From Ruminococcus sp. (GTDB lineage: Bacteria > Bacillota > Clostridia > Oscillospirales > Acutalibacteraceae): a stretch of 64,000 nucleotides of DNA. The DNA lies in contig JBGUUJ010000035.1 in assembly GCA_045133455.1 (NCBI GenBank), positions 2,550 through 66,549 on the forward strand. Reading direction: 5' to 3'. This document shows, in pieces, positions 1-64,000 of this stretch. Each line of letters opens with the position of its first letter. Position 1 is the first letter of the stretch. Made by a program: the position numbers and the translations under genes. A model generated the notes under the pieces. It worked only from the letters and a program-made list of their open reading frames with translations, was not told the origin of the DNA and made no database searches.

Positions 1-438
1 GAGCAGGAGCCTTTAACTGAATATCAGAGACTGATGAGGGGTGACTGTGAAGTCCTTTATAACCATCTTGGTACTAACCATACACAGATGGTTAAAGATA
101 CCATCGCTCTTGTGCCAGAAGGTGGTAACTATAAGGACCTTCCTCCTGGATGGGGCGAAAGCAGAAAGTTCCATATGGCTTGGACGCGACTGAACGGAAA
201 TGCCCCGGCAAGGACTGTTGATACAGGACACAGAAACCTTTTCCATTATCAGTACAATCGAATTCCTACTGTGCGCGAGAGCGCGAGAATGCAGTCATTC
301 CCTGACAATTTTGTTTTTACAGGTACAAAGACACAGCAAAGCAGACAGGTAGGAAATGCAGTTCCGCCGTTGTTGGGACAGGCACTTGGAGAAGCGATAA
401 TGAGAATTATACAGGAGAATGAAAATGGGCAAAACTAA
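1..438 (+). CDS. DNA (cytosine-5)-methyltransferase, C-terminal fragment (5' end outside window); first MTase of a LlaJI-like operon
   Basis: Frame 1 open from base 1 to TAA 436-438; C5-MTase motifs IX/X TVRESARMQSFPDNFVF and QVGNAVPPLL. Confidence 0.85.
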   Translation, partial: EQEPLTEYQRLMRGDCEVLYNHLGTNHTQMVKDTIALVPEGGNYKDLPPGWGESRKFHMAWTRLNGNAPARTVDTGHRNLFHYQYNRIPTVRESARMQSFPDNFVFTGTKTQQSRQVGNAVPPLLGQALGEAIMRIIQENENGQN

Positions 439-1669
439 AATTCGTTCCATCGATTTGTTTGCCGGATGTGGCGGATTGATGGATGGTTTTGAACAATCCG
501 GAGCCTTCGATACAATTGCAGCTGTTGAGTGGGAAAAAGTTCCCTGTAAAAATCTCGAAAACAGAATGCGTGAGAAGTGGCATTACCCCGATGCAGAAAC
601 ACGAGTTCTCCGCTTTGATATTCAAAGAACGGATGAATTGTTTGTGGGTTGGGAAAATGATAAAGAGTATGGTAACTCAGTTGGTTTAGATAAACTTATT
701 GACACTGTGGGCGGCATCGATGTCGTAATTGGTGGACCTCCCTGTCAGGCTTATTCCATTGCAGGGCGTGTTCGTGATGAGTTTGGCATGAAAAATGACT
801 ACCGAAATTATCTGTTTGAAAGCTACATCAAGGTATTAGACCGATACAGGCCTAAAGCATTTATCTTTGAAAATGTACCCGGGATATTAAGTGCAAAGCC
901 TGGTGATAGACCGATGATTGACATCATCCAGGAGAGTTTTCATGAGGCGGGGTATCTGTTGCTTTCCAATTTGGGTGAGGCAATAATTGACTTTACCGAC
1001 TATGGTGTTCCTCAAAACAGAAAGAGAATAATTATTTTCGGGGTTCGCAAGGATACTTTTGGAGACAGAAGTAGCGAAGCTATAAATTATTTCTATAAAG
1101 TAGCCTTGCCTAAACATAAAACCATGCAGAAAAAAACTGTTTATGAGGCAATCGGCGACTTGCCGAAGTTGTACCCTCTGTCTGAGGACCTAAAGGTAAA
1201 TGGTGCAAGAACAAGGCACTCTCTTCCTGAACGTGATGTTCCAAACCATGTAGCAAGATGGCAGAGTGACAGAGATGTTGGGATTTTTAAACTATTGACT
1301 GAAGATATCGAGTCTGGAAGAAATCAGTATACATCAATCGATGCACTGAAACAGTTATACACTAAGATGACGGGAAAGAACTCCAATGTTCATAAATATC
1401 ATGTTATCCGATGGGATGAGCCGAGTAACCTTATTCCAGCCCATCTTTATAAAGATGGCTTACGCCATATCCATCCAGATTCATCTCAACAGAGAACCAT
1501 AACCGTTAGAGAGGCAGCAAGATTACAAACTTTCGCTGATGATTATGTGTTTGAAGGCAGCAATATGGAATTGTATAAAATGATTGGAAATGCAGTGCCT
1601 CCGCTGTTTGCGAAGTGCTGCGCAGAAGCAGTTGTTGATACAATGTCAACATTTGGCATCATAGAGTAA
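419..1669 (+). CDS. DNA (cytosine-5)-methyltransferase (second MTase)
   Basis: Motif I DLFAGCGG, motif IV GGPPCQAYS, ENVPG, QNRKR, TVREAARLQTF, IGNAVPPLF; ATG 425 is better spaced from AGGAGA 411-416 than ATG 419; overlaps stop of upstream MTase. Confidence 0.93.
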   Translation: MKMGKTKIRSIDLFAGCGGLMDGFEQSGAFDTIAAVEWEKVPCKNLENRMREKWHYPDAETRVLRFDIQRTDELFVGWENDKEYGNSVGLDKLIDTVGGIDVVIGGPPCQAYSIAGRVRDEFGMKNDYRNYLFESYIKVLDRYRPKAFIFENVPGILSAKPGDRPMIDIIQESFHEAGYLLLSNLGEAIIDFTDYGVPQNRKRIIIFGVRKDTFGDRSSEAINYFYKVALPKHKTMQKKTVYEAIGDLPKLYPLSEDLKVNGARTRHSLPERDVPNHVARWQSDRDVGIFKLLTEDIESGRNQYTSIDALKQLYTKMTGKNSNVHKYHVIRWDEPSNLIPAHLYKDGLRHIHPDSSQQRTITVREAARLQTFADDYVFEGSNMELYKMIGNAVPPLFAKCCAEAVVDTMSTFGIIE

Positions 1670-1687
1670 TGAAAGGAGGAATGCATC

Positions 1688-4600
1688 ATGGCATATACAA
1701 CTTCGCAGGCTGTAGAGGCCTTAAATGAATATATGGGCTGTGATGAAGCCTTAAAACAGTACATAGAAGGTACGAAAGAAAGAGGCTTTGTTCTGTCCTT
1801 GAAGACCGGAGAGCAAATCGTGATTTTCGTTTACCCTTTGGTGCATAAACAAGATAATACTAAGAATTACTTTGACACAAGAGATAGTGGTGCGTATGAG
1901 CGTGGAGTAGCATGGAGATATGCGTTAGAACACGGTCTTAAGTACTACTGCTTTGGGTTGAATAGTTCTGTTGATAAGTATGAAAACTATATCTTCAGTC
2001 TTGAGTGCGGTGAGGAAACAATTGAGAAAATTTCCGGAACTAAGAATGGACAGCGAAGTGGTCCGGGTAATCAAATAATTATTCCTAACAATTACACGCC
2101 TGCCCTGCCTTTCGATAGAATCGTTAATAAGTTAGGGATTTATATTGCGGTAATACACAAGGACAAAATCTATGATTATATCTCGATGTATGATAACAGA
2201 CCTTATCTGAAGACAAGCACTGATGAAGTTACACAGCAAAATGATGATGCCAATGAGTACGAAAAGGCTGCCAGATATTTGCAGTCCTATGTCTCTGAAA
2301 CTGGCTTGGACATTCCTACGAAAAAGGATGATCTGGAATCTATACTTACAGAATTTACATCCAAGTTTTCTCCGGAGATTTTGGCAGCGTTATCGGATGA
2401 TGAACTGTTGAATTACCTGTTCTATACTGTTGGCGAGAACCAGGACTCCCTTTGCTGTTGGCTTGAAATGAACAAGGAGTGTCGTCAGCATTTTGGTAGT
2501 ATTTCCGGTGGTTCTGCTTATAAATTCGGTCTGTTCCAGAAACAGAAAACTGGAGAATGGACAACGGGTAGTCCTCAGAAACCACAGGTACTTACGGAAG
2601 ATGAGGCTTTAGAACTGGGGCGTAGCATACGAGATGCGTTGGTCAAGGCTGCAGGTATTGTTCAGAATGCAACTCTCGACACCCTTGCTGATTATGAGCA
2701 GTTGGATACTACTCTTTGGAACGAAGTCGGCGAGCCGTACTGTAATTGGGGTTGGTTCCACAAGTACCTTGCGATGGTTTGCCCAGATAAGCTGAGTTGT
2801 TTCCATTCCTCTGATTGGCAGCGCCACATTCTCTATGCATTGAAAATCAAGCCGAGTGAAAAATACTTTACTCGTAGCGGTCAGTTGGCCATGATTTCCA
2901 ATTATGCAGGATGGTATTATGGTGAGTTCAAGGATGTACTGTTTGAACGCTTTGGTGGAGACATCATTCAGTTTGTAAGAGTCGGCACTTCCGATGATAC
3001 CCAGAATTATGCAGCAGAATGGAATCAGAAATCTGTTATAGGTATCGGTTGGCGAGATATCGGTTCTCTTGAGGATTATGCCGCAGGTGAAGGTCTTGAT
3101 AAGGGTGCAATCACGGAGGCATTGAAAGAAAAATTCGGATATGCCGAGAATGTTGCCTCCCGCAAGGCAGGAGAACTTATTCGTTTTTATAAAATGGACG
3201 CAAGCACTGTTGTCGTTGCAATGGACGGCGAAAGTCTGTTAGCTTTTGTTGATGGTATCGGAAATTACTTCTATGATTTGACATCTGCAATGGCAAATAT
3301 GAAGCCTGGAACATGGCATCGCAATTTTGCATCCGGTGAGCAGCTCCCTGTGAAATCCGAGGGTAAATTGACATCTTGTTATCCTCTCACCGATGAGGCA
3401 AACTTGATGTTCCTGTATGATAGATACTATTACGGTAGCGAAGAAATTATTGATGAAGTCGATGAAATCGAGTTTGACAATCCGGAAGAACGTAATAAGC
3501 GTAACTTCCGTGCTTGGATGGAAACACAGGTTAAGCCGGAGGGTGATTCCGATGCAGGACAGCCTTACACGGCAAATTCCATCAATCAGTATGTAAGCAA
3601 CATTTCCAACACTCCACTCCCTTCTCATGAAGGACACAGTGTATTCTACACGGATGCTGTGATTGAAGTGCAGGATTGCTTGGTTGTGTTAGAAGCATCT
3701 GATAAGAAAAATAATACCCAAAGAAGTGCTGTCAAGAAATACTTGATGTACTTGATGGCGTTACAGGAGGTCAATATGCCGCTGATTTACAATACAGATT
3801 TACCAACTAAATATGAGAGAAATCGCATTGTCTTCGGCGCACCTGGTACTGGTAAGAGTTTCAATTTGAAGAGAGACTGCGAGGCGTGTCTGAAGGACAC
3901 AGAAGGTTCTTATGAGCGTGTGACTTTCCATCCGGATTACACATATTCTCAGTTTGTTGGAACATATAAGCCTGTTTCTGACGGTACCGCTATTCGCTAT
4001 GAATTTGTTCCGGGGCCGTTCATGAGGGTGTATGTTGAGGCATTGAAGAGTGCGCGTTCTTTGAATCCACAGCCTCATATTTTGATAATTGAAGAAATCA
4101 ACAGAGCCAAGGTGGCTGCTGTTTTCGGTGACATATTCCAGTTGCTTGACCGCGACGAGGATGGCGTCAGCGAATACGAAATTCAGACTTCTGAAGATAT
4201 CAGAAAGTATCTGGCAGCAGAACTGAAGTGCGATATTGCTATGTGCAAGAAAATCAAGATTCCGAATAATATGTTCATTTGGGCAACAATGAACAGTGCT
4301 GACCAAGGTGTATTCCCTATGGACACTGCATTCAAGCGCCGTTGGAATTTTGAGTATCTTGGCATTAATGAGAATCAGGATAAAATCAAAGGGCGTGTAC
4401 CAGTTGGAACTGTAAATACCCAAGAGATTGAATGGAATGTTCTGAGACGTGCAATTAACGAGAAAATTGCCAAGGAGTACAAGGTAAACGAAGACAAGCT
4501 GATGGGTCCGTTCTTCATTTCCAAGCGTGTACTGAAAACCGTTAGCGAGGAAAATGACACCCTTGTTGACGCAGCACGTTTTGTAGAAGTATTCAAGAGC

Positions 4601-4774
4601 AAGGTTATCATGTATCTTTACGAAGATGCAGCAAAACAGCATAAGCATAAGCTGTTCTCCGGTTGCGAGGATACCACCAAGTATTCTGCCGTATGCGACA
4701 GCTTTGACGAAATCGGAATCCAGATCTTCGGAGAGGATTTTGAGGAGGTTTATTATAATCCGCAGAAGGGATGA
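1688..4774 (+). CDS. McrB-like GTPase/AAA+ restriction subunit with ~690-aa N-terminal extension (LlaJI R1-like)
   Basis: Walker A FGAPGTGKS (3833-3859), Walker B LIIEEINRA, McrB-type MNSADQG and AFKRRW motifs; RBS GGAGGA; starts 18 nt after MTase stop. Confidence 0.85.
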   Translation: MAYTTSQAVEALNEYMGCDEALKQYIEGTKERGFVLSLKTGEQIVIFVYPLVHKQDNTKNYFDTRDSGAYERGVAWRYALEHGLKYYCFGLNSSVDKYENYIFSLECGEETIEKISGTKNGQRSGPGNQIIIPNNYTPALPFDRIVNKLGIYIAVIHKDKIYDYISMYDNRPYLKTSTDEVTQQNDDANEYEKAARYLQSYVSETGLDIPTKKDDLESILTEFTSKFSPEILAALSDDELLNYLFYTVGENQDSLCCWLEMNKECRQHFGSISGGSAYKFGLFQKQKTGEWTTGSPQKPQVLTEDEALELGRSIRDALVKAAGIVQNATLDTLADYEQLDTTLWNEVGEPYCNWGWFHKYLAMVCPDKLSCFHSSDWQRHILYALKIKPSEKYFTRSGQLAMISNYAGWYYGEFKDVLFERFGGDIIQFVRVGTSDDTQNYAAEWNQKSVIGIGWRDIGSLEDYAAGEGLDKGAITEALKEKFGYAENVASRKAGELIRFYKMDASTVVVAMDGESLLAFVDGIGNYFYDLTSAMANMKPGTWHRNFASGEQLPVKSEGKLTSCYPLTDEANLMFLYDRYYYGSEEIIDEVDEIEFDNPEERNKRNFRAWMETQVKPEGDSDAGQPYTANSINQYVSNISNTPLPSHEGHSVFYTDAVIEVQDCLVVLEASDKKNNTQRSAVKKYLMYLMALQEVNMPLIYNTDLPTKYERNRIVFGAPGTGKSFNLKRDCEACLKDTEGSYERVTFHPDYTYSQFVGTYKPVSDGTAIRYEFVPGPFMRVYVEALKSARSLNPQPHILIIEEINRAKVAAVFGDIFQLLDRDEDGVSEYEIQTSEDIRKYLAAELKCDIAMCKKIKIPNNMFIWATMNSADQGVFPMDTAFKRRWNFEYLGINENQDKIKGRVPVGTVNTQEIEWNVLRRAINEKIAKEYKVNEDKLMGPFFISKRVLKTVSEENDTLVDAARFVEVFKSKVIMYLYEDAAKQHKHKLFSGCEDTTKYSAVCDSFDEIGIQIFGEDFEEVYYNPQKG

Positions 4775-4780
4775 TAGGAT

Positions 4781-6250
4781 ATGGAGATAAAGATTCGTTC
4801 TCGCTATGTCCGAGAACAGCAGCGTTACACTAAGAATCAGCTGCGTACTCTTTTCTCCTACGATGATGTAGGAGTAGAAAAATTCATAAAAAGCCTAAAG
4901 TCCTACGGTATTTTAAAGACCGTTGCAAACACTGCGGAGCAGAAAGAATTGACAGACCTTGTTGATGAAGATGTCCAGATGGTGGATGAAACTGCCGGAA
5001 ACGATGATTGCTATTATGTGTTTACATATGTTGGTGTCATTACTATCGGAAATCGTGTAATCAAGGTTTATCCGAAATATATTCTTTCTGAAAATGAACC
5101 GCTTGCAAGAATGAAGCAGGTTGTGAAAGTTCTTGAACGCTACAGCCATTCGGAGGAGCAAATCATAAATCTGTTTAATGGTGACGGAGATAACCGCAGT
5201 TTTAATATTCTTGCGGTTATCCTGTACCTTTTGAACGACTACTACGAGTACGGCGTTTATAACAACAGCGAGGATATTTTGGAAGTCAACGGCGAAGGCG
5301 ATATTCTTTGGAACAGAACCATCGATGACGGATTTGTTATTATCGAGGAAGGCCGCCCGTATTATACAGAACTGATTACTCGTAGGTCAGTAGAAGATGA
5401 TATGGACTATTTCAAGCGCCTGCATGAGTGCGTTCTTACGGAATGTTCCAAGCAGCTCCAAGATGCTGGACTAAAAGAATTGTTTGAAATCGATTCTGTT
5501 TCCTTAAGTGATGAAGCCTTGGAGGACTTTGGCGAAAAGGAATATATTCTTGAGCGAATCATGAAAGAGTTGAATGTCCAGTTCAACACGCATCGGCAGA
5601 TTTTGCTCAAAACACTGTACACCTACATTTCACAGGACAGAAAAATGCTTGAAGAAAATCAAGGCATTAGTATGTTTGGCACCACCGCATTTCATGCAGT
5701 TTGGGAAAAGGCTTGTGCAGCCGCATTCGGAAACAAACTGGATGTTGCGATTGGTCAGTTGCAAATGAAGGAGCCGTTGGCAGACGGATACAATAAGAAA
5801 ACCAAGCTGATAGATTTGGTTGAGAAGCCAAAATGGTGTGGAGAGGGCTTTGTTCACGAACCCAAGGATACCCTTATCCCCGACCTCATTACCATCAATG
5901 AGTACAGTGGGCAGGATTGGTTCATCATTTTCGATGCCAAGTATTATCTGATTCAGCTTGAAAAAGGTCGCACATTAAGGGGCAACCCTGGCGTTGGCGA
6001 TGTAGTGAAGCAGTATATGTATCAGTTGGCATATAAGAAATTCTTGGCAGACCACCATATTGCGGTTGTTAAGAACTGCTTTTTGATGCCGACCGAAGGA
6101 AACGAAATAATAAACAAAGGGAACGCCAAATTGGATATGCTTTCCGAATTAGGACTGGAGGATATCCAGATACGTTTGATTCCGGCTGATATGCTTTTCG
6201 ATTGTTACTTGAGGCGAAAGACAATAGCTATCGAAAAATTGGAGTTGTAG
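4781..6250 (+). CDS. McrC-like / LlaJI R2-like PD-(D/E)xK nuclease subunit
   Basis: Starts 6 nt after the McrB-like gene; IPDL(x20)FDAKYY resembles PD...(D/E)xK (DAK at 5933-5941); gene order M-M-McrB-like-McrC-like matches LlaJI organisation. Confidence 0.7.
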   Translation: MEIKIRSRYVREQQRYTKNQLRTLFSYDDVGVEKFIKSLKSYGILKTVANTAEQKELTDLVDEDVQMVDETAGNDDCYYVFTYVGVITIGNRVIKVYPKYILSENEPLARMKQVVKVLERYSHSEEQIINLFNGDGDNRSFNILAVILYLLNDYYEYGVYNNSEDILEVNGEGDILWNRTIDDGFVIIEEGRPYYTELITRRSVEDDMDYFKRLHECVLTECSKQLQDAGLKELFEIDSVSLSDEALEDFGEKEYILERIMKELNVQFNTHRQILLKTLYTYISQDRKMLEENQGISMFGTTAFHAVWEKACAAAFGNKLDVAIGQLQMKEPLADGYNKKTKLIDLVEKPKWCGEGFVHEPKDTLIPDLITINEYSGQDWFIIFDAKYYLIQLEKGRTLRGNPGVGDVVKQYMYQLAYKKFLADHHIAVVKNCFLMPTEGNEIINKGNAKLDMLSELGLEDIQIRLIPADMLFDCYLRRKTIAIEKLEL

Positions 6251-6272
6251 CAGACATAAAGGAGGGTAGATT

Positions 6273-8156
6273 ATGGCAGCACATCGTTCATTTGCTGAAT
6301 ATGTAAAAAAGAAATTTGATAATAATTTCTGGGCGGCTGCCGAAAGCTACCTGGAGGCAAACCTTGATTCTCTGGGTATCGAATTAAAGAGAATCCATCG
6401 TGCCGGAGAGACGGAGATTTCAGATGTCAAGGTAGAACACGTGTGGGTTGAAGACAAACCGGGCATGGAGGTGCATTTCGATGTGGCCATTTCTATTTGG
6501 TTTGAAACCCATGATGGAGATTACCATTACGACGATTATGATGAAAATATCGTGTGGATGATGGCTCATTGCCGTGGTGATCTGGATAAGAACCTGGATG
6601 ATTTTGAAATCCTGCGGGTATCAAAATACAACGGCAAAAGCCGTGTGAAAGACCCGATGGACGATTCTCTTGTGCCGATTATCCCATATGAAAAGTTGGA
6701 TGATGTGGCAACAGCATTCTTGCAGGAATATTATCCGGCGGCACTTCGCATTCCAATGCGTGGTCAAGACCCTGTATGGGTTGACCCGACAGAACTTGCA
6801 AAGAACATGGGGTTAACCGTCAAAAATCAGCGTATCCGTGAAGATGGTTCTGTATTTGGACAAATTTATTTTGATGATACCGATACAGTAATGTACGATG
6901 CAAACGAGGATGCAGATGTTCCTACACACATCAAAGGAAAAACAATTGTTTTGGACCCGCAGATTTATCTGCTTCGAAATCTTGGTTCATTTAATAATAC
7001 CATTGTCCACGAGTGTGTTCACTGGGCGAAGCATCGTAAGGCATTCAAACTGGAACAGCTATTCAATACGGATGCTTCTTACATTAGTTGCAAGGTTGTT
7101 GGCGACGCGGATTCTCGCATATCCATAAAATCTACAAAGTATATGGAAAAGCAGGCTAATCAGCTTGCACCGAGAATCCAGATGCCGAAGGAACCTTTTA
7201 CAATAAAGGCTAAAGAATACATAGCCTATTTCATGAGACAGACCGATGCAAGGCATACGGTTGATGTCATGGAAATGGTAATCGGGGCATTGGGGCGGGA
7301 TTATGGTGTTTCACGACAAGCCGTAAAAGTCCGATTGGTAGAGCTTGGCTTTGAAGAAGCCATCGGCACATTTAACTATGTTGATGGACACTATGTAAAG
7401 CCACATGGTTTCCGCAAAGGTGCTATCAAAGTTAATCAGACATTTACTTTGAGCGCCCAAGACGCTGCAGTTCAGCGTTTTATGGATTTGGAACTCCGTG
7501 AAAAGACCGCAAACGGCGATTATCTTTTCGTGGATAACCATTTTGTTTATAACGCTCCCCTATATGTCGGTTATAGCAAAGATGGTAAACTTGAACTGAC
7601 TGATTATGCCCGAGCGCATATGGATGAATGCTGTCTTGCTTTTGATATGGAAATCACAAGCAAGGTAGAATCCACATACCATACTGCCTGTTTCCTTAAT
7701 CGTGAGCCGAGCGATGTAACCTTTGATATTACATATCACAACGGATATCAAAACGCGCCGCAATCGCGCCAGGTAGAGATGAGGAAAAAGCAACAGGCTG
7801 AATGGTTGGAAATTCGCAGGCAGATGACGGATGACCCTGAACAGTGTATGGATTTATTGCTTGATTGGCGTGGAATGAAGTACACGGACCTTGGTGATGC
7901 GATTGACCGTGACCCTAAAACAATCAGCCGAACAGTGAAAGGAACAACAAATCCATCTGTTGAAACAGCGGTTCTTATTTGCTTTGGCATGAACCTTCCT
8001 CCTGTTATCAGTGAAAAGCTGTTGGATGTTTTGAATTGCAAGTTAAAGCCTATGAATCCAGATCATCAGTGGATTAGCGAGGCTTTGCACGTGAAGTATC
8101 CGGAGCCATTGTGGGCAGTCAGAGAGTATCTGGAACAGTACGGTGTAAATATTTAA
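6273..8156 (+). CDS. ImmA/IrrE (peptidase M78)-like metalloprotease fused to a C-terminal XRE-like HTH; N-terminal ~240 aa unassigned
   Basis: HECVH (7008-7022) followed ~45 aa later by EKQANQLAPRIQMP, the M78 pattern; C-terminal YTDLGDAIDRDPKTISRTVKGTTNPSVETAVLICFGMNL looks like an HTH; RBS AAGGAGGG; 22 nt after nuclease stop. Confidence 0.65.
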   Translation: MAAHRSFAEYVKKKFDNNFWAAAESYLEANLDSLGIELKRIHRAGETEISDVKVEHVWVEDKPGMEVHFDVAISIWFETHDGDYHYDDYDENIVWMMAHCRGDLDKNLDDFEILRVSKYNGKSRVKDPMDDSLVPIIPYEKLDDVATAFLQEYYPAALRIPMRGQDPVWVDPTELAKNMGLTVKNQRIREDGSVFGQIYFDDTDTVMYDANEDADVPTHIKGKTIVLDPQIYLLRNLGSFNNTIVHECVHWAKHRKAFKLEQLFNTDASYISCKVVGDADSRISIKSTKYMEKQANQLAPRIQMPKEPFTIKAKEYIAYFMRQTDARHTVDVMEMVIGALGRDYGVSRQAVKVRLVELGFEEAIGTFNYVDGHYVKPHGFRKGAIKVNQTFTLSAQDAAVQRFMDLELREKTANGDYLFVDNHFVYNAPLYVGYSKDGKLELTDYARAHMDECCLAFDMEITSKVESTYHTACFLNREPSDVTFDITYHNGYQNAPQSRQVEMRKKQQAEWLEIRRQMTDDPEQCMDLLLDWRGMKYTDLGDAIDRDPKTISRTVKGTTNPSVETAVLICFGMNLPPVISEKLLDVLNCKLKPMNPDHQWISEALHVKYPEPLWAVREYLEQYGVNI

Positions 8157-8175
8157 AATTTTTTTCATAAAAAAA

Positions 8176-8192
8176 CGGACATGGCGTGTCCG
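8176..8192. repeat. palindromic hairpin CGGACAYGGCGTGTCC, copy 1
   Basis: cggacatggcgtgtccg: 6-bp stem, 5-nt loop, preceded by an A-run; near-identical copy at 9359-9374. Confidence 0.6.
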
Positions 8193-8208
8193 GTGAAATG
8201 GGGGGGAC

Positions 8209-9237
8209 ATGATGGGATTAACCATGCTTGAGATGATAGATAACAGGTTGGCGCACTTTTTTCCGCAGCCGGAATTATACGATGTTTCCCCGTTTAGCAT
8301 TGAGAATCTGCGTGATTGTATCATCATGTTTATTCTTAAAGATGCGTACTATTTGACTGAGCCGAAACAATCGTTAAGAGAAAATCGAGGAACGGATGCT
8401 GACGATGTAAGAATGCGTGACAGCAGAAATATTGCATATGCTCAGCATTATCGAGACCTTCAGTATAATCATGTAAAAAATGACTTAGGTATTGAAATAC
8501 CGGAGTTGCTTTCTGCGGATGTTGAAACCATGCGTGGAAAACTGCAGGGGCATAATATTACCCCGATGCAGTATTTTGAATTAAATACGCTTGCAGACCA
8601 TCCACTGCTTAAAGCTATCGTAAATAAGCGAATCTGTGACGTAAAGAAAATATCCAATGCAACCTTCCTTGAATATATGCAGGATTATGATAAATTGGTA
8701 AGCCTGCTTCTTAAAAAACTGGATGGCTCGGATGAGGATGTTATTTTCGGTACAATCGCCTTGTTTACATTGGAATGGAAATATAATGTAGAACTGTTTT
8801 ATTCCTGTGCAGTCAATGCGGAAGAAGTAGGGGTTCAGGATGTTCCGGTGCATCGCCTGGCGGGATTATGCGCCGAACTTTCAATGCCGTTAGCACCGGA
8901 TTTTACACAGATGCTTCATACAGAAAGTCGATTTGTCCTACACAGGCTGAAACTGGTACCAACCGTATATACCGTATCGGAATCAGATTGGGATGAAGTA
9001 AAAGATAAAATATGCCATTATCAGACGGCCAGATATTATATTGAGAAAGAGATTGTACGCAAATGGGATATGGCAGGTTTCTTTGCCCGATACACCACAA
9101 GAGAACAGTGGGCAAAATTCTTCCGGGAACACTATGATTTAAGACAAATATACGTTCAGAAGGAATGGAATAATAAACGCATTCGCTATATGAGAAGTAT
9201 TTATAGTGCGATGATTAAGAACCAACCTACACCATAA
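8209..9237 (+). CDS. hypothetical protein (342 aa, no motif recognised)
   Basis: Long ORF, same strand as upstream operon, followed by strong terminator 9295-9337; G-rich RBS before ATGATG. Confidence 0.5.
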   Translation: MMGLTMLEMIDNRLAHFFPQPELYDVSPFSIENLRDCIIMFILKDAYYLTEPKQSLRENRGTDADDVRMRDSRNIAYAQHYRDLQYNHVKNDLGIEIPELLSADVETMRGKLQGHNITPMQYFELNTLADHPLLKAIVNKRICDVKKISNATFLEYMQDYDKLVSLLLKKLDGSDEDVIFGTIALFTLEWKYNVELFYSCAVNAEEVGVQDVPVHRLAGLCAELSMPLAPDFTQMLHTESRFVLHRLKLVPTVYTVSESDWDEVKDKICHYQTARYYIEKEIVRKWDMAGFFARYTTREQWAKFFREHYDLRQIYVQKEWNNKRIRYMRSIYSAMIKNQPTP

Positions 9238-9294
9238 TCCCGTTTTTCCGATTTTTCGTTCTTAAAAGCCTTCATAAAATTTAGATAAAATTAA

Positions 9295-9337
9295 GCCAGA
9301 ACATGAGAGTAAATACTCTTCGTGTTCTGGCTTTTTT
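9295..9337 (+). terminator. Rho-independent terminator after the 342-aa ORF
   Basis: gccagaacatgagag...ctcttcgtgttctggc long stem followed by TTTTTT. Confidence 0.8.
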
Positions 9338-9358
9338 GCGTTTTACGGCAATTTTTAG

Positions 9359-9374
9359 CGGACACGGCGTGTCC
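9359..9374. repeat. palindromic hairpin CGGACAYGGCGTGTCC, copy 2
   Basis: cggacacggcgtgtcc, one mismatch to the copy at 8176-8192; the two copies flank the 342-aa ORF. Confidence 0.6.
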
Positions 9375-9512
9375 ATCGCAGAAAAAAATTCCAGTGTAAA
9401 CTATAAATAAAAACGCCTGACATTGAGACGGGTACACAGAAATGCGTATCCATCTGAGTGCCAGACACTCAAATAAAAAATATTCCAATGCCCGAAGTGG
9501 TCGACCTTAAGG

Positions 9513-9681
9513 CGGCGGGATACATCAAGAGTAAAATTCACGGTATAGCCGTGGACTGACCAAAGATGTACCCACCGTACTTTGTCATGCCCATTTTCGG
9601 TATCAGAGTCGGTGTGTAGCATCACATCGGCTCTTTTTGTGTCCCTGCCGCCACCCAGTCGGGCGGAAAAGAAAGGCAGGG
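9513..9681 (+). ncRNA. candidate structured cis-regulatory leader, copy A
   Basis: P1 9513-9526/9565-9577; P2 9539-9543/9549-9553; conserved core 9574-9601; intrinsic terminator 9605-9638 (12-bp stem with 2 G-U, then T5); hairpin 9643-9649/9675-9681 next to an RBS; stems covary with copy B. Confidence 0.6.
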
Positions 9682-10083
9682 ATTTCAAATGAGGAAATTC
9701 AAAACAGCGGAAGACAACCGTACAAATTACATTTACTACTTCAACGATGGTACAAGCTAGCTTGCTTATAAAGTCTTTAAATTGCATTTTATATCCTTCC
9801 CTATACAAGCCTATTCTGCACTAGCCAGTTATACCAATCCGATTTTCTATAATGAAAGCGACCCTAAGGCAAAGGGGGTCAAGCCTTGCAGAGAGGCAAA
9901 GCAGATTGGCAGAGAAATACACAATAGTGCTTTATGGGTGATGCTTAAGTATAGCACAAATTTGTAAATTTTTCTACCAAGTCTGTAAATGTCAATTCTG
10001 CGAACGCAATATTCAAATTCGCAATTTGCGGATTAACTTTCCGATAACCATATCAATCTCAAAGTCCGAGATGGCCATTAGGA

Positions 10084-10261
10084 CGGCGGGATGCATAGAG
10101 AATCCACACACAGCTTCACAGCTGTGCCAGGGATGAAGATGCACCCACCGTACTTCGTCATGCCCATTTTTCGGTCTGTTGGAGTCTGCGGTCATCTTCT
10201 GACCCCAGGCTCCTTCTTTTTGCATTCCGCTGTCCGAACCCCGTCCGGCAGAAAGGAATGC
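10084..10261 (+). ncRNA. candidate structured cis-regulatory leader, copy B (directly upstream of sigma-like gene)
   Basis: P1 10084-10096/10139-10150; P2 10109-10115/10120-10126; conserved core 10147-10175; terminator 10181-10221; hairpin 10222-10228/10255-10261 overlapping RBS GAAAGGA before GTG 10265. Confidence 0.6.
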
Positions 10262-10264
10262 TTA

Positions 10265-10828
10265 GTGAAGATTCAAATTTTGTATGAGGAAAACATCAGA
10301 AACGGACACAAGGTCTACACCACCATTGATATCCCTGACGGAGATTACAGCGTCATGCTGGATATCGACTACGAACAGAGGCTTGCAGAGGCAAAGCCGG
10401 AAAAGAAGGCAGAGGTCAAACGCTGTGAGACTGTGCAGGAGATGTTCGACCTGATGAACAAGAGAGAGTACAACGACTGGCGCAGGGAACACCGATACAT
10501 CGATCCGAACCCGAAGGCAAAGAAGATGGACGGTCACAAGGGCTATATCCAGGGAGATCCGGAAGATGAGTCTTTTGACATCATGGACTATCTGCTTACG
10601 GCATCGGACGATCATACCGACCTCGAGCGTGAGGAAGTCTGCTCCTGGATTCGCTCTGTACTTATTAAAAAACCGCAGTGGGCAGAAGCGTTTATCGCTG
10701 TCCGTATTGACGGCATGCCTATTCGAAAGTATGCAGCCACGGTCGGTGAGTCTGAGAACAGCATTACTCAGAAGCTGAACCGTGCCGCAAAAAAAATAAA
10801 AGAATTTTACGGAAACCGTAAGATTTGA
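10265..10828 (+). CDS. sigma-70 region-4-like transcription regulator (phage/ICE type)
   Basis: C-terminal HTH IDGMPIRKYAATVGESENSITQKLNRAAKKIK; GTG 10265 lies 7 nt after GAAAGGA; the ORF-track start 10091 would read through terminator 10181-10221. Confidence 0.55.
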   Translation: MKIQILYEENIRNGHKVYTTIDIPDGDYSVMLDIDYEQRLAEAKPEKKAEVKRCETVQEMFDLMNKREYNDWRREHRYIDPNPKAKKMDGHKGYIQGDPEDESFDIMDYLLTASDDHTDLEREEVCSWIRSVLIKKPQWAEAFIAVRIDGMPIRKYAATVGESENSITQKLNRAAKKIKEFYGNRKI

Positions 10829-10866
10829 CCGCCTCCCAAGGCTACCACTTGGAGGCGATGACCTCC
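10811..10866 (+). promoter_or_regulatory. boxA/boxB-like RNA motif, copy a
   Basis: GGAAACCGTAAGATTTGA then stem 10830-10840/10848-10857 with loop GCTACCA; alternative hairpin GGAGG/CCTCC 10851-10866; overlaps stop codon of the sigma-like gene. Confidence 0.5.
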
Positions 10867-10891
10867 GAATAAATTCAAGGAGGTAATTCGA

Positions 10892-11671
10892 ATGGAATTA
10901 CAAGTGTTTAACAACGCAGAGTTCGGCTCTGTAAGAACAACCACAGTAAACGGTGAGGTTATGTTTGTTGCTAAGGACATAGCCACGATCCTCGGTTACA
11001 GCAATCCGAGAGATGCTATCAACAAGCACGTTTATGATGAAGACAAGGGAGTAGCAAAATGCGACACCCTTGGCGGTGTTCAAGATTTGACTATCATCAA
11101 TGAATCGGGACTTTACAGTCTTATCCTGTCAAGCAAAATGCCTAACGCGAGGAAGTTCAAGCGCTGGGTAACAGCAGAGGTTCTTCCGGCGATCCGCAGA
11201 CACGGGATGTATGCAACAGAGGAACTTATCGCAAATCCCGACCTCGCTATTGCAGCATTCCAGGCATTGAAGGCCGAGCGTGAAAAGAGACAGGCTCTTG
11301 AGGAAGCGGTCGCAGTACAGGCACAGCAGATCGCAGAGCTTAAGCCGAAGGCAACCTATTACGATGTGGTTCTTAAATGTAAGGATGCCGTAAATATCTC
11401 CGTCATTGCCAAGGATTACGGCTGGAGCGCACAGCGAATGAACGAGTACCTGCATCAGAAGGGCGTGCAGTACAAGCAGGCAGACATCTGGCTTCTCTAC
11501 CAGAAGCATGCCGGATGTGGCTACACCAAGACCAACACACACGTTTACGAAGACACCTGTGGTCGTGAACATACCAAGGTCCATACCAAGTGGACGCAGA
11601 AAGGCAGACTGTTCATCTACGGACTGCTAAAAGCTGACGGTGTGTATCCTCAGATTGAGATGGAGGTTTAG
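10892..11671 (+). CDS. phage antirepressor (BRO-N + KilAC-like domains)
   Basis: N-terminal FGSVRTTTVNGEVMFVAKDIATILGY...ESGLYSLILSSKMPNARKFKRWV (Bro-N); C-terminal YYDVVLKCKDAVNISVIAKDYG; RBS AAGGAGG. Confidence 0.85.
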   Translation: MELQVFNNAEFGSVRTTTVNGEVMFVAKDIATILGYSNPRDAINKHVYDEDKGVAKCDTLGGVQDLTIINESGLYSLILSSKMPNARKFKRWVTAEVLPAIRRHGMYATEELIANPDLAIAAFQALKAEREKRQALEEAVAVQAQQIAELKPKATYYDVVLKCKDAVNISVIAKDYGWSAQRMNEYLHQKGVQYKQADIWLLYQKHAGCGYTKTNTHVYEDTCGREHTKVHTKWTQKGRLFIYGLLKADGVYPQIEMEV

Positions 11672-11674
11672 TAG

Positions 11675-12103
11675 ATGGGAGTAAACATCAGAAATTGCGA
11701 GGGTTACATGGATACCGTTACCTTTCAGGCGATTTCAAGTATTGACCATGAGGCGAAGGCAGCGTCAAAACCTGCCTTCCGTCCTCTGGTCTATATCTGT
11801 GCTCCGTTTTCCGGGGACATTAAAGCAAATAAGAAGAAGGCGGCGGAGTTCGCTGAGTATGCATACCGCAATGGCTGCATCCCTCTGACAGCACACCTGT
11901 TGTTTCCCTTTATGGATGACAGCAACAAGGCGGAGCGTGATACCGCGATCCACATGGACATAGTTTTGATGGGCAAATGCCAGGAGGTTTGGGTTCTGAA
12001 GGAGCACATCACCCACGGCATGCGCATTGAAATCGACAAAGCAAACAGACGCAGACAGAAGGTGCGTTATTTCAACAGCAGATTTGAGGAGGTACAGGAA
12101 TAA
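11675..12103 (+). CDS. DUF4406-like (nucleoside deoxyribosyltransferase-fold) phage protein
   Basis: VYICAPFSGD...AYRNGCIPLTAHLLFPFMDD pattern; family assignment from memory only. Confidence 0.45.
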   Translation: MGVNIRNCEGYMDTVTFQAISSIDHEAKAASKPAFRPLVYICAPFSGDIKANKKKAAEFAEYAYRNGCIPLTAHLLFPFMDDSNKAERDTAIHMDIVLMGKCQEVWVLKEHITHGMRIEIDKANRRRQKVRYFNSRFEEVQE

Positions 12104-12723
12104 TGGAACAGTTCACAGCAATTCAGACCGAATATAACGGTTATCTTTTCAGATCCCGCTTGGAAGCGAGATGGGCGGTGTTCTTTGATGCGATGGGAAT
12201 CGAATATGAGTATGAGCCGGAAAGTATCGTCCTGAGTGACGGTTCACTTTATCTGCCGGATTTCTATCTTCCTGACTTTAAGTGCTACTTCGAGGTGAAG
12301 CGCAAGAGCATTAAGGGTACAGAGGAAGAAAAGACAGTCATGGCTAAGATCAGCAATGGTGCCTATACCGACTCCTGGGCAGGCATTATCTGTTTCGGAG
12401 ATCCGATGGATGATGACCTCTACATCTTTTGCCAAGAAACCGATGACGGCGGTGGCGGCGGATACGAGGACAACGTTACGATTGGATTCCACCCGGACAC
12501 CTATGAGCCGTACCTTTTTGCCTACAACGACAGACGTGATAGAAGCTTCTTCACCCACTTCGGTGAGGACATGGAAGACGAGACGATTCCGATGCTGACT
12601 ACGGAATATGGCACCTATAAATACAAAAATTTTGTGAACGGACGTGTTTTCCGTGCCAGAAAGCAGGCTCGTCAGGCACGTTTTGAACACGGAGAGACTC
12701 CGAGAGCAAGGAGGGTTAGATAA
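12103..12723 (+). CDS. PD-(D/E)xK nuclease-fold phage protein
   Basis: FRSRLEARWAVFFDAMGIEYEYEP...YLPDFYLPDFKCYFEVK matches the D...(D/E)xK layout; RBS GAGGAGG. Confidence 0.5.
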   Translation: MEQFTAIQTEYNGYLFRSRLEARWAVFFDAMGIEYEYEPESIVLSDGSLYLPDFYLPDFKCYFEVKRKSIKGTEEEKTVMAKISNGAYTDSWAGIICFGDPMDDDLYIFCQETDDGGGGGYEDNVTIGFHPDTYEPYLFAYNDRRDRSFFTHFGEDMEDETIPMLTTEYGTYKYKNFVNGRVFRARKQARQARFEHGETPRARRVR

Positions 12724-15071
12724 TGCGTAATCTTGCAATCGCCTACGGCAATAACCGTCAGTCAAAAACCTGGGTCAACAAGACTATCACATTCGATGAA
12801 CTGAAGGAACGACTGAAAGTGACCATTCGCACCCCTGAGTCTGCGGAAGAATATGCCAAGTTCAATAAGGCAAAGAGGGATGCCGTGAAAGACCACGGTG
12901 GCTTCGTTGCCGGTGCCCTGAAGGGTGGCAGACGAAAAGTCGACACCGTGGAGCTTCGTTCCATGGTTGCCCTGGACGGTGACCGCATCGACAAGGCGTT
13001 CCTTGAAAATTATGAAACCAACGCTCCTTATACATCTCTGCTTTATACCACCCACAGCAGCACCGATGACGATCCGAGAGTCCGTCTGGTGTATCCGCTG
13101 ACAAGAGATGTTACCCCGGAAGAGTTCGTGGCAGTCAGTCGCTACCTGGCACAGATGCTGGGCATCGACTATTTTGATGAATGCTCCTACCTTCCGAACC
13201 AGCTGATGTACTGGCCGTCCACGCCATCCAATGGAAGCTTTGTGTTCCTGGATGTGGAGAAGGAGTGGCTTGATCCGGATGATGTGCTTGCTGCCCATCC
13301 GGAATGGACGGACCCTACAAGACTGCCTACCTCTTCAAGGGAAAGCAGGGCAAATACTACTGCATCTGTAAAGGTGCAGGATCCTCTTGATAAGGAAGGT
13401 GCTGTCGGTTTCTTCAACCGTGCATTCTTCCCTATCGGTCGTGCCATCGAAAAATATCTGTCGGATGTGTATGAGCCGACAGACAACGAGAACCGCTGGC
13501 ATTATATCCAGTCCTCCAGTATGGCAGGCGTGGAAATCATCGAGGGTGGCAAGTTCGTATACAGCCACCATGCCAAAGACCCTGCCTATCTCAAGCTGTG
13601 CAACGCCTTTGATCTCGTCCGCATTCACAAGTTCGGTGACGATGATGTGAAGAAATCCTTCAATGCCATGTGTGAACTTGCTATGCAGGACGATGAGGTC
13701 AAGCGTATCGCTATGGAAGAAAAACTGTCACAGGCGGAGACTGACTTCAATGTCTCTAACGGAGACTGGATGACCAGGCTCAAGTATCAGCCGAGGTCTG
13801 GTCAGCTGGAAAACAGCGTTTATAACCTGAACCTGATCCTCGCTAATGATTCGGATTTTAGAAGCTTTGCTTATAACGAAATGGCCAATCGTATCCAGGT
13901 CACTGGTCCGTTGCCTTGGGAGCGCCCAGAGGGAAATCAGTTCTGGCGAGATGCGGATACAGCACAGCTTAAGTCGATCATCGATATTCGCTACCTTCCC
14001 TTCTCAAGCAGGAATCATGATGTAGCTTTTACGAAGATTGCAGATGACAGGCATTTTCACCCGGTCCGTGACTACCTCGACAGTCTGCCGGAGTGGGACG
14101 GTATCGAGCGAGTGGAAGACCTTTTCATCCGTTATCTGCAGGCAGACGATACACCGTATGTCCGTGCAGTCACCAGAAAGACTTTTGCGGCAGCAGTTGC
14201 CCGTGTATATGTTCCGGGCATCAAGTTCGACTGTGTTCCGGTGCTGGATGGTGATCAGGGTATTGGCAAGTCCACCATCGTAAAAGACCTGGTCACTTCT
14301 GAATACTACTCCGAGACCCTATCCCTTACCGATATGGATGACAAGTCTGGTGCAGAAAAGCTGCAGGGCTTCTGGGCGGTGGAGATCGGAGAGCTTGCCG
14401 GTATGAAGAAAGCCGACATTGAGAAGGTCAAGGCCTTCCTTTCTACCTGCGATGACAAGTACCGTCCGTCTTACGGCAAGGTGGTGGAGTCCCATCCGAG
14501 ACAGTGCATCATCATCGCAACTGTTAATGGTGAGCGTGGATATCTTCGTGACATCACAGGTAACCGCCGTTTCTGGATCATCAAGCTGCATCAGAAGAAG
14601 CAGAAAAAGACCTGGGACTTCACACCGGAATACCGTGCGCAGTTCTGGGCAGAGGCAAAGGAAATCTGGAAGTCCGGCGAAAAGCTGTACCTCGAAGGTG
14701 ATCTCTTGGAAGTTGCAGAGGAAGCACAGCAGTCTGCTATGGAGGTGGACGAGCGTCTTGGCATGGTCGAAGAATATCTCAATACCAGACTGCCGGATGA
14801 CTGGGCGGACATGGATCTGTTCCAAAGACGCAACTTCCTCCAGGGCAGTGAGTTCGGTATGCCAGAGCATAAGGGAGCCGTTATGCGTACTGAGGTATCC
14901 AATGCGGAGATCTGGTGCGAGTGCTACGGCAAGCCACTCCAGGAACTGAAGCCAACTGACAGCTACAGCATTGCAGCTCTGATGGCACAGCTTCCGAACT
15001 GGGAGCGAACCACCTCGATCAAGCGTCAGCCGATCTATGGCAGGCAGCGACTCTACAAGAAGACAACATAA
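12723..15071 (+). CDS. primase / VirE-family helicase (replication initiator)
   Basis: Walker A DGDQGIGKST; VirE-like WAVEIGELAGMKKADIEKVKAFLS...YRPSYG...PRQCIIIATVN...NRRFW. Confidence 0.85.
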   Translation: MRNLAIAYGNNRQSKTWVNKTITFDELKERLKVTIRTPESAEEYAKFNKAKRDAVKDHGGFVAGALKGGRRKVDTVELRSMVALDGDRIDKAFLENYETNAPYTSLLYTTHSSTDDDPRVRLVYPLTRDVTPEEFVAVSRYLAQMLGIDYFDECSYLPNQLMYWPSTPSNGSFVFLDVEKEWLDPDDVLAAHPEWTDPTRLPTSSRESRANTTASVKVQDPLDKEGAVGFFNRAFFPIGRAIEKYLSDVYEPTDNENRWHYIQSSSMAGVEIIEGGKFVYSHHAKDPAYLKLCNAFDLVRIHKFGDDDVKKSFNAMCELAMQDDEVKRIAMEEKLSQAETDFNVSNGDWMTRLKYQPRSGQLENSVYNLNLILANDSDFRSFAYNEMANRIQVTGPLPWERPEGNQFWRDADTAQLKSIIDIRYLPFSSRNHDVAFTKIADDRHFHPVRDYLDSLPEWDGIERVEDLFIRYLQADDTPYVRAVTRKTFAAAVARVYVPGIKFDCVPVLDGDQGIGKSTIVKDLVTSEYYSETLSLTDMDDKSGAEKLQGFWAVEIGELAGMKKADIEKVKAFLSTCDDKYRPSYGKVVESHPRQCIIIATVNGERGYLRDITGNRRFWIIKLHQKKQKKTWDFTPEYRAQFWAEAKEIWKSGEKLYLEGDLLEVAEEAQQSAMEVDERLGMVEEYLNTRLPDDWADMDLFQRRNFLQGSEFGMPEHKGAVMRTEVSNAEIWCECYGKPLQELKPTDSYSIAALMAQLPNWERTTSIKRQPIYGRQRLYKKTT

Positions 15072-15228
15072 GCAAGTACACAAGACTGCGACACAGACAC
15101 AACTATTTCCCTTATATTACGAATGCGTTTTTTCAAGATATAGGGGTATGTAATCCGTGATATACGCACGTAGTAAATATAAGGGATTGGTTGTGAATTT
15201 CGTGTTCCTGTGTCACGGAGGAATTGGC

Positions 15229-15516
15229 ATGAACGAGAAATTCATAGAGAAAAAACTCGTGGAGGCAGTGAAGAAGATGGGAGGTCTTGCACCCAAGTTT
15301 GTAAGTCCCGGACTTGATGGTGTGCCTGACCGACTGGTTATGCTCCCGATGGCAAGATTCGCTTTTGTAGAACTGAAAGCACCTGGAAAGAAAATGCGTC
15401 CTCTGCAGGTAAGGCGAAAAAGACAGCTGGAAAGGCTCGGCTTTTCGGTTTACTGCGTGGACAGCTTAGAACAGATAGAAACCGTATTACACGAGATTGG
15501 AGGTGATGCCTTTTGA
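15229..15516 (+). CDS. VRR-NUC domain nuclease
   Basis: GVPDRLVMLP...FVELKAPGKKMRPLQ; ATG 15229 follows GGAGG 15213-15217. Confidence 0.8.
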   Translation: MNEKFIEKKLVEAVKKMGGLAPKFVSPGLDGVPDRLVMLPMARFAFVELKAPGKKMRPLQVRRKRQLERLGFSVYCVDSLEQIETVLHEIGGDAF

Positions 15517-16869
15517 AGTTCATACCACATGATTATCAGCAGTATGCCATCGACTTTATCAAGTCCCATAAAGAAGCTGCGGTCTTCCTTGATATGGGCT
15601 TGGGCTGACAAAACCGTCATTACCCTTACAGCACTGCACGACCTCATCCTGGATTCCTTTGAGGTAAGAAAGGTACTGGTCATAGCCCCTTTGAGAGTGG
15701 CGAGAGATACATGGCCTGCCGAGGTGACCAAATGGGATCACCTTAAGGGACTCACTTACAGCGTGGCGATCGGAACAGAAAAAGAAAGAATCGAAGCACT
15801 GATGAAGCGCACCCACATCCACATCATCAACCGTGAAAATGTGGACTGGCTTATCAATAAGAGCGGTATTCCTTTTGACTACGATATGGTAGTCATCGAT
15901 GAGCTTTCCTCTTTCAAGAGCCATCAGGCAAAACGATTCAAGAGCCTTCTGAAGGTCAGACCTTTTGTCAGACGCATCGTAGGACTGACCGGAACTCCTT
16001 CAAGCAATGGCCTTATGGATCTCTGGGCACAGTTCAGAATCCTGGACTGCGGAAAGAGGCTGGGCAGATACATCACCCATTACCGTGCAGCTTTTTTTCT
16101 CCCGGACAAGCGGAGCGCCGAGCGGGTGTTCACCTACAAGCCTGCAGACGGAGCGGAGCAGATGATCTATGACCGTATTTCGGATATGACCATCAGCATG
16201 CGTTCTGCGGATTACCTGACACTGCCGGAGTGCATCATCAATGAGGTACCGGTATCTATGAGCGAAAAGGAGCGGGATATCTATGATACCTTCCGTGCCG
16301 ATATGGTGGCAAAGGTCAAGGGTGAGGAGATTGATGCCGCCAACGCAGCCGTGCTTTCCGGCAAACTCCTGCAGATGGCAAATGGCTGCATCTACGATGA
16401 GGATAAAAAGGCTCTTCAGATACACGACCGCAAACTGGATGCCCTGGAAGAGCTCATCGAAGGTGCCAACGGAAAGCCTGTCCTTATTGCCTACTGGTTT
16501 CAGCATGACCTTTCCCGTATCAAAGAGCGTTTCACAATTCGTGAGATAAAGTCCTCACAGGATATAGCAGACTGGAACAGCGGAAAGATACCTGTGGCGG
16601 TCATCCACCCGGCTTCGGCGGGACATGGTCTGAACCTTCAGGCTGGCGGTTCTACCATGATATGGTTCGGACTGACCTGGTCATTGGAACTGTACCAGCA
16701 GTGCAATGCAAGACTTCACCGTCAGGGACAGACGGATACGGTGGTCATCCACCACATCATCACCAGGGGCACCATTGACGAAGATGTCATGGCAGCACTG
16801 CAGAGAAAGGAAAAGATACAGTCTGCTCTGATCCGTGCGGTGAAAGCTAATCTGGAGGTGAGCCGATGA
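15513..16869 (+). pseudogene. SNF2-family helicase interrupted by an apparent frameshift inside motif I
   Basis: TTG 15513 (RBS GGAGGTG) gives LKFIPHDYQQYAIDFIKSHKEAAVFLDMGLG then TGA 15606-15608; motif continues as KTVITLTALHDL in the +1 frame from 15610; downstream DELSSFK and helicase C-terminal motifs are intact. Confidence 0.7.
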
Positions 16870-17084
16870 CCGACCCTTATCAGAACCTTGCCAATGCTAT
16901 CATCCTGTCAGCGGTCAAGGACTGGCGGTTAGCAAGGCGAAAACTGAAACGAAAACCAAATAACAAGGATGCAAAGATACTGCTTGAGGAGTGTGAGAAC
17001 TTCTTCCACTCCCAGTGGTATGCATCCCTTACCGATGTGGATGGCGAAATGCTTATCCGCAGACTCTATGAGGAGGATAGATAA
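16866..17084 (+). CDS. small phage protein, unknown function
   Basis: ATGA overlap with helicase stop; RBS GGAGGTG. Confidence 0.5.
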   Translation: MTDPYQNLANAIILSAVKDWRLARRKLKRKPNNKDAKILLEECENFFHSQWYASLTDVDGEMLIRRLYEEDR

Positions 17085-17509
17085 TGACAGCAAAAGAATA
17101 TTTGAAACAGGCATACCGCATTGACCACAGAATCAATTCCGATATCGCAGAGCTTGGAAGGCTTCGTGAGATGTCCACGAGTATTTCTTCACCAAACTTG
17201 GGAGATAAGGTACAGATCAGTCACAGTGGTGATGCTCCCTTCATGAAATGCTTGGAACGCATCTATGACCTGGAAGCGAGGATCAACGATGAGATCGACC
17301 TTTTCGTAGATCTCAAGAATGAGATACGAAGCGTCATTGATACGGTTCCCAACACAGATGAACGCATGGTGCTTCGCTACAGATACATTCACAATTTCAC
17401 CTGGGAGCAGATCGGTGACGAACTGAGTGCTGACTCTCGTACCGTAAGGAGATGGCATGGACAGGCTCTGCAGCATGTGGTGCTTCCGGAAAATCCTATC
17501 AAAATTTAA
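17084..17509 (+). CDS. DUF1492 / RinA-ArpU-like late transcription regulator (sigma region-4-like)
   Basis: ERMVLRYRYIHNFTWEQIGDELSADSRTVRRWHGQAL HTH; sits just upstream of the HNH/TerS packaging genes. Confidence 0.7.
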   Translation: MTAKEYLKQAYRIDHRINSDIAELGRLREMSTSISSPNLGDKVQISHSGDAPFMKCLERIYDLEARINDEIDLFVDLKNEIRSVIDTVPNTDERMVLRYRYIHNFTWEQIGDELSADSRTVRRWHGQALQHVVLPENPIKI

Positions 17510-17657
17510 AAAACGCCCGAAATGTCCGCCTTTGTCCTAAAATGCCCAGGTTGGAAATGTGATATAGTATAATCAGCAAAAAGCAAGATCAAATGAGCCT
17601 CGAAGGACACACCAAGTTCTCCGGGGCTTTTCTTATACCCAAAAGGAGGTGTGGAAC

Positions 17658-18017
17658 TTGCCAAGAAAGCCGAAAAGACCCTGTGCCTTCCCCGGCTGTC
17701 CCAACCTTACCGACAAACAGTATTGTGAACAGCACGAGAAAGAACATAACAAACGCTACAACAAGTATGAGCGCAGTGCTGATGTAAACACCAAGTACGG
17801 CAGAGCGTGGCGAAGGGTTCGTGAGCGTTATGCGTCGGCACACCCTCTTTGTGAGCGTTGCCTTGAGCAAGGACGAATGACACCTGTTGATGAAGTGCAT
17901 CATATTATTCCCGTTTCACAAGGCGGAACAAATGAGGAAAGCAATCTAATGTCACTTTGTAAAAGCTGTCACAATAAAATTCACCTTGAAATCGGTGACA
18001 GACAAATAAGACGGTGA
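17658..18017 (+). CDS. HNH endonuclease
   Basis: CERC...VHHIIPVSQGGTNEESNLMSLCKSCHNKIH; TTG 17658 lies 8 nt after AGGAGG. Confidence 0.9.
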   Translation: MPRKPKRPCAFPGCPNLTDKQYCEQHEKEHNKRYNKYERSADVNTKYGRAWRRVRERYASAHPLCERCLEQGRMTPVDEVHHIIPVSQGGTNEESNLMSLCKSCHNKIHLEIGDRQIRR

Positions 18018-18126
18018 CCGGTAGGGGGGTAAAAATCTCTACAGCTATCAATTGGGACAACGGCCCGGGGTGTCACACGCAAAAAAAGCGAAATCAAACG
18101 GGGTATAACCCCACGGAGGTGATTGT

Positions 18127-18678
18127 ATGGCGAAAGACGGCACTGCAAGAGGCGGTGCAAGAGCCGGGAGCGGCAGAAAATCCAAGGCTTTGAAAGAAAA
18201 ACTTGATAGCGGAAATCCGGGCGGCAGAAAGCTGACGGTTATGGAACTGCCTGCTGATTCTCATTTAAGCGGTGAGGATATGCCCGAGCCTAAAAGCTAT
18301 ATGCTGGACAGGCAGAAAAACGGCGGTGACCTTGATGCAGAAGATGTGTTCAGAGAAATCTGGCTGTGGCTCAAGGAGCGTGGCTGTGAAAAGTTGGTAA
18401 GCACTCAGCTTGTGCGAAACTATGCCATGAGTGTTTCAAGGTGGATTCAATGTGAACACGCAATCTCGGAATACGGCTTTCTTGCAAAGCACCCTACAAC
18501 TGGTCAGGCAATAGCAAGTCCCTATGTCAGTATGAGTCAGAACTATATGAAACAGGTAAATAATCTGTGGTATCAGATTTTCCAGATAGTTAAGGAAAAC
18601 TGCTCCGCAGATTTTTCAGGAGCAACACCGCAGGATGATGTTATGGAGAGATTGTTACGCTCTCGGAGAGGAAACTAA
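18127..18678 (+). CDS. terS: terminase small subunit (P27 family-like)
   Basis: Position after HNH; YGFLAKHPTTGQAIASPYVSMSQNYMKQV resembles P27-family TerS. Confidence 0.75.
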   Translation: MAKDGTARGGARAGSGRKSKALKEKLDSGNPGGRKLTVMELPADSHLSGEDMPEPKSYMLDRQKNGGDLDAEDVFREIWLWLKERGCEKLVSTQLVRNYAMSVSRWIQCEHAISEYGFLAKHPTTGQAIASPYVSMSQNYMKQVNNLWYQIFQIVKENCSADFSGATPQDDVMERLLRSRRGN

Positions 18679-18679
18679 T

Positions 18680-18874
18680 ATGAATTTCAAATTAAAGAGA
18701 TTTATGAAAAAACTTAAAAACAGCAGACCATATCTTTCAAAGCAACAGTACCGCACAATAAAAGGTCAGGCTCTGTCGGGAGATATTGACGGTGCGGAAA
18801 AAGGTCTGAACTCACTTTTGAACAGGAGGTGTGTATATGAAAACTACAACAGAAATGCAGCTTGTTCCCGTTGA
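18680..18874 (+). CDS. small hypothetical protein
   Basis: ATG directly after terS stop; overlaps the next gene by ~38 nt; weak support. Confidence 0.3.
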   Translation: MNFKLKRFMKKLKNSRPYLSKQQYRTIKGQALSGDIDGAEKGLNSLLNRRCVYENYNRNAACSR

Positions 18875-20084
18875 AAAGCTGATACCATATATCAACAATG
18901 CAAGAACTCACAGTGATGAGCAAATAAAGAAATTACGCTCATCACTTCGTGAGTTCGGCTTTGTCAATCCCGTTATCATTGACAGAGATTTCAACGTCAT
19001 AGCCGGACACGGCAGAATATTAGCTGCAAAGGCAGAAAACATATCTGAAGTACCTTGTGTGTTTGTGGACTACTTAAATGATGCACAGAAGAAAGCATAC
19101 ATACTGGCAGATAACCGTATGGCTATGGACGCAGGCTGGGACGAAGAGCTTTTGAGAGTTGAAATTGAGTCCTTGCAGGGTGCTGACTTTGACATCGGTC
19201 TTACAGGATTTGATGAAGATGAAATTGCAGAGCTTTTTGCCGATGAGAACGATGATGTAAAAGATGATGATTTTGATGTTGAGGGCGAGCTTGAAAAACC
19301 ACCTGTTACAAAAAGCGGTGACCTTTGGCTGCTGGGAAATCACAGACTCATCTGCGGTGACAGCACAAAGGAAGAAACCTATGCTCACCTTATGGACGGC
19401 AAGAAAGCAAACCTTGTTGTTACTGACCCACCATACAATGTCAACTACGAGGGCAGTGCAGGAAAAATTAAGAACGATAATCTTGAAAACGATAAGTTCT
19501 ATCAGTTCTTGCTCGATGCCTTTCAGAATACTGAAAAGGCTATGGCAGATGATGCGAGCATCTATGTTTTCCACGCAGATACAGAAGGACTAAATTTCAG
19601 AAAAGCATTCAATGACGCAGGCTTTTATCTTTCGGGAACTTGCATATGGAAAAAGCAAAGCCTTGTGCTTGGCAGAAGTCCGTATCAGTGGCAGCACGAG
19701 CCTGTGCTGTTCGGCTGGAAGAAGAACGGCAAGCACAAGTGGTACTCCGACAGAAAGCAGACCACAATATGGGAGTTCGACAAGCCGAAGAAAAACGGTG
19801 ACCACCCCACAATGAAGCCTGTTCCGCTTATTGCATATCCGATTAAAAATTCAAGTATGACAAACTGCATCGTGCTTGACCCATTTGGCGGCAGCGGAAG
19901 TACACTTATTGCCTGTGAGCAGACAAACAGAATTTGTTATACATCAGAGCTTGACGAAAAATACTGCGATGTAATTGTTAAAAGATACATCGAACAGGTC
20001 GACACAACTGAAAATGTGTATGTGGTGCGTGACGGACTTACATACCGATATGATGATTTGGTAGGTATTGAGGAAACAGAATAG
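18837..20084 (+). CDS. ParB-like nuclease domain fused to DNA N6/N4 methyltransferase
   Basis: ParB-N: VEKLIPYINNARTHSDEQIKKLRSSLREFGFVNPVII...IAGHGR; MTase: VVTDPPYN and DPFGGSGSTLIACE. Confidence 0.9.
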   Translation: MKTTTEMQLVPVEKLIPYINNARTHSDEQIKKLRSSLREFGFVNPVIIDRDFNVIAGHGRILAAKAENISEVPCVFVDYLNDAQKKAYILADNRMAMDAGWDEELLRVEIESLQGADFDIGLTGFDEDEIAELFADENDDVKDDDFDVEGELEKPPVTKSGDLWLLGNHRLICGDSTKEETYAHLMDGKKANLVVTDPPYNVNYEGSAGKIKNDNLENDKFYQFLLDAFQNTEKAMADDASIYVFHADTEGLNFRKAFNDAGFYLSGTCIWKKQSLVLGRSPYQWQHEPVLFGWKKNGKHKWYSDRKQTTIWEFDKPKKNGDHPTMKPVPLIAYPIKNSSMTNCIVLDPFGGSGSTLIACEQTNRICYTSELDEKYCDVIVKRYIEQVDTTENVYVVRDGLTYRYDDLVGIEETE

Positions 20085-20092
20085 TTACCAAA

Positions 20093-20120
20093 AGAAAAAA
20101 AAGAGCGGAATAACCGCCCT
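20093..20120 (-). terminator. terminator of the minus-strand RHH gene (hairpin also ends the plus-strand MTase gene)
   Basis: Minus strand reads gggcggttattccgctc followed by T8. Confidence 0.5.
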
Positions 20121-20127
20121 TAAATTC

Positions 20128-20310
20128 TTAGTCCTTATCCACTTCAATCTCGCCGTGCTTTTCCTCAAAGGCTTTTACCCTCTGCTTAATATACTGCTCA
20201 ATCTCACGGTTGGCTGAACGACCTTCGTAGTCTGCAATATATCTGAACTTCTGAAAAAGTGTTCGGTTTACTCTTAGTGTGTATCTTAAAATGTTATCGT
20301 CCATAATCAA
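20128..20310 (-). CDS. ribbon-helix-helix (Arc/CopG-like) DNA-binding protein
   Basis: RYTLRVNRTLFQKFRYIADYEGRSANREIEQYIKQ is the RHH pattern; the only minus-strand gene in the prophage. Confidence 0.75.
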   Translation of the reverse strand: MIMDDNILRYTLRVNRTLFQKFRYIADYEGRSANREIEQYIKQRVKAFEEKHGEIEVDKD

Positions 20311-20326
20311 ATCTCCTCGATGTTAT

Positions 20327-20399
20327 TATGACATCATTTTAACGCAATTATTGCGCCATAACGAAAATGGTGGTATTATAGTGTCATAGTGGTGTCATA
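20327..20399. promoter_or_regulatory. divergent control region with GTGTCATA repeats and a CGCAAT-T-ATTGCG palindrome
   Basis: TATGACAT 20327-20334 (inverted), palindrome 20343-20355, GTGTCATA 20381-20388 and 20392-20399 (11-nt spacing). Confidence 0.45.
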
Positions 20400-20422
20400 T
20401 TTTTAAAAGGAGATTGAAATTT

Positions 20423-20755
20423 ATGAAGGTAGCAGTAGTAGGTTCAAGAAATCTTACAATCAATAATCTTGGCGACTATCTGCCCAAAGATACAACGGAA
20501 ATAGTCAGCGGCGGTGCAAGAGGAATTGACAGGTGTGCAAGAATGTATGCAAATACCCATAGCATAAAGCTGACGGAATTTCTGCCCCAATATGAAATCT
20601 ATGGACGGTCAGCTCCATTAAAAAGAAATCTGCAAATAATCGGATATGCCGATATGGTTCTCGCCTTTTGGGACGGCAAATCCAACGGAACACGCTTTGT
20701 AATTGAAAACTGCAAAAAGGAGAATATTCCGATTAAGGTATTCACTACTGTTTAA
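20423..20755 (+). CDS. SLOG/DUF2493 (DprA-like Rossmann) protein
   Basis: VAVVGSRN...IVSGGARGIDRCA...VLAFWDGKSNGT. Confidence 0.7.
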   Translation: MKVAVVGSRNLTINNLGDYLPKDTTEIVSGGARGIDRCARMYANTHSIKLTEFLPQYEIYGRSAPLKRNLQIIGYADMVLAFWDGKSNGTRFVIENCKKENIPIKVFTTV

Positions 20756-20767
20756 TACTCACACTTA

Positions 20768-20800
20768 AAACCGCTGGATTTTCGGCGGTTTGTTTATTTG
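20768..20800 (+). terminator. Rho-independent terminator
   Basis: aaaccgc...gcggttt stem followed by a T-rich tract. Confidence 0.6.
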
Positions 20801-20880
20801 GCAGAATTTCAAAATTACACTTGCAATAACAGCCGTTTTGAGTGATATATGTTACTGATAAAATTCAGGAGGTAACTAGA

Positions 20881-21105
20881 ATGAATTTTCCAAATAGAGA
20901 AACAGTCGAACGGGTTCTTAGAGAATACCCAATCGGAACAAGAGTTGAGCTTGTAAAAATGGACGATGTTCAGGCACCACCTGTTGGTACTAAAGGTACC
21001 GTAAAAGGTGTTGACGATACGGCAAGTCTGCTTGTTGATTGGGATAACGGTTGTGGTCTTAATGTGATTTATGGTATCGACAAGGTACGCAAGATACAGT
21101 CTTAA
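20881..21105 (+). CDS. DUF4314-like small protein
   Basis: YPIGTRVELVKMDDVQAPPVGTKGTVKGVDDTASLLVDWDNGCGLNV; RBS AGGAGG. Confidence 0.6.
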   Translation: MNFPNRETVERVLREYPIGTRVELVKMDDVQAPPVGTKGTVKGVDDTASLLVDWDNGCGLNVIYGIDKVRKIQS

Positions 21106-21239
21106 CCACTATAAAATACACAATATATTGTATTAAAGATTGTGCATATTACTTTTCAAAATTGCTTGCTATTATCCTCAAAAAGAGCGAATATGTGTGT
21201 GCCGAAAGGGACAAACACACAATTACGGAGGACAAAAAA

Positions 21240-22187
21240 ATGAGCGAAAAGACATTAAGACAAATCGAGGAAATGAAAAAGCAGACAATCGGTGTTGAGG
21301 TTGAAATGAACAACATCACAAGGAATAAAGCCGCAAAAATCGCAGCCGACTTCTTCGGCACAGGCAGATACGAAAATACAGCCGACAGAAACGGTTACTG
21401 CACTTGGTCAGCGTATGACGAGCAAGGCAGAGAGTGGAAATTCCAAAAGGATGTGAGCATTGCAGGACCTGACAGCGAGAAGTGCGAAATGGTAACACCA
21501 ATCCTTACCTACGCAGACATTGAAACCTTGCAGGAGCTTATAAGACGACTGAGAAAAGCCGGAGCAAAGAGTGATTCAACAAGGGGTTGCGGAGTACACA
21601 TTCACATCGGAGCAAAGGGACACACAGCACAGACCTTGAGAAACCTTGCAAACATTATGGCAAGCCACGAAAGTCTTTTATCCGAGGCTTTAAACCTTGA
21701 TGGTGACAGAATCAGACGCTACTGCAGAACGGTTGACACAAGATTTTTAGAGCAGGTCAACAGAAGAAAGCCGAAAACAATGTCGGAGCTTGCCGATGTA
21801 TGGTACAAGAGCCACGATGAAAACTACGGCAGAAATCACCATTACAACGGAAGCCGATACCATATGCTCAACCTCCACGCAACCTTTACAAAGGGAACGG
21901 TTGAATTCAGGCTTTTCCAATTCGACAAGCCATCAAACGGCAAGCAGAACGGACTTCACGCAGGACAGCTTAAGAGTTACATTCAGCTTTGCTTAGCCCT
22001 TAGCCAAATGGCAAAGGAAGTGAGAACGGCAAGTCCGAAACCACAGCAAAGCGAAAACCCAAAATACGCAATGAGAACTTGGCTTTTAAGACTCGGCTTT
22101 ATCGGTGACGAGTTCAAGACAGCAAGAGAACTTCTTACAAAAAGGCTTTCAGGTGACGGAGCTTTCCGCAACGGAAGAGCCGCTTGA
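21240..22187 (+). CDS. amidoligase (glutamine-synthetase-like Amidoligase_2 family)
   Basis: IGVEVEMN...EWKFQKDVSI...CEMVTPIL...GCGVHIHIG pattern; ATG 21240 follows GGAGG. Confidence 0.75.
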   Translation: MSEKTLRQIEEMKKQTIGVEVEMNNITRNKAAKIAADFFGTGRYENTADRNGYCTWSAYDEQGREWKFQKDVSIAGPDSEKCEMVTPILTYADIETLQELIRRLRKAGAKSDSTRGCGVHIHIGAKGHTAQTLRNLANIMASHESLLSEALNLDGDRIRRYCRTVDTRFLEQVNRRKPKTMSELADVWYKSHDENYGRNHHYNGSRYHMLNLHATFTKGTVEFRLFQFDKPSNGKQNGLHAGQLKSYIQLCLALSQMAKEVRTASPKPQQSENPKYAMRTWLLRLGFIGDEFKTARELLTKRLSGDGAFRNGRAA

Positions 22188-22252
22188 AGAATATAGGTAC
22201 ACACCCCACCGACCGCTTCGGCGGTCTTAAGGCGGTGAAAGGACTGATTAAA

Positions 22253-22729
22253 ATGAAAAAAAGATACTACGTTGCCTATGGCAGTAACCTGAATGTAAGG
22301 CAGATGAAAATACGCTGTCCGAAAGCAAGACTTGTGGGAACAGCAATTTTGGAAAATCACATACTCTATTTCAGAGGAAGTCTTACGGGTTCGTATTTAA
22401 CCATAGAGCCGAAAATCGGAGCAAGCGTTCCTGTTGCCGTTTGGGAAGTAACACCCTCTGACGAAAAAGCACTTGACCGCTACGAGGGTTATCCGAATTT
22501 TTACTACAAGCAGGACTACACCTTGAAAGTGACAAGTATGGACAAAACAAAAGAAACCACGCTTGATTGCTTTGCGTATGTGATGAGGTCGGACAGACCG
22601 ATAGGCATTCCGTCAGATTACTATGTTTACACCTGTCTTGAGGGTTATGAATACTTCGGATTTGAGAAGAGAATTTTGCTTAATACAGTTGACAGAATGA
22701 GGAGGATATTATGCAGACGAATGAAATAA
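22253..22729 (+). CDS. gamma-glutamyl cyclotransferase (AIG2/GGCT-like)
   Basis: YYVAYGSNLNVRQMKIRCP...VAVWEV...LDRYEGYPNFY. Confidence 0.8.
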   Translation: MKKRYYVAYGSNLNVRQMKIRCPKARLVGTAILENHILYFRGSLTGSYLTIEPKIGASVPVAVWEVTPSDEKALDRYEGYPNFYYKQDYTLKVTSMDKTKETTLDCFAYVMRSDRPIGIPSDYYVYTCLEGYEYFGFEKRILLNTVDRMRRILCRRMK

Positions 22730-22914
22730 GGGTTCAGGTATGCCCGAAATGCGGAAAGCTTTTCAGCGAGCGAGGTGCAGTTTCGAGGGTTGATAATGTA
22801 ACGATTGTGTGCTCTGACTGCGGAACACGCGAAGCGCTGGAAAGCATAGGAGTTGATGAAACGGAGCAGGAGAAAATTCTTGATACTATTCACAGTACTG
22901 CGCAGACCTATTGA
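22711..22914 (+). CDS. small zinc-ribbon protein
   Basis: CPKCG...(x17)...CSDCG; RBS GAGGAGG; overlaps the GGCT gene's 3' end. Confidence 0.5.
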   Translation: MQTNEIRVQVCPKCGKLFSERGAVSRVDNVTIVCSDCGTREALESIGVDETEQEKILDTIHSTAQTY

Positions 22915-22938
22915 TTTTTCGGTGAACTCTGATACAAT
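22911..22938 (+). promoter_or_regulatory. sigmaA-type promoter of the AT-rich moron
   Basis: TTGATT, 16-nt spacer, TGaTACAAT (extended -10). Confidence 0.5.
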
Positions 22939-22982
22939 ATATTTAGTATTATGAATTTAGCAATATCAAGGTGGGATCTATT

Positions 22983-23348
22983 ATGGTCACATTTAGACTT
23001 ATAGATGAAAATATAAGATATATCATTTATTGGTATTTCCCAGAGGGTAATGAAGAAAAAGGAAATGGTATAATCACTATTGATAAAGAAAATGATTGTA
23101 TAGATATATCTAAATTAGCACCTGATGATTTTACAAGGATAATAACAATAGAAGAACAAAATGCGATGAGAGATTCGATAAATCAAATGAGAATCGAAGA
23201 AGGAATGGAAGAATTATCTGAAGAAGAATTTCCGAGTGCAACGAAACCATTGACAAAAACATTTTATGCTGATCACGCTATTAGAAAAATTGTAGAATCA
23301 TACAATAATGGTATTGTTCTTAAAGATGGTATGGCTGCATGGTATTAA
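22983..23348 (+). CDS. hypothetical protein (AT-rich moron)
   Basis: Visibly AT-rich ORF with its own promoter and terminator 23372-23405, inserted just before terL. Confidence 0.45.
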   Translation: MVTFRLIDENIRYIIYWYFPEGNEEKGNGIITIDKENDCIDISKLAPDDFTRIITIEEQNAMRDSINQMRIEEGMEELSEEEFPSATKPLTKTFYADHAIRKIVESYNNGIVLKDGMAAWY

Positions 23349-23371
23349 CAATTATAGTAAAAAGTAATTTT

Positions 23372-23405
23372 TAGCATCGGTTAGAAATAATCGGTGCTAT
23401 TTTTA
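23372..23405 (+). terminator. Rho-independent terminator
   Basis: tagcatcgg...tcggtgcta 9-bp stem (2 G-U) followed by TTTTT. Confidence 0.65.
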
Positions 23406-23426
23406 TGCCCTATTGGAGATGAGATT

Positions 23427-25028
23427 TTGAGAAAACTTAAAAATTACAAGCCTACAAAATTCAAAGCAAAGGACAGCTATTACGATAAGGAGTACGCTGA
23501 TTTTGCCGTTGCCTTTATAGAAAGCCTTTGCCACACTAAAGGCACCTGGGCGGGAAAACCCTTTGAGCTTATGGACTGGCAGGAGCAGATTATTCGTGAC
23601 CTGTTCGGCATTTTGAAGCCAAACGGATACAGACAGTTCAACACAGCATACATTGAAATTCCAAAGAAGAACGGTAAATCTGAATTAGCTGCGGCTGTTG
23701 CACTTCTGCTCACCTGTGGTGACGGTGAACAGCGAGCCGAGGTTTACGGTGCAGCTGCCGACAGACAACAGGCGTCAATCGTTTTTGATGTTGCCGCAGA
23801 TATAGTGCGTATGTGTCCGGCTCTGAATAAAAGAGTAAAGATACTTGCCTCACAGAAAAGGCTGATTTACGAACCCACAAACAGCTTTTATCAGGTGCTA
23901 TCTGCCGAGGCATATAGCAAACACGGCTTTAATGTTCACGGTGTTGTGTTTGATGAACTGCACAGTCAACCGAACAGAAAACTCTATGATGTTCTAACTA
24001 AGGGTAGCGGTGATGCACGAATGCAGCCGCTCTTTTTTCTGATCACAACAGCCGGCACAGATACACACTCAATCTGCTATGAGGTTCATCAAAAGGCACA
24101 GGATATTATTGATGGGCGAAAAATCGACCCTACATTCTATCCTGTAATTTACGGCGCTGATGATACCGAGGACTGGACAAGTCCGAAGGTCTGGAAAAAG
24201 TGCAATCCATCTCTGGGTGAAACTATCGGAATGGATAAAGTTAAAACCGCTTGCGAGAGTGCAAAGCAAAATCCCGGCGAAGAAAACTCATTCCGACAGC
24301 TAAGACTTAATCAGTGGGTAAAACAGGCAGTCCGTTGGATGCCAATGGATAAGTGGGATAAGTGCGCCTTTGCCGTAAACGAAGAACAGCTTGAAGGCAG
24401 AGTTTGCTATGGCGGACTTGACCTATCAAGTACAACAGATATTACTGCATTTTTGCTTGTGTTCCCTCCGCTTGATGAAGAAGATAAGTACATCATTCTG
24501 CCATACTTCTGGATACCCGAGGACACACTCGACCTGCGTGTTAAACGTGACCATGTACCGTATGATGTATGGGAGCGAAAGGGATACTTGCAGACCACAG
24601 AGGGAAATGTTGTTCATTACGGCTATATTGAGAAATTCATTGAAGAACTCGGAAAGAAATTCAACATCAGAGAAATTGCATTCGACCGTTGGGGCGCAGT
24701 TCAGATGGTACAGAACCTTGAGGGTATGGGATTTACCGTTGTTCCCTTCGGACAGGGCTTTAAGGATATGTCACCACCCACAAAGGAGCTTATGAAACTA
24801 ACTCTTGAACAGAAAATCGCACACGGCGGTCACCCTGTCTTGCGTTGGAATATGGACAACATCTTCATTCGTACAGACCCTGCCGGAAACATAAAAGCAG
24901 ACAAAGAAAAATCCACAGAGAAAATTGACGGTGCTGTTGCCACGATTATGGCACTGGACAGAGCAATTCGCTGTGGGAATGATATGAGTGAAAGCGTATA
25001 TGACAGTCGTGGTTTGCTTTTTTTATAA
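23427..25028 (+). CDS. terL: terminase large subunit
   Basis: GTWAGKPFELMDWQ..., Walker-like IEIPKKNGKSELAAA; nuclease half with DRWG; ORF-track start 23394 lies inside the terminator, so TTG 23427 after GGAGATGAG is preferred. Confidence 0.88.
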   Translation: MRKLKNYKPTKFKAKDSYYDKEYADFAVAFIESLCHTKGTWAGKPFELMDWQEQIIRDLFGILKPNGYRQFNTAYIEIPKKNGKSELAAAVALLLTCGDGEQRAEVYGAAADRQQASIVFDVAADIVRMCPALNKRVKILASQKRLIYEPTNSFYQVLSAEAYSKHGFNVHGVVFDELHSQPNRKLYDVLTKGSGDARMQPLFFLITTAGTDTHSICYEVHQKAQDIIDGRKIDPTFYPVIYGADDTEDWTSPKVWKKCNPSLGETIGMDKVKTACESAKQNPGEENSFRQLRLNQWVKQAVRWMPMDKWDKCAFAVNEEQLEGRVCYGGLDLSSTTDITAFLLVFPPLDEEDKYIILPYFWIPEDTLDLRVKRDHVPYDVWERKGYLQTTEGNVVHYGYIEKFIEELGKKFNIREIAFDRWGAVQMVQNLEGMGFTVVPFGQGFKDMSPPTKELMKLTLEQKIAHGGHPVLRWNMDNIFIRTDPAGNIKADKEKSTEKIDGAVATIMALDRAIRCGNDMSESVYDSRGLLFL

Positions 25029-25044
25029 AAATGTAAAAAAGGTA

Positions 25045-25075
25045 TTGACTCTTACGCTGCGTAATAGTTTATAAT
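25045..25075 (+). promoter_or_regulatory. MerR-type promoter (19-nt spacer with palindromic operator)
   Basis: TTGACT, 19-nt spacer, TATAAT; spacer contains TTACGC-T-GCGTAA. Confidence 0.65.
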
Positions 25076-25100
25076 ACAATCACACGAGGAGGAATGCCAG

Positions 25101-25829
25101 ATGAAAACAGTACATGAAGTAAGCAAGTTAGCCGGGGTGAGTATACGCACCCTGCAATACTACGACAAGATAGGTCTTTTACACCCTGCAAAATATACCG
25201 AGTCGGGCTACAGGCTGTATGACGATACGGCACTGGAAAAGCTGCAACAGATTTTATTGTTTCGTGAACTGGAATTTTCGCTTAAGGATATAAAGGCGAT
25301 TATGGACAATCCGAATTTTGACCGAAGAAAAGCCTTGGAACAACAGATTGCTCTACTTACATTAAAAAAGGAGCATTTAAAAAACCTTATAGACCTTGCT
25401 CGTGATATAAAAGATATTGGAGTGAATAAAATGGATTTTACGGCATTTGATACAAGTAAGATTGATGAATATGCAGCACAGGCAAAATCATTATGGGGAA
25501 ACACTCCCGAATACCGTGAATTTGAAGAAAAAAGCAAAAACCGAACAGCACAGGAAGAGCAAACTATCAGTACACAGATGATGGGTATATTTGCCGAGTT
25601 CGGAACAATGCTTAAACTTGACCCTAGCGCAGAAAAAGTTCAATCACAGGTAAAAAAACTGCAGGATTTTATTACCGAAAACTTCTATAACTGTTCAGAT
25701 GAAATTTTATACAGTCTTGGCAGTATGTATGTCAGTGGTGGAGATTTCACGGAAAACATTGATATGACCGGTGGAAAAGGCACAGCAGAATTTGTTTTTA
25801 AGGCTATTAAAATTTACTGCAACAAATAA
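25101..25829 (+). CDS. MerR-family regulator with TipAS-like C-terminal domain
   Basis: VSKLAGVSIRTLQYYDKIGLLHPAKYTESGYRLYDD; long helical C-terminus ending in GDFTENID. Confidence 0.8.
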   Translation: MKTVHEVSKLAGVSIRTLQYYDKIGLLHPAKYTESGYRLYDDTALEKLQQILLFRELEFSLKDIKAIMDNPNFDRRKALEQQIALLTLKKEHLKNLIDLARDIKDIGVNKMDFTAFDTSKIDEYAAQAKSLWGNTPEYREFEEKSKNRTAQEEQTISTQMMGIFAEFGTMLKLDPSAEKVQSQVKKLQDFITENFYNCSDEILYSLGSMYVSGGDFTENIDMTGGKGTAEFVFKAIKIYCNK

Positions 25830-25850
25830 TGCGATAATGTAATAGCGGAG

Positions 25851-25885
25851 AGCATCTATCAAAAATGGTAGGTGCTTTTCTTTTG
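25851..25885 (+). terminator. Rho-independent terminator
   Basis: agcatcta...taggtgct stem followed by TTTTCTTTT. Confidence 0.6.
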
Positions 25886-25911
25886 CCCATTATGAAAGGA
25901 TAGTGATATAT

Positions 25912-27264
25912 ATGAGCATATTTTCAGGACTTTTCCGTTCAAGAGATAAGCCTAAAAACAGAACAGCAGGCAGTGCCTACACCTTTTACACAGGCAGGAC
26001 AACAGCCGGGAAAGCTGTGACACAGCGTTCTGCTATGCAAATGACGGCAGTGTACTCCTGTGTTCGTATTCTGTCGGAGGCTATTGCTAGTCTGCCCCTG
26101 CACCTTTACAGATACACAGACAGTGGTGGTAAGGAAAAAGCAACAGACAGTCCTCTGTACTTTTTGCTCCACGATGAGCCGAACCCTGAAATGACATCAT
26201 TTGTTTTCAGAGAAACTCTGATGACTCATCTGCTATTGTGGGGCAACGCTTATGCACAAATCATACGCAACGGCAAGGGAGAAGTAACAGCCTTTTATCC
26301 ACTTATGCCGGACAGAATGACCGTTGACAGAGATGAAAACGGCAGACTGTATTATGAGTACATTGTAAGCACCGATGATGCACCAATCAATAAAAAGTCG
26401 ATTGTAAGGCTACAACCGTTTGATGTTCTGCATATTCCGGGACTGGGTTTTGACGGACTTGTGGGTTATTCACCTATTGCTATGGCTAAAAACTCAATCG
26501 GTATGGCTATTGCCTGCGAGGAGTACGGGTCAAAGTTCTTTGCAAACGGTGCCGCACCCAGCGGTGTGCTTGAACACCCCGGCACAATAAAGGACCCGTC
26601 AAGAGTAAGAGAAAGCTGGACTCAGTCCTTTGGCGGCAGTTCAAACGCACACAAAGTTGCAGTGCTTGAGGAGGGTATGAAATACACGCCTATTTCAATC
26701 TCGCCCGAACAGGCACAATTCCTTGAAACAAGAAAATTTCAAATAAACGAAATTGCTCGAATTTTCAGAGTTCCACCCCATATGGTTGGCGACCTTGAAA
26801 AGTCGAGCTTTTCTAATATTGAGCAACAGTCACTTGAATTTGTGAAGTACACACTTGAGCCTTGGATAATCAGGTGGGAACAGTCGATTTCCCGTTCCTT
26901 GCTTTCAAAAGACGAGAAAGCAAAGTACTTTGTAAAATTCAATGTTGACGGACTGCTCCGAGGTGACTATCAAAGCCGAATGAACGGATATGCAACAGCA
27001 AGGCAGAATGGCTGGATGTCGGCAAATGACATCAGAGAGCTTGAAAACCTCGACCGCATATCAGCAGAGGAAGGCGGAGATTTGTACCTCATAAACGGCA
27101 ATATGCTGCCTCTCAAAAATGCAGGTGCATTTGCTGAAACTAATAACAAGGAGGAAAACAACGAAGATGAAGAAGTTTTGGAAGTGGAAGAATCAGACTC
27201 AGAACAGTCCGACCGAGAGGGTTCTGACTCTCAACGGCACAATCGCCGAAGAAAGCTGGTTTGA
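25912..27264 (+). CDS. portal protein (HK97 family)
   Basis: Size and position after terL; MQMTAVYSCVRILSEAIASLPLHLY and HMVGDLEKSSFSNIEQQSLEF are typical portal stretches. Confidence 0.88.
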   Translation: MSIFSGLFRSRDKPKNRTAGSAYTFYTGRTTAGKAVTQRSAMQMTAVYSCVRILSEAIASLPLHLYRYTDSGGKEKATDSPLYFLLHDEPNPEMTSFVFRETLMTHLLLWGNAYAQIIRNGKGEVTAFYPLMPDRMTVDRDENGRLYYEYIVSTDDAPINKKSIVRLQPFDVLHIPGLGFDGLVGYSPIAMAKNSIGMAIACEEYGSKFFANGAAPSGVLEHPGTIKDPSRVRESWTQSFGGSSNAHKVAVLEEGMKYTPISISPEQAQFLETRKFQINEIARIFRVPPHMVGDLEKSSFSNIEQQSLEFVKYTLEPWIIRWEQSISRSLLSKDEKAKYFVKFNVDGLLRGDYQSRMNGYATARQNGWMSANDIRELENLDRISAEEGGDLYLINGNMLPLKNAGAFAETNNKEENNEDEEVLEVEESDSEQSDREGSDSQRHNRRRKLV

Positions 27265-27925
27265 CGATGATATTACTCCACAGCTTTTTAAGGACGAGTT
27301 GAACAGCGGCAAAGGAAACATCACTGTATGGATTAACTCTCCCGGTGGTGACTGCGTGGCCGCCGCACAGATTTACAATATGCTGATGGACTACAAGGGT
27401 AATGTCACAGTCAAGATTGACGGAATTGCAGCCTCTGCCGCATCGGTAATTGCCATGGCAGGAAATACAGTATTGATGTCACCTGTTTCAACAATGATGA
27501 TACACAACCCTGCAACCATCGCTATGGGCGACCACAACGAAATGCAAAAGGCTATTGAGATGCTTAATGAGGTGAAGGAAAGTATCATCAATGCCTACGA
27601 AATTAAAACAGGCTTATCAAGAGCAAAGCTGTCACACTTAATGGATTCTGAAACCTGGATGAACGCAAACAAGGCTGTCGAGCTTGGCTTTGCAGACGGT
27701 ATTATTTCACGAGATGCTTTTCCCGAAAAGGAAGATGACGAGGACGAAGATGAAGAGGAAAAGGAGAAAAATAACCCCTGTGAGAATTCAGTCCTGTTTT
27801 CACGCAAGGCGGTAAATACGGCTTTGATAAACAAAATTGAAAAGCACTATTCAAAGAATGTTTCAAGGAACACAGGAACAGACATCACAGACCTTGAAAA
27901 AAGACTTAATTTATTAAAACCTTAA
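27167..27925 (+). CDS. ClpP-like (S14) head maturation protease
   Basis: INSPGGDC...IDGIAASAASVIAMAG...MMIHNP. Confidence 0.85.
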   Translation: MKKFWKWKNQTQNSPTERVLTLNGTIAEESWFDDDITPQLFKDELNSGKGNITVWINSPGGDCVAAAQIYNMLMDYKGNVTVKIDGIAASAASVIAMAGNTVLMSPVSTMMIHNPATIAMGDHNEMQKAIEMLNEVKESIINAYEIKTGLSRAKLSHLMDSETWMNANKAVELGFADGIISRDAFPEKEDDEDEDEEEKEKNNPCENSVLFSRKAVNTALINKIEKHYSKNVSRNTGTDITDLEKRLNLLKP

Positions 27926-27939
27926 GGAGGAATTTTACA

Positions 27940-29154
27940 ATGGCAAAAATTAACGAACTTCGTGAGAAACGAGCAAAAATCTGGGAACAGGCAAAAGCAT
28001 TCCTTGATGCCCACAGAAACGAAACCGGTATTCTTTCAGCGGAAGATACCGCAGTTTATGAAAAGATGGAAAAGGATATTGTTGATCTCGGTCACGAAAT
28101 TGAGCGTCAGCAAAGAGCAGACGACCTTGAAAGAGAGTTGAATCTCCCGACAAGCATACCCCTTGTTTCAAAACCCGATAACGCCAATCGTGAGAGTAAA
28201 ACAGGCACTGCTTCTGAAAAGTACAACAAAGCATTCTGGAATCAGATGAGAAACCGCTCTACGCAGGAGGTCAGAAACATTCTCAGTGAGGGTGTTGACA
28301 GCGAGGGCGGTTTTCTTGTGCCGGAAACCTTTGAAAACACACTTGTACAGGCACTTGACGAAGAGCTTGTAATCCGTCAGCTTGCACATACATTTACAAC
28401 TGCGTCAAACGCACACAAAATTCCTGTTGTTGCTACAAGAGGTAAGGCGATGTGGACAGAGGAGAACGCTGCAATTACCGACAGCGATACATCATTCGGT
28501 CAGAAAACAATCGGTGCGCATAAGCTGTGTGCTTTAATCAAGGTGTCTGAAGAGCTTTTAAACGACTCCGCATTCGACCTTGAAAGTTACTTCAATCAGG
28601 AGTTTGCAAGACGAATTGGTGAAGCTGAAGAGGAAGCCTTTGTTATCGGTGACGGCAGTGCAAAGCCTTACGGAATTTTTGATGACAGCGAGGGCGGTGA
28701 AGTCGGTGTGACAGCTGCATCAACGGTAACTATCACTGCCGATGAGCTTATCGACCTTTATTACAGCCTTAAAGCGCCATACCGTAAAAACGGTGTATGG
28801 CTCTTAAATGACAGTACGGTAAACAGTATCAGAAAACTAAAGGACAGCAACGGCCAGTATTTATGGCAGCCGTCAATCAAAGACGGTGAAACCGACACTC
28901 TTCTCGGCAAGCCTGTTTATACATCAGCGCCAATCGCAAATGCAGCGTCCGGCACAAAGCCGATTGCATTCGGCGACCTTTCGTATTACTGGATTGGTGA
29001 CAGACAGGGTGTAACCTTTAAGCGACTTAATGAACTGTACGCAGCAAACGGACAGGTCGGTTTCCTTGCAACAAAGCGACTTGATGCAAGACTGATTTTA
29101 CCGGAAGCTGTAAAGCTCCTCAAGATGAAAGGCACTGTAGCTTCAACAGGCTGA
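27940..29154 (+). CDS. major capsid protein (HK97 family)
   Basis: Position after protease; N-terminal coiled delta-domain, then GGFLVPETF... Confidence 0.88.
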   Translation: MAKINELREKRAKIWEQAKAFLDAHRNETGILSAEDTAVYEKMEKDIVDLGHEIERQQRADDLERELNLPTSIPLVSKPDNANRESKTGTASEKYNKAFWNQMRNRSTQEVRNILSEGVDSEGGFLVPETFENTLVQALDEELVIRQLAHTFTTASNAHKIPVVATRGKAMWTEENAAITDSDTSFGQKTIGAHKLCALIKVSEELLNDSAFDLESYFNQEFARRIGEAEEEAFVIGDGSAKPYGIFDDSEGGEVGVTAASTVTITADELIDLYYSLKAPYRKNGVWLLNDSTVNSIRKLKDSNGQYLWQPSIKDGETDTLLGKPVYTSAPIANAASGTKPIAFGDLSYYWIGDRQGVTFKRLNELYAANGQVGFLATKRLDARLILPEAVKLLKMKGTVASTG

Positions 29155-29168
29155 TAGGAGTGCATTAA

Positions 29169-29483
29169 ATGACTGACGAGCTTTTACAAAAGGTAAAACA
29201 GAACCTTATCCTTGAACACAACGAAGATGATGAGCTGTTGAAAATGTACATAACAGCCGCCGTTTCCTATGCCGAAAGCTATCAGCACATCAGCGAGGGA
29301 TATTATTCCGAAAACCCTATGCCGCCTACAACTGAACAGGCTGTAATTATGCTTGCGAGCCATTTCTACGAAAGCAGAGATGGCTCAACAGGCGGCTTTT
29401 TCGCTGATAATGTTCAAGCAGGACAACAGGTTTTTAACACGGTAAATCTATTGTTGCGACTTGACCGTAATTGGAAGGTGTAG
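29169..29483 (+). CDS. head-tail connector (gp6-like)
   Basis: Size, position, and LKMYITAAVSYAESY pattern. Confidence 0.65.
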   Translation: MTDELLQKVKQNLILEHNEDDELLKMYITAAVSYAESYQHISEGYYSENPMPPTTEQAVIMLASHFYESRDGSTGGFFADNVQAGQQVFNTVNLLLRLDRNWKV

Positions 29484-29485
29484 TT

Positions 29486-29818
29486 ATGAGCTTTGGCAAA
29501 ATGAATTCATTTATTGAAATCGTAAAGAAAAGCATTGATACTGATGATGAGGGTTTCAAAACGGAAAATCTGAAAACCGTTGCAAAGGTAAGAGCATATC
29601 GTGAGGGTCGGCACGGCAGTGAAAAATGGGCAAACAGAGCCACCTTTTCAACTGCTACCGACCTGTTTCGTTTTCGGTGTATTCCAAATGTTGAGGTTAC
29701 AACCGATATGATGATACTATGCGATAACAGAAAGTTTGAAATCATATCGGTTGAAAATGTGAAGGGCAGAAATATGTACATTGAGGTGCTTGCAAAGGAG
29801 GTAAAGCCAAGTGGCTAA
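29486..29818 (+). CDS. head closure / head-tail adaptor
   Basis: Position and size only. Confidence 0.55.
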   Translation: MSFGKMNSFIEIVKKSIDTDDEGFKTENLKTVAKVRAYREGRHGSEKWANRATFSTATDLFRFRCIPNVEVTTDMMILCDNRKFEIISVENVKGRNMYIEVLAKEVKPSG

Positions 29819-30242
29819 GGTTGATGTTAAAATGCCCGAGGACTTTCTTTTAAAGCTATCTCGGCTCGGTGACAAAACAGATGAAATCTGCGAAAAGGCG
29901 CTCAATGCCGGCGGTGAGGTTGTTCTTGCAAAGGTTAAGAGCAATCTTTCCTCTGTTATCGGCAAGGACACAAAAACGGATTCACGCTCTACGGGTGAGC
30001 TTGAAAAATCTCTCGGACTTTCTCCTGTTTTGATTGATGATAACGGAAACGCAAACATCAAGATAGGCTTTAAAGAACCTCGTTCTGACGGTGAAAGCAA
30101 CGCAAAAATTGCAAGCATAATCGAATACGGTAAGCAAGGTCAGCCGCCTAAGCCTTTCTTAAAACCCGCAAGAACATCATCAAAAAAGGCTTGTGTAAAG
30201 GCAATGGTTGATACTCTTGAGCAGGAGGTAAAGAACCTATGA
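29811..30242 (+). CDS. HK97 gp10-family tail-head joining protein
   Basis: IIEYGKQGQPPKPFLKPA motif. Confidence 0.7.
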   Translation: MAKVDVKMPEDFLLKLSRLGDKTDEICEKALNAGGEVVLAKVKSNLSSVIGKDTKTDSRSTGELEKSLGLSPVLIDDNGNANIKIGFKEPRSDGESNAKIASIIEYGKQGQPPKPFLKPARTSSKKACVKAMVDTLEQEVKNL

Positions 30243-30583
30243 GCCTTTTGTCAGAATTAAAAAGCATAGCTGAAAGCCTGAACATCAAGGTTGAAACAGG
30301 TGTGTTTTCGGACGCACCGCCTGATGAATACATTGTGCTGACACCTCTTGCCGACAGCTTTGAAATGCACTGCGACAATCTGCCGGAATACGAAGTTCAA
30401 GAGGTGCGGATTTCGATTTTTTCAAAAGGCAATTACACAGCCTTAAAACGCAAGCTGACTGCATCAATATTAAAAGCCGATATTTCAATTACTGACCGAA
30501 GATACATAGGTCACGAGGACGATACCGGCTATCATCACTATGCCGTTGATACGGCAAAATCATATAGAATGGAGGAATTTTAA
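30239..30583 (+). CDS. tail completion-type protein
   Basis: Position and size only. Confidence 0.45.
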   Translation: MSLLSELKSIAESLNIKVETGVFSDAPPDEYIVLTPLADSFEMHCDNLPEYEVQEVRISIFSKGNYTALKRKLTASILKADISITDRRYIGHEDDTGYHHYAVDTAKSYRMEEF

Positions 30584-31170
30584 TGGCAACAATCGGACTT
30601 GATAAGCTATTTTATTCAAAGATTACAGAAGATGAAAACGGCGAAGAAACCTACGCAACACCTGTACCTCTTGCAAAGGCTATGACCGCAGAGCTTTCAA
30701 TAGAGCTTGCCGAGGCTACTCTCTATGCCGATGACGGTGCATCGGAAATTGTCAAGGAATTTCAAAGCGGAACGCTGACTCTCGGCATTGACGACATCGG
30801 AACTGCTGTTGCAGAGGATTTAACAGGAGCGAAAATCGACAGCAACAAGGTTCTCATTTCCGCAGGCGAGGACGGTGGATGTCCTGTTGCAGTGGGTTTC
30901 AGAGCGAAAAAGTCAAACGGAAAATATCGCTACTTCTGGCTTTACAGAGTTAAATTCGGAATCCCTGCAACGAATCTTACCACCAAGGGCGAAAGCATAG
31001 AATTTTCCACACCGTCAATCGAGGGTACTGTGACAAGGAGAAACAAGCCCGACACGCAGGGCAAGCACCCATGGAAAGCCGAGGTAAATGAGGACGATAC
31101 CGCAGTTAATTCAACCACAATTTCAAACTGGTACAAACAGGTTTACGAGCCTGTTTACTCAGCAGGATAA
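30583..31170 (+). CDS. major tail protein (phi13-like)
   Basis: MATIGLDKLFYSKITED... start; position before the chaperone pair. Confidence 0.75.
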   Translation: MATIGLDKLFYSKITEDENGEETYATPVPLAKAMTAELSIELAEATLYADDGASEIVKEFQSGTLTLGIDDIGTAVAEDLTGAKIDSNKVLISAGEDGGCPVAVGFRAKKSNGKYRYFWLYRVKFGIPATNLTTKGESIEFSTPSIEGTVTRRNKPDTQGKHPWKAEVNEDDTAVNSTTISNWYKQVYEPVYSAG

Positions 31171-31185
31171 TAACGGAGGTAAGCT

Positions 31186-31569
31186 ATGGACAGCGAAAGA
31201 AGTACAAAAATAAAAATCGGTGAAAATGAATATAGCCTTGTCTTAACCACAAAGGCTACAAAAGAGATTGCCGCAAGGTACGGCGGCCTTGAGAACCTTG
31301 GTGACAAGCTGATGAAAAGTGAAAACTTTGAAATGGCTCTCGATGAGGTTATCTGGCTTATTACTCTCCTTGCCAATCAAAGTGTTCTCATTCACAACCT
31401 CAAAAATCCCGATGATAAAAAGCCGTTGCTTAAAGAGGACGAGGTCGAGCTTTTGACATCACCGTTTGATTTGGCAGAGTACAAATCAGCAATTATGGAG
31501 TCGATGTACAAAGGCACAAAGAGAAATATCAAAAGCGAGGACAACCAAAAAAACACAGCAGTCGGGTAA
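31186..31569 (+). CDS. tail assembly chaperone (G-like)
   Basis: Position between major tail and tape measure genes. Confidence 0.7.
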   Translation: MDSERSTKIKIGENEYSLVLTTKATKEIAARYGGLENLGDKLMKSENFEMALDEVIWLITLLANQSVLIHNLKNPDDKKPLLKEDEVELLTSPFDLAEYKSAIMESMYKGTKRNIKSEDNQKNTAVG

Positions 31570-31757
31570 GTGACGATGAGTTCTTTACCCGACTGCTTTA
31601 TTACGGTGTAGTTCAGCTGAACTTATCACTTGACGAAACTATGCTTATGCCCCTCGGACTTCTCCTTGACTTGCTTGAATGTCATAAGCAGTACAACGGC
31701 CTTGCAAAGCCGAAAAGAAATTTGACGATTGATGATATTATTCCGTATGGAATTTGA
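31186..31757 (+). CDS. tail assembly chaperone GT-like product via -1 frameshift
   Basis: A7 slippery run 31547-31553; the -1 frame stays open to TGA 31755-31757. Confidence 0.55.
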
Positions 31758-31772
31758 TTATTCTGAAAAGGA

Positions 31773-31801
31773 TTGAGATTTATTAAGCGGTATGATATAA
31801 T
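31773..31801 (+). promoter_or_regulatory. sigmaA-type promoter of hydrolase moron
   Basis: TTGAGA, 17-nt spacer, TATAAT. Confidence 0.6.
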
Positions 31802-31876
31802 TAGCTCATTGATAAATCGGAATTTGAAAACAGACATTTATATTTTATTTGCAGTTTTAAAAGAAAGAATGGAATT

Positions 31877-32980
31877 ATGAAAAGGAAACTTAAGAAAATC
31901 ATGCTTATTCTATTAATTATTATTACCGCTGTTATTGTGCTTGCGGTACTGTCAGTTTTTGTTTCACGCCTGATAAACAGCAATAAAAACAAAATTGATA
32001 CCCAGAACGGAATTCAGGAATCCACATACATAGACATAGACGGGATGAAACAGTATATTCAGATTCGTGGAGAAAATACCGAAAATCCTGTTATGATTTT
32101 CATTCACGGTGGTCCTGCAAGTCCTATGGGATATGTTTCGGCTTATTATCAGAGAGAACTTGAATCCCAGCTTACTATTATCAACTATGACCAGCGTGGA
32201 TGCGGAAGAACTTACTACGCAAATGACTGCGACACAAATGCCGACATTGATTTGCTTGTTGACGACCTTAATTCAATCGTTGAATATGCAAAAGAACGCT
32301 TTGGCAAGGATAATGTAATTATTGCAGGACATTCTTGGGGGACTGTAATCGGCAGTATCTATGTGCAGGAACATCCTGAAAATGTAAGCTGTTATATCGG
32401 CATCAGTCAGGTTACAAACCTCTATGAAAACAAGCTGAACGCCGCACGAACGGCTCTTGAAAAAGATGAAATCAAAGGAACAGAAGATGAACAAAAGCTT
32501 ACAGAACTTATCAAAAGAATGAGTCAGGTCAAAAAATATGACGATATGTCGATTGACGACCTTAGTCAGCTTGTTTCAATAACTTCAAAGTACATTGCCT
32601 GTGAAGGTGAAATGTCAGGACTTTCTCAGATGATTACGGGCATTACTTCTCCTGATATGAATTTTGATGATGTGAAATGGTTTATGTCACAAATGGATAC
32701 AGAAAAATTCTTTTCTCAGAACAGAGAAATAATGGAGTATGCTTTCTTTGGCTTTGATATTGATACGCTTTCAAAAGCCTATGATGTGCCTGTATATTAT
32801 CTTGCCGGCAAGAGCGATTATGCTGTTTGTCAGAAAGATGTTGAGGCTTATTATGAAAATATAGAAGCACCCGACAAAGACTTTTATTGGCTTGAAAATA
32901 CAGGGCACAGTATGTTTATGGATAATCCGAAACTGTATTGTGATACTATAAAAGTTATTTTATCCAAAATTGATAATTGA
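31877..32980 (+). CDS. membrane-anchored alpha/beta hydrolase (prolyl aminopeptidase-like)
   Basis: N-terminal TM IMLILLIIITAVIVLAVLSVFV; HGGP oxyanion motif; nucleophile elbow GHSWG; visibly AT-rich. Confidence 0.8.
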   Translation: MKRKLKKIMLILLIIITAVIVLAVLSVFVSRLINSNKNKIDTQNGIQESTYIDIDGMKQYIQIRGENTENPVMIFIHGGPASPMGYVSAYYQRELESQLTIINYDQRGCGRTYYANDCDTNADIDLLVDDLNSIVEYAKERFGKDNVIIAGHSWGTVIGSIYVQEHPENVSCYIGISQVTNLYENKLNAARTALEKDEIKGTEDEQKLTELIKRMSQVKKYDDMSIDDLSQLVSITSKYIACEGEMSGLSQMITGITSPDMNFDDVKWFMSQMDTEKFFSQNREIMEYAFFGFDIDTLSKAYDVPVYYLAGKSDYAVCQKDVEAYYENIEAPDKDFYWLENTGHSMFMDNPKLYCDTIKVILSKIDN

Positions 32981-33042
32981 TTTCTTGGAGATTATTTTAG
33001 CTCGCAATATCAAAATTCAATTTATCTATACAATAATTTCAA

Positions 33043-33109
33043 GGAGTAACCTTTTTGGGGTTGCTCCTTTTAATATGCATTTAGCACAGAGCCTTATGGC
33101 TCTTTTTTT
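33043..33109 (+). terminator. two consecutive Rho-independent terminators after the hydrolase gene
   Basis: ggagtaacc/ggttgctcc followed by TTTT (33043-33071); agagcc/ggctct followed by T7 (33088-33109). Confidence 0.7.
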
Positions 33110-33135
33110 ATACCCTAAAATGAGGAGGTGACAGA

Positions 33136-35745
33136 ATGGCAGATAATTTCGGACTGAAAATCGGTGTTGAGGGCGAAAAGGAATTTAAGAAAGCTTTGTC
33201 TGAAATAAATCAGAATTTCAAGATGCTGGGTTCTGAAATGAAGCTTGTTTCCTCGCAGTTTGATAAGAACGATAAATCGGTAGATGCACTCACCGCTCGA
33301 AACAAGGTTCTTAACAAAGAGATTGACGAGCAAAAAAACAAGATTGAACTGTTGAAACAGGCTCTTGATAACGCATCAACTTCCTTTGGTGAGAATGACC
33401 GCAGAACACAGCAGTGGCAGATAAAGCTCAATAACGCACAGGCAGCTCTCAACGACCTTGAAAAGGAGTTAAAGGACAACAACGATACCCTCGACAAAAC
33501 GGCTGACGAGCTTAACGATGCCGAAAAAGAGGCTGACGATTTCGGTGATGAAATTGATGATGCCGGAAAGCAAAGCGACAGTGCAGGCGGCAAATTCAGC
33601 AAGGTAAAAGGAGTTGTTGCAGGCTTTGGTAAGGCACTTGCCGGTGCGACAGCTGCAATAGGTGCCGCCGCAGTTGCTACAGGCAAAAAGCTGAAGGATA
33701 TGGCAGACGTTACTGCCGCCGCTGGAGATGAAATCGACAAGAACTCTCAACGGCTCGGACTTTCCAAAACAGCATATCAGGAGTGGGACTATGTTCTTTC
33801 GCAGTCGGGCGTTGATATAAACAGTGTTCAGACAGGATTTAAGTCAATGACAAATTCCATTGACGATGCGAAAAACGGCTCTGAAACTGCGATTAAAAAG
33901 TTCACAGATTTGGGAGTTTCAATGTCGGATTTAAAGACAATGAGCCGTGAGGATATTTTTGGCAAGGCGGTTGAGGGACTGCAAAACATCACTGACGATA
34001 CAACAAAGGCAGCTCTTGCGAATGACCTCTTCGGAAAAAGCGGTCAGAATATTATGCCCCTTTTAAACTCCACAGCCGACAGCACACAAAACCTAAAGGA
34101 CAAGGCACACGAGCTTGGTATGGTTATGTCCGATGAGGCGGTGCAGGCGGCTGTTGATTACACAGACAATATGGACACTCTGCAGAGAACCTTCAGCGGC
34201 CTGAAAAATTCGATTATGGGTGATATCCTGCCCGGCTTTAATGACATTCTCTTAGGTCTTACCGGACTTATGACAGGTACTGACGGAGCAAAACAACAGC
34301 TCCAGCTCGGCGCACAGGAGATTGTAACATCAATATCAGGAATATTTCCACAGCTGACTGAAATTCTTTTGACACTCGTCACCGCAATCGCAGGAGTAGC
34401 ACCGTCAATCATTCAAGCACTCGTCACAGGAATAGCAGAAAATCTGCCTGTTTTAGTTGAGTCGGCATCAAACATAATTCTTACATTTGTTTCAAGCATA
34501 ATACTTGCCTTACCTCAAATAACCGAGGGTGCGTTGCAGCTTGTAATGACTTTAACAAACGGAATAATTGAAAACTTGCCTTTACTCTTAACAGCCGCAA
34601 TTCAGGTAATCGCAACTCTTGTAACAGGCATAGCAGAAGCACTGCCACAGCTGATTCCGTCAATGGTAGAGTGCATTGTCACAATGGTACAAGGACTGAT
34701 TGATAATCTTCCCTTACTCCTTGATGCCGCACTTCAGTTAATCACGGGACTTGCACAAGGACTTCTTGACGCACTTCCTGTTTTGATAGCCGCACTGCCC
34801 GATATTATCATCGGAATAGTAACCTTTCTGCTTGATTCAATTCCGCAGATTATCGATGCCGGAATAAAACTCCTCACTTCCCTTGTTGACGCTCTGCCGC
34901 AGATTATTACGGCAATCGTGAACGCAATCCCGAAAATCATAAACGGCATAATCAATGCAGTTCTGAACGCAATACCGCAAATTATTCAAGCCGGAATTGA
35001 TTTACTAATAGCCTTAATCAGAGCCTTACCGCAGATTATCACAACGATTGTGAAAGCAATTCCGCAGATAATTTCGGGAATAGTTGATGCGTTAATCGGA
35101 AACATCGACAAGATTATTATGGCCGGTGTTGAGCTGTTCATAGCACTGATTGAAAATCTGCCGACTATCATTGTTGAGATTGTAAAGGCAGTTCCTCAGA
35201 TTATCGCAGGCATTGTCAAGGCTTTCGGCTCGCTTATGGGTAAAATTGTTGAAATTGGCGGCAACATTGTAAAGGGCCTGTGGGACGGCATCTGCGGTCT
35301 TGCATCGTGGCTGTGGGATCAGGTGTCCGGCTGGATTTCAGGCATCTGGGACGGCATTTGCAGCTTTTTCGGTATTCACTCTCCGTCAAAAGAGATGGCG
35401 TGGGTCGGCGAAATGCTTGTAAAAGGTCTTGCCGGCTCGATTGATGATAACGGTGATGAGGCTGTAAAAGCCGCTGAAAATATGAGCAGTGATATTTCAG
35501 ATGTTATGAACACACTTTCTGACGATATGAAAACTGCGTTGCCTACCGATTTTTCGGTTGACGGAAATATAAAGAGTTCGCTTGATTCCGTTAATTCGTC
35601 TATCGGTGAACAAGGCGGTTTATCTCTAATACTAAACATTACAAACTTCAACAACTATTCAAGCGAGGATATAAATCAGCTGACAAACGAAATTATGGAA
35701 ACTGCAGGACAGTTTGCAAAAAGGAAAGGTATGGTGTTTGCGTGA
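33136..35745 (+). CDS. tape measure protein
   Basis: 869 aa; coiled-coil N-terminus; long repetitive LPQII/IPQII hydrophobic repeats. Confidence 0.9.
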   Translation: MADNFGLKIGVEGEKEFKKALSEINQNFKMLGSEMKLVSSQFDKNDKSVDALTARNKVLNKEIDEQKNKIELLKQALDNASTSFGENDRRTQQWQIKLNNAQAALNDLEKELKDNNDTLDKTADELNDAEKEADDFGDEIDDAGKQSDSAGGKFSKVKGVVAGFGKALAGATAAIGAAAVATGKKLKDMADVTAAAGDEIDKNSQRLGLSKTAYQEWDYVLSQSGVDINSVQTGFKSMTNSIDDAKNGSETAIKKFTDLGVSMSDLKTMSREDIFGKAVEGLQNITDDTTKAALANDLFGKSGQNIMPLLNSTADSTQNLKDKAHELGMVMSDEAVQAAVDYTDNMDTLQRTFSGLKNSIMGDILPGFNDILLGLTGLMTGTDGAKQQLQLGAQEIVTSISGIFPQLTEILLTLVTAIAGVAPSIIQALVTGIAENLPVLVESASNIILTFVSSIILALPQITEGALQLVMTLTNGIIENLPLLLTAAIQVIATLVTGIAEALPQLIPSMVECIVTMVQGLIDNLPLLLDAALQLITGLAQGLLDALPVLIAALPDIIIGIVTFLLDSIPQIIDAGIKLLTSLVDALPQIITAIVNAIPKIINGIINAVLNAIPQIIQAGIDLLIALIRALPQIITTIVKAIPQIISGIVDALIGNIDKIIMAGVELFIALIENLPTIIVEIVKAVPQIIAGIVKAFGSLMGKIVEIGGNIVKGLWDGICGLASWLWDQVSGWISGIWDGICSFFGIHSPSKEMAWVGEMLVKGLAGSIDDNGDEAVKAAENMSSDISDVMNTLSDDMKTALPTDFSVDGNIKSSLDSVNSSIGEQGGLSLILNITNFNNYSSEDINQLTNEIMETAGQFAKRKGMVFA

Positions 35746-36797
35746 ATTATTTTGAATACAACGGTGTCAAATCGTCTGATATGGGTCTGCGTATTCAGAG
35801 CAAGAATGTTTATTCTTCTCCGAAATTTGATTCGCAGTTTATTTCAGTGCCGGGCAGAAACGGTGATTTGATTGTTTCAAATAACAGGTTCGAAAACATT
35901 CAGATAAGCTACAATGTTTTTCTGTCGGCAAAGTCCGTTGATGAGCTTGCAGAAAAACTTCTGAAGGTCAAGGCTTGGCTATATTCACAGCCGACAGGAT
36001 ACCACACTCTTACTGACAGCTATGATAAGAAATTCTTCCGCAAGGCAGTGTTTGCATCTTCTCTTGATATTGAGGACGAGTTAAACAAAATCGGTGTGTT
36101 TACAATCAGCTTTAACTGCAAGCCGTTTAAATACAGCTTTGACGGTGATATGCCACACTACATAAAAGGTACGGTGTCTGATTTCAGCTTGATTTTCTGC
36201 CGAATGGACGGTTCAAACAGTGTAAATAACTGGGATAATCGTTGGAATCAGACTGTTGATTTAAAGCTTAGCGGTGAAAACAATATGTATATAATTGCCG
36301 AAAACTCATGGGGTGACGGTAACTGGGGTATATATTCGCCCGCACAGCCAAACACAGTATATCTCAAGGTAAATGAAAACTGGAAAAAGGACAATGCTCG
36401 TTTTGCCGTTTTCATCTTCGGCAGTGGCGGTGAATATTGGTATTCAATGACGAATGTTGGCGGTGACATTTACAGTGCTGTTTTGCCGACACCCTCATAC
36501 ACAACACTCGAAAATCCATATGTTTTTGAGAGCAAGCCGTATATCCGAGTATTTGGTAATGGCGACGGAAGTCTTGCCATTGAAACGCAGAACGGCAGAC
36601 AGCAGTGGAATTTCAGCAGTATTGATGAATACTTTGAAATTGACAGCGAACAGATGAATTTCTACAAGGATACCGTCCTTAAAAATGATACCGTAACAGG
36701 AAGTGGTTTTCCCACACTTGCTCCCGGCGAAAACAAATTCATTCTCGGCGGTGGGGTTACAAATCTTTCTGTATTTCCAAGGTGGTGTACGCTATGA
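35742..36797 (+). CDS. distal tail protein (Dit-like)
   Basis: Position after tape measure; FEYNGVKSSDMGLRI...SVPGRNGDL. Confidence 0.7.
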   Translation: MNYFEYNGVKSSDMGLRIQSKNVYSSPKFDSQFISVPGRNGDLIVSNNRFENIQISYNVFLSAKSVDELAEKLLKVKAWLYSQPTGYHTLTDSYDKKFFRKAVFASSLDIEDELNKIGVFTISFNCKPFKYSFDGDMPHYIKGTVSDFSLIFCRMDGSNSVNNWDNRWNQTVDLKLSGENNMYIIAENSWGDGNWGIYSPAQPNTVYLKVNENWKKDNARFAVFIFGSGGEYWYSMTNVGGDIYSAVLPTPSYTTLENPYVFESKPYIRVFGNGDGSLAIETQNGRQQWNFSSIDEYFEIDSEQMNFYKDTVLKNDTVTGSGFPTLAPGENKFILGGGVTNLSVFPRWCTL

Positions 36798-39331
36798 TTC
36801 CTATTCTTTACAAGGCAGATGCAGTTGATTTTTCAACATTTGGCATAGGTGCTTTATCTGAATGTACCTTATGTGAAGTAACGGAAGAGCGAAACGGTAC
36901 ATTTGAATGTACCTTGAAATATCCTGTTTCGGGCATACTGTTTTCTGAACTTAAAAACGAACGGCTGATAAAGGCAAAACCTAACGATACATCAAAGGAA
37001 CAGCTTTTCAGAATTTATCGTATTACAACGCCCATAAACGGAATCGTAACAATCTACGCTCAGCACATTTCCTATGACCTTTCAAATATAGCCGAGCTTA
37101 TGTGGTCGAGCGCTTTGATTTCTCCCTCGCTTGCGATGAGCAGACTTTTTACAAAAACGACATCAACACACAATTTCAAATGCAGTACGGACTTTTCCTC
37201 TGCAAAGCCTTTTTCGATTTCAAAGCCAATGAGCGTAAGAGCCTGTCTTGGCGGCAGTGAGGGTTCAATGCTTGACCATTGGGGCGGTGAGTATGAATGG
37301 GATAACTTCAATGTGATACTTCATTCAAAGCGTGGCAAGGACAACGGTGTTGTAATCGAGTACGGCAAAAACCTGACGGATATGGAGCAGGACAATGATT
37401 TTACAGATGTATATACAGATATTCTGCCCTATGCAGTTTTTTCTGATGAGAATACGGAAAAGGTTATTACACTTTCCGAGATCACTCTGCCTATTATCGA
37501 CAATCCCAAAAGGCAGAAAACGCTGATAAAGGATTTTACTGAGTTATTTGAGGATAAATCAAGCATAAACGAAAACAGCCTGCGTAATAAAGCAAAGAAT
37601 TTCATAAAAGCAAATCCCCTCGGAGTAGAAACTCCGACATTGACAGTTGCATTTGAGCCACTTTGGAAACAGCCGGAATACTCGGCAATTTTAGAGCGAG
37701 TATCCCTCTGCGATACGGTCACAATCAGACATTCTGCATTAGGCATCACAGCAAAATCAAAGGTCATAAAAACCGTCTATGACTCACTTGCAGAGAAGTA
37801 TGTGTCAATCACTCTCGGCAGTGCAAAGTCCAATTTTGTGAACACAGTTGGTGATATTAAAACAGAGCTTTCGGAGGTAAAGAACAAGACGGAACATTTT
37901 CCGCTCCTCATAAACACCGCAGTGAAAAATGCAACCTCACTCATCACAGGTCAGAACGGCGGCTATGTAGTAATCAACACAAACAGCGTAAGCGGTCAGC
38001 CGTATGAGTTGCTTATTCTTGATGCTCCTACAATTGAAAGCGCCGTCAATGTATGGCGGTGGAATGTTGGTGGCTTAGGCTTTTCAAAGAACGGCTACAA
38101 CGGTCCTTACGAAACTGCAATAACCTCTGACGGACAGATAGTTGCAGACTTCATCACAAGCGGAAGTCTTACTGCAAATATCATAAAAGCCGGAGTTATA
38201 AGCTCCTTTGACAATTCCTCTTGGTGGGATTTAGAAAGCGGAGAGGTTCATCTGAAAGCCTATGCTACTAACGATTCAGTAAATCAGCTCAAGGGAACAG
38301 TTTCGGCTGTTACAAAAAAGACTGCTGAATTGCAAGTCAATACTGAACGCATAAGCAGTGCAATTTCTTCTCTTACTACAACAGTTGAAACGATAGACAA
38401 CACTCTTAAAACTGAACAGGCGCGAGTTGCTACTGTACAAAACAAAATATCAGTTCTTGAGCAGACCTCCGACAAGATAAGCAGTACAGTTTCTTCTCTA
38501 ACTGAAACGGTTGAAACGATTGACAGCACTCTTGAATCGGAGCAGGAGCGAGTAACCAACGCTGAGAACAAAATATCCGTTCTTGAACAGGCCGCAGACA
38601 ACCTTTCCGTAAAAATCGAGGAGCAGTATGTAGGCGGTATGAACTACATACAAAATTCCGCAGGACTTAACGGAATGAGCGATGACTGGGAATATTCGGG
38701 CAGTGTAAGTACCGGCACTTCAACCGACATCAGCAGCAACACAAGCTCCAATTCCTGCTTTATTATGGGCAGCTCATCAACCCTCAGTCAGACGGTAAAT
38801 GAAATCGTTCCCGACAGGTCATATACGGTATCAATCCGAGCAAGAAAACCGTATTCAGCATATACCGCATATTTCTACATTCAATACAACGGCATAAAAA
38901 AGGAATATCTTTTCAACACAACTGATTCCTTTGACTGGACTGATTTTTCCGTTGTACTGCCTGATGTGTCCGACTCGTCAATCACCATATGTGCATACAG
39001 CCGTTATTCACCTTTGTATATCTCCGACATTATGCTCACAGACGGAAGTATAGCACGAAAGTGGACTCCTGCGCCCAATGAGATATACACAAATGAGGTA
39101 AAAATCGACCGCAAGGGTATTGAGGTTTCAAACAGTAAATCAAAGCAGAAAACCGTTATTACAAATACAGAGTTCTCCGGCTACTACAACAATGAGAAGA
39201 TTTTTACACTCAACAAGGACGAAACGCAGACGAAGAAAACAACGGTTGACGGAGAACTCACCATAGGCAAAACAAAGTTTATTCCTATGGCTGATACTTC
39301 ACAGGGACTTAACATTGTAATTCTTGATTAA
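36794..39331 (+). CDS. tail-associated (Tal-like) prophage tail endopeptidase-family protein with coiled-coil repeats
   Basis: MIPILYKADAVDFSTFGIGAL... start typical of this family; position after Dit. Confidence 0.7.
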   Translation: MIPILYKADAVDFSTFGIGALSECTLCEVTEERNGTFECTLKYPVSGILFSELKNERLIKAKPNDTSKEQLFRIYRITTPINGIVTIYAQHISYDLSNIAELMWSSALISPSLAMSRLFTKTTSTHNFKCSTDFSSAKPFSISKPMSVRACLGGSEGSMLDHWGGEYEWDNFNVILHSKRGKDNGVVIEYGKNLTDMEQDNDFTDVYTDILPYAVFSDENTEKVITLSEITLPIIDNPKRQKTLIKDFTELFEDKSSINENSLRNKAKNFIKANPLGVETPTLTVAFEPLWKQPEYSAILERVSLCDTVTIRHSALGITAKSKVIKTVYDSLAEKYVSITLGSAKSNFVNTVGDIKTELSEVKNKTEHFPLLINTAVKNATSLITGQNGGYVVINTNSVSGQPYELLILDAPTIESAVNVWRWNVGGLGFSKNGYNGPYETAITSDGQIVADFITSGSLTANIIKAGVISSFDNSSWWDLESGEVHLKAYATNDSVNQLKGTVSAVTKKTAELQVNTERISSAISSLTTTVETIDNTLKTEQARVATVQNKISVLEQTSDKISSTVSSLTETVETIDSTLESEQERVTNAENKISVLEQAADNLSVKIEEQYVGGMNYIQNSAGLNGMSDDWEYSGSVSTGTSTDISSNTSSNSCFIMGSSSTLSQTVNEIVPDRSYTVSIRARKPYSAYTAYFYIQYNGIKKEYLFNTTDSFDWTDFSVVLPDVSDSSITICAYSRYSPLYISDIMLTDGSIARKWTPAPNEIYTNEVKIDRKGIEVSNSKSKQKTVITNTEFSGYYNNEKIFTLNKDETQTKKTTVDGELTIGKTKFIPMADTSQGLNIVILD
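38351..38602 (+). repeat. 2 x 126-nt in-frame tandem repeat (42-aa coiled-coil unit) inside the Tal-like gene
   Basis: ISSAISSLTTTVETIDNTLKTEQARV...NKISVLEQ vs ISSTVSSLTETVETIDSTLESEQERV...NKISVLEQ. Confidence 0.8.
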
Positions 39332-39341
39332 GGGGGTTAAT

Positions 39342-40694
39342 ATGGCAGACAAAGCGTCTATACTTAACAGAGTGGAAACGGTTTCCATTGACACTGATAC
39401 CGTACAGATTTCTCTCAATGCTACTGTTTACAACTCATCATACAAACATCAGCTGACGATAAATATACGAGGAGTTCCGATTGCAAGCGTGGATAATATA
39501 TCGTGGTCAACAGGTACTTCACAGAGGACAATAACTCTTTCAAACGACACAAAAGAGGCAGTGCAGAAATATATGTTTGAGGACAAGTCGGTAACAGCAA
39601 CCTTTGTTCTTGCAACCAGCAAGGGTTCTACTCTTATCGGCACTTCATCAAAGACTGCGACAATACGGACAAAGGCGGCAAACTCTGCACCGCTGTTTTC
39701 TGCATTCACTTGTGCCGACAGCAACAGCACCACTTCAGCCGTAACAGGTGGCAATCCCTATTACATTCAGGGTTACTCTACCTTAAAGATAACTCTGGGA
39801 ACAGCAGAATCAAGAAACTGGTCGCAAATTACGAAATACACAGCCGTCTGTAACGGAGTGACTGTTTCAAATACTGACGGCGGTGTTTTAAATCTCGGCA
39901 AAATTTCAAAGAGCGGAAATATTACTGTAAAGGTGACGGTCACAGATTCACGAGGATACACAAAAAGCGTTTTCAAAACGATAAATGTTATCCCATATGA
40001 CAGGCCAAATGTATATTCAATTACACTCCGCAGGACTAATGAAATCGAGTCGGAAATGCAGCTTGTTTTCAGCGGTTCAATTTCAGCAATCACCATTGAC
40101 GGTACAGACAAAAACAGCCTGAAATCGGTTCGCTGCCGATACAAGAAAACAAACGCATCATCTTACGGAAACTTCATAGATTTATTAAGCTCGGTCGCAG
40201 TAAGTGGCACGAGCTTTTCTTTTTCCAATTTGGAGCTTTGCGACCTTGATGTAAATTCATCGTACAACTTCCATCTTGAAATTCGTGACGTTTTCGGCTC
40301 TATGACGGTGACGGATATGTATTTTACCGTACCGCAGGGAACTCCGCTTATTGCACTTCGCAAGAAGATGGTGGGAATTAACAACCCAAACCCAAAGGCG
40401 GCTCTTGATGTCACGGGCGAAATATATATGAACGGCTTCAGCGTTATGGGAGTACAGCAAGCTTTTATCGGTGATGATGTAAGCCTTAACGAACTGACCT
40501 CACCCGGCATCTATTTCAGACGAGCAGTACCGCAGGAAAACCTTAATTATCCGGCACTTGTGTTCGGTATGCTTGAGGTGTTTTCCTGCAGCGTAAATCT
40601 TGTAATTCAGCGTTACACCGCAAGGGATTCACCCTTTGATATGTATATTCGTTCAAGGGTGAACTCCTCGTGGAGTGCGTGGGTTAAAAAATAA
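39342..40694 (+). CDS. putative tail fibre / receptor-binding protein (DUF859-like)
   Basis: Position between Tal and holin; family guess from memory. Confidence 0.5.
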   Translation: MADKASILNRVETVSIDTDTVQISLNATVYNSSYKHQLTINIRGVPIASVDNISWSTGTSQRTITLSNDTKEAVQKYMFEDKSVTATFVLATSKGSTLIGTSSKTATIRTKAANSAPLFSAFTCADSNSTTSAVTGGNPYYIQGYSTLKITLGTAESRNWSQITKYTAVCNGVTVSNTDGGVLNLGKISKSGNITVKVTVTDSRGYTKSVFKTINVIPYDRPNVYSITLRRTNEIESEMQLVFSGSISAITIDGTDKNSLKSVRCRYKKTNASSYGNFIDLLSSVAVSGTSFSFSNLELCDLDVNSSYNFHLEIRDVFGSMTVTDMYFTVPQGTPLIALRKKMVGINNPNPKAALDVTGEIYMNGFSVMGVQQAFIGDDVSLNELTSPGIYFRRAVPQENLNYPALVFGMLEVFSCSVNLVIQRYTARDSPFDMYIRSRVNSSWSAWVKK

Positions 40695-40726
40695 AGAAAA
40701 TTTCAAAACAGAATGGAGGAATTTTA

Positions 40727-41131
40727 ATGAAACAAATCTGGAACACAATACAAATTGTTTTCTCCGCTTTTGGCGGCTTTCTCGGCTGGTTTTTAGGCGG
40801 AACAGACGGCTTTTTGTATGCACTTATTGCCTTTGTAGTTACCGACTACATAACAGGCTTGATGTGCGCTTTTACAGACCGCAATCTGTCAAGCGAGATA
40901 GGCTTTAAAGGCATCTGCCGAAAGGTGCTTATTTTCGCACTTGTGGGAATAGCAAATCTTGTTGATGTGTTTATTTTACAAGAAGCAGGAGTTCTGCGAA
41001 CAGCAGTAATCTTCTTCTATCTTTCAAATGAAGGAGTTTCAATTCTTGAAAACTCATCACACTTAGGACTGCCAATACCAGAGAAACTAAAATCTGTACT
41101 TTCACAATTACACAACAGGGAGGGAAAATGA
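40727..41131 (+). CDS. holin (phage holin family 4-like)
   Basis: Three hydrophobic segments; VTDYITGLMCA...FKGICRKVLIF pattern; immediately upstream of endolysin. Confidence 0.8.
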   Translation: MKQIWNTIQIVFSAFGGFLGWFLGGTDGFLYALIAFVVTDYITGLMCAFTDRNLSSEIGFKGICRKVLIFALVGIANLVDVFILQEAGVLRTAVIFFYLSNEGVSILENSSHLGLPIPEKLKSVLSQLHNREGK

Positions 41132-41220
41132 ATGGCTGACGAGAAAGCAATTACAACCGAGCAGGATATTCCTGCAGAAACACTTGAAAATTTATCAAAC
41201 AACAAAGGAGAGGAATAACT

Positions 41221-42144
41221 ATGGCTTACACAAACAGTAAATTAGTAAATTACACAAGAATTTCACCTAACAGAAGCGTCAACAGAAATCATAAAATTGA
41301 TACTATTTCCATTCACTGCGTGGTAGGACAGTGTTCTGTTGAAACCCTCGGCTCAATCTTTGCGTCAACAAGCAAGGAGGCATCTTCAAACTACGGTATC
41401 GGCTATGACGGACGCATCGGTTTGTATGTAGAGGAAAAGGACCGTAGCTGGTGTACCTCATCTTCATCAAACGATAACAGAGCAATTACCATTGAGGTTG
41501 CGTCTGATACATATCACCCATACAGGGTAAACAATGCCGCCTACAAGTCTTTGATTAAGCTGCTCGTTGACATCTGCAAGCGTAACGGTATCAAAAAGCT
41601 TGTGTGGTCAACAAACAAATCGGAGAGAATGAACCACCTTAACGGCTGTAATATGACAGTTCACAGAGATTATGCGAACAAGTCCTGTCCCGGCGATTAT
41701 CTTTACAATCTCCACGGACAGATTGCAAAGGAAGTAAACGCACAGCTTGGCTCAGGCACATCTTCAACGACAAACAAAACACTCTATCGTGTACGCAAAA
41801 CCTGGAAAGATGTAAAATCACAAAAGGGTGCGTTCTATGATTTGTCAAACGCAAAGAAATGTGCTGACAAAAACAAGGGTTACTCCGTATTTGACGAAAG
41901 CGGAAAGGCTGTTTACACACCAAAAGCCACGAACAGCACAAGCTCCTTCAAGGTGCAGATTTCAATTTCCGATTTAAACATCCGCAAAGGCCCCAGCACG
42001 AACTACGCCACAACAGGAAAGTTTACAGGCAAAGGAGTTTTCACCATTGTAGAAACAAAGCAAGGCACAGGCTCCGCCAAAGGCTGGGGCAAGCTGAAAA
42101 GCGGTGCCGGCTGGATTGCGTTGGACTACGCAGCAAGAATTTAA
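41221..42144 (+). CDS. N-acetylmuramoyl-L-alanine amidase endolysin with SH3-like cell-wall-binding domain
   Basis: IDTISIHCVVG...SNYGIGYDGRI...NDNRAITIEV...CPG; C-terminal LNIRKGPSTNY...GWGKLKSGAGWIALDY. Confidence 0.9.
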   Translation: MAYTNSKLVNYTRISPNRSVNRNHKIDTISIHCVVGQCSVETLGSIFASTSKEASSNYGIGYDGRIGLYVEEKDRSWCTSSSSNDNRAITIEVASDTYHPYRVNNAAYKSLIKLLVDICKRNGIKKLVWSTNKSERMNHLNGCNMTVHRDYANKSCPGDYLYNLHGQIAKEVNAQLGSGTSSTTNKTLYRVRKTWKDVKSQKGAFYDLSNAKKCADKNKGYSVFDESGKAVYTPKATNSTSSFKVQISISDLNIRKGPSTNYATTGKFTGKGVFTIVETKQGTGSAKGWGKLKSGAGWIALDYAARI

Positions 42145-42159
42145 CTGAATATCTTTCAT

Positions 42160-42202
42160 AGACCCATGGGTTTCTCTTCGGAGATTCCTGTGGGTCTTTT
42201 TT
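42160..42202 (+). terminator. Rho-independent terminator ending the late operon
   Basis: 11-bp stem agacccatggg/cctgtgggtct followed by T6. Confidence 0.8.
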
Positions 42203-42212
42203 ATCTTTTTGG

Positions 42213-42261
42213 GGAAAAACGTAAGATTTCAGTCTCTCCCGAGGCTACCGGATAGAGGGAC
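42213..42261 (+). promoter_or_regulatory. boxA/boxB-like RNA motif, copy b
   Basis: GGAAAAACGTAAGATTTCA then stem 42232-42238/42255-42261 enclosing GAGGCTACC. Confidence 0.45.
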
Positions 42262-42297
42262 AGAAAATAAGAACCCTCGGAAAGTGAGGTCAAAGCC

Positions 42298-42498
42298 ATG
42301 AAGCACAATTTGAAGATCAGTGTTTCAAAAGAACCGCAGACAGGTGGTGTAGTCACCTGCCGAAGTGTCGGTATCAGAGAGCATTTCCTGCGATTCCTGT
42401 TCGGCAGCAAGCAGCACATCACCATCCTTATCCCCGGTGACAGCGTGGACGAGGTAGCTATCTGCGAGTCTGTGAAAGGAGGTGTGAGCGGTGAATAA
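42298..42498 (+). CDS. small hypothetical phage protein
   Basis: ORF with GTGAGG RBS. Confidence 0.4.
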   Translation: MKHNLKISVSKEPQTGGVVTCRSVGIREHFLRFLFGSKQHITILIPGDSVDEVAICESVKGGVSGE

Positions 42499-42829
42499 GG
42501 TAAAGCTGATTCTTGATGTTGCCCAGCTGATGCTGAAGGTAGTTCAGGATCTGCGTACTTTATCTGACAGTGTCCAGGCGGTATGCGATGCCGTGACGGA
42601 AGGTCTGTCGGAGGAACAGCAGCCGAAGGCTATCGAGGAAAAACCTGCGGTGGAAGAGAAGCCTTCCCTTTCCCTGGAGCAGGTCAGAAGTGTTCTGGCT
42701 GTAAAAAGCCAGGCAGGACACACAGCAGAAGTCAGAGCCATCATCGGCAAGTACGGTGCAAGCCGTCTGAGCGAGATCGATGCGAAAGACTATGCAGCAG
42801 TCCTTAAGGATGCGGAGGAACTGGGCTAA
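42491..42829 (+). CDS. hypothetical phage protein
   Basis: ORF coupled to both neighbours (TAATG overlap at its 3' end). Confidence 0.4.
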   Translation: MNKVKLILDVAQLMLKVVQDLRTLSDSVQAVCDAVTEGLSEEQQPKAIEEKPAVEEKPSLSLEQVRSVLAVKSQAGHTAEVRAIIGKYGASRLSEIDAKDYAAVLKDAEELG

Positions 42830-43956
42830 TGGGAAAACACGCAGTATTATCCGCTTCCGGTTCTCACAGGTGGCTCAACTGTTCCCCGTCGGCAAGACTG
42901 GAACTGGAATTTGAGAACACCTCTTCGGAAGCGGCAAAAGAAGGAACTGCCGCACACGCTCTGTGCGAACACAAGCTGAAGAAGGCTCTGAAAAAGAGAA
43001 GCAGACGTCCTGCATCCGAGTATGACTCCGATGAGATGGAAGAATGCACAGACGGCTATGTTCAGTTTGTCATGGAGCAGTATGAGGCGGCAAAGCAGGT
43101 CTGCACCGACCCGATCATCCTCATCGAACAGCACCTGGATTTCTCCTGCTATGTACCGGATGGCTTCGGTACCGGAGACTGCATCATCGTTTCTGACGAT
43201 ACCCTCCACATCATCGACTTCAAATACGGACTCGGTGTTCTGGTGGATGCAGTGGATAATCCGCAGATGATGCTGTATGCGCTCGGTGCCCTGGAACTCT
43301 ACGATGCCCTCTATGACATCAAAGAAGTCTCCATGAGCATCTTTCAGCCGAGGCGTGAGAATGTCAGCACGTGGACCATCCCGACCTCGCAGCTGAAGGA
43401 GTGGGCAGAAAACGAACTGAAGCCGAAAGCCATCCTGGCATACAACGGTGAGGGGGTCTATGTTCCCGGCGAATGGTGTACCTTCTGCAAAGCCTCTGCA
43501 AGGTGCAGGGCAAGAGCCGAAGAAAAGCTGAAGCTGGCACAGTCCGAATTCAGACTCCCGCCGCTTCTGACCGATGCGGAGATCGAAGAGATCCTCGCAA
43601 TCATCCCGGACCTTACAAAATGGGCAAACGAGATCACAGCATATGCCACTGACGCTGCCGTAAACCACGGCAAGGAGTGGGCCGGATTTAAGGTGGTCGA
43701 AGGGCGCTCCGTCCGTAAGTACCGTGATGAGGAGAAGGTCGCAGAAGCCGCAAAGGAACACGGCTACACAGACATCTACCGTCAGTCCCTCATTCCGATG
43801 ACGGAAATGCAGAAGCTGATGGGCAAGACCAAATTTGAGGAAATTCTCGGTGACCTCATTTACAAACCACCGGGCAAGCCGACACTCGTACCTGCATCGG
43901 ACAAGCGTCCGGCTATGAACATATCAGACGCCAAAAACGACTTTAACGAAATCTAA
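42829..43956 (+). CDS. DUF2800-type PD-(D/E)xK (Cas4/RecB-like) nuclease
   Basis: LSASGSHRWLNCSPS start; GTGDCIIV...IIDFKYG; C-terminal Cys cluster CTFCKASARC. Confidence 0.75.
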   Translation: MGKHAVLSASGSHRWLNCSPSARLELEFENTSSEAAKEGTAAHALCEHKLKKALKKRSRRPASEYDSDEMEECTDGYVQFVMEQYEAAKQVCTDPIILIEQHLDFSCYVPDGFGTGDCIIVSDDTLHIIDFKYGLGVLVDAVDNPQMMLYALGALELYDALYDIKEVSMSIFQPRRENVSTWTIPTSQLKEWAENELKPKAILAYNGEGVYVPGEWCTFCKASARCRARAEEKLKLAQSEFRLPPLLTDAEIEEILAIIPDLTKWANEITAYATDAAVNHGKEWAGFKVVEGRSVRKYRDEEKVAEAAKEHGYTDIYRQSLIPMTEMQKLMGKTKFEEILGDLIYKPPGKPTLVPASDKRPAMNISDAKNDFNEI

Positions 43957-43971
43957 GGAGGATTTTCTATT

Positions 43972-44520
43972 ATGGCTATTTCTAATAAGACCAAGGTTAT
44001 TACCGGTATCAACACTCGTCTCTCTTACTTCCACGGCTGGGAGCCTGTTTCCATCAACGGCGGTGCGGAGAAGTATTCCGTTTCCGTACTTATCCCTAAG
44101 AGCGACACCGAGACTGTGAACGCAGTCAACGCAGCGATCGATGCTGCCATCGAGGAAGGCATCGCCAAGTTCGGCGGCAAGAAGCCTAACAAGGCGGCTA
44201 TCAAGACTCCTCTCCGTGACGGCGATGTGGAGCGTGAGGATGAGGCCTACAAGGGTCATTACTTCATCAACGCCAACAGCACTACTGCACCTCAGATCGT
44301 TGACCGTTCGGTGAAGCCTATTCTGGACAGAGGTGAGGTGTACTCCGGATGTTATGCCCGTGTCAGCCTCAATTTCTACGCTTTCAACTCCAACGGTAAT
44401 AAGGGTATCGCCTGCGGTCTGGGTAACATCCAGAAGATCCGTGACGGTGAACCTCTCGGCGGCAAGACCTCTGCAGCAGATGACTTCAGCACTCTCGCCG
44501 ATGACGATTTCCTGGCATAA
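43972..44520 (+). CDS. DUF2815-type ssDNA-binding-like protein
   Basis: KVITGINTRLSYFHGWEP start typical of this family; partner of DUF2800 and PolA. Confidence 0.7.
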   Translation: MAISNKTKVITGINTRLSYFHGWEPVSINGGAEKYSVSVLIPKSDTETVNAVNAAIDAAIEEGIAKFGGKKPNKAAIKTPLRDGDVEREDEAYKGHYFINANSTTAPQIVDRSVKPILDRGEVYSGCYARVSLNFYAFNSNGNKGIACGLGNIQKIRDGEPLGGKTSAADDFSTLADDDFLA

Positions 44521-44532
44521 GGAGGTGCGAAG

Positions 44533-44724
44533 ATGGATTCTGTTATGGTAAGCACTGTCCTTGTCAACATCCTGCTCGGATGCTTCTGCCTCACCGTTCT
44601 CTCCTGGGTGCTGGTGGGAGTGGAGACCTTCATCCATGACCGCAAGCGTGAGAAGCGTGAAGAGGAATCCGCAAAGCGTGATGCCGACTATCACCTGAAG
44701 CGCATGAAGCAGCTGGACAAGTAA
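44533..44724 (+). CDS. small membrane protein
   Basis: One hydrophobic helix; RBS AAGGAGG. Confidence 0.5.
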   Translation: MDSVMVSTVLVNILLGCFCLTVLSWVLVGVETFIHDRKREKREEESAKRDADYHLKRMKQLDK

Positions 44725-44746
44725 TCCGGTAACTACACACATGAAG

Positions 44747-44786
44747 GAGGCGGTATGGAGAGGGATTTCTGTACCGCCTCTTTTTT
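44747..44786 (+). terminator. Rho-independent terminator-like hairpin before polA
   Basis: gaggcggta/taccgcctc 9-bp stem followed by T6. Confidence 0.6.
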
Positions 44787-44800
44787 CATTGGAGGCGAAT

Positions 44801-46741
44801 ATGAAGAATATAGAAATCGATATTGAGACATTTTCTTCGGTCAACCTTGCCAAGTCCGGTGTGTATCGCTATGTGGAGGCTCCGGATTTTGAGATCCTGC
44901 TGTTCGGATACAGCGTGGACGGAGGTGAGGTGAAAGTGATAGACCTTGCTTCCGGAGAGACACTGCCGAAGGAGATACACGATGCCCTGGGGGATGAATC
45001 CGTCACTAAATGGGCCTTCAACGCACAGTTTGAGCGTATCTGCCTGTCCAGGTTCCTAGGCTATCCCACCGGAGAATACCTTGATCCGGAGGGCTGGAAA
45101 TGCAGTATGGTATGGTCTGCTTACATGGGTCTGCCTTTATCTCTGGAAGGCGTGGGTGCCGTACTGGGACTTGAAAAGCAGAAGCTGACCGAGGGCAAAG
45201 ACCTGATCCGTTATTTCTGTGTGCCCTGCAGTCCAACCAAGACCAACGGCGGCAGAACAAGAAATCTGCCGGAGCATGATATGGAAAAGTGGGATCGCTT
45301 CAAGGCATACAACATCCGTGATGTGGAAGCGGAGATGCAGATACAGGAAAGGCTTGTGAAGTTCCCTGTGCCGGATTCGGTGTGGGAGGAATATCACCTT
45401 GACCAGGAGATCAACGACAGAGGCATTCTGGTAGACATGCCTTTTGTGGAGCAGTGCATTGAGATCGACCGTGTATCCCGTGACAGCCTGACTGCGGCCA
45501 TGCAGGCACTGACGAAACTGGATAATCCGAACTCGGTAGTTCAGATGAAAGGCTGGCTTGCAGACAACGGACTTGAGACTGATACCCTCGGCAAGAAGGC
45601 GGTGGCGGCACTGATGAAAGATGCACCTGACCACCTGGCAGAGGTGCTTGCTCTGCGTCAGCAGCTTGCCAAGTCATCGGTGAAGAAGTATCAGGCAATG
45701 CAGAATTCTGTGTGCGCCGACAACCGTGTCAGAGGGATGTTCCAGTTCTACGGGGCCAACCGAACAGGCCGCTTCGCCGGAAGGCTGGTGCAATTGCAGA
45801 ACCTTCCTCAGAACCATATGTCCGACCTGGCTGAAGCGAGAGATCTGGTGAGGTGCGGCGATTATGATGCTTTGGATTTGCTTTACGATGATATCCCGGA
45901 TACTTTGTCACAGCTGATCCGTACTGCCTTTATCCCTCCTGAGAATAAGAACTTTATCGTGGCGGACTTTTCTGCCATTGAGGCGAGAGTTATTGCATGG
46001 TTCGCAGGAGAAGCATGGCGTTCCGAAGTGTTCAAAAGTGGCGGCGATATCTACTGTGCATCGGCATCGCAGATGTTCGGTGTGCCTGTAGAGAAGCACG
46101 GCATCAACGGTCACCTCAGACAGAAGGGCAAGATTGCAGAGCTGGCACTCGGCTACGGCGGTTCCGTAGGTGCGCTGAAGGCTATGGGTGCCCTTGAGAT
46201 GGGGCTGACCGAAGAGGAACTTCCTGATCTGGTATCTGCCTGGCGGCAGTCCAATCCGAACATCGTCCGCTTCTGGTGGGATGTGGACAGTGCGGTCAAA
46301 AAGGCTATCAAGGAAAAGACCACCCAGTCCATCCACGGCATCAGCTTCTGCTGCAGGAGCGGCATGCTGTTTATACAGCTTCCCTCAGGACGAGTTCTTT
46401 CCTATGTGAAGCCACGTATGGGTGAAAATAAGTTCGGCGGTGAATCCGTGACCTACGAGGGTGTCGGCGGCACAAAGAAATGGGAGAGGCTTGAAAGCTA
46501 CGGTCCCAAGTTTGTGGAGAACATCGTCCAGGCAACAAGCCGTGACATTCTGATGTATGCCATGCGGACACTTCAGTGCTGCAGTATCGTAGCCCATGTG
46601 CATGATGAAGTGATCATCGAGGCAGACCCTCGCATGAGCCTTAGCGCTGTCTGTGAGCAGATGGCAAGGGTGCCTGCCTGGGCAGAGGGACTTCTGCTCC
46701 GTGCTGATGGCTATATCTGTGATTTTTACAAAAAAGATTGA
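44801..46741 (+). CDS. family A DNA polymerase with 3'-5' exonuclease domain
   Basis: Exo I IDIETFS; motif A DFSAIEARV; motif B RQKGKIAELALGYGG; motif C VHDEVI. Confidence 0.9.
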   Translation: MKNIEIDIETFSSVNLAKSGVYRYVEAPDFEILLFGYSVDGGEVKVIDLASGETLPKEIHDALGDESVTKWAFNAQFERICLSRFLGYPTGEYLDPEGWKCSMVWSAYMGLPLSLEGVGAVLGLEKQKLTEGKDLIRYFCVPCSPTKTNGGRTRNLPEHDMEKWDRFKAYNIRDVEAEMQIQERLVKFPVPDSVWEEYHLDQEINDRGILVDMPFVEQCIEIDRVSRDSLTAAMQALTKLDNPNSVVQMKGWLADNGLETDTLGKKAVAALMKDAPDHLAEVLALRQQLAKSSVKKYQAMQNSVCADNRVRGMFQFYGANRTGRFAGRLVQLQNLPQNHMSDLAEARDLVRCGDYDALDLLYDDIPDTLSQLIRTAFIPPENKNFIVADFSAIEARVIAWFAGEAWRSEVFKSGGDIYCASASQMFGVPVEKHGINGHLRQKGKIAELALGYGGSVGALKAMGALEMGLTEEELPDLVSAWRQSNPNIVRFWWDVDSAVKKAIKEKTTQSIHGISFCCRSGMLFIQLPSGRVLSYVKPRMGENKFGGESVTYEGVGGTKKWERLESYGPKFVENIVQATSRDILMYAMRTLQCCSIVAHVHDEVIIEADPRMSLSAVCEQMARVPAWAEGLLLRADGYICDFYKKD

Positions 46742-46790
46742 GAAACCGTAAGATTTCACCTCCTGCCAAGGCTACCCGGTAGGAGGTGTG
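46741..46790 (+). promoter_or_regulatory. boxA/boxB-like RNA motif, copy c (hairpin sequesters the downstream SD)
   Basis: AGAAACCGTAAGATTTCA then 11-bp stem 46757-46767/46778-46788 (one G-U), loop AAGGCTACCC; the 3' arm is the AGGAGGTG RBS of ORF 46796. Confidence 0.55.
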
Positions 46791-46795
46791 ATTTT

Positions 46796-47005
46796 ATGCA
46801 TATTACTACGATAAAAGGCGCTGACGGCGGCAGAGCGGAAGCTTCCCGTCCTACCGATGCAGAACTGCAGAACGAATACAACTACATCCTGGCAGAGAAT
46901 CTCACGAAGAAGCTGCTGGAAAAGGGGCTGATTTCTGTGGATGAATTCGACAAGATCATGGAGAAAAATCGGCGAACTTTCTCCCCGTTATTCTCCCGTA
47001 TCTGA
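46796..47005 (+). CDS. small conserved-looking protein preceding the recombinases
   Basis: ORF with strong RBS; no motif recognised. Confidence 0.5.
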   Translation: MHITTIKGADGGRAEASRPTDAELQNEYNYILAENLTKKLLEKGLISVDEFDKIMEKNRRTFSPLFSRI

Positions 47006-47077
47006 ACAGATATAACTTGCTATTTAGACACTTCAGAGTGATATATAGACTACCCTGAAAGAAAGGAGACCGAGACT

Positions 47078-48619
47078 ATGAAACGGATAACAAAGATTGA
47101 GGCAGCCGATACCGGAGCGGTGCGAAAGCTGCGTGTGGCAGCATACGCCAGAGTTTCCACAGACTCCGAAGAACAGCTTATCAGCCTGGATGCCCAGAAG
47201 AACCATTACGAAGTTCTAATCCGTTCCCGCAGGGACTGGGAATACGCAGGACTGTACTACGATGAAGGCATCAGCGGAACCAAGATGGCGAAGCGAGACG
47301 GTCTGCTTTCCATGTTTGCAGACTGCGAGAGAGGGCTGATCGACTATATCATCGTCAAATCCATCAGCCGATTTTCCCGAAACACGGTGGAGAGCATTGA
47401 GACTGTCCGCAGGCTCTGCAGCATGGGCATTTACATCCTGTTTGAGAAGGAGAATATCGATACCGGAAAGATGGAGGGCGAACTGCTGCTCTCCATTCTG
47501 TCAAGTCTGGCAGAAAGCGAATCCCGCTCCATTTCCGAAAACGAGACCTGGAGCATTCAGAAACGCTTCCGCAACGGCACCTACAAAATCGCCTATCCTC
47601 CCTACGGTTACGATTACACAGATGGAGAGATGGTGGTGAACCAGACGCAGAGCGAAATTGTGAAGTGGATCTTCGCAGAGGTTCTTTCCGGAAGCAGTAC
47701 AACGCAGATTGCCAAGGCACTGAATGCCAGGGGCATATCCACCAAGCGGGGCGGCAGATGGACAGGTCATACCATCAACGGCATGATCAAGAATGAGAAG
47801 TACACCGGGGATGTTATCTTCCAGAAGACCTACTCCGATGATACCTTTACACGCCGCAGGAACAACGGTGAAAGAGACCAGTTCTTCGTACAGGGACACC
47901 ACGAAGCCATCATCAGCCATGAGGATTTTGATGCCGCCAACGACATGATCGCAAGGAATGCTGCCGAGAAAGGCATCTGCGCTGACAGCCGGAAGTACCA
48001 AAACCGATACTGCTTTTCGGGAAAAATCATTTGCGGTAACTGCGGTGCAGTGTGGAAACGCAGGAAGATATCGGGTTATTTCGGCTATGCCTGCACCACG
48101 CACCTTGAAAATAAAGATGTCTGCGGTATGAAATCCATTCGGGAAGACAGCATCATGGCGGCATTTGCCACGATGATGAACAAGCTGATATTCGCAAGAT
48201 ACAAGGTCCTTCTTCCCTTCTCAAACGCACTGAAGACCGCTGAAAAGGCAGAGTGCCTGGATGAGTTTACGGCGTTGGAAGAAGGGCTTGAGAAGAACCT
48301 TCAGAAAAGACAGCAGATCACACAGCTTTTCACGAAGGGCTACCTTGACCCTGCGGTCTACGCACAGCAGAACGATGAGCTTCTGAGTGCGAGTGCAAGG
48401 CTTACCGCTGAGAAGGACGCCATCATCGCAAAGATCAGTGGTGGCAGCAGGCAGAAGGAAGCACTGGAAGACATCCTTCACTACACTTCAGGAGCTTCCA
48501 TGATGACAGAATTTGACGAAGACCTTTTCATAAGATTTGTGAACAGGGTCATCGTTTACAGCAGAACGGAGATTGGATTCGACATGAAATGCGGACCCGT
48601 CTTCCGGGAAAGGATTTGA
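47078..48619 (+). CDS. large serine recombinase
   Basis: [14 protein letters not shown] catalytic Ser region; recombinase domain; Zn ribbon CGNCG...C. Confidence 0.9.
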   Translation: MKRITKIEAADTGAVRKLRVAAYARVSTDSEEQLISLDAQKNHYEVLIRSRRDWEYAGLYYDEGISGTKMAKRDGLLSMFADCERGLIDYIIVKSISRFSRNTVESIETVRRLCSMGIYILFEKENIDTGKMEGELLLSILSSLAESESRSISENETWSIQKRFRNGTYKIAYPPYGYDYTDGEMVVNQTQSEIVKWIFAEVLSGSSTTQIAKALNARGISTKRGGRWTGHTINGMIKNEKYTGDVIFQKTYSDDTFTRRRNNGERDQFFVQGHHEAIISHEDFDAANDMIARNAAEKGICADSRKYQNRYCFSGKIICGNCGAVWKRRKISGYFGYACTTHLENKDVCGMKSIREDSIMAAFATMMNKLIFARYKVLLPFSNALKTAEKAECLDEFTALEEGLEKNLQKRQQITQLFTKGYLDPAVYAQQNDELLSASARLTAEKDAIIAKISGGSRQKEALEDILHYTSGASMMTEFDEDLFIRFVNRVIVYSRTEIGFDMKCGPVFRERI

Positions 48620-48621
48620 TT

Positions 48622-49035
48622 ATGAAGCACACACCATACGGATACGACATTGTGGGCAGTGCGGCAGTCATAAACGAAGAACAGGCTGCCAACCTGCGAA
48701 AGCTGTGTGAGAACTACCTTTCCGGCATGTCTTTTGTACAGGCGGCAAAGGATATAGGACTGGAGATGAAGCACAGCGGTGTCAAGAGACTGATGCAGAA
48801 CCCACGCTATCTTGGTGACGATTTCTATCCGGCAATACTTACTCCAGAGATTGCCCAGGCAGTGGAAGCCGAAAGGCTGAGAAGAGATGCCCTTTACAAG
48901 GGTACAAGATACAAGAAGGAAGCTGTAACCACGGTGATTCCTACAAGGTTTTCCATGAAGCGCACCGCTCTGAAATACCAAGATCCAATCAAGCAGGCAG
49001 AATACGCCTACAGTCAGATAAAGGAGGCGAAGTAA
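48622..49035 (+). CDS. recombinase-domain-only protein (no resolvase catalytic domain)
   Basis: YGYDIVGSAAVINEEQAANLRKLCENYLSGMSF resembles the recombinase domain of large serine recombinases; lacks the N-terminal Ser motif. Confidence 0.55.
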   Translation: MKHTPYGYDIVGSAAVINEEQAANLRKLCENYLSGMSFVQAAKDIGLEMKHSGVKRLMQNPRYLGDDFYPAILTPEIAQAVEAERLRRDALYKGTRYKKEAVTTVIPTRFSMKRTALKYQDPIKQAEYAYSQIKEAK

Positions 49036-50610
49036 ATGCAGGCACTGGCACAGAATGTTACCGTCATTCCGGCACGAAGACGAGTCGGTTCACAGAGAAC
49101 GGCTGCACAGGTTCAGAAAACAAGAGTTGCCGCCTACTGCCGTGTTTCTACTGACTCCGAAGAACAGGAAACCAGCTACGAAGCACAGGTCAGCCACTAC
49201 ACAGAGTACATCCAGCGAAAACCGGAATGGCAGATGGTTGAGGTCTATGCTGATGACGGTATTTCAGGCACCAACACCGCTAAGCGAGAGGAATTTAACC
49301 GCATGATCGCAGACTGCGAAGCCGGAAAGATTGATCTGATACTTACCAAGTCTATCAGCCGATTCTCAAGAAATACGCTGGACTGCCTGAAATACACAAG
49401 AAAGCTGAAAGCACTGAATATCGCCGTTTTCTTTGAAAAAGAGAACATCAACACCCTGGATTCCAAGGGTGAGGTGCTTCTTACCATCATGGCTTCCCTT
49501 GCTCAGCAGGAATCCGAATCCCTGTCCGCCAATGTGCGAATGGGTATCCAGTACCGCAACCAACAGGGCAAGGTACAGATCAACCACAACTGGTTTCTGG
49601 GCTACACCAAAGACGCAGACGGCAATCTGGTTATCGACCCGGAACAGGCAGAGATAGTCCGCCGTATTTATCGGGAGTACCTGGAAGGGGCAAGCTTCCT
49701 GCAGATCAAGAGGAGCCTGGAAGCAGACGGTATTCCCAACGGAGCGGGACACCTCAAATGGCATGAGAGCAACATCCATCAGATTCTGACCAATGAGAAG
49801 TACATCGGCGATGCCCTCCTGCAAAAGACATACACGGTCAGCATCCTGGACAAGAAACGTGCCACCAACAACGGCGAGATGCCGAAATACTATGTGGAAG
49901 GCAGTCATGAGGCAATCATCAGCAAAGATGTTTTTATGAAGGTCAAAGCAGAGATTGCAAGACGTGCCAATCTGAATCCTGGCGGTAAACGCAGAGTTTA
50001 CAGCAGCAAGTACGCTCTTTCCGGTATGGTGTTCTGCGGGCACTGTGGAGACATCTACCGCAGGGTGAAATGGAACAACCGAGGCTGCAAATCCACGGTC
50101 TGGCGATGCGTAAGCAGGGTTCTTAAGAAAGATGTGGATTTTGACTGCCCTGCAAGAACGGTAAAAGAAGAAGTTTTGCAAGGTGCTGTCCTCACAGCGG
50201 TCAACGATGCCTACGCAAGAAGGAACGCCGTCATCTCACTTCTGAAAACAAACATTCAGGAAACGGTCTTTGATGACCTGGAAGCGAAGATTGCGGCGAT
50301 TGATGGACAGCTAGCAGAACTTCAGCGGCAGTTGGTCGACAACTCCGGTAATCATGAATTGGTGGAAGAGCTGGCAGATCAGATTGATGCTCTTCGAGGA
50401 GAACGTCAGGACATCCTTGCAGAGGCAGCAGAGCGAACTGACCTGCAGTCACGAATGAACGACATGATTGCTTTCCTGGAAGAAATGCCCAAAGCTGTTA
50501 CGGAGTACAGCGAAGCCCTCGCAAGAAGGCTGGTCGATAAGATTACCATTTTCGATGAGAAGATTGTGGTGGAACTGAAATCCGGCCTTCAGATGGAAGT
50601 GGAAGGATGA
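49036..50610 (+). CDS. large serine recombinase
   Basis: [14 protein letters not shown]; Zn ribbon CGHCG...C; C-terminal coiled coil. Confidence 0.9.
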
Positions 50611-50633
50611 TTTGTCTTCCTTCTTTGTAGTTA

Positions 50634-50662
50634 TTGACATATTTCGGATAAACGAATATAAT
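50634..50662 (+). promoter_or_regulatory. consensus sigmaA promoter of the HEPN-like cassette
   Basis: TTGACA, 17-nt spacer, TATAAT; spacer shares GATAAACGA with the promoter at 57071-57099. Confidence 0.7.
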
Positions 50663-50714
50663 ATATTTGGGAAACTACTATTTCAGCGGTAGCAACTTAT
50701 CTGGGGGTTTCAGT

Positions 50715-53700
50715 ATGGATACTTTGAACTGGAAATGTATTTTTAAACATAATCAGCAAATCTATTTTACACATAACTCCTTGGCTAAAGGCGATATTTC
50801 CGATGGAGTTAATATCGTTAGGGAATATACCAAGGAAAATGTGACCGGGTGTACATATAATGGCGAATTGATTTGGCTCAGCATTATGGGCAGTAATGAA
50901 CTCATATGTATTGATTCTCAAGAAAATGAAAACTATTTGCCTATTTTATCTTACGATACTGTTCAAATTATGAATATGGTAACAGGTCAAAAGGGAATCA
51001 TGGTATTAAAAGGTGTGTGTGGTGACGAGTCTGATTTCTTCCTGTTTGATGGAATAAAAGGCTGCGTGCTCTGCAAACTCCCAATTCACAAAGAATATCT
51101 TGACTTTGCAATTGAAAGTGATGGTAAAGGATTTCTTTTGTGTGAGGAACCCATTGCTGTCCCTGGGCGTTATAGTGACGAAGTTGATGATACAGAAGTG
51201 TTGTTTTTTGCCGAAGTAACTTGGGGTACCGAAAGTTTGCACGCTAATATTGAAAGATCGATTTCGCTGTATATCGACAATAATTATGACTGCTCTGATA
51301 AACTATCTTACGGTGATAATTTGAGATTTCCGTTGTTTGACCAATACCTTTGGGAGTGGTTAGAACAGAAATCGTTCTCTTCGAGCGGAAAATACGTAAT
51401 TTATTATTCGAAAGATATCAAGGGAATCATTATTGGCAATCCGGTTGGAGGCAAAATACATAGGATTTTTTCTGTGCCTGAGGAAATTGCGGATTGTAAT
51501 AGTTGTTATTACTATAACGATGTTTCCGAGGAATTACTTATTATTACTAAATCCAATGAAATCAGAAGGTATGCGCTTTGTTGCGATTCCGAAGAAGCGA
51601 TTGAGAAATTAAATGTTGCATACGACGATGCTTATAACAAAAAAAGAAGTTTGTCTCCTAAGCATAACCCTGGAGACATGACATTTATAAACATATTGTA
51701 TCGTGCCATTGGCAGTTGTACATTCAAACCACTGGGACTTTCAGCCGCAGAAGTAGCGAATCGGCATGAAAGTATTCATCATATATCACTCACAGTTAAA
51801 ACACCTATATCCGGAAAGGTACTAATTGAAAAGGACCGGCAAGATCTTGGCTACATAGACTGTGATAACGAAGAATTCGAGAAGACCTTTGATTTTGATA
51901 CTGAAGATAGTACATTTGGCATTGTATTTCTTGCAAGTTCTATTGAAAAGGTTGTTCACTTCAATTCTTCTGTTAATGGTGGGAATCTTAAAGTTGATAT
52001 GCAAAACCATTTGCAATCCGAAGAGATTATACAATGTTGCAGCAGAATTGTCGCAAGAAGAAAACTTCAAACATATCCAACTGATATATACGCTATATAT
52101 CAATTAGGTTGGGTCGGAACAGAGGAAGATTTGAACTTCCTGTTAGGAATACTCGAAGATCATTTTCTAGAGTCTACCTTGTCTTATGGAAATGATGGAA
52201 ATCGAGTTTGGACTGCCGCGAGGACGGTAGCAGATTTGTCAACCAAATATAAAAGAAACGATGCTATTCCCCTTTTGAAACGGATTGCAAAAACAGCAAA
52301 AAATGCGGGGATGTTAAAAATAGCTGAACTTGTAGATAATTGCCGGGTAGATTTGGAAACACACAGAGATTTCGTTTCTTATAAATACCGTACCGATATT
52401 CTTATAAGAACACATTTGGTTGTTCAAGTCTACTTCAACACTAAGGACAACTGGGTTGCTGAGATTGATGGATCAGTTGGCTTCGAGAAAATGATAGATT
52501 GGTGTTATGTTAGATCGAACAAAGAACGAAACATTTTGATTGTTGAATCTGTTTATGGGAATCAGACTTTTGATATTGATATCAAGAACAATAATCCTTA
52601 TTATCGTCAGGTAATTGATGTTGATCCGCCGGTGTTTTCCAGAGAGTTAGCTCAAGAAGTGCTTAAATCCCGCGGAGATAGAATTTTGGTTATTCCTGAA
52701 GGAATAGAGACTTTGGCTGATGATTTTGCTTTATTGTTTGATGAAAAGGATGAGAAGTATCATTTTTACGAGATTGATATTCCTTCTTCGGTCAGGGTTA
52801 TTGAACCATTGTTTATAACAAAGGATCCTGGCGATGCTTGGGCATGTGGGAAAGACTTTGACTGTTTTGATGAGATAACCGTTGCAGCTGGCAATGAGTA
52901 TTTTTGCTCTGTAGATGGTGTGTTGTTTACAAAGGATATGAAAAAACTACTTTGCTATCCTTGTGGAAAGCAAGCAGAGACATATATTGTTCCAGAAGGG
53001 GTTGAAGTTATAGGTGCCTTTGCTTTCCAATGCAATCAGTTTTTAGAGAAGGTGAATTTACCGTCTACTATCAAGATTATTGAATGGAAGGCATTCAGCT
53101 TTTGTGAGAAGCTGTGTGAAATTTTTCTCCCAGATGGGCTTGAAACTATAGATGAAGATGCGTTTGAGTTCTGCAATATAAAACATCTAACGCTTCCAAA
53201 GAGTTTGAAGAAGATTCATTGGCTGAATTTGTCATCTATAGGTTCCGGCATATTAAACTTAGAGATTCTCGACAGCAATACTGAGATTGATATGTCGGGG
53301 TATTATGCAAGTGGCGAGGAGCCATATACGCCACCGTTATTCCTAATAAGGGGAAAAAATCCAGTTTTCGAGAAATACGCCAGGAGGCACAAAAGAAATT
53401 TTGCCCACGATTATTATGTTGATGAAACAGGAATTGTATGGGCAGCGGATGGAAACGAAATTATTGAATTTCCTATGCATTGGTCAAGTGATGTATACAA
53501 GATTCCCGAGAATGTAACCAGTATTCATAGGTGGGCATTTAACCAATCAGGCGTAAAACATATTATTATGCAGAGAGAACTGAAAACAGTCGGCAACACA
53601 TCAGGAAATGATTTCAGTCGAATTGCTTCTAAAACTGATTTTAGATATGACCCAGACTTTATTGTTATAGAGGAGAGCGTGAATGAGGATTTAAGACATA

Positions 53701-55055
53701 CGCAAACAGAAATGGACCTTGATACTGTTTATTCCGGAAAGAGTGGAAAAGTATATACGACAATCGAGCTACTAGGGCATGGAAGCGACGGAAGCGTATA
53801 TCGAATTCGGGAAGACTCTCGTTTTGTTGCAATGATTTATTCCGAGCATAGACGAACGGATGCTCAACATAAAACCCTCCTAGCGATGGTTGAAAACCCG
53901 TTGCCTATTGCTAAAATGATCGAACAACAAATCGAGTGGCCTGTTGATATTCTCTATGTTAATGAGGTTTTCTGTGGGTATATTATGCCGTGGATATACA
54001 ATGAAGATGCAGCTGGGGCTTTAAGTTCCTCACAACCGGAGTTGGTTGCCTCTTCCAAATTAGATATTAATCTTACGGATGCTGAACAAATGATACTTGA
54101 TGAACTCCGTACTCTTAAAGAGATGGTAGCGTCAGACCATCAAATCGCAGTGGACACTAATATAACTGTAAAATCGTTAGCCCGTTTTGTTGAAACTGAT
54201 TTACAGACTTGGATTTCAACAAATCGCCCAAGGATCGATGATGAAGCTCTGATTGAGCAATTTGCTCATAGAGCAACGGATTATATAAATGCGCATGTAA
54301 AAGGTTCAAATCAGGAGGTTCAAGAAGAAGAAAAACATCTTCGAAATGTTTTTGGTAATACTTGGAGCAGACTTCTGCCTTCAACGCAGTCTAGCTTGAT
54401 CTCGGCTAGTGTTCTTTGGAATTTATGTGCGAATATTTCGGTAGCAGGTTTTGACTACAGCGGCATTATTATAGCAGCAACATCGGCATTGGAGTCGGAA
54501 TTAAAAAGAGTGTTTTATACAGACTTCCAGACATATATGCTTTCTAAGTATGGTAATCCCCAAACACAGTCTGCGGAAAGAACATATGCTTTTTGGCCTG
54601 AACGATTGCTGTCAAAAACAAAAGCCGAATATGATAACGAAATGAGCAGAGGTTCGGCTTCGTTACCGCAGCTAGCGGATAGTTTTACCATGGGAACACT
54701 GCCGTACATGTTTAAGGATGACAAAAATCCGAATCAGCAAGGTGTTCTCCGAAAAAGAATGAGGGAATATTTGCAAACGATTGTTCTGGAAGATGTCCTA
54801 AAAAAATATACTGATAATTCTTATTCTGATCCGCTCAAAGTATTTAACAATTATTCGGATGATTACAATTTTGTGAGACAATGTGAAAGCATTCGAACTC
54901 TTTATAGAAATCCGGCTGGTCATGTAGATGTGCTGTCACGCGAAAGTGCAGAAGAATGTTATACAAGAGTAGTCGGAGTTGGAAAAGTTGATGCCTTCCG
55001 GTTTGCTCATGAGGTTCAAGGTCTTATTATGACACTTTATGGATATCTGAAATGA
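50715..55055 (+). CDS. 1446-aa multidomain protein: unassigned N-terminus, BspA-type LRRs, truncated kinase-like N-lobe, C-terminal Rx4H (HEPN-like) module
   Basis: LRR_5-like repeats 52686-53575 (YIVPEGVEVIGAFAFQCNQFLEKVNLPSTIKIIEWKAFSFCEKL); LGHGSDGSVY 53772-53801; RNPAGH 54906-54923; ATG 50715 preferred over the ORF-track start. Confidence 0.7.
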   Translation: MDTLNWKCIFKHNQQIYFTHNSLAKGDISDGVNIVREYTKENVTGCTYNGELIWLSIMGSNELICIDSQENENYLPILSYDTVQIMNMVTGQKGIMVLKGVCGDESDFFLFDGIKGCVLCKLPIHKEYLDFAIESDGKGFLLCEEPIAVPGRYSDEVDDTEVLFFAEVTWGTESLHANIERSISLYIDNNYDCSDKLSYGDNLRFPLFDQYLWEWLEQKSFSSSGKYVIYYSKDIKGIIIGNPVGGKIHRIFSVPEEIADCNSCYYYNDVSEELLIITKSNEIRRYALCCDSEEAIEKLNVAYDDAYNKKRSLSPKHNPGDMTFINILYRAIGSCTFKPLGLSAAEVANRHESIHHISLTVKTPISGKVLIEKDRQDLGYIDCDNEEFEKTFDFDTEDSTFGIVFLASSIEKVVHFNSSVNGGNLKVDMQNHLQSEEIIQCCSRIVARRKLQTYPTDIYAIYQLGWVGTEEDLNFLLGILEDHFLESTLSYGNDGNRVWTAARTVADLSTKYKRNDAIPLLKRIAKTAKNAGMLKIAELVDNCRVDLETHRDFVSYKYRTDILIRTHLVVQVYFNTKDNWVAEIDGSVGFEKMIDWCYVRSNKERNILIVESVYGNQTFDIDIKNNNPYYRQVIDVDPPVFSRELAQEVLKSRGDRILVIPEGIETLADDFALLFDEKDEKYHFYEIDIPSSVRVIEPLFITKDPGDAWACGKDFDCFDEITVAAGNEYFCSVDGVLFTKDMKKLLCYPCGKQAETYIVPEGVEVIGAFAFQCNQFLEKVNLPSTIKIIEWKAFSFCEKLCEIFLPDGLETIDEDAFEFCNIKHLTLPKSLKKIHWLNLSSIGSGILNLEILDSNTEIDMSGYYASGEEPYTPPLFLIRGKNPVFEKYARRHKRNFAHDYYVDETGIVWAADGNEIIEFPMHWSSDVYKIPENVTSIHRWAFNQSGVKHIIMQRELKTVGNTSGNDFSRIASKTDFRYDPDFIVIEESVNEDLRHTQTEMDLDTVYSGKSGKVYTTIELLGHGSDGSVYRIREDSRFVAMIYSEHRRTDAQHKTLLAMVENPLPIAKMIEQQIEWPVDILYVNEVFCGYIMPWIYNEDAAGALSSSQPELVASSKLDINLTDAEQMILDELRTLKEMVASDHQIAVDTNITVKSLARFVETDLQTWISTNRPRIDDEALIEQFAHRATDYINAHVKGSNQEVQEEEKHLRNVFGNTWSRLLPSTQSSLISASVLWNLCANISVAGFDYSGIIIAATSALESELKRVFYTDFQTYMLSKYGNPQTQSAERTYAFWPERLLSKTKAEYDNEMSRGSASLPQLADSFTMGTLPYMFKDDKNPNQQGVLRKRMREYLQTIVLEDVLKKYTDNSYSDPLKVFNNYSDDYNFVRQCESIRTLYRNPAGHVDVLSRESAEECYTRVVGVGKVDAFRFAHEVQGLIMTLYGYLK

Positions 55056-55074
55056 TTATTTGGTGGAGGCGATT

Positions 55075-55275
55075 ATGAGAGATTTCATGACGGTGCAAGA
55101 AGCGGCAACTCGATGGGGTGTAACAGAACGTCAAGTTCAAGTGCTGTGTAAGAGCGAAAAAATAGAAGGCGTATCACGCGTGGGAAGAAATTGGATTATT
55201 CCGATTGACGCAGAAAAGCCCAAAGATGGACGAATTAAATCAGGAAGATATCGTAACATAGACCGCGAACGTTGA
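55075..55275 (+). CDS. small excisionase/MerR-superfamily HTH DNA-binding protein
   Basis: MTVQEAATRWGVTERQVQVLCKSEKIEGVSRVGRNWIIPIDAEKP; RBS GGTGGAGG. Confidence 0.7.
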   Translation: MRDFMTVQEAATRWGVTERQVQVLCKSEKIEGVSRVGRNWIIPIDAEKPKDGRIKSGRYRNIDRER

Positions 55276-55445
55276 TCGTAACAGTGCCCTAGCGATAAAT
55301 ACTTGTATTACTGGGGCACTACACAAATTGAGTATAATATTTTTCTTAGCCAGCGAATGCTTCCGAGTGTGAAATGCCGAAGATTAAGTGTAAAAATAAT
55401 CTGATTGAAGTGCTGCTTTGAGCTTGAAATTTGGAGGAAGATAAA

Positions 55446-56996
55446 TTGCTTTATATACTTTATGGCGGACATACATCTATGGGCAAATCCGCAAGAGATT
55501 TTTTTCGATCCAACGGGGTGAAAATTGTAAAAAAATATCACTACTGTGATTCAACACCAGGACTAACAACTCTGTATGAACCTAGAAACTTTGTTGACGA
55601 GATTACCTTTCTTCGTAATACAGATACATTATTTAGGTATTCACTTGGAAATATACAAGTGGGTTTTAGTCAGGATGATATAATCCAAGCGGTAACCGGA
55701 AATGGAGATTATTTACTAACACTTTCAACCGCCAGGACTGATATTATTAGAAATCTTAAAGAAACTTATAGGAAAAAAGTTGTTGTGATTTTTTCTTATA
55801 CAGATGATGCGACCTTAAGAGAGTATTTTGGTTCTATGGAAATAACGCAGGCAGAGATAGAATTGCGTTGTGCTATTGGAAAGACGGTCAAAGAGTGTTT
55901 TCGCCAAAACTCAGATTTATTTGATTATACAATAATGTACGGAGGAGAGAACAGTATCTTTGATGATGAAAATATTGTGAGTCAGTGCAGGGTACTCTAC
56001 GCTAAGTCTCTAGCTCAAAAGGAAGATAATCAGTCTGATTTGTTAAGTTATGTCATTGAAATCCGCAACACAGTTCGAGAAATGGATATTAATCTGAAAC
56101 GTCTTACTCGGTTTGTGGAAGATGATCTTCAAGAGCACTTAAAAAGGAAAAAGCGTGAGTATGAGTCGGCTTATGGGTTAGCTGATAATGAACCCGCCAT
56201 AGCTTCGTTAGCAGACAGCATTACCAGTTATATAGGCAATCATATCCTACGAACAGATTTTAATGATTTGTTAAGAGAAGAAGAATTGAATTTGAACCGC
56301 TTATTTGGAGAAATATGGGATAAACTATTGCCGAGTACAAAAACTTCCTTGATTTCTGCGAATATCCTTTGGAAAAACTGTCCAAATCAAAATGCCATTT
56401 TTGATTATTCGGGTGTCTGCTTAACAGTTACATCAGCATTGGAAAATGAACTTAAATACTGGTTTTTCACTAAATATCAAGAATACTTAATCCAAAAATA
56501 TGGATCTCCTTCATTGTTGGGGAATGTATATGAAGTTTGGCCGGAGGAACTACTCGACACAAAGTACCATATCTATAAAAATGCGGAAGTCAAGCCAATT
56601 GTCAACTGCGGAGACTTATTTACTTTGGGAAAATTGCCTTTCCTATTTTATAATGAAAAGACTAGAGTAACGCGGGAACGGATGAAAGAGTACCTCGACA
56701 CTATTTTCAAAGAAACATATATGCATCAAAGAGGTGGAACCATCGGAGCCATTGATTGGATTGATTTTCAAAGGCAAAATGGAAAAATATCTTCGATAAG
56801 GGATCCTCATAGTTTTATTAGTGAATGTGAAAACATTAGAAATGTTTACCGAAATCCTGCGGCACACTCGGGTATAGTTGGTCGAAATGATGCTGAGGTT
56901 TGCTACCAGAGAGTAATTGGTCGGGTTGATGCCTACCGACATTGTTCCGAAGTTCAGGGGCTGATAATGACTCTATATAATTATTTGAAAGTATGA
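55446..56996 (+). CDS. P-loop (guanylate-kinase-like) N-terminal domain fused to the same Rx4H (HEPN-like) module
   Basis: Walker A GHTSMGKS 55467-55490; FDYTIMYGG; RNPAAH 56850-56867; C-terminal ~300 aa paralogous to 54171-55052; TTG 55446 lies 8 nt after GGAGG (alternative start 55431). Confidence 0.7.
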   Translation: MLYILYGGHTSMGKSARDFFRSNGVKIVKKYHYCDSTPGLTTLYEPRNFVDEITFLRNTDTLFRYSLGNIQVGFSQDDIIQAVTGNGDYLLTLSTARTDIIRNLKETYRKKVVVIFSYTDDATLREYFGSMEITQAEIELRCAIGKTVKECFRQNSDLFDYTIMYGGENSIFDDENIVSQCRVLYAKSLAQKEDNQSDLLSYVIEIRNTVREMDINLKRLTRFVEDDLQEHLKRKKREYESAYGLADNEPAIASLADSITSYIGNHILRTDFNDLLREEELNLNRLFGEIWDKLLPSTKTSLISANILWKNCPNQNAIFDYSGVCLTVTSALENELKYWFFTKYQEYLIQKYGSPSLLGNVYEVWPEELLDTKYHIYKNAEVKPIVNCGDLFTLGKLPFLFYNEKTRVTRERMKEYLDTIFKETYMHQRGGTIGAIDWIDFQRQNGKISSIRDPHSFISECENIRNVYRNPAAHSGIVGRNDAEVCYQRVIGRVDAYRHCSEVQGLIMTLYNYLKV

Positions 56997-57070
56997 TTTG
57001 CGTTTTGGAAAAATGCTGTTACTGAAACTTTCTTTAGCCTAATCATCTTTTCGCTTCATCCACACGCTGA

Positions 57071-57099
57071 TTGACAAAAACCTGATAAACGAGTATAAT
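57071..57099 (+). promoter_or_regulatory. consensus sigmaA promoter upstream of the XRE gene
   Basis: TTGACA, 17-nt spacer, TATAAT; same GATAAACGA spacer block as 50634-50662. Confidence 0.7.
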
Positions 57100-57203
57100 A
57101 ATTAAACTACACTATTGGTTGAAACTCTGATGATATTTGATAGGTGGAATAGACCGAGGGGGGCTTTTTATAGTCTCCAGTCAATATCAAGGAGGAAAGT
57201 GCT

Positions 57204-57629
57204 ATGGCATTTTTTAACATCAATCGTGTAGAAACCGGCAACCGAATTGTCAAGCGCCGCAAGGCGATGGGGCTGTCCAGAGATGGACTAGCTGATCTCC
57301 TGTGGGGTATTGGTGTCGAGGTATCAATCACTTCCATTGGTAAGTGGGAGCGTGGAGAGTGCGACATTTCTGAAGAACATGCGCGAGCATTGTGTCAGAT
57401 TTTCGGTTGTAAACCCTGCGAGCTGATTGTTGCCCGACTGAGTTTCTACGATGACGAGCGCGATCAGCTCGCCCCTTTAAAGATTACATATTTTCATATA
57501 TTGACGAGCATTTGCTTACGCAGGTGCTCGTCTTTTTTGTTAACTGACGGTTTCTGTGATCTGAACATGAAACGGCTATACTGGGATTATACATTTTGGG
57601 CGGAGGATTGCTTCCATGAAAGTATCTGA
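57204..57629 (+). CDS. XRE-family HTH regulator (C-terminal ~60 aa doubtful)
   Basis: IVKRRKAMGLSRDGLADLL...SITSIGKWERGECDISEEHARALCQIFGC; a perfect terminator hairpin lies inside the ORF at 57503-57538. Confidence 0.65.
   Translation: MAFFNINRVETGNRIVKRRKAMGLSRDGLADLLWGIGVEVSITSIGKWERGECDISEEHARALCQIFGCKPCELIVARLSFYDDERDQLAPLKITYFHILTSICLRRCSSFLLTDGFCDLNMKRLYWDYTFWAEDCFHESI
57503..57538 (+). terminator. intrinsic terminator-like hairpin inside the XRE ORF
   Basis: gacgagca/tgctcgtc 8-bp perfect stem, 14-nt loop, T6. Confidence 0.6.
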
Positions 57630-58272
57630 CGAAGTTGTGTTCTTGGAAGAAGCTTTCGATGTTCTCAATCAGAGATTTTTTGAAAGTGCACTTTCAAGAC
57701 CTGCAATTACCATTCAGAGCACTCCCGGTGCTCATGGTCATTTTACTCCTTATGATGCGTGGGACGACAGCGGTCTCAAGCTAAAGGAAATCAATCTTGG
57801 TGCAGAGTCTCTTCATAGACCTGTTCCGAATATTATCGCTACTTTGATGCATGAGATGGTTCACTATTGGTGCCATTCTCAAGGCATCAAGGATACCAGC
57901 CGTGGCAACACTTATCACAACAAGCGCTTCAAGGAAGAGGCCGAGAAGAGAGGCTTGATTATCACGTCCGCTCCCCTTATTGGATACAGTGTTACACATC
58001 CTGCACCTGAGCTTGTGAGCCTTGTTCAGAATATGGGCTGGGATAACAAGCTTAAGCTTTATCGAAGCCCAAAGGGAAAGCTGGCATCTGGCAAGGCAGG
58101 TGGAAACAATGATCCTGGTGGGGATTCAGATACAAATAATGCACCGAAGAAGAAGTCATCTACCCGTAAGTACATCTGCCCTAAATGTGGGCTTTCCATC
58201 CGTGCAACCAAGACAGTCAGAATAGCGTGTATGGATTGCGGCAACATCCAGATGGAAGAGGCTGCTGCCTAA
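57616..58272 (+). CDS. SprT-like zinc metalloprotease with C-terminal zinc ribbon
   Basis: LMHEMVHYW (HExxH); CPKCG...(x16)...CMDCG. Confidence 0.8.
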   Translation: MKVSDEVVFLEEAFDVLNQRFFESALSRPAITIQSTPGAHGHFTPYDAWDDSGLKLKEINLGAESLHRPVPNIIATLMHEMVHYWCHSQGIKDTSRGNTYHNKRFKEEAEKRGLIITSAPLIGYSVTHPAPELVSLVQNMGWDNKLKLYRSPKGKLASGKAGGNNDPGGDSDTNNAPKKKSSTRKYICPKCGLSIRATKTVRIACMDCGNIQMEEAAA

Positions 58273-58410
58273 AATTCAAAAAATCGGAGAAATGTCAACC
58301 GGTGGTTAATCGTAGTAGCCGAGCTGATCTGATATTCTATACTCACAAAGAAACGGAGGTGATACCGAGTGTACACTTCGGGTTTTAAGTGACGATGCAG
58401 TCATTTCCCT

Positions 58411-58502
58411 GGTGTGTTGAAGAGGTCACGTAGTGGCCAATGCGTGTGTGACGAGTGCTCGAACAGTGCACGGTTCCCGCATGAGTCCCTCTTTGACACA
58501 CC
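58411..58502 (+). ncRNA. closed 92-nt structured domain immediately 5' of hammerhead 1
   Basis: 15-bp closing helix 58411-58425/58488-58502 with 2 G-U on the + strand; inner hairpins 58426-58430/58447-58451 and 58455-58458/58468-58471. Confidence 0.45.
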
Positions 58503-58590
58503 GGCAGTCACGGCTTAGCCGTCTGATGAGCGAAGCATTAGCCGCTTCGACATGGTTAAACATGTTCCCTGAAATGGGGCGAAACTGCCG
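58502..58590 (+). ncRNA. hammerhead ribozyme motif, type III, copy 1
   Basis: Stem III CGGCAGU/ACUGCCG; GUC cleavage triplet (C58509); stem I ACGGC-UUA-GCCGU; CUGAUGA 58523-58529; 51-nt stem II domain; GAA 58581-58583. Confidence 0.75.
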
Positions 58591-58692
58591 ACATTGATCT
58601 AAGAGTCGAGTGCCTTCGTTAACCGATGGTTTATCGACCGACGGATTATAATTAAAACAGAAACATCAGTTTTGTACCTTGACAATTTAATA

Positions 58693-58775
58693 ACTGTCGG
58701 CGGTTACCGCCCTGATGAGCGAAGCTAAAACACTTCAGCATGCACAGCATGTTCCCTGAGATGGGGCGAAACAGT
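58693..58775 (+). ncRNA. hammerhead ribozyme motif, type III, copy 2
   Basis: Stem III ACUGU/ACAGU; GUC (C58698); stem I GGCGG-UUA-CCGCC; CUGAUGA 58712-58718; 49-nt stem II domain; GAA 58768-58770; stems I and III covary with copy 1. Confidence 0.75.
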
Positions 58776-58814
58776 ACAGAGTATATTCACTTTCAACATG
58801 AGGAGGACAAATTC

Positions 58815-59189
58815 ATGAAGAAGATTAATACGAATCACGACAACAAAGACCGTATCATTTGTGTATCCGAAACCGGAAAGCATAAGTTCTATTACCAGCC
58901 TGTAGGTACTAAGGAACGCCTTTGGCTGTTCGATACCAAGAGTTTTTCCGGCTCGGTTTTTGCTTTCTTTCGTAAGTATGGCAGAAACCTTGATGGTATT
59001 GGCTTCAGCATGACTGTAAGTGAACTGCATGAAGCTGGTAACGGTCACAATGTAAAGATTAACAAGATTCTGGATCGCATCCCTGCACAGGTTGAATATG
59101 TGCTTCGTGAGCGTGATGAATTTGTTCAGATGCCTTGTATCACTGCAAAGGCTCATATTCACAATTGCGATTTCGATCGTGCCGCTTAA
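58815..59189 (+). CDS. hypothetical protein (124 aa)
   Basis: ATG 58815 follows GAGGAGG; the ORF-track start 58740 lies inside hammerhead 2. Confidence 0.5.
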   Translation: MKKINTNHDNKDRIICVSETGKHKFYYQPVGTKERLWLFDTKSFSGSVFAFFRKYGRNLDGIGFSMTVSELHEAGNGHNVKINKILDRIPAQVEYVLRERDEFVQMPCITAKAHIHNCDFDRAA

Positions 59190-59205
59190 GAAAGGAGAGA
59201 ATACA

Positions 59206-59838
59206 ATGGGCAATAATAAGACTGCGCTTCCTATGAAGGGTATTCGTACCCCTCGCTTCTTTATTTGGTTCTGTGGCTTTTGGCATGGCAAGGTTATTCA
59301 CACCGGGGGCCTTGATCCGGAGACCAACACCATCGCATCTGGCTATGTAACTGGTCAGATCAAACGCTTCCGTAATGCGTGTGTAACCCGCCGTGAAAAA
59401 GCAGAGGAAAAGCTTAGCAGAGTATGGAGTACTGCAGACGAGCTGCTGATTGACTATGCCGCTGTTACTGCTGCACTTACTGAGTCTGGCAAGAGTCAGA
59501 ACTCTCATAGTGAAAGTAATGCTCAGGCACGTTCCAATGAAAGAGCTGCCGGAAAGCGTGCATCTCGCGAAAACGAACGCCAGAGCATTTTGAAGAACCT
59601 GGCACAGCTTGCAAATGACATCAGAGCCGAGTACGGTTCTGCACACGATCAGATGGAAGCAACGGCAGAGATCCTCTCTTCCACCTTTGCTTGCTATGGT
59701 CACGGTCTGCTGATGAAGCCAATTTATGATTACAATCTTCCTGGTATCACTTATGAAGACTGTGCCCAGCAGATTCTGAATAACCATGAAGATACCTGGA
59801 ATGCCGTTATTTCCATTCTGAAGGAGGTAAAAGAATGA
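59206..59838 (+). CDS. hypothetical protein (210 aa)
   Basis: ATG 59206 follows AAAGGAGAG; no motif recognised. Confidence 0.5.
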   Translation: MGNNKTALPMKGIRTPRFFIWFCGFWHGKVIHTGGLDPETNTIASGYVTGQIKRFRNACVTRREKAEEKLSRVWSTADELLIDYAAVTAALTESGKSQNSHSESNAQARSNERAAGKRASRENERQSILKNLAQLANDIRAEYGSAHDQMEATAEILSSTFACYGHGLLMKPIYDYNLPGITYEDCAQQILNNHEDTWNAVISILKEVKE

Positions 59839-61046
59839 GTATCTTTAACAAGAAGAAGTCTGGAGATTACAGCGTCTTAACTGACAATTACGTTCCGGCA
59901 TCCCTGCCTACTTGTGGTCTGGGACTCGAAAACTTTGTCACTGCTGATTATCCCATGAACAAGTCTGAGATTGTTGAAGCTGGATACCATGATGCAGAGG
60001 CATATCTCTACGGAGTAATTTCAACCTGCGATCATCACTCGGCTGGATCCGAGTGTGACCACTATATCGATGCTGAGACTGAGCATTGTCTCGCTTTACA
60101 TGAGGCAGCAGTTGCCAACAACGAAAACCAGATTGTACGTATCCGCTCTGCACGTGAGATGAGAAAGGCAACTCTCGAACGTAAGATTTCTCCGCTTAAG
60201 GAGAAGATTGCAAAGCTTCAGAAGGAGATTGAGCCTCTCGAAAGTCTGCGTTCTCAGTTCCAGTTCCACATCGGACGGTTTGCTGTTTCTATTGGGCTTC
60301 CGATTACGATTGCAGCCATGATCGTCGATGCAGCGGTGAACTACAGTTTCCTTCAGACGGTGCTTCTTTCCAATGCTACCCTTCTGATGATTACAGTCAT
60401 CTGCATGTCTGTGATGTCTGACGGATCTATGTGGGCTTTGGGAACCTTCCTTTCCCACAGAGGTGAAAAATTCACTTCCAAACCTTTGTTCTGGACCATC
60501 TGTGTCGGTCTTGCAAGTATGTTTATCCTGTCCGTTGTGGCATCTGTTATGGTTCGCTGGGGTTCTATGGATGCTACATATGGAACCATCAATGCTGCGG
60601 GTGAGTTCGTGGGGAAGGAATCTTACTCTTTGGCAGAGTATGGCGTAACACTGATCACAGCCTTTGTAACTACTGCAACCGGACTCCTGTCCTTTGCATT
60701 TTCTCTGGACGAAAACGCCTTCCTTGTTTCCATCCGTGAGCGCAAGAAAAAGGAACAGGCAAAGTGCCTTGCAGAGCTTGAGCCTCTTCTGAATGAACTG
60801 GCTCTTCTCGAGAATGCTCCTGATCCTCAGGAATGGGATGAGCGCAAGCGTGCTGCTGCTGAGCATCAGATTGAAGCTAATCGTCTTGGCTTAAAGCTTC
60901 ACTGCCGCAAGCAGATGACAGTTCGTGTTAACGACCCTGATTTCACTGAGCGTATGGCAGAATCCGGAGAAGCACTCTTGAAAGGAGTGTCTCCTGCCGA
61001 CATTTCTGCCATGCCGACTACTATCGCACTGAATAAGGTATCTTGA
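59835..61046 (+). CDS. membrane protein with coiled-coil segments
   Basis: ATGA overlap with upstream gene; several hydrophobic helices (e.g. FAVSIGLPITIAAMIVDAAV). Confidence 0.55.
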   Translation: MSIFNKKKSGDYSVLTDNYVPASLPTCGLGLENFVTADYPMNKSEIVEAGYHDAEAYLYGVISTCDHHSAGSECDHYIDAETEHCLALHEAAVANNENQIVRIRSAREMRKATLERKISPLKEKIAKLQKEIEPLESLRSQFQFHIGRFAVSIGLPITIAAMIVDAAVNYSFLQTVLLSNATLLMITVICMSVMSDGSMWALGTFLSHRGEKFTSKPLFWTICVGLASMFILSVVASVMVRWGSMDATYGTINAAGEFVGKESYSLAEYGVTLITAFVTTATGLLSFAFSLDENAFLVSIRERKKKEQAKCLAELEPLLNELALLENAPDPQEWDERKRAAAEHQIEANRLGLKLHCRKQMTVRVNDPDFTERMAESGEALLKGVSPADISAMPTTIALNKVS

Positions 61047-61060
61047 AAGGAGAACTGAAA

Positions 61061-62311
61061 ATGAAGAAGATCTTTAAGAACATGTCTCTCGTTGTAGTTG
61101 CTCTGTTAATGGTGATCGGTCTTACTGGATGTGGAGGCTCTGAAGACATTCAGACTTCCAATCCGGTGAATATTGCATTTGTTGTTGGTATTGCTGATGG
61201 CGAAACGAAGCTTAATGAGGGCATTGCTGAACTCGCCACTCTGCCCGCTAACCCGGGTACCGATTATGCCTTCATTTCGGTCGAAAGTGAACCTACTACT
61301 ATTGGCGAACCTGGCACCATCCCCGATCTTTCTGACCGTGGCTATACCGATGTCATGATGGAGCGCGTTCGTGATGGAATCAAAGCCGATCTGACCGATC
61401 GTCTTGAATCTTATGAACCTGTATCTCCTGAAATCGATATGGCGGCTGCAACTGAACTTGCCGTAAGAACTCTGAATGCCCACGCAGTTGAAGGACGCGA
61501 GAACGTGCTTGTATTCTACTGTGGAGGCAAGTCAACCGTTGGCCTGATTAACATGCTTGAAACTCCTGTGTATGAGTTGGATGTTGAGGGTTCTGTTGCT
61601 TCAGTGGCTCAGAAGATGAATGCGGACATGTCTGGTATTGATGTTGTCTGGTATTGCTGCGGTGATTTTGGTTCTGCTCAGCCGAAGCTCTCTGCCAACG
61701 AAAAAGCACAGATGAGATTTTTCTATGAACAGCTTTTCATGGCATTGGGTGCTAAGTCTGTTACCTTTAAGGAGGATTTACCGAGTAATGACTGCTATCA
61801 CTTTGCGGAGACTCCGGTTTCCTGTATGGCTGTCGAAGGAACGGTATCCGGTCTGATGGATTTGACCATTCTGGAGCCTGAGATTTTTGAAGATGCTGAT
61901 GAAACGGTCCTTGAGGCACCAATCGTAATTCCTGAGGAACAGGTACGCTATAAACCTGATTCTGCCGAGTTCCTTGATCCTGATTCGGCGTCAGCGGCTA
62001 TCCAGCCGGTTGCTGATTTCCTTTTGGATCATCCCGAAGTGAACATCCTTCTTTATGGTACTTGTGCCGGCGAGTCTGATTCTGAGTACACTCTTTGGCT
62101 CGGAAAGGCACGTGCCGAGAGTGTTAAAACGGCTCTTATGGAGGCAGGTGTCGATGCTAACCGAATCGTTGCTGTAACTGTTAGGGCTGTGGATGATCCC
62201 TATTATCAGTTCGGTCTGGGCACTGGTGCCGAGGCTAGTGTGAACCGTAAGACGGTGATGATTGACATGTCCACCGAACTTGCTCAGCAGATCATGTCCA
62301 ACGCTATCTAA
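61061..62311 (+). CDS. lipoprotein with OmpA-like peptidoglycan-binding C-terminal domain
   Basis: Signal and lipobox VVALLMVIGLTGC; C-terminus LWLGKARAESVKTALMEAGVDANRIVAV...NRKTV. Confidence 0.7.
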   Translation: MKKIFKNMSLVVVALLMVIGLTGCGGSEDIQTSNPVNIAFVVGIADGETKLNEGIAELATLPANPGTDYAFISVESEPTTIGEPGTIPDLSDRGYTDVMMERVRDGIKADLTDRLESYEPVSPEIDMAAATELAVRTLNAHAVEGRENVLVFYCGGKSTVGLINMLETPVYELDVEGSVASVAQKMNADMSGIDVVWYCCGDFGSAQPKLSANEKAQMRFFYEQLFMALGAKSVTFKEDLPSNDCYHFAETPVSCMAVEGTVSGLMDLTILEPEIFEDADETVLEAPIVIPEEQVRYKPDSAEFLDPDSASAAIQPVADFLLDHPEVNILLYGTCAGESDSEYTLWLGKARAESVKTALMEAGVDANRIVAVTVRAVDDPYYQFGLGTGAEASVNRKTVMIDMSTELAQQIMSNAI

Positions 62312-62510
62312 GTTACAAGGAGGAATGACATATGTAGCTTCTTCTTGTTCTGTTTGTAATCAGCTGTGTTTTCCCCAGCATTGGCACTATGCTGGGGAAT
62401 GGGCTGCTGTCTTTAGCTCCCGTTGCCGAAGCATTTCTTCCCTGTTTGATTGTGCTTGCAGGATTGCATTTACTTATTAAAAGTGTTTTGAAATGAGGAG
62501 GTAGTCAGTT

Positions 62511-63227
62511 ATGTATTCCAATCATCATAGTTCCGTAGATCCTAACAACGGTAATGTATCCTGGGAAGGAGACCTTTCTATCGAAAAAGGCGATCATTCC
62601 CACATGCCTGGCCGTACAGACGCATATCTGCCTGGAGATGAGAGAGGTCATGTCAATGCTTCTTCTTTGGGTGGAACTAACACCACTGATAACATAGTTG
62701 CTCAGCACTATGATGTTAATCACGGAGCTTATTACTCCATGGAGCAGGGCGAACGCACGGCGCTTCAGAATGGGGCTGCTATTGATTCGTCCAAAACAGC
62801 TATCGTGAACGCGAATCCCGGTGATAGGCCGGAAGCGTTTATGGTTTCTGATAACGTGACTTATTCGGATGGTCATACAGAATCCGTTCATCATTCCTTT
62901 ACTAATGCCAGTTATGCAGAACAGCAGGCATGGAATGACCAGTCCGTTGCGTTACCGGATACTTTTGATGCCCCTAATCCAGGAGATACTCTCAGCAGCT
63001 CCATGAGCAGCGGTGAATATGCTGATCTTATGGAAAATACGGACGCTGAATTGCCTGGTATTGCTGAAGATTATGCGGCTGCTGACTTCAGCGGTACGCC
63101 AAATACTGATTCGGTTGCCTTTGTTTCCGAGAGCAATGCTTCAGACGGAGAAACCTCAGATACGGCTTCAGACGCAACAGTGTCTGAAGATGAGGGCAGC
63201 GGTGCTGATTGTAGCTTAGACGATTAG
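62511..63227 (+). CDS. DNA/RNA non-specific endonuclease-like (beta-beta-alpha-Me) domain protein with acidic C-terminal tail
   Basis: GDERGHVNASSLGG...DNIVAQHYDVNHGAYYSMEQ resembles the DRGH...N...N...E nuclease pattern; last ~90 aa rich in D/E/S. Confidence 0.45.
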   Translation: MYSNHHSSVDPNNGNVSWEGDLSIEKGDHSHMPGRTDAYLPGDERGHVNASSLGGTNTTDNIVAQHYDVNHGAYYSMEQGERTALQNGAAIDSSKTAIVNANPGDRPEAFMVSDNVTYSDGHTESVHHSFTNASYAEQQAWNDQSVALPDTFDAPNPGDTLSSSMSSGEYADLMENTDAELPGIAEDYAAADFSGTPNTDSVAFVSESNASDGETSDTASDATVSEDEGSGADCSLDD

Positions 63228-63240
63228 AGGGAGGGCAAGT

Positions 63241-64000
63241 ATGATATATGATTTTCCGTGTATGAATCGGGGTAAAACAGTTCCTCAGTGGCCTGTGGGT
63301 GTCGGAGGCATACCAGCAGTCCTTCCTGATGGCACTTTGGTTAACCTTCCTGTTCTGAAAGGCGTCAATGTGATTACATACGGCGTAGTTGGCACTGGCA
63401 AAACACGTTCTTATACAACGAATGCCGCTGAAATCCTTCTGTCATCCGTACCAGACATGAGGGGGGTGTTCTTTGAAATCAAGAACTCATTCATCAAACA
63501 CTTCCTGGGGGATGATGATAAAGTCATTACTCACAATCCCAGAGTCGTACCGGGCAAAAATCTGTTTATCCCCAATATCATCAAGGAAATTCGACAAGCA
63601 TCTGATTCTGAAGCAGAGATGAGAGAAATAGCTGACTTTCTGTTTGCAGAGCTTCTCTCCGGAGCCAATCAGAACCGAGCATGGATCGAAGCCGCACGTA
63701 ATACATTTATTGGCGTGTTACGTACAATTGTTGATTGTTATCCTAACGCAGATACAGGTAATTGGACTTTGGTAAATGCTCTGCGTCGAATGACGACAAA
63801 GGAGCTTCTTGCATATTTGGCACGACACCCTCGTAACCACTCCATGCTTCGTAAGGATTGGGGCTTTGATCCTATGTGTAAGGATGACTATGAGACAACT
63901 CGCCGTTCTGCAGATATTCAGTTCTTTTTGAATGCAGTGTTGGAGATGTTTTCTGGCAGCTTTGAAATGGACGGAGAGGATACGATTCGTGACTGGCTGA
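63241..64000 (+). CDS. type IV coupling protein-like P-loop ATPase (VirD4/TraG-like), 3' end outside window
   Basis: Walker A YGVVGTGKTRS; NQNRAWIEAARNTFIGVL resembles T4CP all-alpha region; ORF open to the window end. Confidence 0.55.
   Translation, partial: MIYDFPCMNRGKTVPQWPVGVGGIPAVLPDGTLVNLPVLKGVNVITYGVVGTGKTRSYTTNAAEILLSSVPDMRGVFFEIKNSFIKHFLGDDDKVITHNPRVVPGKNLFIPNIIKEIRQASDSEAEMREIADFLFAELLSGANQNRAWIEAARNTFIGVLRTIVDCYPNADTGNWTLVNALRRMTTKELLAYLARHPRNHSMLRKDWGFDPMCKDDYETTRRSADIQFFLNAVLEMFSGSFEMDGEDTIRDWL

Follow-up and report, generated by a model that had tools for sequence, protein, structure and literature searches.

The locus described here raises the question of what a protein that joins a predicted metallopeptidase to a helix-turn-helix (HTH) domain is doing at the end of an LlaJI-type restriction-modification (R-M) module: does it control the restriction genes, does it work together with the gene that follows, or does it serve the prophage in which it is encoded? 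The left part of the window, that is, the whole stretch of 64,000 nucleotides that was analysed, contains the following genes around this protein, denoted P1.

1..438, + strand: 3' part of the first C5 cytosine methylase gene (Pfam DNA_methylase, E 7.7e-14 for the part in the window)
419..1669, + strand: second C5 cytosine methylase, 416 aa (Pfam DNA_methylase, E 2.8e-57)
1688..4774, + strand: McrB-like AAA_5 GTPase/ATPase subunit of the LlaJI-type module, 1028 aa (Pfam AAA_5, E 1.6e-12)
4781..6250, + strand: LlaJI-type nuclease subunit, 489 aa (Pfam RE_LlaJI, E 3e-54; PADLOC PDLC03447, E 5.7e-239)
6259..6288, no strand: mosaic joint at which restriction cargo and P1 gene meet (contig comparison in run X15)
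6273-8156, + strand: P1, ATG ORF of 627 aa, peptidase-HTH fusion, member of phrog_4031
8209-9237, + strand: P2, ATG ORF of 342 aa, in the variable slot

The complete first methylase gene (C35:1878-2987 on the contig, 369 aa) matches DNA_methylase with E 9.6e-71, and the AAA_5 subunit also matches PADLOC REase_II PDLC03448 (E 3e-138). A sequence-only reading of this DNA had delineated ORFs of 627 and 342 aa, and both are real; the P1 gene indeed starts 22 nt past the stop of the nuclease gene, and AAGGAGG, the ribosome-binding site noted at that time, sits upstream of its start.

A predicted peptidase and an HTH domain in a single chain

P1 matches phrog_4031 over its full length (E 8.2e-232, profile positions 1-624 of 626; PHROGs). 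Its relatives are numerous, with 1736 reaching E<=1e-3 among 8000 scored candidates, and its length varies little: most of the 120 homologs listed have 627-631 aa. The chain is divided as follows.

6273..6647, + strand: residues 1-125, helices plus a sheet of four strands, weakly similar to cystatin/NTF2/VirB8
6678..7472, + strand: residues 136-400, predicted CapP/IrrE-like zinc metallopeptidase, helical linker and start of the following domain
7008-7022, + strand: residues 246-250, HECVH, the HExxH motif
7089-7091, + strand: Cys273, invariant
7146-7148, + strand: Glu292, third zinc ligand, of the E..AN...P motif
7617..7763, + strand: residues 449-497, predicted disordered linker (pLDDT <50) that starts with the invariant E452-C453-C454
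7827..8042, + strand: residues 519-590, XRE-type HTH domain

The residues expected of an active enzyme, namely, H246, E247, H250 and E292, are invariant, together with C273, in 56 aligned sequences with identity down to 29%, and within the segment that contains E292 (EKQANQLAPRIQMP, residues 292-305), E292, Q294, P300, I302, M304 and P305 are all invariant across the aligned homologs. The sequence signal of Peptidase_M78 (PF06114) in P1 itself is borderline (residues 243-355, E 2.7e-4, 21.2 bits vs a cut-off of 22); several close homologs have a precomputed PF06114 match, and the best PADLOC match of P1 is capP (E 4.8e-7). Profile searches of PDB sequences with P1 did not find M78 structures. 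The AlphaFold model, with a pLDDT of 75-94 over most of residues 136-360, matches CapP (7t5t) in the VIA fold comparison with Z 12.9 over 170 residues (model 136-400), followed by PprI/IrrE 8sln (Z 10.5) and PrpR 6d2s and 6cyj (Z 9.4 and 9.1), the only four chains that reach Z>=8; the top Foldseek match is another IrrE/PprI structure, 3dti (E 2.3e-3). There is also a weak Pfam match to MPTase-PolyVal (E 0.04). C273 lies on the predicted strand 270-274, between HExxH and E292, and a cysteine at this position is kept in the stand-alone M78 homolog of locus L030 as well. This is the position of the cysteine switch of CapP, where C113 lies between H100 and E129 according to passages of the preprint of Lau et al. 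2022.

The stretch of P1 that had been left unassigned was put at ~240 N-terminal residues and is really ~125 residues long, because residues 136-240 already lie within the CapP/IrrE-like fold. The model of residues 1-125 has a pLDDT of ~75-92, and its VIA matches to Nup133 (6x04), cystatins and TcpC (3ub1), with Z 6-7, are in the range of chance arrangements. The C-terminal domain superimposes on 3pxp, C.AhdI, DdrO, P22 c2, SinR and ImmR with VIA Z 6-7.5 and an rmsd of 1.6-2.5 Å, and fits CapH within the same range of Z; Pfam HTH_3 is matched at residues 531-570 (E 3e-3, 18 bits vs a cut-off of 23) and CylR2/HipB in PDB profile searches (E ~0.1). Among the prophage ORFs scanned (1-50.6 kb; PHROGs was used in addition), this is the only XRE-type HTH that Pfam finds. 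The Pfam scores of both the M78 and the HTH domain are below the curated cut-offs, which counts against the reading of P1 as a repressor.

Both domains are encoded in one ORF without internal stops, and not in the alternative layout of two separate genes. The original claim of an M78 peptidase and an XRE HTH in a single chain is supported by motifs, fold and the PADLOC match, and the concern that the HExxH region might not have an M78 fold is answered by its CapP/IrrE-like fold. At the level of sequence and structural model, we consider the architecture of P1 and its predicted catalytic residues established. The linker 449-497 is a candidate cleavage or regulatory segment.

P1 belongs to the prophage, the restriction genes are probably cargo

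The P1 family occurs in 50 phage records, 13 IMG/VR loci and 333 stretches of a species-representative genome collection. Gene neighbourhoods were surveyed in 80 species-representative loci, with denominators that vary with flank length and counts that are not independent, since the loci are phylogenetically related. Phage genes are found within 8 kb downstream of P1 in 32 of 46 loci. Among the 61 loci that extend 5 kb or more beyond P1 on its upstream side, an LlaJI homolog adjoins P1 in 8 (same strand, no more than 3.5 kb upstream) and is present within 8 kb on any strand in 11, an McrB-like AAA_5 gene is located upstream in 20 and a C5 methylase in 32. In the Streptococcus suis phage phi-SC181, the same position is taken by resistance genes and an IS. 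The boundary itself is a mosaic joint: in run X15, the sequence that leads into P1-P2 on one contig differs from that of the window before 6259, and a second contig contains LlaJI up to 6288.

P1 and P2 are therefore, as originally proposed, outside the four-gene LlaJI system, which adjoins P1 in so few loci, and the linkage of LlaJI-like genes to the pair dissolves on a broader survey, with LlaJI next to both P1 and P2 in 1/55 loci. The accompanying idea that the pair is appended to the R-M operon, or controls it, is not supported, given that the upstream cargo differs widely and that the palindromes described below lie downstream of P1 and never upstream. A general absence of linkage to R-M or defence genes, which would have refuted the original proposal, is seen only partly, since methylase and restriction genes concentrate upstream of P1 in a hotspot. 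Judging from these neighbourhoods, the LlaJI genes, including both methylases, are exchangeable cargo outside the P1 module, and P1 is part of the backbone of prophages of the Heliusvirales type and of Streptococcus, not an LlaJI appendage. It is probably a conserved regulator in a widespread family of gut prophages and a damage-sensing switch of the phage. The G+C content of the left arm (1-9500) is 40-44%, compared with 46-52% from ~9500 to 17000, so in this phage P1 travels with the cargo-like arm, which counts against the repressor reading. At the equivalent place of the related locus L030, HTH and M78 are encoded by two genes, for proteins of 155 aa and 263 aa, respectively, and the M78 protein aligns to P1 residues 132-360 with 26% identity (E 6e-13).

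Two palindromes bracket a variable slot

The region downstream of P1 contains the following further features.

8176..8192, no strand: proximal palindrome O1, CGGACATGGCGTGTCCG; begins 20 nt past the stop codon of P1
9293..9333, + strand: terminator-like hairpin followed by a T-run, after P2 (inverted repeat I13 and sequence)
9359..9375, no strand: distal palindrome O2, core GGACACGGCGTGTCC (sequence match)
9507..9640, + strand: degenerate second copy of the sigma-like gene's leader and 5' end, left over from recombination
10091..10828, + strand: ECF-sigma-like protein, phrog_11138 (Sigma70_r4_2, E 5.9e-3), first gene past the slot

O1 and O2 are the only two exact sites in the window that fit the consensus GGACAY-N3-RTGTCC, the five-base half-sites of which were fixed in the search and so do not vary. 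The 1.37 Mb of loci contain 150 copies, every one of them between -100 and +3000 relative to the stop codon of P1: a palindrome occurs 7-30 nt past this stop in 76/94 loci and a second one 300-3000 nt downstream in 45/72, with both present in 43/72, and the sites recur at both places in P1 lineages down to 41-44% identity. Positions 6 and 10 vary independently among the 62 distinct sites (TG 22, TA 19, CA 12, CG 6), which fits recognition by a protein better than a base-paired RNA stem; pairing is lost in 15/62 distinct proximal sites at positions 6/10 and in 20/62 at -1/+1. The palindromes can form stems with 6-8 pairs, an A-run (70-88% A) precedes site 1, and the copies of Bacillus-type loci lie between A- and T-runs, like bidirectional terminators. 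Four P1 homologs (L017, L099, L100, L107) have another recognition helix (TIQRLRN) and the same palindrome, so HTH and site show no visible co-variation. This counts against the repressor reading, as does the prospect that the palindromes are bound by another protein or act as hairpins.

The two palindromes bracket a slot, and the segment between them differs from phage to phage. Where the slot is empty, they are 130-280 bp apart and the P1 stop is followed, in this order, by O1, one or more terminators, O2, an AT-rich promoter-like stretch and the sigma-like gene. The 80 ORFs downstream of P1 fall into eight multi-member clusters (25, 17, 11, 7, 5, 4, 2 and 2) and 7 singletons, the cluster of 11 being the sigma-like gene itself, that is, an empty slot. 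In 25/80 loci, the slot encodes a protein of 253-439 aa with a weak XRE HTH (HTH_19/HTH_26/HTH_3; RstR-like, E 4e-4), and further occupants are a 384-aa and a 600-aa family. This HTH protein, and not P1, could be the actual repressor, with P1 as the protease that cleaves it, which again counts against the repressor reading. By sequence clustering, then, the slot holds at least eight unrelated gene families or nothing, and P2, which is found right downstream of P1 in 11/71 loci, is one occupant; hhalign detected no relation between P2 and four other slot families.

P2 starts 52 nt after P1 and is mostly helical in the predicted structure, as the sequence-only reading had it. It has no match in Pfam, PADLOC, PHROGs or NCBIfam, and the best hits remain poor in the PDB profile search (E 0.39), in Foldseek (E 0.87 vs PDB, 0.49 vs BFVD) and in the VIA fold comparison (Z 4.4); atlas entries consist of unnamed clusters only. 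The model is confident, P2 has no clear family or fold match in the databases searched, and many of its charged residues are invariant. Distant relatives (~30% identity) directly follow two other M78/HTH architectures, namely, separate HTH_3 and Peptidase_M78 genes in L030, with LlaJI-like genes 68-71% identical to those of the window upstream, and an N-terminal HTH-M78 fusion of 414 aa in L031. Among the seven informative contexts of P2 relatives without P1, five (L032, L116, L118, L131, L135) have no adjacent M78 gene and contain helicase/ATPase, restriction fragment, T5orf172 and topoisomerase/TnpV/RadC-YodL neighbours. From its position, P2 might be guessed to act in defence or exclusion.

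LlaJI, P1 and P2 are covered by metatranscriptome contigs, one of 1156 nt spanning 7742-8896. Contig ends at 9242 and 9269 are a weak hint of a terminator after P2. RNA-library contigs cannot prove transcription or strand. The duplicate beyond it is evident from the direct repeats D1 and D4 (9507-9597 vs 10078-10170) and from the alignment with L001 and L002; all four runs compared part from the window at 9759. The sigma-like gene is likely the first early gene. NCBIfam sigma70-ECF is matched by its product with E 1.2e-3 and by the homolog in L047 with E 2.5e-8, all sigma matches of both proteins being under the cut-off.

A possible repressor switch and its alternatives

We propose, at about even chances of being correct, that P1 represses the early operon as a single-chain counterpart of ImmA/ImmR, flanked by the restriction system and P2 as cargo. 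P1 would unite the two halves of the ImmA/ImmR, IrrE/DdrO and CapP/CapH switches, that is, a predicted zinc metallopeptidase with a CapP-like autoinhibitory cysteine and an XRE HTH. In the lysogen, the HTH would bind both GGACAY-N3-RTGTCC palindromes 3' of its own gene and, as O2 lies between the left-arm terminator and the promoter-like stretch before the sigma-like gene, this binding would keep off the early operon, with its sigma, antirepressor and replication genes. DNA damage would open the cysteine switch, perhaps, by analogy, through ssDNA acting on the peptidase; the peptidase would then cut P1, in cis or in trans and probably in the linker 449-497, and the HTH, freed from the rest of the protein, would no longer repress. 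We infer all three activities, namely, binding to the palindromes, proteolysis and self-cleavage. The LlaJI genes upstream and the gene between the palindromes, here P2, would be exchangeable cargo in the arm of the regulator, comparable to lysogen-expressed morons beside a repressor gene.

The most serious competitor, although somewhat unlikely, is that the palindromes are structural hairpins (terminators or RNA-stability elements) or recombination boundaries for cassette exchange, with the target DNA of P1 elsewhere. The 6-8-pair stems, the A-run before site 1 and the A-/T-run flanks in Bacillus-type loci suit hairpins, and sites that bracket exactly the phage-variable segment suit recombination; terminator stems usually drift, however, whereas these sites recur at the same places to 41-44% P1 identity, and pairing is not kept (15/62 and 20/62 distinct proximal sites). 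It is unlikely that P1 and P2 form a dedicated two-gene sensor/effector, for instance for abortive infection or exclusion, in which P1, as the sensor of infection or damage, would control or activate P2. The slot after P1 otherwise holds unrelated genes or is empty, most P1-less relatives of P2 (5/7 informative contexts) have no M78 gene beside them, and adjacency may reflect position only, M78+HTH regulators being common at the borders of mobile-element cargo. Such a module would nonetheless account for a P1-P2 gap that holds only the palindrome and no evident promoter, for the RNA-library contig across the junction, for the P2 relatives directly 3' of the other M78/HTH architectures in L030 and L031 and for invariant charged residues in a confident model without a known fold.

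Quite improbable, in our view, is an action of the P1 protease on other proteins, either the slot HTH protein, as an ImmA-like anti-repressor whose own HTH is a DNA tether, or host factors, in counter-defence of the ArdC kind. The slot HTH protein in 25/80 loci, the MPTase-PolyVal match and the position of P1 beside methylases, which protect phage DNA according to the Heliusvirales paper, point that way, but many slots lack an HTH protein (P2, the 384-aa and 600-aa families, empty slots), P1 with its HTH and palindromes stays conserved there, and the best fold matches are the regulators CapP, IrrE and PrpR, not ArdC. Control of the upstream R-M operon by P1, as a C-protein-like or CapH/CapP-like defence regulator, is highly improbable: most P1 loci have no upstream restriction gene at all (in phi-SC181, resistance genes and an IS), 0/150 palindromes are upstream of P1, the joint at 6259-6288 splits LlaJI from P1, and P1 is placed 3'-most in the operon, away from its promoter. 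This outweighs the 22-nt spacing, the methylases (32/61) and McrB-like genes (20/61) upstream, the regulation of defence operons by CapP and CapH in published abstracts and passages, and an HTH that resembles C.AhdI, C.BclI and C.Esp1396I, but equally many other XRE proteins.

An extension of the repressor reading, which we regard as doubtful, is that P1 is the self-cleaving master repressor of Heliusvirales and of related resistance-carrying Streptococcus prophages, that its operators bracket a cassette slot expressed with the repressor in lysogens, and that P2 is an effector of new fold wired to M78/HTH switches of several architectures.

If P1 is a switch, a function would be assigned to a large uncharacterised family (at least 1736 protein clusters and 333 genome-collection stretches), with a predicted operator and a testable mechanism of induction, and the bracketed slot, in which P2 and at least 3 other families have no annotation, would be a defined place to seek new lysogen-expressed genes. 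In the related Streptococcus prophages, the cargo beside the P1 gene includes antibiotic resistance. Heliusvirales are described as a lineage of temperate phages with one of the widest distributions in the human gut, and the main text of the paper that defines them contains neither 'repressor' nor 'peptidase' (0 occurrences each) and names no lysogeny regulator.

Relationship to known systems

The four genes upstream of P1 (two C5 methylases, the AAA_5 protein and RE_LlaJI) match LlaJI, whereas P1 and P2 are not components of it and do not consistently co-occur with LlaJI R1/R2 (8/61). In ImmA/ImmR of ICEBs1 and the COG2856+XRE pairs of Firmicutes phage lysogeny modules, a metalloprotease inactivates an XRE repressor after DNA damage; both are small proteins, made from two genes of which that for the repressor usually comes first. 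P1 is similarly close to the integrase/att end of its element, with an antirepressor gene nearby, and its HTH matches the ImmR fold (7t8i; VIA); it differs in being one 627-aa chain, with all genes co-oriented and a cargo slot between the putative operators. PrpR/RamB proteins have an N-terminal HTH and are metabolic regulators. Those of M. tuberculosis (6cyj, 6d2s; Z 9.1-9.4) likewise combine an XRE HTH and a COG2856-like domain in a single chain, whereas in P1 the HTH is C-terminal and all catalytic residues are kept. The DdrO operator is a 17-bp palindrome. The IrrE(PprI)/DdrO pair of Deinococcus resembles P1 in both domains (8sln, Z 10.5; 3dti, Foldseek E 2.3e-3; HTH vs DdrO 6rnz, Z 6.4) but consists of separate proteins that control a chromosomal stress regulon, whereas P1 is one chain encoded by a phage; published abstracts describe activation by ssDNA. 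The functional analogies are this activation and the palindromic operator.

The closest likeness is to CapP/CapH, a CBASS-associated peptidase with an HTH repressor (preprints of Lau et al. 2022 and Calloji et al. 2026); the former reports capH fused to capP in 15 cases and a sigma factor in 24 systems. CapP (7t5t) is the best structural match of P1 136-400 and capP the best PADLOC match, the HExxH and Glu zinc ligands are shared, a conserved Cys on a predicted strand between them is a candidate for the cysteine switch, and an XRE HTH partner is present, in the same chain. P1 differs by its single-chain form with a C-terminal HTH, by two additional parts, namely, ~125 N-terminal residues that form a domain and the region 400-500, and by being a prophage backbone gene instead of a regulator placed before a defence operon. 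If the proposed switch is real, P1 would be a natural single-chain form of the ImmA/ImmR-CapP/CapH logic.

Gene organization of the P1 region

Two adjacent open reading frames, one for an M78 peptidase-HTH fusion (P1) and one for the protein encoded next (P2), were considered in the sequence-only reading to be appended to a LlaJI-like operon, either as its controller or as an independent two-gene module. Both are present as described there, and their coordinates are confirmed:

6273-8156, + strand, P1, 627 aa
8209-9237, + strand, P2, 342 aa

P1 is preceded by AAGGAGG, and its start codon lies 22 nt past the stop of the LlaJI-type nuclease gene, which belongs to a LlaJI-like set of four genes located 5' of P1, namely, two C5 methylases, a 1028-aa AAA_5 protein and RE_LlaJI. 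The first C5 methylase starts outside the window, at position 1878 of the contig (C35:1878), and is itself preceded, at C35:354-1511, by a gene for an NgoFVII-like restriction nuclease of the PLD family, so two restriction systems may be present in the left arm.

Judging by its gene content, the window is a siphovirus-type prophage, and the named phages nearest to it are those of Ruminococcus and Oscillospiraceae in Ca. Heliusvirales. Past P2 come early genes coding for an ECF-sigma-like protein (10091-10828; hereinafter the sigma-like gene), an antirepressor, a nucleoside deoxyribosyltransferase, a nuclease, a primase-helicase and an SNF2 helicase, and further along the prophage, a late regulator and the terminase, portal, capsid and tail genes; the prophage also encodes a holin, an amidase, an exonuclease, SSB, a DNA polymerase and two serine recombinases (47078-50610). 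Several other genes in the window deserve mention. A regulator gene of the MerR/TipAS type (25101-25829; MerR_1, E 2.6e-19; TipAS, E 1.4e-32) occupies an unusual moron position between the large terminase and portal genes, and the packaging region includes a gene pair for an amidoligase and a gamma-glutamyl cyclotransferase (21162-22729). Past the recombinases, the gene for an HTH_3 protein (57204-57629, 141 aa) overlaps that for a SprT-like zinc protease (57616-58272, 218 aa), a second HTH/metalloprotease pair that probably comes from a different element.

In two studies, metatranscriptome contigs map to LlaJI, P1 and P2; one of these bridges the junction from P1 into P2, and two stop just past the P2 stop codon. 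Cover is low or absent at approximately 7986-8162 (public run X10) and past 9225 (X10 and another run, X12), although, these being contigs, they do not fix transcript ends, and we take them as weak hints on transcription.

Domain architecture of P1

The sequence signals for the two recognizable domains of P1 are borderline, with both Pfam matches slightly below the cut-offs (M78, E 2.7e-4; HTH_3, E 3e-3), whereas PADLOC identifies capP (E 4.8e-7) and PHROG family 4031, annotated as 'unknown function', covers P1 end to end (E 8e-232). Searches of PDB sequences with profiles of the whole alignment or of the 132-410 region yielded marginal HTH matches or nothing, and a Foldseek search with the whole model gave no match at E<=1e-3. 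An AlphaFold model built from 56 homologs (mean pLDDT 74.9) was compared by VIA with about 48,000 solved chains, and the domain assignments rest on this comparison.

Domain assignments in the P1 model
Residues 1-125: alpha+beta domain; weak cystatin/NTF2/VirB8-like resemblance (Z about 7)
Residues 136-400: CapP/IrrE-like; 7t5t CapP, Z 12.9 over 170 residues; 8sln PprI/IrrE with ssDNA, Z 10.5; 6d2s PrpR, Z 9.4
Residues 400-448: poorly modelled beta region
Residues 449-497: stretch disordered in the model
Residues 519-590: canonical XRE HTH; Z 6-7.5 to C.AhdI, DdrO, ImmR, CapH and P22 c2

Four chains in all reached Z >=8 to the P1 model, namely, the three listed for residues 136-400 and 6cyj (Z 9.1). 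The view of P1 as a fusion of an M78 peptidase and an HTH in one chain thus stands, but the 240 N-terminal residues previously left unassigned shrink to about 125, because residues 136-400 match the CapP/IrrE fold. In homologs down to 29% identity, H246, E247, H250, E292, C273, E452-C453-C454 and C570 are invariant. C273 is located on a predicted strand, between the HExxH motif and the glutamate ligand, a position matching that of C113, the autoinhibitory 'cysteine switch' of CapP, which lies between H100 and E129 according to the accessible part of Lau et al.

P1 is a phage backbone gene with variable upstream cargo

P1 homologs are numerous: among 8000 scored candidates, at least 1736 protein clusters had E<=1e-3, and homologs were found in 50 phage records (38 of these from Streptococcus), in 13 IMG/VR loci and in 333 confirmed stretches from a one-genome-per-species collection, almost all from Bacillota by record title. 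Neighborhoods were counted in the best 80 of these 333 genome loci. Among the 61 loci with at least 5 kb available upstream, a LlaJI homolog is found on the same strand within 3.5 kb upstream of P1 in 8, a number that rises to 11 when either strand and 8 kb are allowed; 20 of the 61 have an McrB-like AAA_5 gene upstream, and 32 have a C5 methylase there. P2 directly follows P1 in 11 of 71 loci with at least 1.3 kb available downstream, and LlaJI and P2 both adjoin P1 in a single locus out of 55. The position of P1 between the cargo and the early genes is fixed, with two conserved palindromes right after the gene, and phage replication or antirepressor genes are present within 8 kb after P1 in 32 of 46 loci. 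In the Streptococcus suis phage phi-SC181, the upstream cargo consists of optrA, cat and IS1216, and in some S. suis prophages, the P1 homolog lies a few hundred bases from the record start. Furthermore, DNA contigs of one public run have a joint that falls precisely on the boundary of LlaJI and P1 (6259-6288). Because gene content upstream varies among loci and the joint splits LlaJI from P1, the region 5' of P1 is a hotspot for cargo, with many methylases and restriction genes, in agreement with the occurrence of cytosine methylases in 67% of genomes given in the accessible text of the Heliusvirales paper. P1 is accordingly a phage backbone gene rather than a restriction-modification accessory, and its assignment to the LlaJI operon is contradicted by these counts.

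Near-identical copies of P1, mostly along with P2 (97-99% identity; L033-L036 and L056/L108), occur in bins labelled Lachnospiraceae, Evtepia, Anaerovorax, Clostridia and Ruminococcus, which reflects either recent spread of the phage across hosts or mis-binned contigs. In an IMG/VR contig (L009, 4261-6130), the P1 match is split in two by a frame change near residues 63-67; either the gene is broken there or the contig is misassembled.

Paired palindromes bracket an exchangeable slot

Two palindromes bracket P2 in the window:

8176-8192, proximal palindrome (O1), CGGACATGGCGTGTCCG
9359-9375, distal palindrome (O2), core GGACACGGCGTGTCC

The chance expectation for such sites is about 0.1, and relatives carry palindromes at both corresponding places. 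When GGACA-N5-TGTCC, a pattern derived from the window itself, was searched over all 1.37 Mb of loci, all 150 sites fell in the interval from -100 to +3000 relative to the P1 stop, counts that are non-independent trials given that the loci are related. A site lies 7-30 nt past the P1 stop in 76 of 94 loci, a second one follows 300-3000 nt on in 45 of 72, and both are present in 43 of 72. The palindromes are kept in lineages where P1 is merely 41-44% identical. The consensus reads A-run, C, GGACA, Y, G, S, C, R, TGTCC, G; in 62 distinct proximal sites, positions 6 and 10 vary independently (TG 22, TA 19, CA 12, CG 6), so pairing there is not maintained. As judged from this sequence pattern, a protein-binding site with the half-site GGACAY and one-turn spacing fits better than an RNA stem.

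The segment between the two palindromes is an exchangeable slot. In empty-slot loci, the palindromes are 130-280 bp apart, and the P1 stop is followed in turn by O1, one or two terminators, O2, an AT-rich stretch resembling a promoter and the sigma-like gene; the window shows the same order plus the inserted P2.

First ORF 3' of P1 in 80 loci
25 loci: 253-439-aa family with a weak XRE HTH
17 loci: P2 family
11 loci: sigma-like gene directly (no slot gene)
7 loci: 384-aa family
5 loci: DUF6076 family
4 loci: 600-aa family
Remainder: two pairs and seven singletons

Profile-profile comparison (hhalign) detected no relation between P2 and four of the other slot families. In many relatives, a conserved 61-69-aa ORF (IRNLxSDK..PPRFC..), for which no family match was found, follows the slot gene ahead of the distal palindrome (L001 12249-12437; L002 11170-11355; L010 7752-7943; L011 11018-11227; L014 11252-11440); no counterpart was noted behind P2 in the window. 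A second, degenerate copy of the leader and 5' end of the sigma-like gene lies upstream of that gene (9507-9640 versus 10078-10170), and all four public runs compared stop matching the window at 9759, where they share one loose-end sequence. The duplication and the break are a recombination scar, where one sigma allele was replaced by another.

P2 itself belongs to a small family (a word search gave 117 clusters, and an exhaustive profile search gave 314 representatives at E<=1e-3) that has neither names nor Pfam domains; its longer members (P0269, P0367, P0280, P0318, P0377 and P0376) show no informative Pfam domain either. Among 401 sampled genomes of the phylum, the window's own genome is the sole carrier, and metagenome scans with narrower sub-alignments retrieved few loci or, for one sub-alignment, none. 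The P2 model is confident (pLDDT 92.4, pTM 0.91), helical with one beta hairpin; Foldseek and VIA found no match to it in PDB or BFVD, and neither a PDB profile search nor the protein atlas was informative.

Genomic contexts of distant P2 relatives
L030: after separate HTH and M78 genes, with LlaJI-like genes upstream
L031: after an N-terminal HTH-M78 fusion
L032: adjoins a UvrD/PD-(D/E)XK helicase and an AAA_23 ATPase
L116: adjoins a restriction-enzyme fragment and a serine recombinase
L118: adjoins T5orf172
L131, L135: adjoin topoisomerase, TnpV and RadC-YodL genes of conjugative elements

Apart from the link to P1 itself, two of these seven contexts are M78-linked, which lends some weight to a functional partnership of P1 and P2 without proving it; we consider such a partnership improbable.

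A putative single-chain switch and its alternatives

The reading that we tentatively favor is that P1 is a single-chain repressor of the early operon, similar to ImmA/ImmR, flanked by restriction-modification genes and P2 as cargo. The HTH of P1 would bind O1 and O2, holding the early operon off; DNA damage, perhaps through ssDNA, as stated for CapP and PprI in the respective abstracts, would open the cysteine switch; and the peptidase would then cut P1 within the 449-497 linker, lifting repression. Among the prophage ORFs scanned (1-50.6 kb), Pfam detected no other XRE-type HTH. Against a switch of this kind stands the G+C content of the left arm, which is below that of the rest of the prophage (40-44% over the methylase, LlaJI, P1 and P2 genes, window 1-9500, versus 46-52% in the replication module, 9500-17000). 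In the distantly related Streptococcus prophage phi1207.3, which we take as a relative rather than a known P1 carrier, mitomycin C induction is weak, and the accessible part of the corresponding paper does not discuss regulators.

The identity of the DNA-binding partner could differ from that proposed. The palindromes may instead be targets of a different protein or may be hairpins; in Bacillus-type loci, they resemble bidirectional terminators. P1 homologs with a different recognition helix retain the identical site. In a co-variation check, the exact palindrome was absent next to the most divergent P1 homologs (L003, L004, L005 and L018) and was kept with the TIQRLRN variant of the recognition helix. 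Conceivably, the actual repressor, with P1 acting on it as a substrate, is the HTH protein that 25 of 80 loci encode in the slot. That P1 controls the upstream restriction-modification operon is unlikely because P1 is at the 3' end, restriction genes are mostly absent from its neighborhood, and the palindromes are never upstream.

We found no description of the P1 family, the palindromes or the slot in literature on Heliusvirales, DUF6076, ImmA/ImmR fusions, m46.1/1207.3 lysogeny and M78/HTH/sigma/self-cleavage (the supplements of the CapH/CapP preprint were outside the scope). The putative P1 switch would sit in an abundant gut phage lineage, and both its operator and its mechanism are directly testable.

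Comparison with known switches

We propose that P1 unites in one chain both halves of the ImmA/ImmR, IrrE/DdrO and CapP/CapH switches. A split version occupies the equivalent place in L030, one of the related loci, where a 155-aa HTH protein accompanies a 263-aa M78 protein; the latter retains the cysteine and can be aligned with P1 over residues 132-360. Among CapH/CapP systems, the accessible part of Lau et al. counts 15 with a capH-capP fusion and 24 with a sigma factor, and the latter parallel the arrangement of P1 with its sigma-like gene.

Follow-up and report, generated by a model that had tools for sequence, protein, structure and literature searches.

The window, that is the whole 64,000-nucleotide stretch of Ruminococcus sp. 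DNA analysed here, carries a prophage gene for a sigma-like protein preceded by two related leader elements, copy A (9490-9688) and copy B (10064-10264). The core they share, ACCGTACTTYGTCATGCCCATTTT, occurs exactly twice in the 64 kb (none expected by chance), and the two copies are identical in 75% of their aligned columns. A covariance model (CM) run on the window finds both on the + strand, at 191 and 151 bits, and nothing on the - strand. Both fold more stably than shuffled sequence, with z-scores of -6.2 for copy B and -5.7 for copy A. Copies A and B represent separate subtypes within a single family of structured leaders. An earlier note, made from the DNA alone, had placed two elements here; the location holds, but the true 5' ends, 9490 and 10064, lie about 23 nucleotides before the starts it gave. 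Its inventory of P1, P2, a terminator stem with U tract and a hairpin over the ribosome binding site (RBS) is found in each copy (Table 1), P1 reading GGG-A-UACAUC/GAUGUA-CCC in copy A and GGG-A-UGCAU/AUGCA-CCC in copy B, while the conserved first hairpin, P0, had been overlooked. Two other items are withdrawn: the "core stem" ACCG/CGGU is not conserved across the family, as other subtypes show, and the similarity said to continue downstream (GATTTCAAAT...ATGAGGAAA) is judged not meaningful, its reading context in copy A being unlike that in copy B.

As the earlier note described, the sigma-like gene follows the element, here copy B, and the homologues are arranged likewise. Assignment of the window protein to the sigma-like class depends on a region 4 signal, region 2 not being demonstrated; the Pfam region 4 score is 17.2 bits against a curated cut-off of 25.7, which the homologue of the A type does exceed. 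The structure model is confident at residues 120-185 only, a C-terminal sigma-4-like domain in which no RNA-binding fold is evident, and Foldseek matches to ECF sigma factors all have E>0.001. A scan and a reading of the alignment revealed no convincing sigma-A type promoter on the + strand just upstream of P0.

Table 1. Coordinates in the window of the parts of both leader copies and of the adjoining genes.
Feature	Position	Strand	Description	Basis
Copy A, P0	9490..9513	+	Hairpin GCC...GGC; apical self-complementary GGUCGACC at 9499-9506	Stem covariation, palindrome analysis
Copy A, S1	9511..9526	+	GGCGGCGGGAUACAUC; partner S2 (P1, bulged A at 9520) or S3	
Copy A, P2	9539..9553	+	Hairpin CACGG-UAUAG-CCGUG	P2 strongly covarying
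Copy A, J2/1 and S2	9563..9578	+	AAGAUGUACCCACCGU, 3' strand of P1; complementary to terminator top GUAG-CAUC	
Copy A, T	9605..9638	+	Predicted intrinsic terminator; 12-bp stem, 6-nt loop, UUUUU	Terminator scan
Copy A, S3	9638-9652	+	UGUGUCCCUGCCGCC	
Copy A, S3 and RBS hairpin	9638..9681	+	RBS-sequestering; CCCUGCC (9643-9649)/GGCAGGG (9675-9681)	
Stump of sigma-like gene, A type	9689..9760	+	23 codons	Stop codon made at recombination junction
B module, left end	9758..10054		Divergent promoter region and first 10 codons of - strand gene	L244 match
Copy B, P0	10064..10084	+	Hairpin GUCC...GGAC; apical palindrome AUGGCCAU at 10071-10078	
Copy B, S1	10081..10096	+	GGACGGCGGGAUGCAU; bulged A of P1 at 10091	
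Copy B, P2	10109..10126	+	Hairpin CACAGCU-UCAC-AGCUGUG	
Copy B, J2/1 and S2	10135..10151	+	GAAGAUGCACCCACCGU, 3' strand of P1; GAAGAUG complementary to terminator loop CAUCUUC	
Copy B, T	10181..10221	+	Predicted terminator; stem GGAGUCUGCGG/CCCCAGGCUCC, one C-C mismatch	
Copy B, T loop and tail	10192-10202; 10214-10221	+	Loop UCAUCUUCUGA; U-rich tail	
Copy B, S3	10221-10235	+	UGCAUUCCGCUGUCC	
Copy B, S3 and RBS hairpin	10221..10261	+	GCAUUCC (10222-10228)/GGAAUGC (10255-10261); Shine-Dalgarno AAAGGA in 3' arm	
Sigma-like gene	10265..10828	+	Sigma-70 region-4/ECF-like protein, 187 aa, GTG start, phrog_11138	

Conserved helices define a first fold, termed OFF, that comprises P0, P1 (S1:S2) with its conserved bulged A, P2, the intrinsic terminator T and the S3:S4 hairpin that buries the Shine-Dalgarno (SD) sequence. 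The compensatory stem changes of the earlier note are supported. In a CM alignment of 65 sequences, 39 of 46 OFF pairs have changed on both sides, and 90.5% of cells are paired (37-48% in slid controls); these OFF counts are inflated, since it was to OFF that the alignment had been fitted. Shuffles give a covariation score of 0.20 and the alignment one of 0.44, which none of 500 shuffles reaches. The stem of P0 covaries in the CM alignment (22/48 UA45/CG13), and every subfamily retains in P1 both the bulged A and a 1x1 mismatch. Both sides have changed in 11 of the 12 pairs of the outer and inner S3:S4 helices, whose cognate duplexes are stronger than non-cognate ones (-19.2 vs -15.3 kcal/mol), and the SD region of the homologues is about 76% paired within the local hairpin. 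At the terminator, at least 5 U are found among the 8 nucleotides 3' of the T stem in 51 of 64 leaders, with a mean hairpin energy of -13.9 kcal/mol. One subgroup, L311-L323, is essentially without a terminator (T hairpin of -1 to -3.5 kcal/mol, no U tract), so control by termination is not universal. Comparison of cognate with non-cognate duplexes indicates that S1:S2, S1:S3, S3:S4 and S2:T-loop co-evolve; the negative controls are flat. For 64 of the 67 homologues OFF is more stable than the alternative fold, the mean gap being 7 kcal/mol; it is the thermodynamic default, likely the kinetic one too, and an activating input is therefore required. A single long 5' "rod", suggested by minimum free energy (MFE) folds and pairing the 5' arm of P0 with the core and the palindrome with GCGCC/AUGCC, was rejected: its strands are complementary without covarying, and the pairing of part of the palindrome with the downstream core (X:Y) is missing in L311-L323, which leaves the local P0 as the accepted structure and the rod as only possible.

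Two further pairings, missed by the earlier note along with the palindromic loop of P0, make up the alternative ON fold. In one, S1 and S3 form a long-range helix of 14-15 bp that is mutually exclusive with OFF and would expose the ribosome site. The ON helices were counted on the same 65-sequence alignment, which was not fitted to ON, with slid controls at 35-53% paired: S1:S3 is 84.5% paired, and 7 of its pairs have both sides changed. Cognate S1:S3 duplexes reach -24.0 kcal/mol vs -21.5 for non-cognate ones. Nowhere on the + strand of the window does S1 of copy B have a better partner than its own S3, and the reverse is also true; a search of the window for trans-acting complementary RNA found only the leader's own segments above background. 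In full-length copy B the S1:S3 helix belongs to the MFE structure and the prediction favors ON over OFF by 3.3 kcal/mol; copy B may be leaky. The other pairing joins S2 to the apical loop of T. Both sides have changed in 8 of its pairs in that alignment, and the compensatory variants include GAAGAUG:CAUCUUC, GAAGUAC:GUACUUC, GAGAUA:UAUCUC, GAUGUAC:GUACAUC, CGAGAUG:CAUCUCG and CCGGAUU:AAUUCGG. S2:T-loop is a candidate antiterminator, its incompatibility with the full T stem being argued on steric grounds; the pairing uses mostly loop nucleotides, and it could alternatively be a tertiary pseudoknot.

That both sets of helices are conserved and covary, and that they accompany the sigma-like gene in genomes, is observed directly; their roles as terminator, antiterminator and anti-sequestor are what we infer. 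The reading we favor, with a probability of roughly 0.6, is that of a cis-acting leader of about 200 nucleotides whose two exclusive folds act at two levels on a sigma-like gene of the phage. In the OFF state S1 and S2 would form P1, closing off the P2 hairpin; the T hairpin and its U tract would form next and halt transcription; and in any RNA that reads through, S3:S4 would hide the SD sequence. In the ON state S2 and J2/1 would engage the apical loop of T, leaving no steric room for the complete T stem, and the freed S1 would capture S3 in the long helix, so that S4 and the start codon are unpaired. The earlier note had proposed riboswitch or attenuator architecture. The order of 5' domain, predicted terminator and RBS hairpin in a cis leader agrees with that. 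A riboswitch that senses a metabolite is not proven; nearly every conserved nucleotide is explained by a second or third pairing partner.

The presence of two copies in this window has another origin. Window positions 1-9759 are 97% identical to the phage locus L055, the match ending at 9759, and positions 9758-11000 are 87% identical to L244 (2492-3739), the match beginning inside a divergent gene. That gene starts on the - strand with an ATG at 9787-9785 and is of the NACHT type in L244; a promoter-like site lies on the - strand at 9995-9968. The 23-codon open reading frame that the earlier note saw after copy A does exist, as the 5' stump of a sigma-like gene (162 aa) that is intact in related phages (full length in L009, at 6640-7128). 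All of the roughly 160 other loci have one leader copy, and none has two. The tandem arrangement is a recombination scar between two phage lineages and not a design, with its junction at 9758-9760; the proposal that two elements in series gate the regulator is abandoned. The resident sigma gene would be served by copy B, which came with a promoter region of its own, and copy A would be a leftover leader and gene stump after module exchange between two related phages.

The leader has more than 150 homologues, spread over IMG/VR phage contigs, 16 Bacillota genomes and 3 deposited phages (Javan630, phi1605 and NatCom_38182), all directly upstream of a homologous gene for a sigma-70 region-4/ECF-like protein. 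Hosts include human-gut Clostridia, Streptococcus, Erysipelothrix and Negativicutes. When loci were anchored on the protein (at least 250 nucleotides of 5' flank), the leader stood directly upstream of the gene in 68 of 69; the same downstream protein cluster was found in 72 of 81 loci, and no conserved upstream gene or regulator was found across the 81. Among at least 120 loci matched by DNA pattern in IMG/VR, nhmmer recognized 66 true homologues, and on bacterial genome contigs the pattern ACCCACCGTN{80,110}GRCRGAAARG proved too loose, with 104 of 120 loci due to chance and 16 real. Much of the first sample was retrieved by a DNA pattern within S2, and the invariance of AGAUGYACCCACCGU is partly an effect of that ascertainment (L244, L275 and L308 deviate there). 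The leader region is annotated in error as a "hypothetical protein" in phi1605 and NatCom_38182.

The leader family would appear to be undescribed, though widespread in prophages of Gram-positive bacteria. The expectation that it matches no Rfam family proved correct: cmscan of the whole window gives nothing at the gathering threshold, and no match at E<=10 overlaps either element. Eleven homologous loci likewise give 0 matches, and a leader of the Streptococcus type gives none of relevance at E<=10. The comparison was with Rfam 15, which covers the T-box (RF00230), the known riboswitches, the c4 antisense RNAs and the phage motifs of Weinberg 2017. The literature on Heliusvirales, on phage antitermination RNAs, on structured-RNA catalogues and on kissing-loop homodimers yielded no description of the element, and no match to the leader was found in plasmids. 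The only sigma-associated candidate in a human-microbiome catalogue, HMP2_12012, is a 42-nucleotide Peptostreptococcus motif located beside ribosomal genes and was set aside as unrelated.

What input might switch the leader can be judged only tentatively; a trans-acting protein or host factor ranks first, though with little confidence. A phage or host RNA-binding protein, perhaps the sigma-like protein as its own regulator, would set the fold by binding the P1 helix at its bulged A, or S1, or S2. The sigma-like gene is the only constant companion of the leader, the OFF ground state demands an active input, and the conserved bulged A sits in a G-C-rich helix, a classic feature of protein recognition. 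However, leader and protein subtypes are shuffled relative to each other (copy B and the leader of L244 differ in S1, S2 and X, although their proteins are 95% identical), and the confidently modeled part of the protein has no evident RNA-binding fold.

A metabolite riboswitch, in which P0, P1, P2 and the core act as an aptamer for a host metabolite and the ligand sets the choice between terminator and RBS hairpin on one side and read-through on the other, linking early prophage expression to host physiology, is rather unlikely. Its architecture, with an aptamer-like domain followed by terminator and RBS hairpin, would fit, as would the bulge and mismatch retained in P1. The very high conservation from Streptococcus to Negativicutes is better suited to a universal ligand than to a co-evolving phage protein, and no conserved partner protein was found other than the product of the regulated gene. 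Against a small-molecule ligand, alternative base pairing accounts for nearly all conserved positions, which leaves few conserved unpaired nucleotides; the structure has neither a multi-helix junction nor an obvious pocket; none of the riboswitches in Rfam matches; and the downstream genes carry no metabolic hint, so no ligand can be inferred from gene context.

The loop of P0 raises a third possible input. All 20 distinct P0 loops contain a centered perfect palindrome of 6-10 nucleotides, with at least 9 different palindromes represented, including AUGCGCAU, AUGGCCAU, UAGCGCUA, GGUCGACC, GGCGCC, GGCGCGCC, UUGCAA and GCUGGCCAGC, their symmetry maintained by paired changes. Self-duplexes are stronger for cognate pairs (-14.7 vs -8.9 kcal/mol for non-cognate ones), and the symmetry is often prolonged through G-U pairs, which argues for a feature at the RNA level. 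The palindrome of copy B differs from that of L244 despite sigma proteins that are 95% identical, so the specificity is for "self" and not that of a protein. From their sequences, palindromic P0 loops suggest RNA-RNA kissing. Two leaders (say, a nascent RNA and a terminated one that has accumulated) might kiss via P0 and convert OFF to ON by recognition of their own concentration, in which case the sigma gene would fire only at high leader transcription, as in a threshold or positive-feedback device. We consider such a role a little more doubtful than that of a metabolite. No mechanistic route from P0 kissing to disruption of P1 has been derived, the X:Y pairing could also take up part of the palindrome in many (not all) subtypes, and the palindrome could instead be a symmetric protein site in DNA. 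As a joint speculation, that either P0 kissing flips the fold at a threshold of leader RNA or a new class of metabolite riboswitch gates the prophage is improbable, if less so than either taken singly.

A purely kinetic or constitutive attenuator seems slightly less probable again. Least probable by far is that the region works as DNA (operators, an origin, a recombination site) or as a small coding or leader-peptide region: its palindromes might serve dimeric proteins, it adjoins a promoter region, and two deposited phages carry "hypothetical protein" calls there, but strand asymmetry is strong (CM scores of 38-255 bits for the + strand and no more than 27 for the - strand), G-U pairs and compensatory changes are many, indel lengths are not multiples of three, and a direct reading of the sequences shows that in most subtypes the outer inverted repeat of P0 is not concentric with the inner one. 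Attenuation by a leader peptide was rejected separately, no conserved upstream open reading frame (uORF) being found: in 64 sequences the start column is common to at most 30 (<=47%), lengths and stops of candidate leader ORFs vary, and few starts have an SD sequence.

The leader with two exclusive folds shares parts of its design with several known systems. Riboswitch platforms, T-box leaders and the pyr and trp attenuators of Bacillota likewise place a 5' GC-rich hairpin and U tract before the regulated ORF. Terminator/antiterminator leaders also have alternative OFF and ON folds, with an upstream strand (here S2) that pairs either with an anti-antiterminator (here S1) or with terminator sequence. 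Unlike them, the leader shows no known sensor domain and no Rfam match, its candidate antiterminator targets the apical loop of T instead of the 5' arm, and its S1 would also work the downstream translational gate. In the rpoS leader (opened by DsrA, RprA or ArcZ) and in erm-type leaders the SD and start are similarly buried by an upstream strand, here S3:S4, and are opened when another strand captures that strand, here S1 capturing S3; the rpoS product is a sigma factor, and the gene regulated here is sigma-like. The opener here is encoded in cis and is itself masked (S1:S2), and our checks of window complementarity and uORFs found no sRNA or leader peptide of the kind that rpoS and erm-type leaders use.

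Comparisons can also be made for P0 and for the element's place in a mobile genome. The DIS of HIV-1 and other kissing-loop homodimers have an apical loop with a GC-rich self-complementary sequence of 6-10 nucleotides that varies among lineages while self-complementarity is kept, a pattern that the P0 sequences share; the context here is a bacterial prophage mRNA leader, and a packaging role is not expected in a dsDNA phage. The put RNAs of HK022, which act in cis in processive antitermination, are, like this leader, structured RNAs of a mobile element that head an early operon and decide read-through of a nearby terminator (as predicted here), but the terminator here is built into the element, covaries as part of it and is not a distant target. 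The plasmid systems pT181, pIP501 and pCF10 (prgQ/Anti-Q) use loop-loop kissing. Unlike such countertranscript attenuation, no conserved antisense promoter is seen at the leader, and the P0 loop is self-complementary, so its partner would be the sense RNA.

The leader stands at the entry of the early/replication operon in a large lineage of temperate Bacillota phages, most of which are uncultured. It forms a new, well-covarying RNA family suitable for Rfam, and its recognition corrects "hypothetical protein" annotations in deposited genomes. To our knowledge, functional RNA homodimerization is rarely documented in bacteria, and the always-palindromic loop of P0 is a candidate for it. If the two-fold model is true, the leader shows, in compact natural form, how one strand, S1, can work two gates, and adds a two-tier lock at the RNA level, on termination and on translation, to the usual repressor control of lysis and lysogeny. 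The identity of the input would then reveal what these prophages sense before commitment.

Two copies of a leader RNA of about 200 nt, copy A (9490-9688) and copy B (10064-10264), share the core ACCGTACTTYGTCATGCCCATTTT, which matches the 64-kb window exactly twice (at 9574 and 10147) where chance would produce no match at all; aligned, the two regions are 75% identical. Direct reading and folding recover in both copies the features an earlier note had described, namely P1, P2, a terminator-like hairpin with its U tract, and a final hairpin that overlaps the ribosome-binding site with its 3' arm. Compared with dinucleotide shuffles, both copies fold much better (z = -6.2 for B, -5.7 for A). 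That the motif is not a known Rfam family also holds: Rfam 15 finds no family in the window at gathering score, and none over the elements at E<=10. Searches of the literature and of catalogues found no description of the leader element.

Features of copy B, the gene it precedes and the gene remnant behind copy A (window coordinates)
Feature	Position	Strand	Sequence or remark
P0 hairpin, copy B	10064-10084		GUCC...GGAC
S1, copy B	10081-10096		GGACGGCGGGAUGCAU
P2 hairpin, copy B	10109-10126
J2/1 + S2, copy B	10135-10151		GAAGAUGCACCCACCGU
Core, copy B	10152-10180		U-rich
Terminator T, copy B	10181-10213		loop UCAUCUUCUGA; U-rich tail reaching 10221
S3, copy B	10221-10235		UGCAUUCCGCUGUCC
S4, copy B	ends 10261		contains SD AAAGGA
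Regulated gene	10265-10828	+	GTG start; weak sigma-70 region-4 signature; phrog_11138
Sigma-like gene stump after copy A	9689-9760		23 codons, all that the window retains of the L009-type gene

Relatives of the sigma-like protein carry the NCBI name "sigma-70 family RNA polymerase sigma factor." Its structure model is confident for the C-terminal sigma-4-like domain only, and the Foldseek matches of that predicted model, weak as they are, are every one a sigma factor. The genes that follow (Ant, VapE primase/helicase, SNF2, VRR-NUC, terminase) identify the locus as a prophage. A second sigma-70 region-4 / DUF1492 (ArpU-like) gene, at 17084-17509 ahead of the terminase genes, has no leader copy.

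BLASTN with copy B detects this non-coding stretch in Streptococcus phage Javan630, Erysipelothrix phage phi1605 and Ruminococcus phage NatCom_38182, in each case 73-75% identical and preceding a homologous sigma-like gene. These are the only 3 carriers among 50,697 deposited phage genomes, and two of them have the leader partly annotated as a hypothetical protein; the plasmids searched contain none. A 15-nt DNA pattern scan of IMG/VR, filtered by nhmmer, gave at least 66 true homologues among the 120 matches listed. A pattern scan of species-representative genomes proved too loose (104 of 120 loci were chance matches), and the 16 true matches all fall in Bacillota (Longicatena, Proteiniclasticum, Pelosinus, Sporomusaceae, Dorea, Eubacterium, Neglectibacter, Syntrophomonas, Oscillospiraceae, Ruminococcus, Robinsoniella). 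Because a DNA pattern biases the sample, retrieval was repeated by way of the sigma-like protein (alignment A4). Of the protein-anchored loci, 69 extend 250 nt or more beyond the gene on its 5' side; 68 of these have the leader and one, L300, lacks it. A covariance model (CM) picks up divergent subfamilies that nhmmer overlooks. In place of the leader, L300 has at about 1380-1500, directly 5' of the RBS, a strong terminator of the plain kind (GAAGCGGAGA...UCUCCGCUUC, then GGUUUUUU). The sigma-like gene lies directly 3' of the leader in 72 of 81 loci; no other gene is constant, and none is conserved upstream across the 81.

The OFF fold combines P0, P1 (segments S1:S2), P2, T and S3:S4. Its pairing fills 88.6% of cells in a MAFFT alignment of 67 sequences, against 33-45% with slid partners. 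A CM alignment of 65 sequences, divergent subfamilies included, was fitted to the OFF structure and its counts favour that structure; on it 90.5% of cells are paired, 39 of 46 pairs are changed on both sides, and the covariation score is 0.44, as against 0.20 for shuffles, none of 500 of which reaches it. The bulged A of P1 is kept in every subfamily, and the distal P1 helix is rewritten between them (UGCAU:AUGCA, UAUCUC:GAGAUA, CAUAAAU:AUUUAUG). Streptococcus-type and L309-type loci have an additional conserved, covarying hairpin about 55-70 nt 5' of P0, GAUAGGYAG-N-GAUUUGAAUAAUCAGC-CURCCUAUC, at 2925-2965 of the Javan630 locus and at 27 other loci. Followed by a second small hairpin, it may be part of the same 5' UTR.

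The ON fold pairs S1 with S3, just past the U tract, and S2 with the T loop; on paper it and the OFF fold are mutually exclusive. The S1:S3 pairing, which first came from RNAalifold, is 14-15 bp long in every subtype (GGACGGCGGGAUGCA/UGCAUUCCGCUGUCC in copy B), is contained in the minimum-free-energy fold of full-length copy B, and on an alignment not fitted to it is 84.5% paired with 7 doubly changed pairs. In copy B, S1 and S3 are each other's best + strand partner in the whole window. S3 is also the strand hiding the SD, so that formation of S1:S3 would expose the ribosome site. J2/1 + S2 and the apical part of T are complementary, and both sides are rewritten in step between subfamilies (GAAGAUG:CAUCUUC, GAAGUAC:GUACUUC, GAGAUA:UAUCUC, GAUGUAC:GUACAUC, CGAGAUG:CAUCUCG, CCGGAUU:AAUUCGG). 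An alignment-free test on 33 representatives, comparing each sequence's own segment pairs with segments of other sequences, finds co-evolution for P2, T, S1:S2, S1:S3, S3:S4, S2:T-loop and J1/2:T-3' arm, and none for four control segment pairs. Constrained folding makes OFF more stable than ON in 64 of 67 homologues, by a mean of 7 kcal/mol; the other three include copy B, in which ON is predicted to be the more stable by 3.3 kcal/mol. The T stem of copy B has a C-C mismatch (10189/10205) absent in relatives L123, L102 and L192. Copy B may leak more than is usual for the family. A + strand stretch at about 20491-20530 pairs unusually well with copy B's S3 (-28.3 kcal/mol, where the background is near -23), probably by chance.

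We infer control by termination, antitermination and translation, with the leader as a bistable cis-regulator that would be OFF by default. Once P1 has formed, T would terminate transcription, and read-through RNA would stay untranslatable, its SD hidden by S3:S4. On the ON path S2 would engage the T loop; on steric grounds a 7-bp helix within a 9-11 nt loop should be incompatible with the full 10-11 bp T stem. S1, once freed, would capture S3, leaving S4 open. An attenuator that depends on a protein is a less probable alternative, and a metabolite riboswitch is less probable still. Nearly all conserved leader nucleotides have one or two alternative pairing partners each, which explains their conservation without a ligand pocket. 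An element acting as DNA rather than RNA is unlikely, since the CM scores 38-255 bits on the + strand and no more than 27 on the - strand, and attenuation through a leader peptide is not supported.

P0 has a further property. All 20 distinct P0 loops have at their centre a perfect palindrome 6-10 nt long, in at least nine different sequences, frequently lengthened by G-U pairs, and the central four bases are always self-complementary (GCGC, GGCC, UCGA, CGCG, UGCA), which an ordinary tetraloop does not require. Self-duplexes are better than hetero-duplexes by 5.9 kcal/mol. The palindrome of copy B differs from that of the IMG/VR relative L244 despite 95% identical sigma-like proteins. The simplest reading is RNA-RNA self-recognition, with P0 as a candidate kissing loop; we offer it as a hypothesis, because we found no mechanistic route from kissing to the switch.

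The tandem arrangement has a separate origin. Window 1-9759 matches IMG/VR contig L055 at 97% identity, and the part from 6258 to 9759 matches L009 and L093, likewise at 97%; all three matches break off at 9759. L009 continues from an A-type leader into an intact 162-aa sigma-like gene (start MRKFKTAEDNRTNYIYYFNDGTS). From 9758 on, the window is instead 87% identical to L244, where the equivalent point lies 10 codons into a divergent minus-strand NACHT gene; next come the divergent intergenic region, then a B-type leader and then the sigma gene. This switch at 9758/9759 marks the window as a fusion of two related phages. Judged by sequence, leader A and its gene stump are the scar of that fusion, and leader B came with its own promoter region. 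Two copies at one locus were seen at no other locus of the IMG/VR, genome or protein-anchored sets. The observation of the earlier note holds, and it named the right kind of element (a leader RNA, outside Rfam, that has a terminator and an RBS hairpin), but its proposal that two elements in series gate the regulator is not supported. A strong minus-strand promoter-like site (TTGACA-16-AAAAAT, 9995-9968) belongs to the divergent region of the B module, and a minus-strand terminator-like hairpin lies at 9430-9414, upstream of leader A; in this chimera an antisense transcript could span leader A entirely.

Other features surround the leaders. The prophage left arm encodes two C-5 cytosine methyltransferases (ORFs 34-438 and 419-1669), a McrB-like AAA protein (1688-4774) and a LlaJI-type restriction endonuclease (4781-6250); 34-6250 looks like a LlaJI-like restriction-modification cassette carried as cargo. 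A 627-aa protein (6273-8156) with weak Peptidase_M78 (ImmA/IrrE) and HTH_3 signatures, both under Pfam cut-offs, could be a derepression or repressor component that the first reading missed. The inverted repeat GGACACGGCGTGTCC (9360-9374), about 130 nt 5' of leader A, and a similar one, CGGACATGGCGTGTCCG, at the matching relative position in NatCom_38182 (about 2843-2858 of its locus), are operator-like. A small lysine-rich ORF lies just 5' of the leader region in Javan630 (2765-2908 of its locus, 47 aa) and in phi1605 (2774-2902 of its locus), where it is apparently interrupted.

A divergent subgroup (L311, L312, L315, L317, L319, L320 and L323), whose P0 palindrome is the 10-nt GCUGGCCAGC, has nearly lost the T hairpin (-1 to -3.5 kcal/mol, with no U tract) and retains P0, P1, S1:S3 and the RBS hairpin S3:S4. 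That the leader is a new cis-regulatory RNA family with unusual features is well supported, and since this subgroup has lost the terminator and kept the other helices, it would appear that the translational gate is the core function of the leader.

Follow-up and report, generated by a model that had tools for sequence, protein, structure and literature searches.

RAZR, which joins a zinc finger to a DUF4145 HEPN domain, and HepS are single-protein anti-phage systems with an N-terminal sensor and a C-terminal HEPN RNase, and both are inactive until they are oligomerized on a phage structural protein (PMC13017515; review PMC13434031). Sel1 fusions of DUF4145-like HEPN domains have been reported in Firmicutes, as has AbiU2 with Sel1-encoding neighbors (Anantharaman et al. 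2013, PMC3710099). RnlA and LsoA (RNase LS, a type II toxin–antitoxin and anti-T4 system of E. coli) are multidomain proteins that end in an all-alpha HEPN domain. In PrrC and RloC, an NTPase-type domain precedes a C-terminal HEPN-like RNase that stays latent until phage attack. Avs/STAND proteins are large and cytosolic, with repeat sensors and interchangeable TIR or HEPN effectors. RNase L and Ire1 combine a repeat or lumenal sensor with a kinase or pseudokinase and a dimerizing KEN-type HEPN RNase.

The locus studied here is a cassette of approximately 6.4 kb in the window, i.e., the whole 64,000-nucleotide stretch of DNA that was analyzed. Its three genes, all on the plus strand and all present as the earlier note had listed them, encode a giant protein of 1446 aa (50715–55055), a small HTH protein of 66 aa (55075–55275), and a partner protein of 516 aa (55446–56996). 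The GC content is 0.37–0.40 in the cassette versus 0.49–0.53 upstream and 0.44–0.49 downstream. This AT-rich segment, whose position had been read as fitting a defense island, adjoins the recombinases of an integrative element rather than lying in a classical chromosomal defense island, and it is horizontally acquired accessory cargo that gut Clostridia carry on an integrative mobile element. Relatives were not found on viral contigs. The models of PADLOC (2023), NCBIfam, and Pfam name neither a protein nor a system here, in line with the initial view that the architecture is undescribed; the family of the shared C-terminal module is absent from PADLOC, and no PADLOC system matches the cassette.

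The giant starts at ATG 50715 with a GGAGG ribosome-binding site, conserved in homologues; the mechanical open reading frame opens at TTG 50667. Residues 1–345 (50715–51749) form the family-defining domain, which is common to all architectural variants, conserved in TIR-, guanylate kinase (GK)-HEPN- and HEPN-type relatives with 71 invariant columns (alignment A7), and had no sequence match in Pfam or PDB. The N-terminus (MDTLNWKCIFKHNQ...), read by eye, has no signal peptide, and the giant is presumed to be cytosolic. The BspA-type leucine-rich repeats (LRRs) recognized at the outset (aa ~658–954; 52686–53575) matched LRR_5 in Pfam (PF13306, E = 6.7e-20, best stretch aa 756–835) and the LRR proteins 4cp6 and 4fs7 in PDB, with E-values down to 2e-24. 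The HEAT-like stretch had no Pfam match. The linker at aa ~985–1120 (53667–54074) had been read as a truncated protein-kinase N-lobe, a reading that found no confirmation: its sole signal was a non-significant one to APH (PF01636, E = 0.2, profile positions 1–70, the N-lobe part), and no protein kinase was matched there in Pfam or PDB. Sister proteins P0030–P0043 carry a guanylate kinase domain (PF00625) at the position of this linker. The C-terminal module (aa 1150–1446; 54162–55052) contains SALESELK (54483–54506) with the invariant E1260 and RNPAGH (54906–54923) with R1398 and H1403.

The partner, identical to database protein P0001, starts at a TTG located 9 nt 3' of a GGAGG. Its N-terminal domain (aa 1–190; 55446–56015) has a guanylate-kinase fold according to its AF2 model (pLDDT 83) and Foldseek, in which the best 50 PDB matches were all guanylate kinases (E = 1.5e-7, TM 0.68). 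The Walker-A-like GHTSMGKS had been interpreted as part of a nucleotide switch; the fold and the motif are there, but comparison weakens the case for a switch, since 6 of 12 partner orthologues have Y or N in place of the Walker A lysine and the P-loop is degenerate in the family. In relatives, the P-loops of bona fide GK domains take the form GKG or GR[TG]. This pseudo-GK domain is followed by the C-terminal module (aa 216–515; 56091–56990), with SALENELK (56433–56456; E333) and RNPAAH (56850–56867; R469 and H474).

The 66-aa protein is excisionase/MerR-like, as first proposed, with matches to HTH_17 in Pfam (E = 5e-7) and, as the best match, to the excisionase PHROG phrog_2655 (E = 1.2e-11). 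It is a candidate cassette regulator, and it might instead be the excisionase of the element.

The two C-terminal modules, each of ~300 aa, had been described as paralogous and HEPN-like, and both descriptions held up. BLASTP aligned them at 38% identity over 344 aa (E = 4e-63). E333, R469, H474, and C486 (partner numbering) were kept in 147 of 147 modules, and N470 in 146 of them. When 51 modules that were mutually <45% identical were scanned with Pfam, HEPN_RiboL-PSP was matched by 7 (best E = 9.9e-7), Hypoth_Ymh by 4, and Cas_Csm6_HEPN and RnlA-toxin_DBD by 2 each, with HEPN_RnaseLS and HEPN_Swt1 as singletons; all families matched by more than one module were HEPN families. Weak PADLOC matches were to CARF_HEPN, Cas13a, and Csm6. 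The giant and the partner themselves matched no HEPN model directly, and their link to HEPN is transitive, via family members. The AF2 model of the module is all-alpha (pLDDT 84, pTM 0.81), and its highest-probability Foldseek neighbors were RnlA and LsoA (PDB) and an RNaseLS-like protein (BFVD), but none of the matches was significant (best E ~1, TM ~0.25). Judged by its sequence, with the invariant R-x4-H and the HEPN matches of diverse members, the module is a HEPN-superfamily domain that has no Pfam model of its own, and the two cassette proteins hold paralogous HEPN domains in which the predicted catalytic-type residues (E...R-N-x-A-x-H) are intact.

By profile, the closest families are RiboL-PSP-HEPN (PF18735) and Ymh (PF09509), with which the module has an R-N-x-x-A-H type motif in common. 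Those domains, however, are ~100–120 aa long, whereas the module has ~300 aa with conserved N-terminal helices of its own, carries no L-PSP endoribonuclease fusion, and in the giant and partner reaches neither model. RnlA/LsoA share with it the catalytic R-x4-H, which is accompanied by an acidic or basic pair on a preceding helix, and their RnlA-toxin_DBD and HEPN_RnaseLS profiles are those weakly matched by module-family members. They differ in their unrelated N-terminal domains and in the RnlB/LsoB-type antitoxin, which the cassette lacks, and the module has an insert of 60–80 aa (W-P-E...F-T-x-G) and the invariant Cys after the H. In PrrC/RloC, the N-terminal domain is an ABC ATPase tied to a type I R-M system, and the cassette proteins had no match to either in PADLOC or Pfam.

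The module family comprises ~1,200 clusters, in which the module is nearly always C-terminal and is preceded by repeats (Sel1, TPR, or LRR), by guanylate-kinase domains, or, in a few members, by STAND-type ATPase domains (AAA_16, NB-ARC, or nSTAND6). Relatives of the giant scaffold (P0044–P0057) have TIR_2 in place of HEPN, and P0058, read by eye, has a TIR-like C-terminus. The giant N-terminal scaffold, consisting of the novel N-domain, the helical region, and the LRRs, is therefore a reusable platform for TIR or HEPN, and the exchange at the effector position supports a sensor-plus-effector immune logic. This logic recalls Avs/STAND proteins, but the giant has no detected STAND or other NTPase domain, its effector is C-terminal, and it is accompanied by a second HEPN protein, the partner, and by an HTH protein. 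The analogy to RNase L and Ire1 lies in the LRR, GK, and HEPN order of the sister giants and the pseudo-GK and HEPN of the partner; it is an analogy only, as the P-loop guanylate-kinase fold found here is not a protein kinase and the module has no sequence relationship to KEN.

The promoter described in the earlier note, TTGACA-17-TATAAT, is exact at 50634–50662 (plus strand; 12/12 match to the perfect consensus) and holds an operator-like imperfect palindrome, TTCGGATAAACGAA (50643–50656), in its spacer. Two perfect matches were observed in the window versus 0.01 expected. The second, repeat D2 (57071–57099, plus strand), is 81%-identical to the 31-nt cassette promoter and marks the downstream cassette edge, after which HTH_3/SprT-like backbone genes come. 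The -35/spacer/-10 block is nearly invariant 5' of all HEPN-type giant genes, including those of relatives with 45–68% protein identity, while the flanking DNA diverges, and we count this as evidence for functional linkage of the cassette genes.

The cassette is most likely a new suicide system directed against phages or mobile elements, and we consider it probable that it acts as a sensor-gated HEPN-RNase abortive-infection or defense system of its mobile element. Its genomic setting fits a role in such conflicts: one TIR version of the giant adjoins Wadjet-type genes, P0023 shares an operon with a protein that has only faint nSTAND3/TPR matches, and the cassette itself is AT-rich cargo beside recombinases. 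The lack of relatives on viral contigs and the absence of the module family from PADLOC count against it. RAZR and HepS serve as a possible mechanistic template, although they are single small proteins of Enterobacteria rather than a 1446-aa LRR scaffold with a HEPN paralogue, an HTH protein, and a GK or pseudo-GK domain. The giant scaffold would recognize an invader-derived protein or state and oligomerize. Because a HEPN active site forms where two monomers meet, the HEPN domains of giant and partner may be joined in a composite site, and the activated RNase would cut cellular or invader RNA and cause growth arrest. The GK or pseudo-GK domain before the module may be a dimerization or guanine-nucleotide-binding regulatory part rather than a kinase, and the HTH protein would use the TTCG-N6-CGAA element of the spacer to keep the strong promoter repressed.

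The distribution of the genes bears on whether they form one system. The giant, HTH, and second HEPN genes occur together in the window and at L006–8, L019, L021, L022, L023, L024/25, L033/34, and L035, with giants down to 59% identity and differing neighborhoods; the GK-HEPN and pseudo-GK-HEPN pair also recurs without a giant (L009/10). Co-occurrence of the trio thus extends to several neighborhoods but is not obligatory, and neither is the heteromer, because small-protein homologues occur alone (L001–4, L014, and L017) and the HEPN-type giant at L015 stands without a partner. These solo small proteins lend some weight to an alternative that we regard as unlikely, namely that giant and partner are autonomous homodimeric HEPN defense proteins, that the HTH protein is an excisionase or regulator of the element, and that the genes are neighbors since accessory genes collect beside the recombinase module. 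The giant P0050, which has the HTH gene and no second HEPN gene, the excisionase match, and the many single-gene HEPN defense proteins such as RAZR and HepS point the same way, as do the TIR-type giants, which are solo genes. Yet the HTH gene lies within ~20 nt 3' of each HEPN-type giant examined, in at least five distinct neighborhoods, some of which (L033–35) have no recombinase nearby, whereas TIR-type giants lack the HTH gene, the cassette promoter, and the second HEPN gene. Moreover, every HEPN-type giant context but one includes a second HEPN gene, despite a differing N-domain (pseudo-GK or Sel1 type), and its pairing with HEPN-type but not TIR-type giants fits a heteromeric HEPN RNase.

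It is rather improbable that the cassette is an addiction or toxin–antitoxin-like module, in which HEPN toxins neutralized or repressed by the HTH protein or partner would ensure that the element is maintained instead of defending against phage. HEPN toxins are common in such systems, e.g., RnlA/RnlB and HEPN-MNT (PMC3710099), the strong promoter and operator-like element suggest tight autoregulation, and the cassette always lies on or beside integrative or conjugative element backbones, although L033–35 have no obvious backbone genes. A 1446-aa LRR protein with a large conserved N-domain also greatly exceeds a TA toxin in complexity, and the TIR interchange on its scaffold, together with the Wadjet-type genes that adjoin one TIR-type giant, points to immune sensing.

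Export of the proteins as polymorphic toxins or surface proteins, with the HEPN or TIR domain acting on competitor cells, is very improbable: a conserved N-scaffold whose toxin-type domain varies at the C-terminus does follow the polymorphic-toxin pattern, and surface proteins often have LRR_5 and Sel1 repeats, but reading by eye revealed neither a signal peptide nor a trafficking domain (LXG, WXG, Rhs, or others) in the giant and the Sel1-type members read, the gene after the giant encodes an HTH and not an immunity-type protein, and the partner has the fold of a cytosolic enzyme. Equally remote is a HEPN-like fold that binds nucleotides or RNA or regulates without nuclease activity in a non-defense cassette, since the non-catalytic HEPN families that are known (PMC3710099, Table 1) have lost the Rx4-6H motif and the module, despite its lack of direct model matches in giant and partner, keeps R, N, H, and the upstream E almost without exception and sits in the TIR effector slot.

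The three open reading frames (ORFs) of the cassette described in an earlier note were recovered at the same positions, namely, a giant gene (50715–55055, 1446 aa), a helix-turn-helix (HTH) gene (55075–55275, 66 aa), and a partner gene (55446–56996, 516 aa). The best start of the giant gene is the ATG at 50715, which lies 8 nt past a GGAGG ribosome-binding site and is aligned as the start in all homologous loci; the closest database relative of the product (P0028, 99% identity) is likewise 1446 aa long. The HTH gene starts 19 nt past the giant stop codon, and the partner gene starts with TTG at 55446, has its own GGAGG in front, and encodes a product equal to a 516-aa database protein (P0001). 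The GC content of the cassette was 37–40%, versus 49–53% upstream and 44–49% downstream. An inverted repeat (AGTGCCC...GGGGCACT, 55285–55321) was observed just past the HTH stop codon, and a TATAAT (55333–55338) inside the 170-nt gap ahead of the partner gene; the two together may act as a terminator or attenuator followed by an internal promoter that serves the partner.

The promoter in front of the giant gene (TTGACA-17-TATAAT, 50634–50662) was matched exactly. A second perfect match to this consensus was found directly after the cassette (57071–57099), with no third within 64 kb (chance expectation 0.01). The two promoters are 31-mers (50633–50663 and 57070–57100, repeat D2) that are 81% identical and 6,437 nt apart, and the same arrangement was present in the related loci L006–8 and L021. 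A duplicated promoter thus brackets the unit of promoter and three genes, which suggests that the cassette was inserted with, or beside, a duplicated backbone promoter, ahead of the HTH_3/SprT-like backbone genes. The 17-nt spacer reads TTCGG[A/T]TAAACGAA and includes an imperfect palindrome, TTCG-N6-CGAA (50643–50656). In front of every HEPN-type giant, promoter and spacer are nearly invariant amid DNA that diverges, and the palindrome is kept at L015:2858–2886, L033:6627–6655, and L035:3585–3613, where the proteins are only 45–68% identical. This pattern argues for an operator, of which the palindrome is the likely site and the HTH protein plausibly the ligand. The excisionase/MerR-like nature of the 66-aa protein was borne out by HTH_17 (PF12728, 30.3 bits against a gathering cutoff of 27) and by the excisionase phrog_2655 of PHROGs (E=1.2e-11); its score for TIGR01764 (21.2) was below the cutoff of 28.8.

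The C-terminal module shared by the two large proteins (giant aa 1150–1446 and partner aa 216–515) was confirmed as paralogous by BLASTP (38% identity over 344 residues, E=4e-63). A profile search, exhaustive over 1.84 billion representative proteins, assigned 1,195 clusters to the module family at E≤1e-3, or 187 with the stricter limit of E≤1e-30, almost always with the module at the extreme C-terminus. The giant carries RNPAGH and the partner RNPAAH, in agreement with the Rx4-6H motif of the HEPN superfamily, in which a polar residue follows the Arg. Among 147 full-length modules, R-N-x-A-x-H never lacked its Arg or His, nor SALExELK its Glu (147/147), and the Asn was present in 146. A Cys located 12 residues past the His (C486 in the partner and C1415 in the giant) was likewise invariant (147/147), which is unusual among HEPN domains.

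The window's own two modules had no direct match to a HEPN model in Pfam, and the module profile (alignment A2) found nothing useful among PDB sequences. When 51 modules, mutually <45% identical, were scanned against Pfam at a permissive threshold, seven matched HEPN_RiboL-PSP (best E=9.9e-7), four Hypoth_Ymh, two Cas_Csm6_HEPN, and two RnlA-toxin_DBD, with HEPN_RnaseLS and HEPN_Swt1 as singletons; no non-HEPN family was matched by more than one member. RiboL-PSP, Ymh, DUF4145, and Swt1 are HEPN families in Anantharaman et al. 2013 (PMC3710099). A PADLOC scan across the family gave weak matches to CARF_HEPN, Cas13a, and Csm6. One relative of 514 aa (P0208) contains a near-threshold DUF4145/Swt1-like HEPN domain (aa 84–128) plus the module (aa 255–500), and the motif of the former (IRTYRNHAAH) almost equals that of the latter (IRxxYRNPAAH). 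In an hhalign comparison of the 147-sequence module profile with this DUF4145-like N-domain, only the YRNxAAH motif was aligned (probability 41%, E=2.8e-4), which is suggestive, not decisive, support for HEPN kinship; the tandem arrangement would suit a requirement that HEPN domains be paired. Three HEPN-module cores (alignment A8), which are without TPR sequence, matched the PADLOC model PDLC02907 "TPR" (best E=9.3e-6); a C-terminal HEPN domain related to the module may be part of this model, which may in turn come from a catalogued or candidate system.

The AlphaFold (AF2) models were confident and all-alpha (pLDDT 84 and pTM 0.81 for one, pLDDT 83 for the other). The highest-probability Foldseek neighbors were RnlA and LsoA in PDB; BFVD independently gave an RNaseLS-like protein, and none of these matches was significant (best E about 1 and TM about 0.25). 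Given the motif conservation, the profile matches across the family, and the all-alpha models, we accepted the HEPN reading that the note had proposed: the module is very probably a HEPN domain, with a link to known HEPN families that is transitive, via other family members. The alternative that the module is a divergent kinase C-lobe, which would complete the N-lobe-like segment of the giant, was rejected, since fusions of the module to guanylate kinase (GK), Sel1, LRR, or TM regions without an N-lobe occur just as well.

These fusions are diverse. Among 124 module representatives, 74 had Sel1 repeats, six LRR_5, two GK, and many TPRs; the STAND-type ATPase domains AAA_16, NB-ARC, and nSTAND6 were found in one or two each, and a receiver domain in one. 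Across these varied repeat or NTPase front ends, the module thus behaves as a C-terminal effector. Sel1 fusions of DUF4145-like HEPN domains in Firmicutes have already been recorded by Anantharaman et al. 2013 (PMC3710099). The module proteins P0022, P0094, P0101, P0108, and P0109 have an extra ~90 aa beyond the module with the pattern LRGxIxG...VKLxRWDENxxKxNAEx; a reading of this extension by eye as an S1/OB RNA-binding domain was dropped after no Pfam match was obtained.

In the giant, the leucine-rich repeats were firmly identified (LRR_5, PF13306, 71.7 bits against a gathering cutoff of 27.7, E=6.7e-20) and match BspA-type LRR crystal structures. Beyond this LRR, neither the giant nor the partner had a match in Pfam, NCBIfam, PADLOC (2023), or PHROGs; specifically, the HEAT-like stretch had no Pfam match, no STAND NTPase or other NTPase domain was found by Pfam, NCBIfam, or PADLOC, and no relative of the N-domain was detected in Pfam or, with profile A7, in PDB. 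The truncated protein-kinase N-lobe proposed at aa ~985–1120 was not confirmed: the sole database signal was a non-significant one to the N-lobe part of the APH profile (PF01636, E=0.2); a phmmer search of PDB gave no kinase match to this segment, and the whole-protein Pfam scan gave no Pkinase. By eye, the segment has a plausible GxGxxGxV...VAxI pattern.

The first ~345 residues are common to all giant homologues and the next ~640, including the LRRs, usually so, and the C-termini differ. In the type present in the window, the LRR is followed by a ~130-aa linker and HEPN. Other giants have LRR, a Pfam-positive GK, and HEPN (P0030–P0043 and P0050), or the N-domain, GK, and HEPN without LRR (P0051). 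In a further set, TIR_2 follows either the LRR (P0044–49) or, without LRR, the N-domain and a helical region (P0052–57), and the C-terminus of P0058 appears TIR-like by eye. Such alternation of TIR or HEPN in one toxic-type effector slot is a signature of immune sensor-effector proteins.

The N-domain of the partner was firmly predicted to have a GK fold: the top 50 Foldseek matches of its AlphaFold model, whose input alignment included true-GK homologues, were all guanylate kinases (E=1.5e-7, target TM 0.57–0.72). At the sequence level, Pfam GK (PF00625) was not matched, hhalign against true GK domains gave a probability of 0.13, and PDB sequences gave nothing useful for the partner. Phosphotransfer by GK needs the Walker A motif GxxxxGK[ST]. 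The partner in the window has the lysine (GHTSMGKS), but 6 of 12 orthologues show Y or N there, and in relatives the GK domains that Pfam does recognize also have P-loops of the form GKG or GR[TG], with the GMP-site motif TTRxxRxGE kept (by inspection). The proposal of a P-loop nucleotide switch is weakened by this lysine loss and by the atypical P-loops. With degenerate P-loops, the GK-like domains are read as pseudo-kinases that would bind a ligand or mediate dimerization, not act as a catalytic nucleotide switch.

Synteny was examined with custom HMMs on the related loci, which include giants just 59–68% identical to that of the window; serine recombinases are absent from some of these neighborhoods. 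The three-gene association held for the HTH, which follows every HEPN-type giant within about 20 nt, and in part for the partner. A second HEPN-module protein is near the HEPN-type giant in all contexts except L015; it is of the pseudo-GK type in the window, L006–8, L019, L021, and L023, and of a ~1,000-aa Sel1 type in L024/25, L022, L035, and L033/34 (convergent in L033/34). Pseudo-GK–HEPN proteins also occur alone (L001–4, L014, and L017), and a pseudo-GK–HEPN and GK–HEPN pair occurs without a giant (L009/10). A heteromer is therefore a recurrent option and not a requirement. TIR-type giants (L005 and L031/32) lacked both the HTH and a second HEPN gene. The main rival explanation, that the genes are autonomous neighbors and the HTH serves the element, appears unlikely. 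A polymorphic-toxin reading was rejected because no export or immunity features are visible; no signal peptide was seen by eye at the giant N-terminus.

Upstream of the cassette are a DUF2800/PD-(D/E)XK gene, an Enc34-type ssDNA-binding protein, a family A polymerase, and two large serine recombinases, and downstream are HTH_3, SprT-like, and OmpA-like genes. Sister loci run on into T4SS coupling-protein genes, which makes the cassette a cargo of an integrative or conjugative element, located at the recombinase end. One relative of TIR type adjoins DUF2397, DUF2398, SbcC, and DUF3323+DUF2399 genes, which we take to be Wadjet type II/III, and another module protein shares an operon with a protein giving only faint nSTAND3/TPR matches. 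A locus search with alignment A6 retrieved 3 genome and 12 metagenome loci and no relative in viral contigs. The hosts are gut Clostridia, represented by Faecousia and Lachnospiraceae MAGs and by human, pig, and Hadza gut metagenomes. The module family is concentrated in this group, whose defense systems are poorly charted.

Overall, both HEPN-type modules of the cassette are intact, TIR and HEPN effectors are exchanged on the sensor scaffold among relatives, the giant, the HTH, and a second HEPN gene are linked in a conserved manner, and the promoter with its likely operator is conserved as well. As the note had expected, no named system was matched: PADLOC-DB v2.0.0 (2023) gave no match to the giant or partner at E≤1, and only mad1 (E=0.023) for the HTH. 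HEPN RNase active sites form across dimers. Precedents for the mechanism proposed here are provided by RAZR and HepS (PMC13017515; PMC13434031). On these two grounds, we infer that the giant scaffold would detect an invader cue, that assembly would join the HEPN modules of giant and partner, and that the RNase so formed would arrest the cell, with the GK/pseudo-GK domains controlling assembly and the HTH protein repressing the cassette promoter. We regard this reading as reasonably probable.

A more far-reaching and doubtful analogy is that the cassette may follow the RNase L/Ire1 design in a bacterial form made of different parts, in which a cytosolic LRR sensor would be coupled to a heteromeric pair of HEPN RNases whose assembly GK-derived pseudo-enzymes would govern. 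The kinase/pseudokinase control of RNase in RNase L/Ire1 is echoed here by the pairing of GK/pseudo-GK with HEPN. The GK-like domains combine the retained TTRxxRxGE GMP-site motif with crippled P-loops (GKG, GR[TG], and G[YN]x); their role would be to sense the state of guanine nucleotides, or some nucleotide signal, and so permit the RNase to be activated, and the same sensor scaffold would alternatively be wired to a TIR NADase. If so, the module would define a HEPN family that is new and widespread, with about 1,200 clusters at 50% identity, and that Firmicutes use as an immune effector.

Abortive infection in which a sensor is fused to HEPN is already known; what is new is a HEPN family without a model in Pfam, PADLOC, or NCBIfam, a non-STAND LRR scaffold with TIR/HEPN exchange, the GK/pseudo-GK–HEPN pairing, and the three-gene organization. 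If the cassette is indeed a defense system, it would add a large HEPN family (about 1,200 clusters) missed by current Pfam, PADLOC, and NCBIfam annotation, and its TIR/HEPN swap on a non-STAND LRR scaffold would be a clean natural experiment on sensor-effector coupling. The recurrent pairing of GK/pseudo-GK with a HEPN RNase would then amount to a new principle in the regulation of HEPN nucleases in bacteria, and the compact conserved promoter-operator and HTH would be open to direct testing. Alignments A2 and A8 provide a concrete profile for annotating module proteins.

Several other genes of the window and its sister loci were also observed. A 1028-aa ORF at 1688–4774 has a long N-terminal extension and a McrB-type GTPase domain at aa 709–888 (PDB 6ut3 and 6hz4, E about 1e-13), so that the "R-M operon" of the note looks type IV (McrBC-like); the neighboring 489-aa ORF (4781–6250) had no PDB sequence match. 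In L006–8, the cassette is followed after about 2.4 kb by a 437-aa AAA_2/AAA_5 ATPase gene and then by a 571-aa ThiF (E1-like) and Prok-JAB fusion; this pair (L006:16905–19947), absent from the matching place in the window, is reminiscent of ubiquitin-like conjugation defense modules. Between the two large serine recombinase genes of the window, and overlapping the end of the first, is a 148-aa ORF (48589–49035) with no Pfam match, whose counterpart in L006–8 is 137 aa long.
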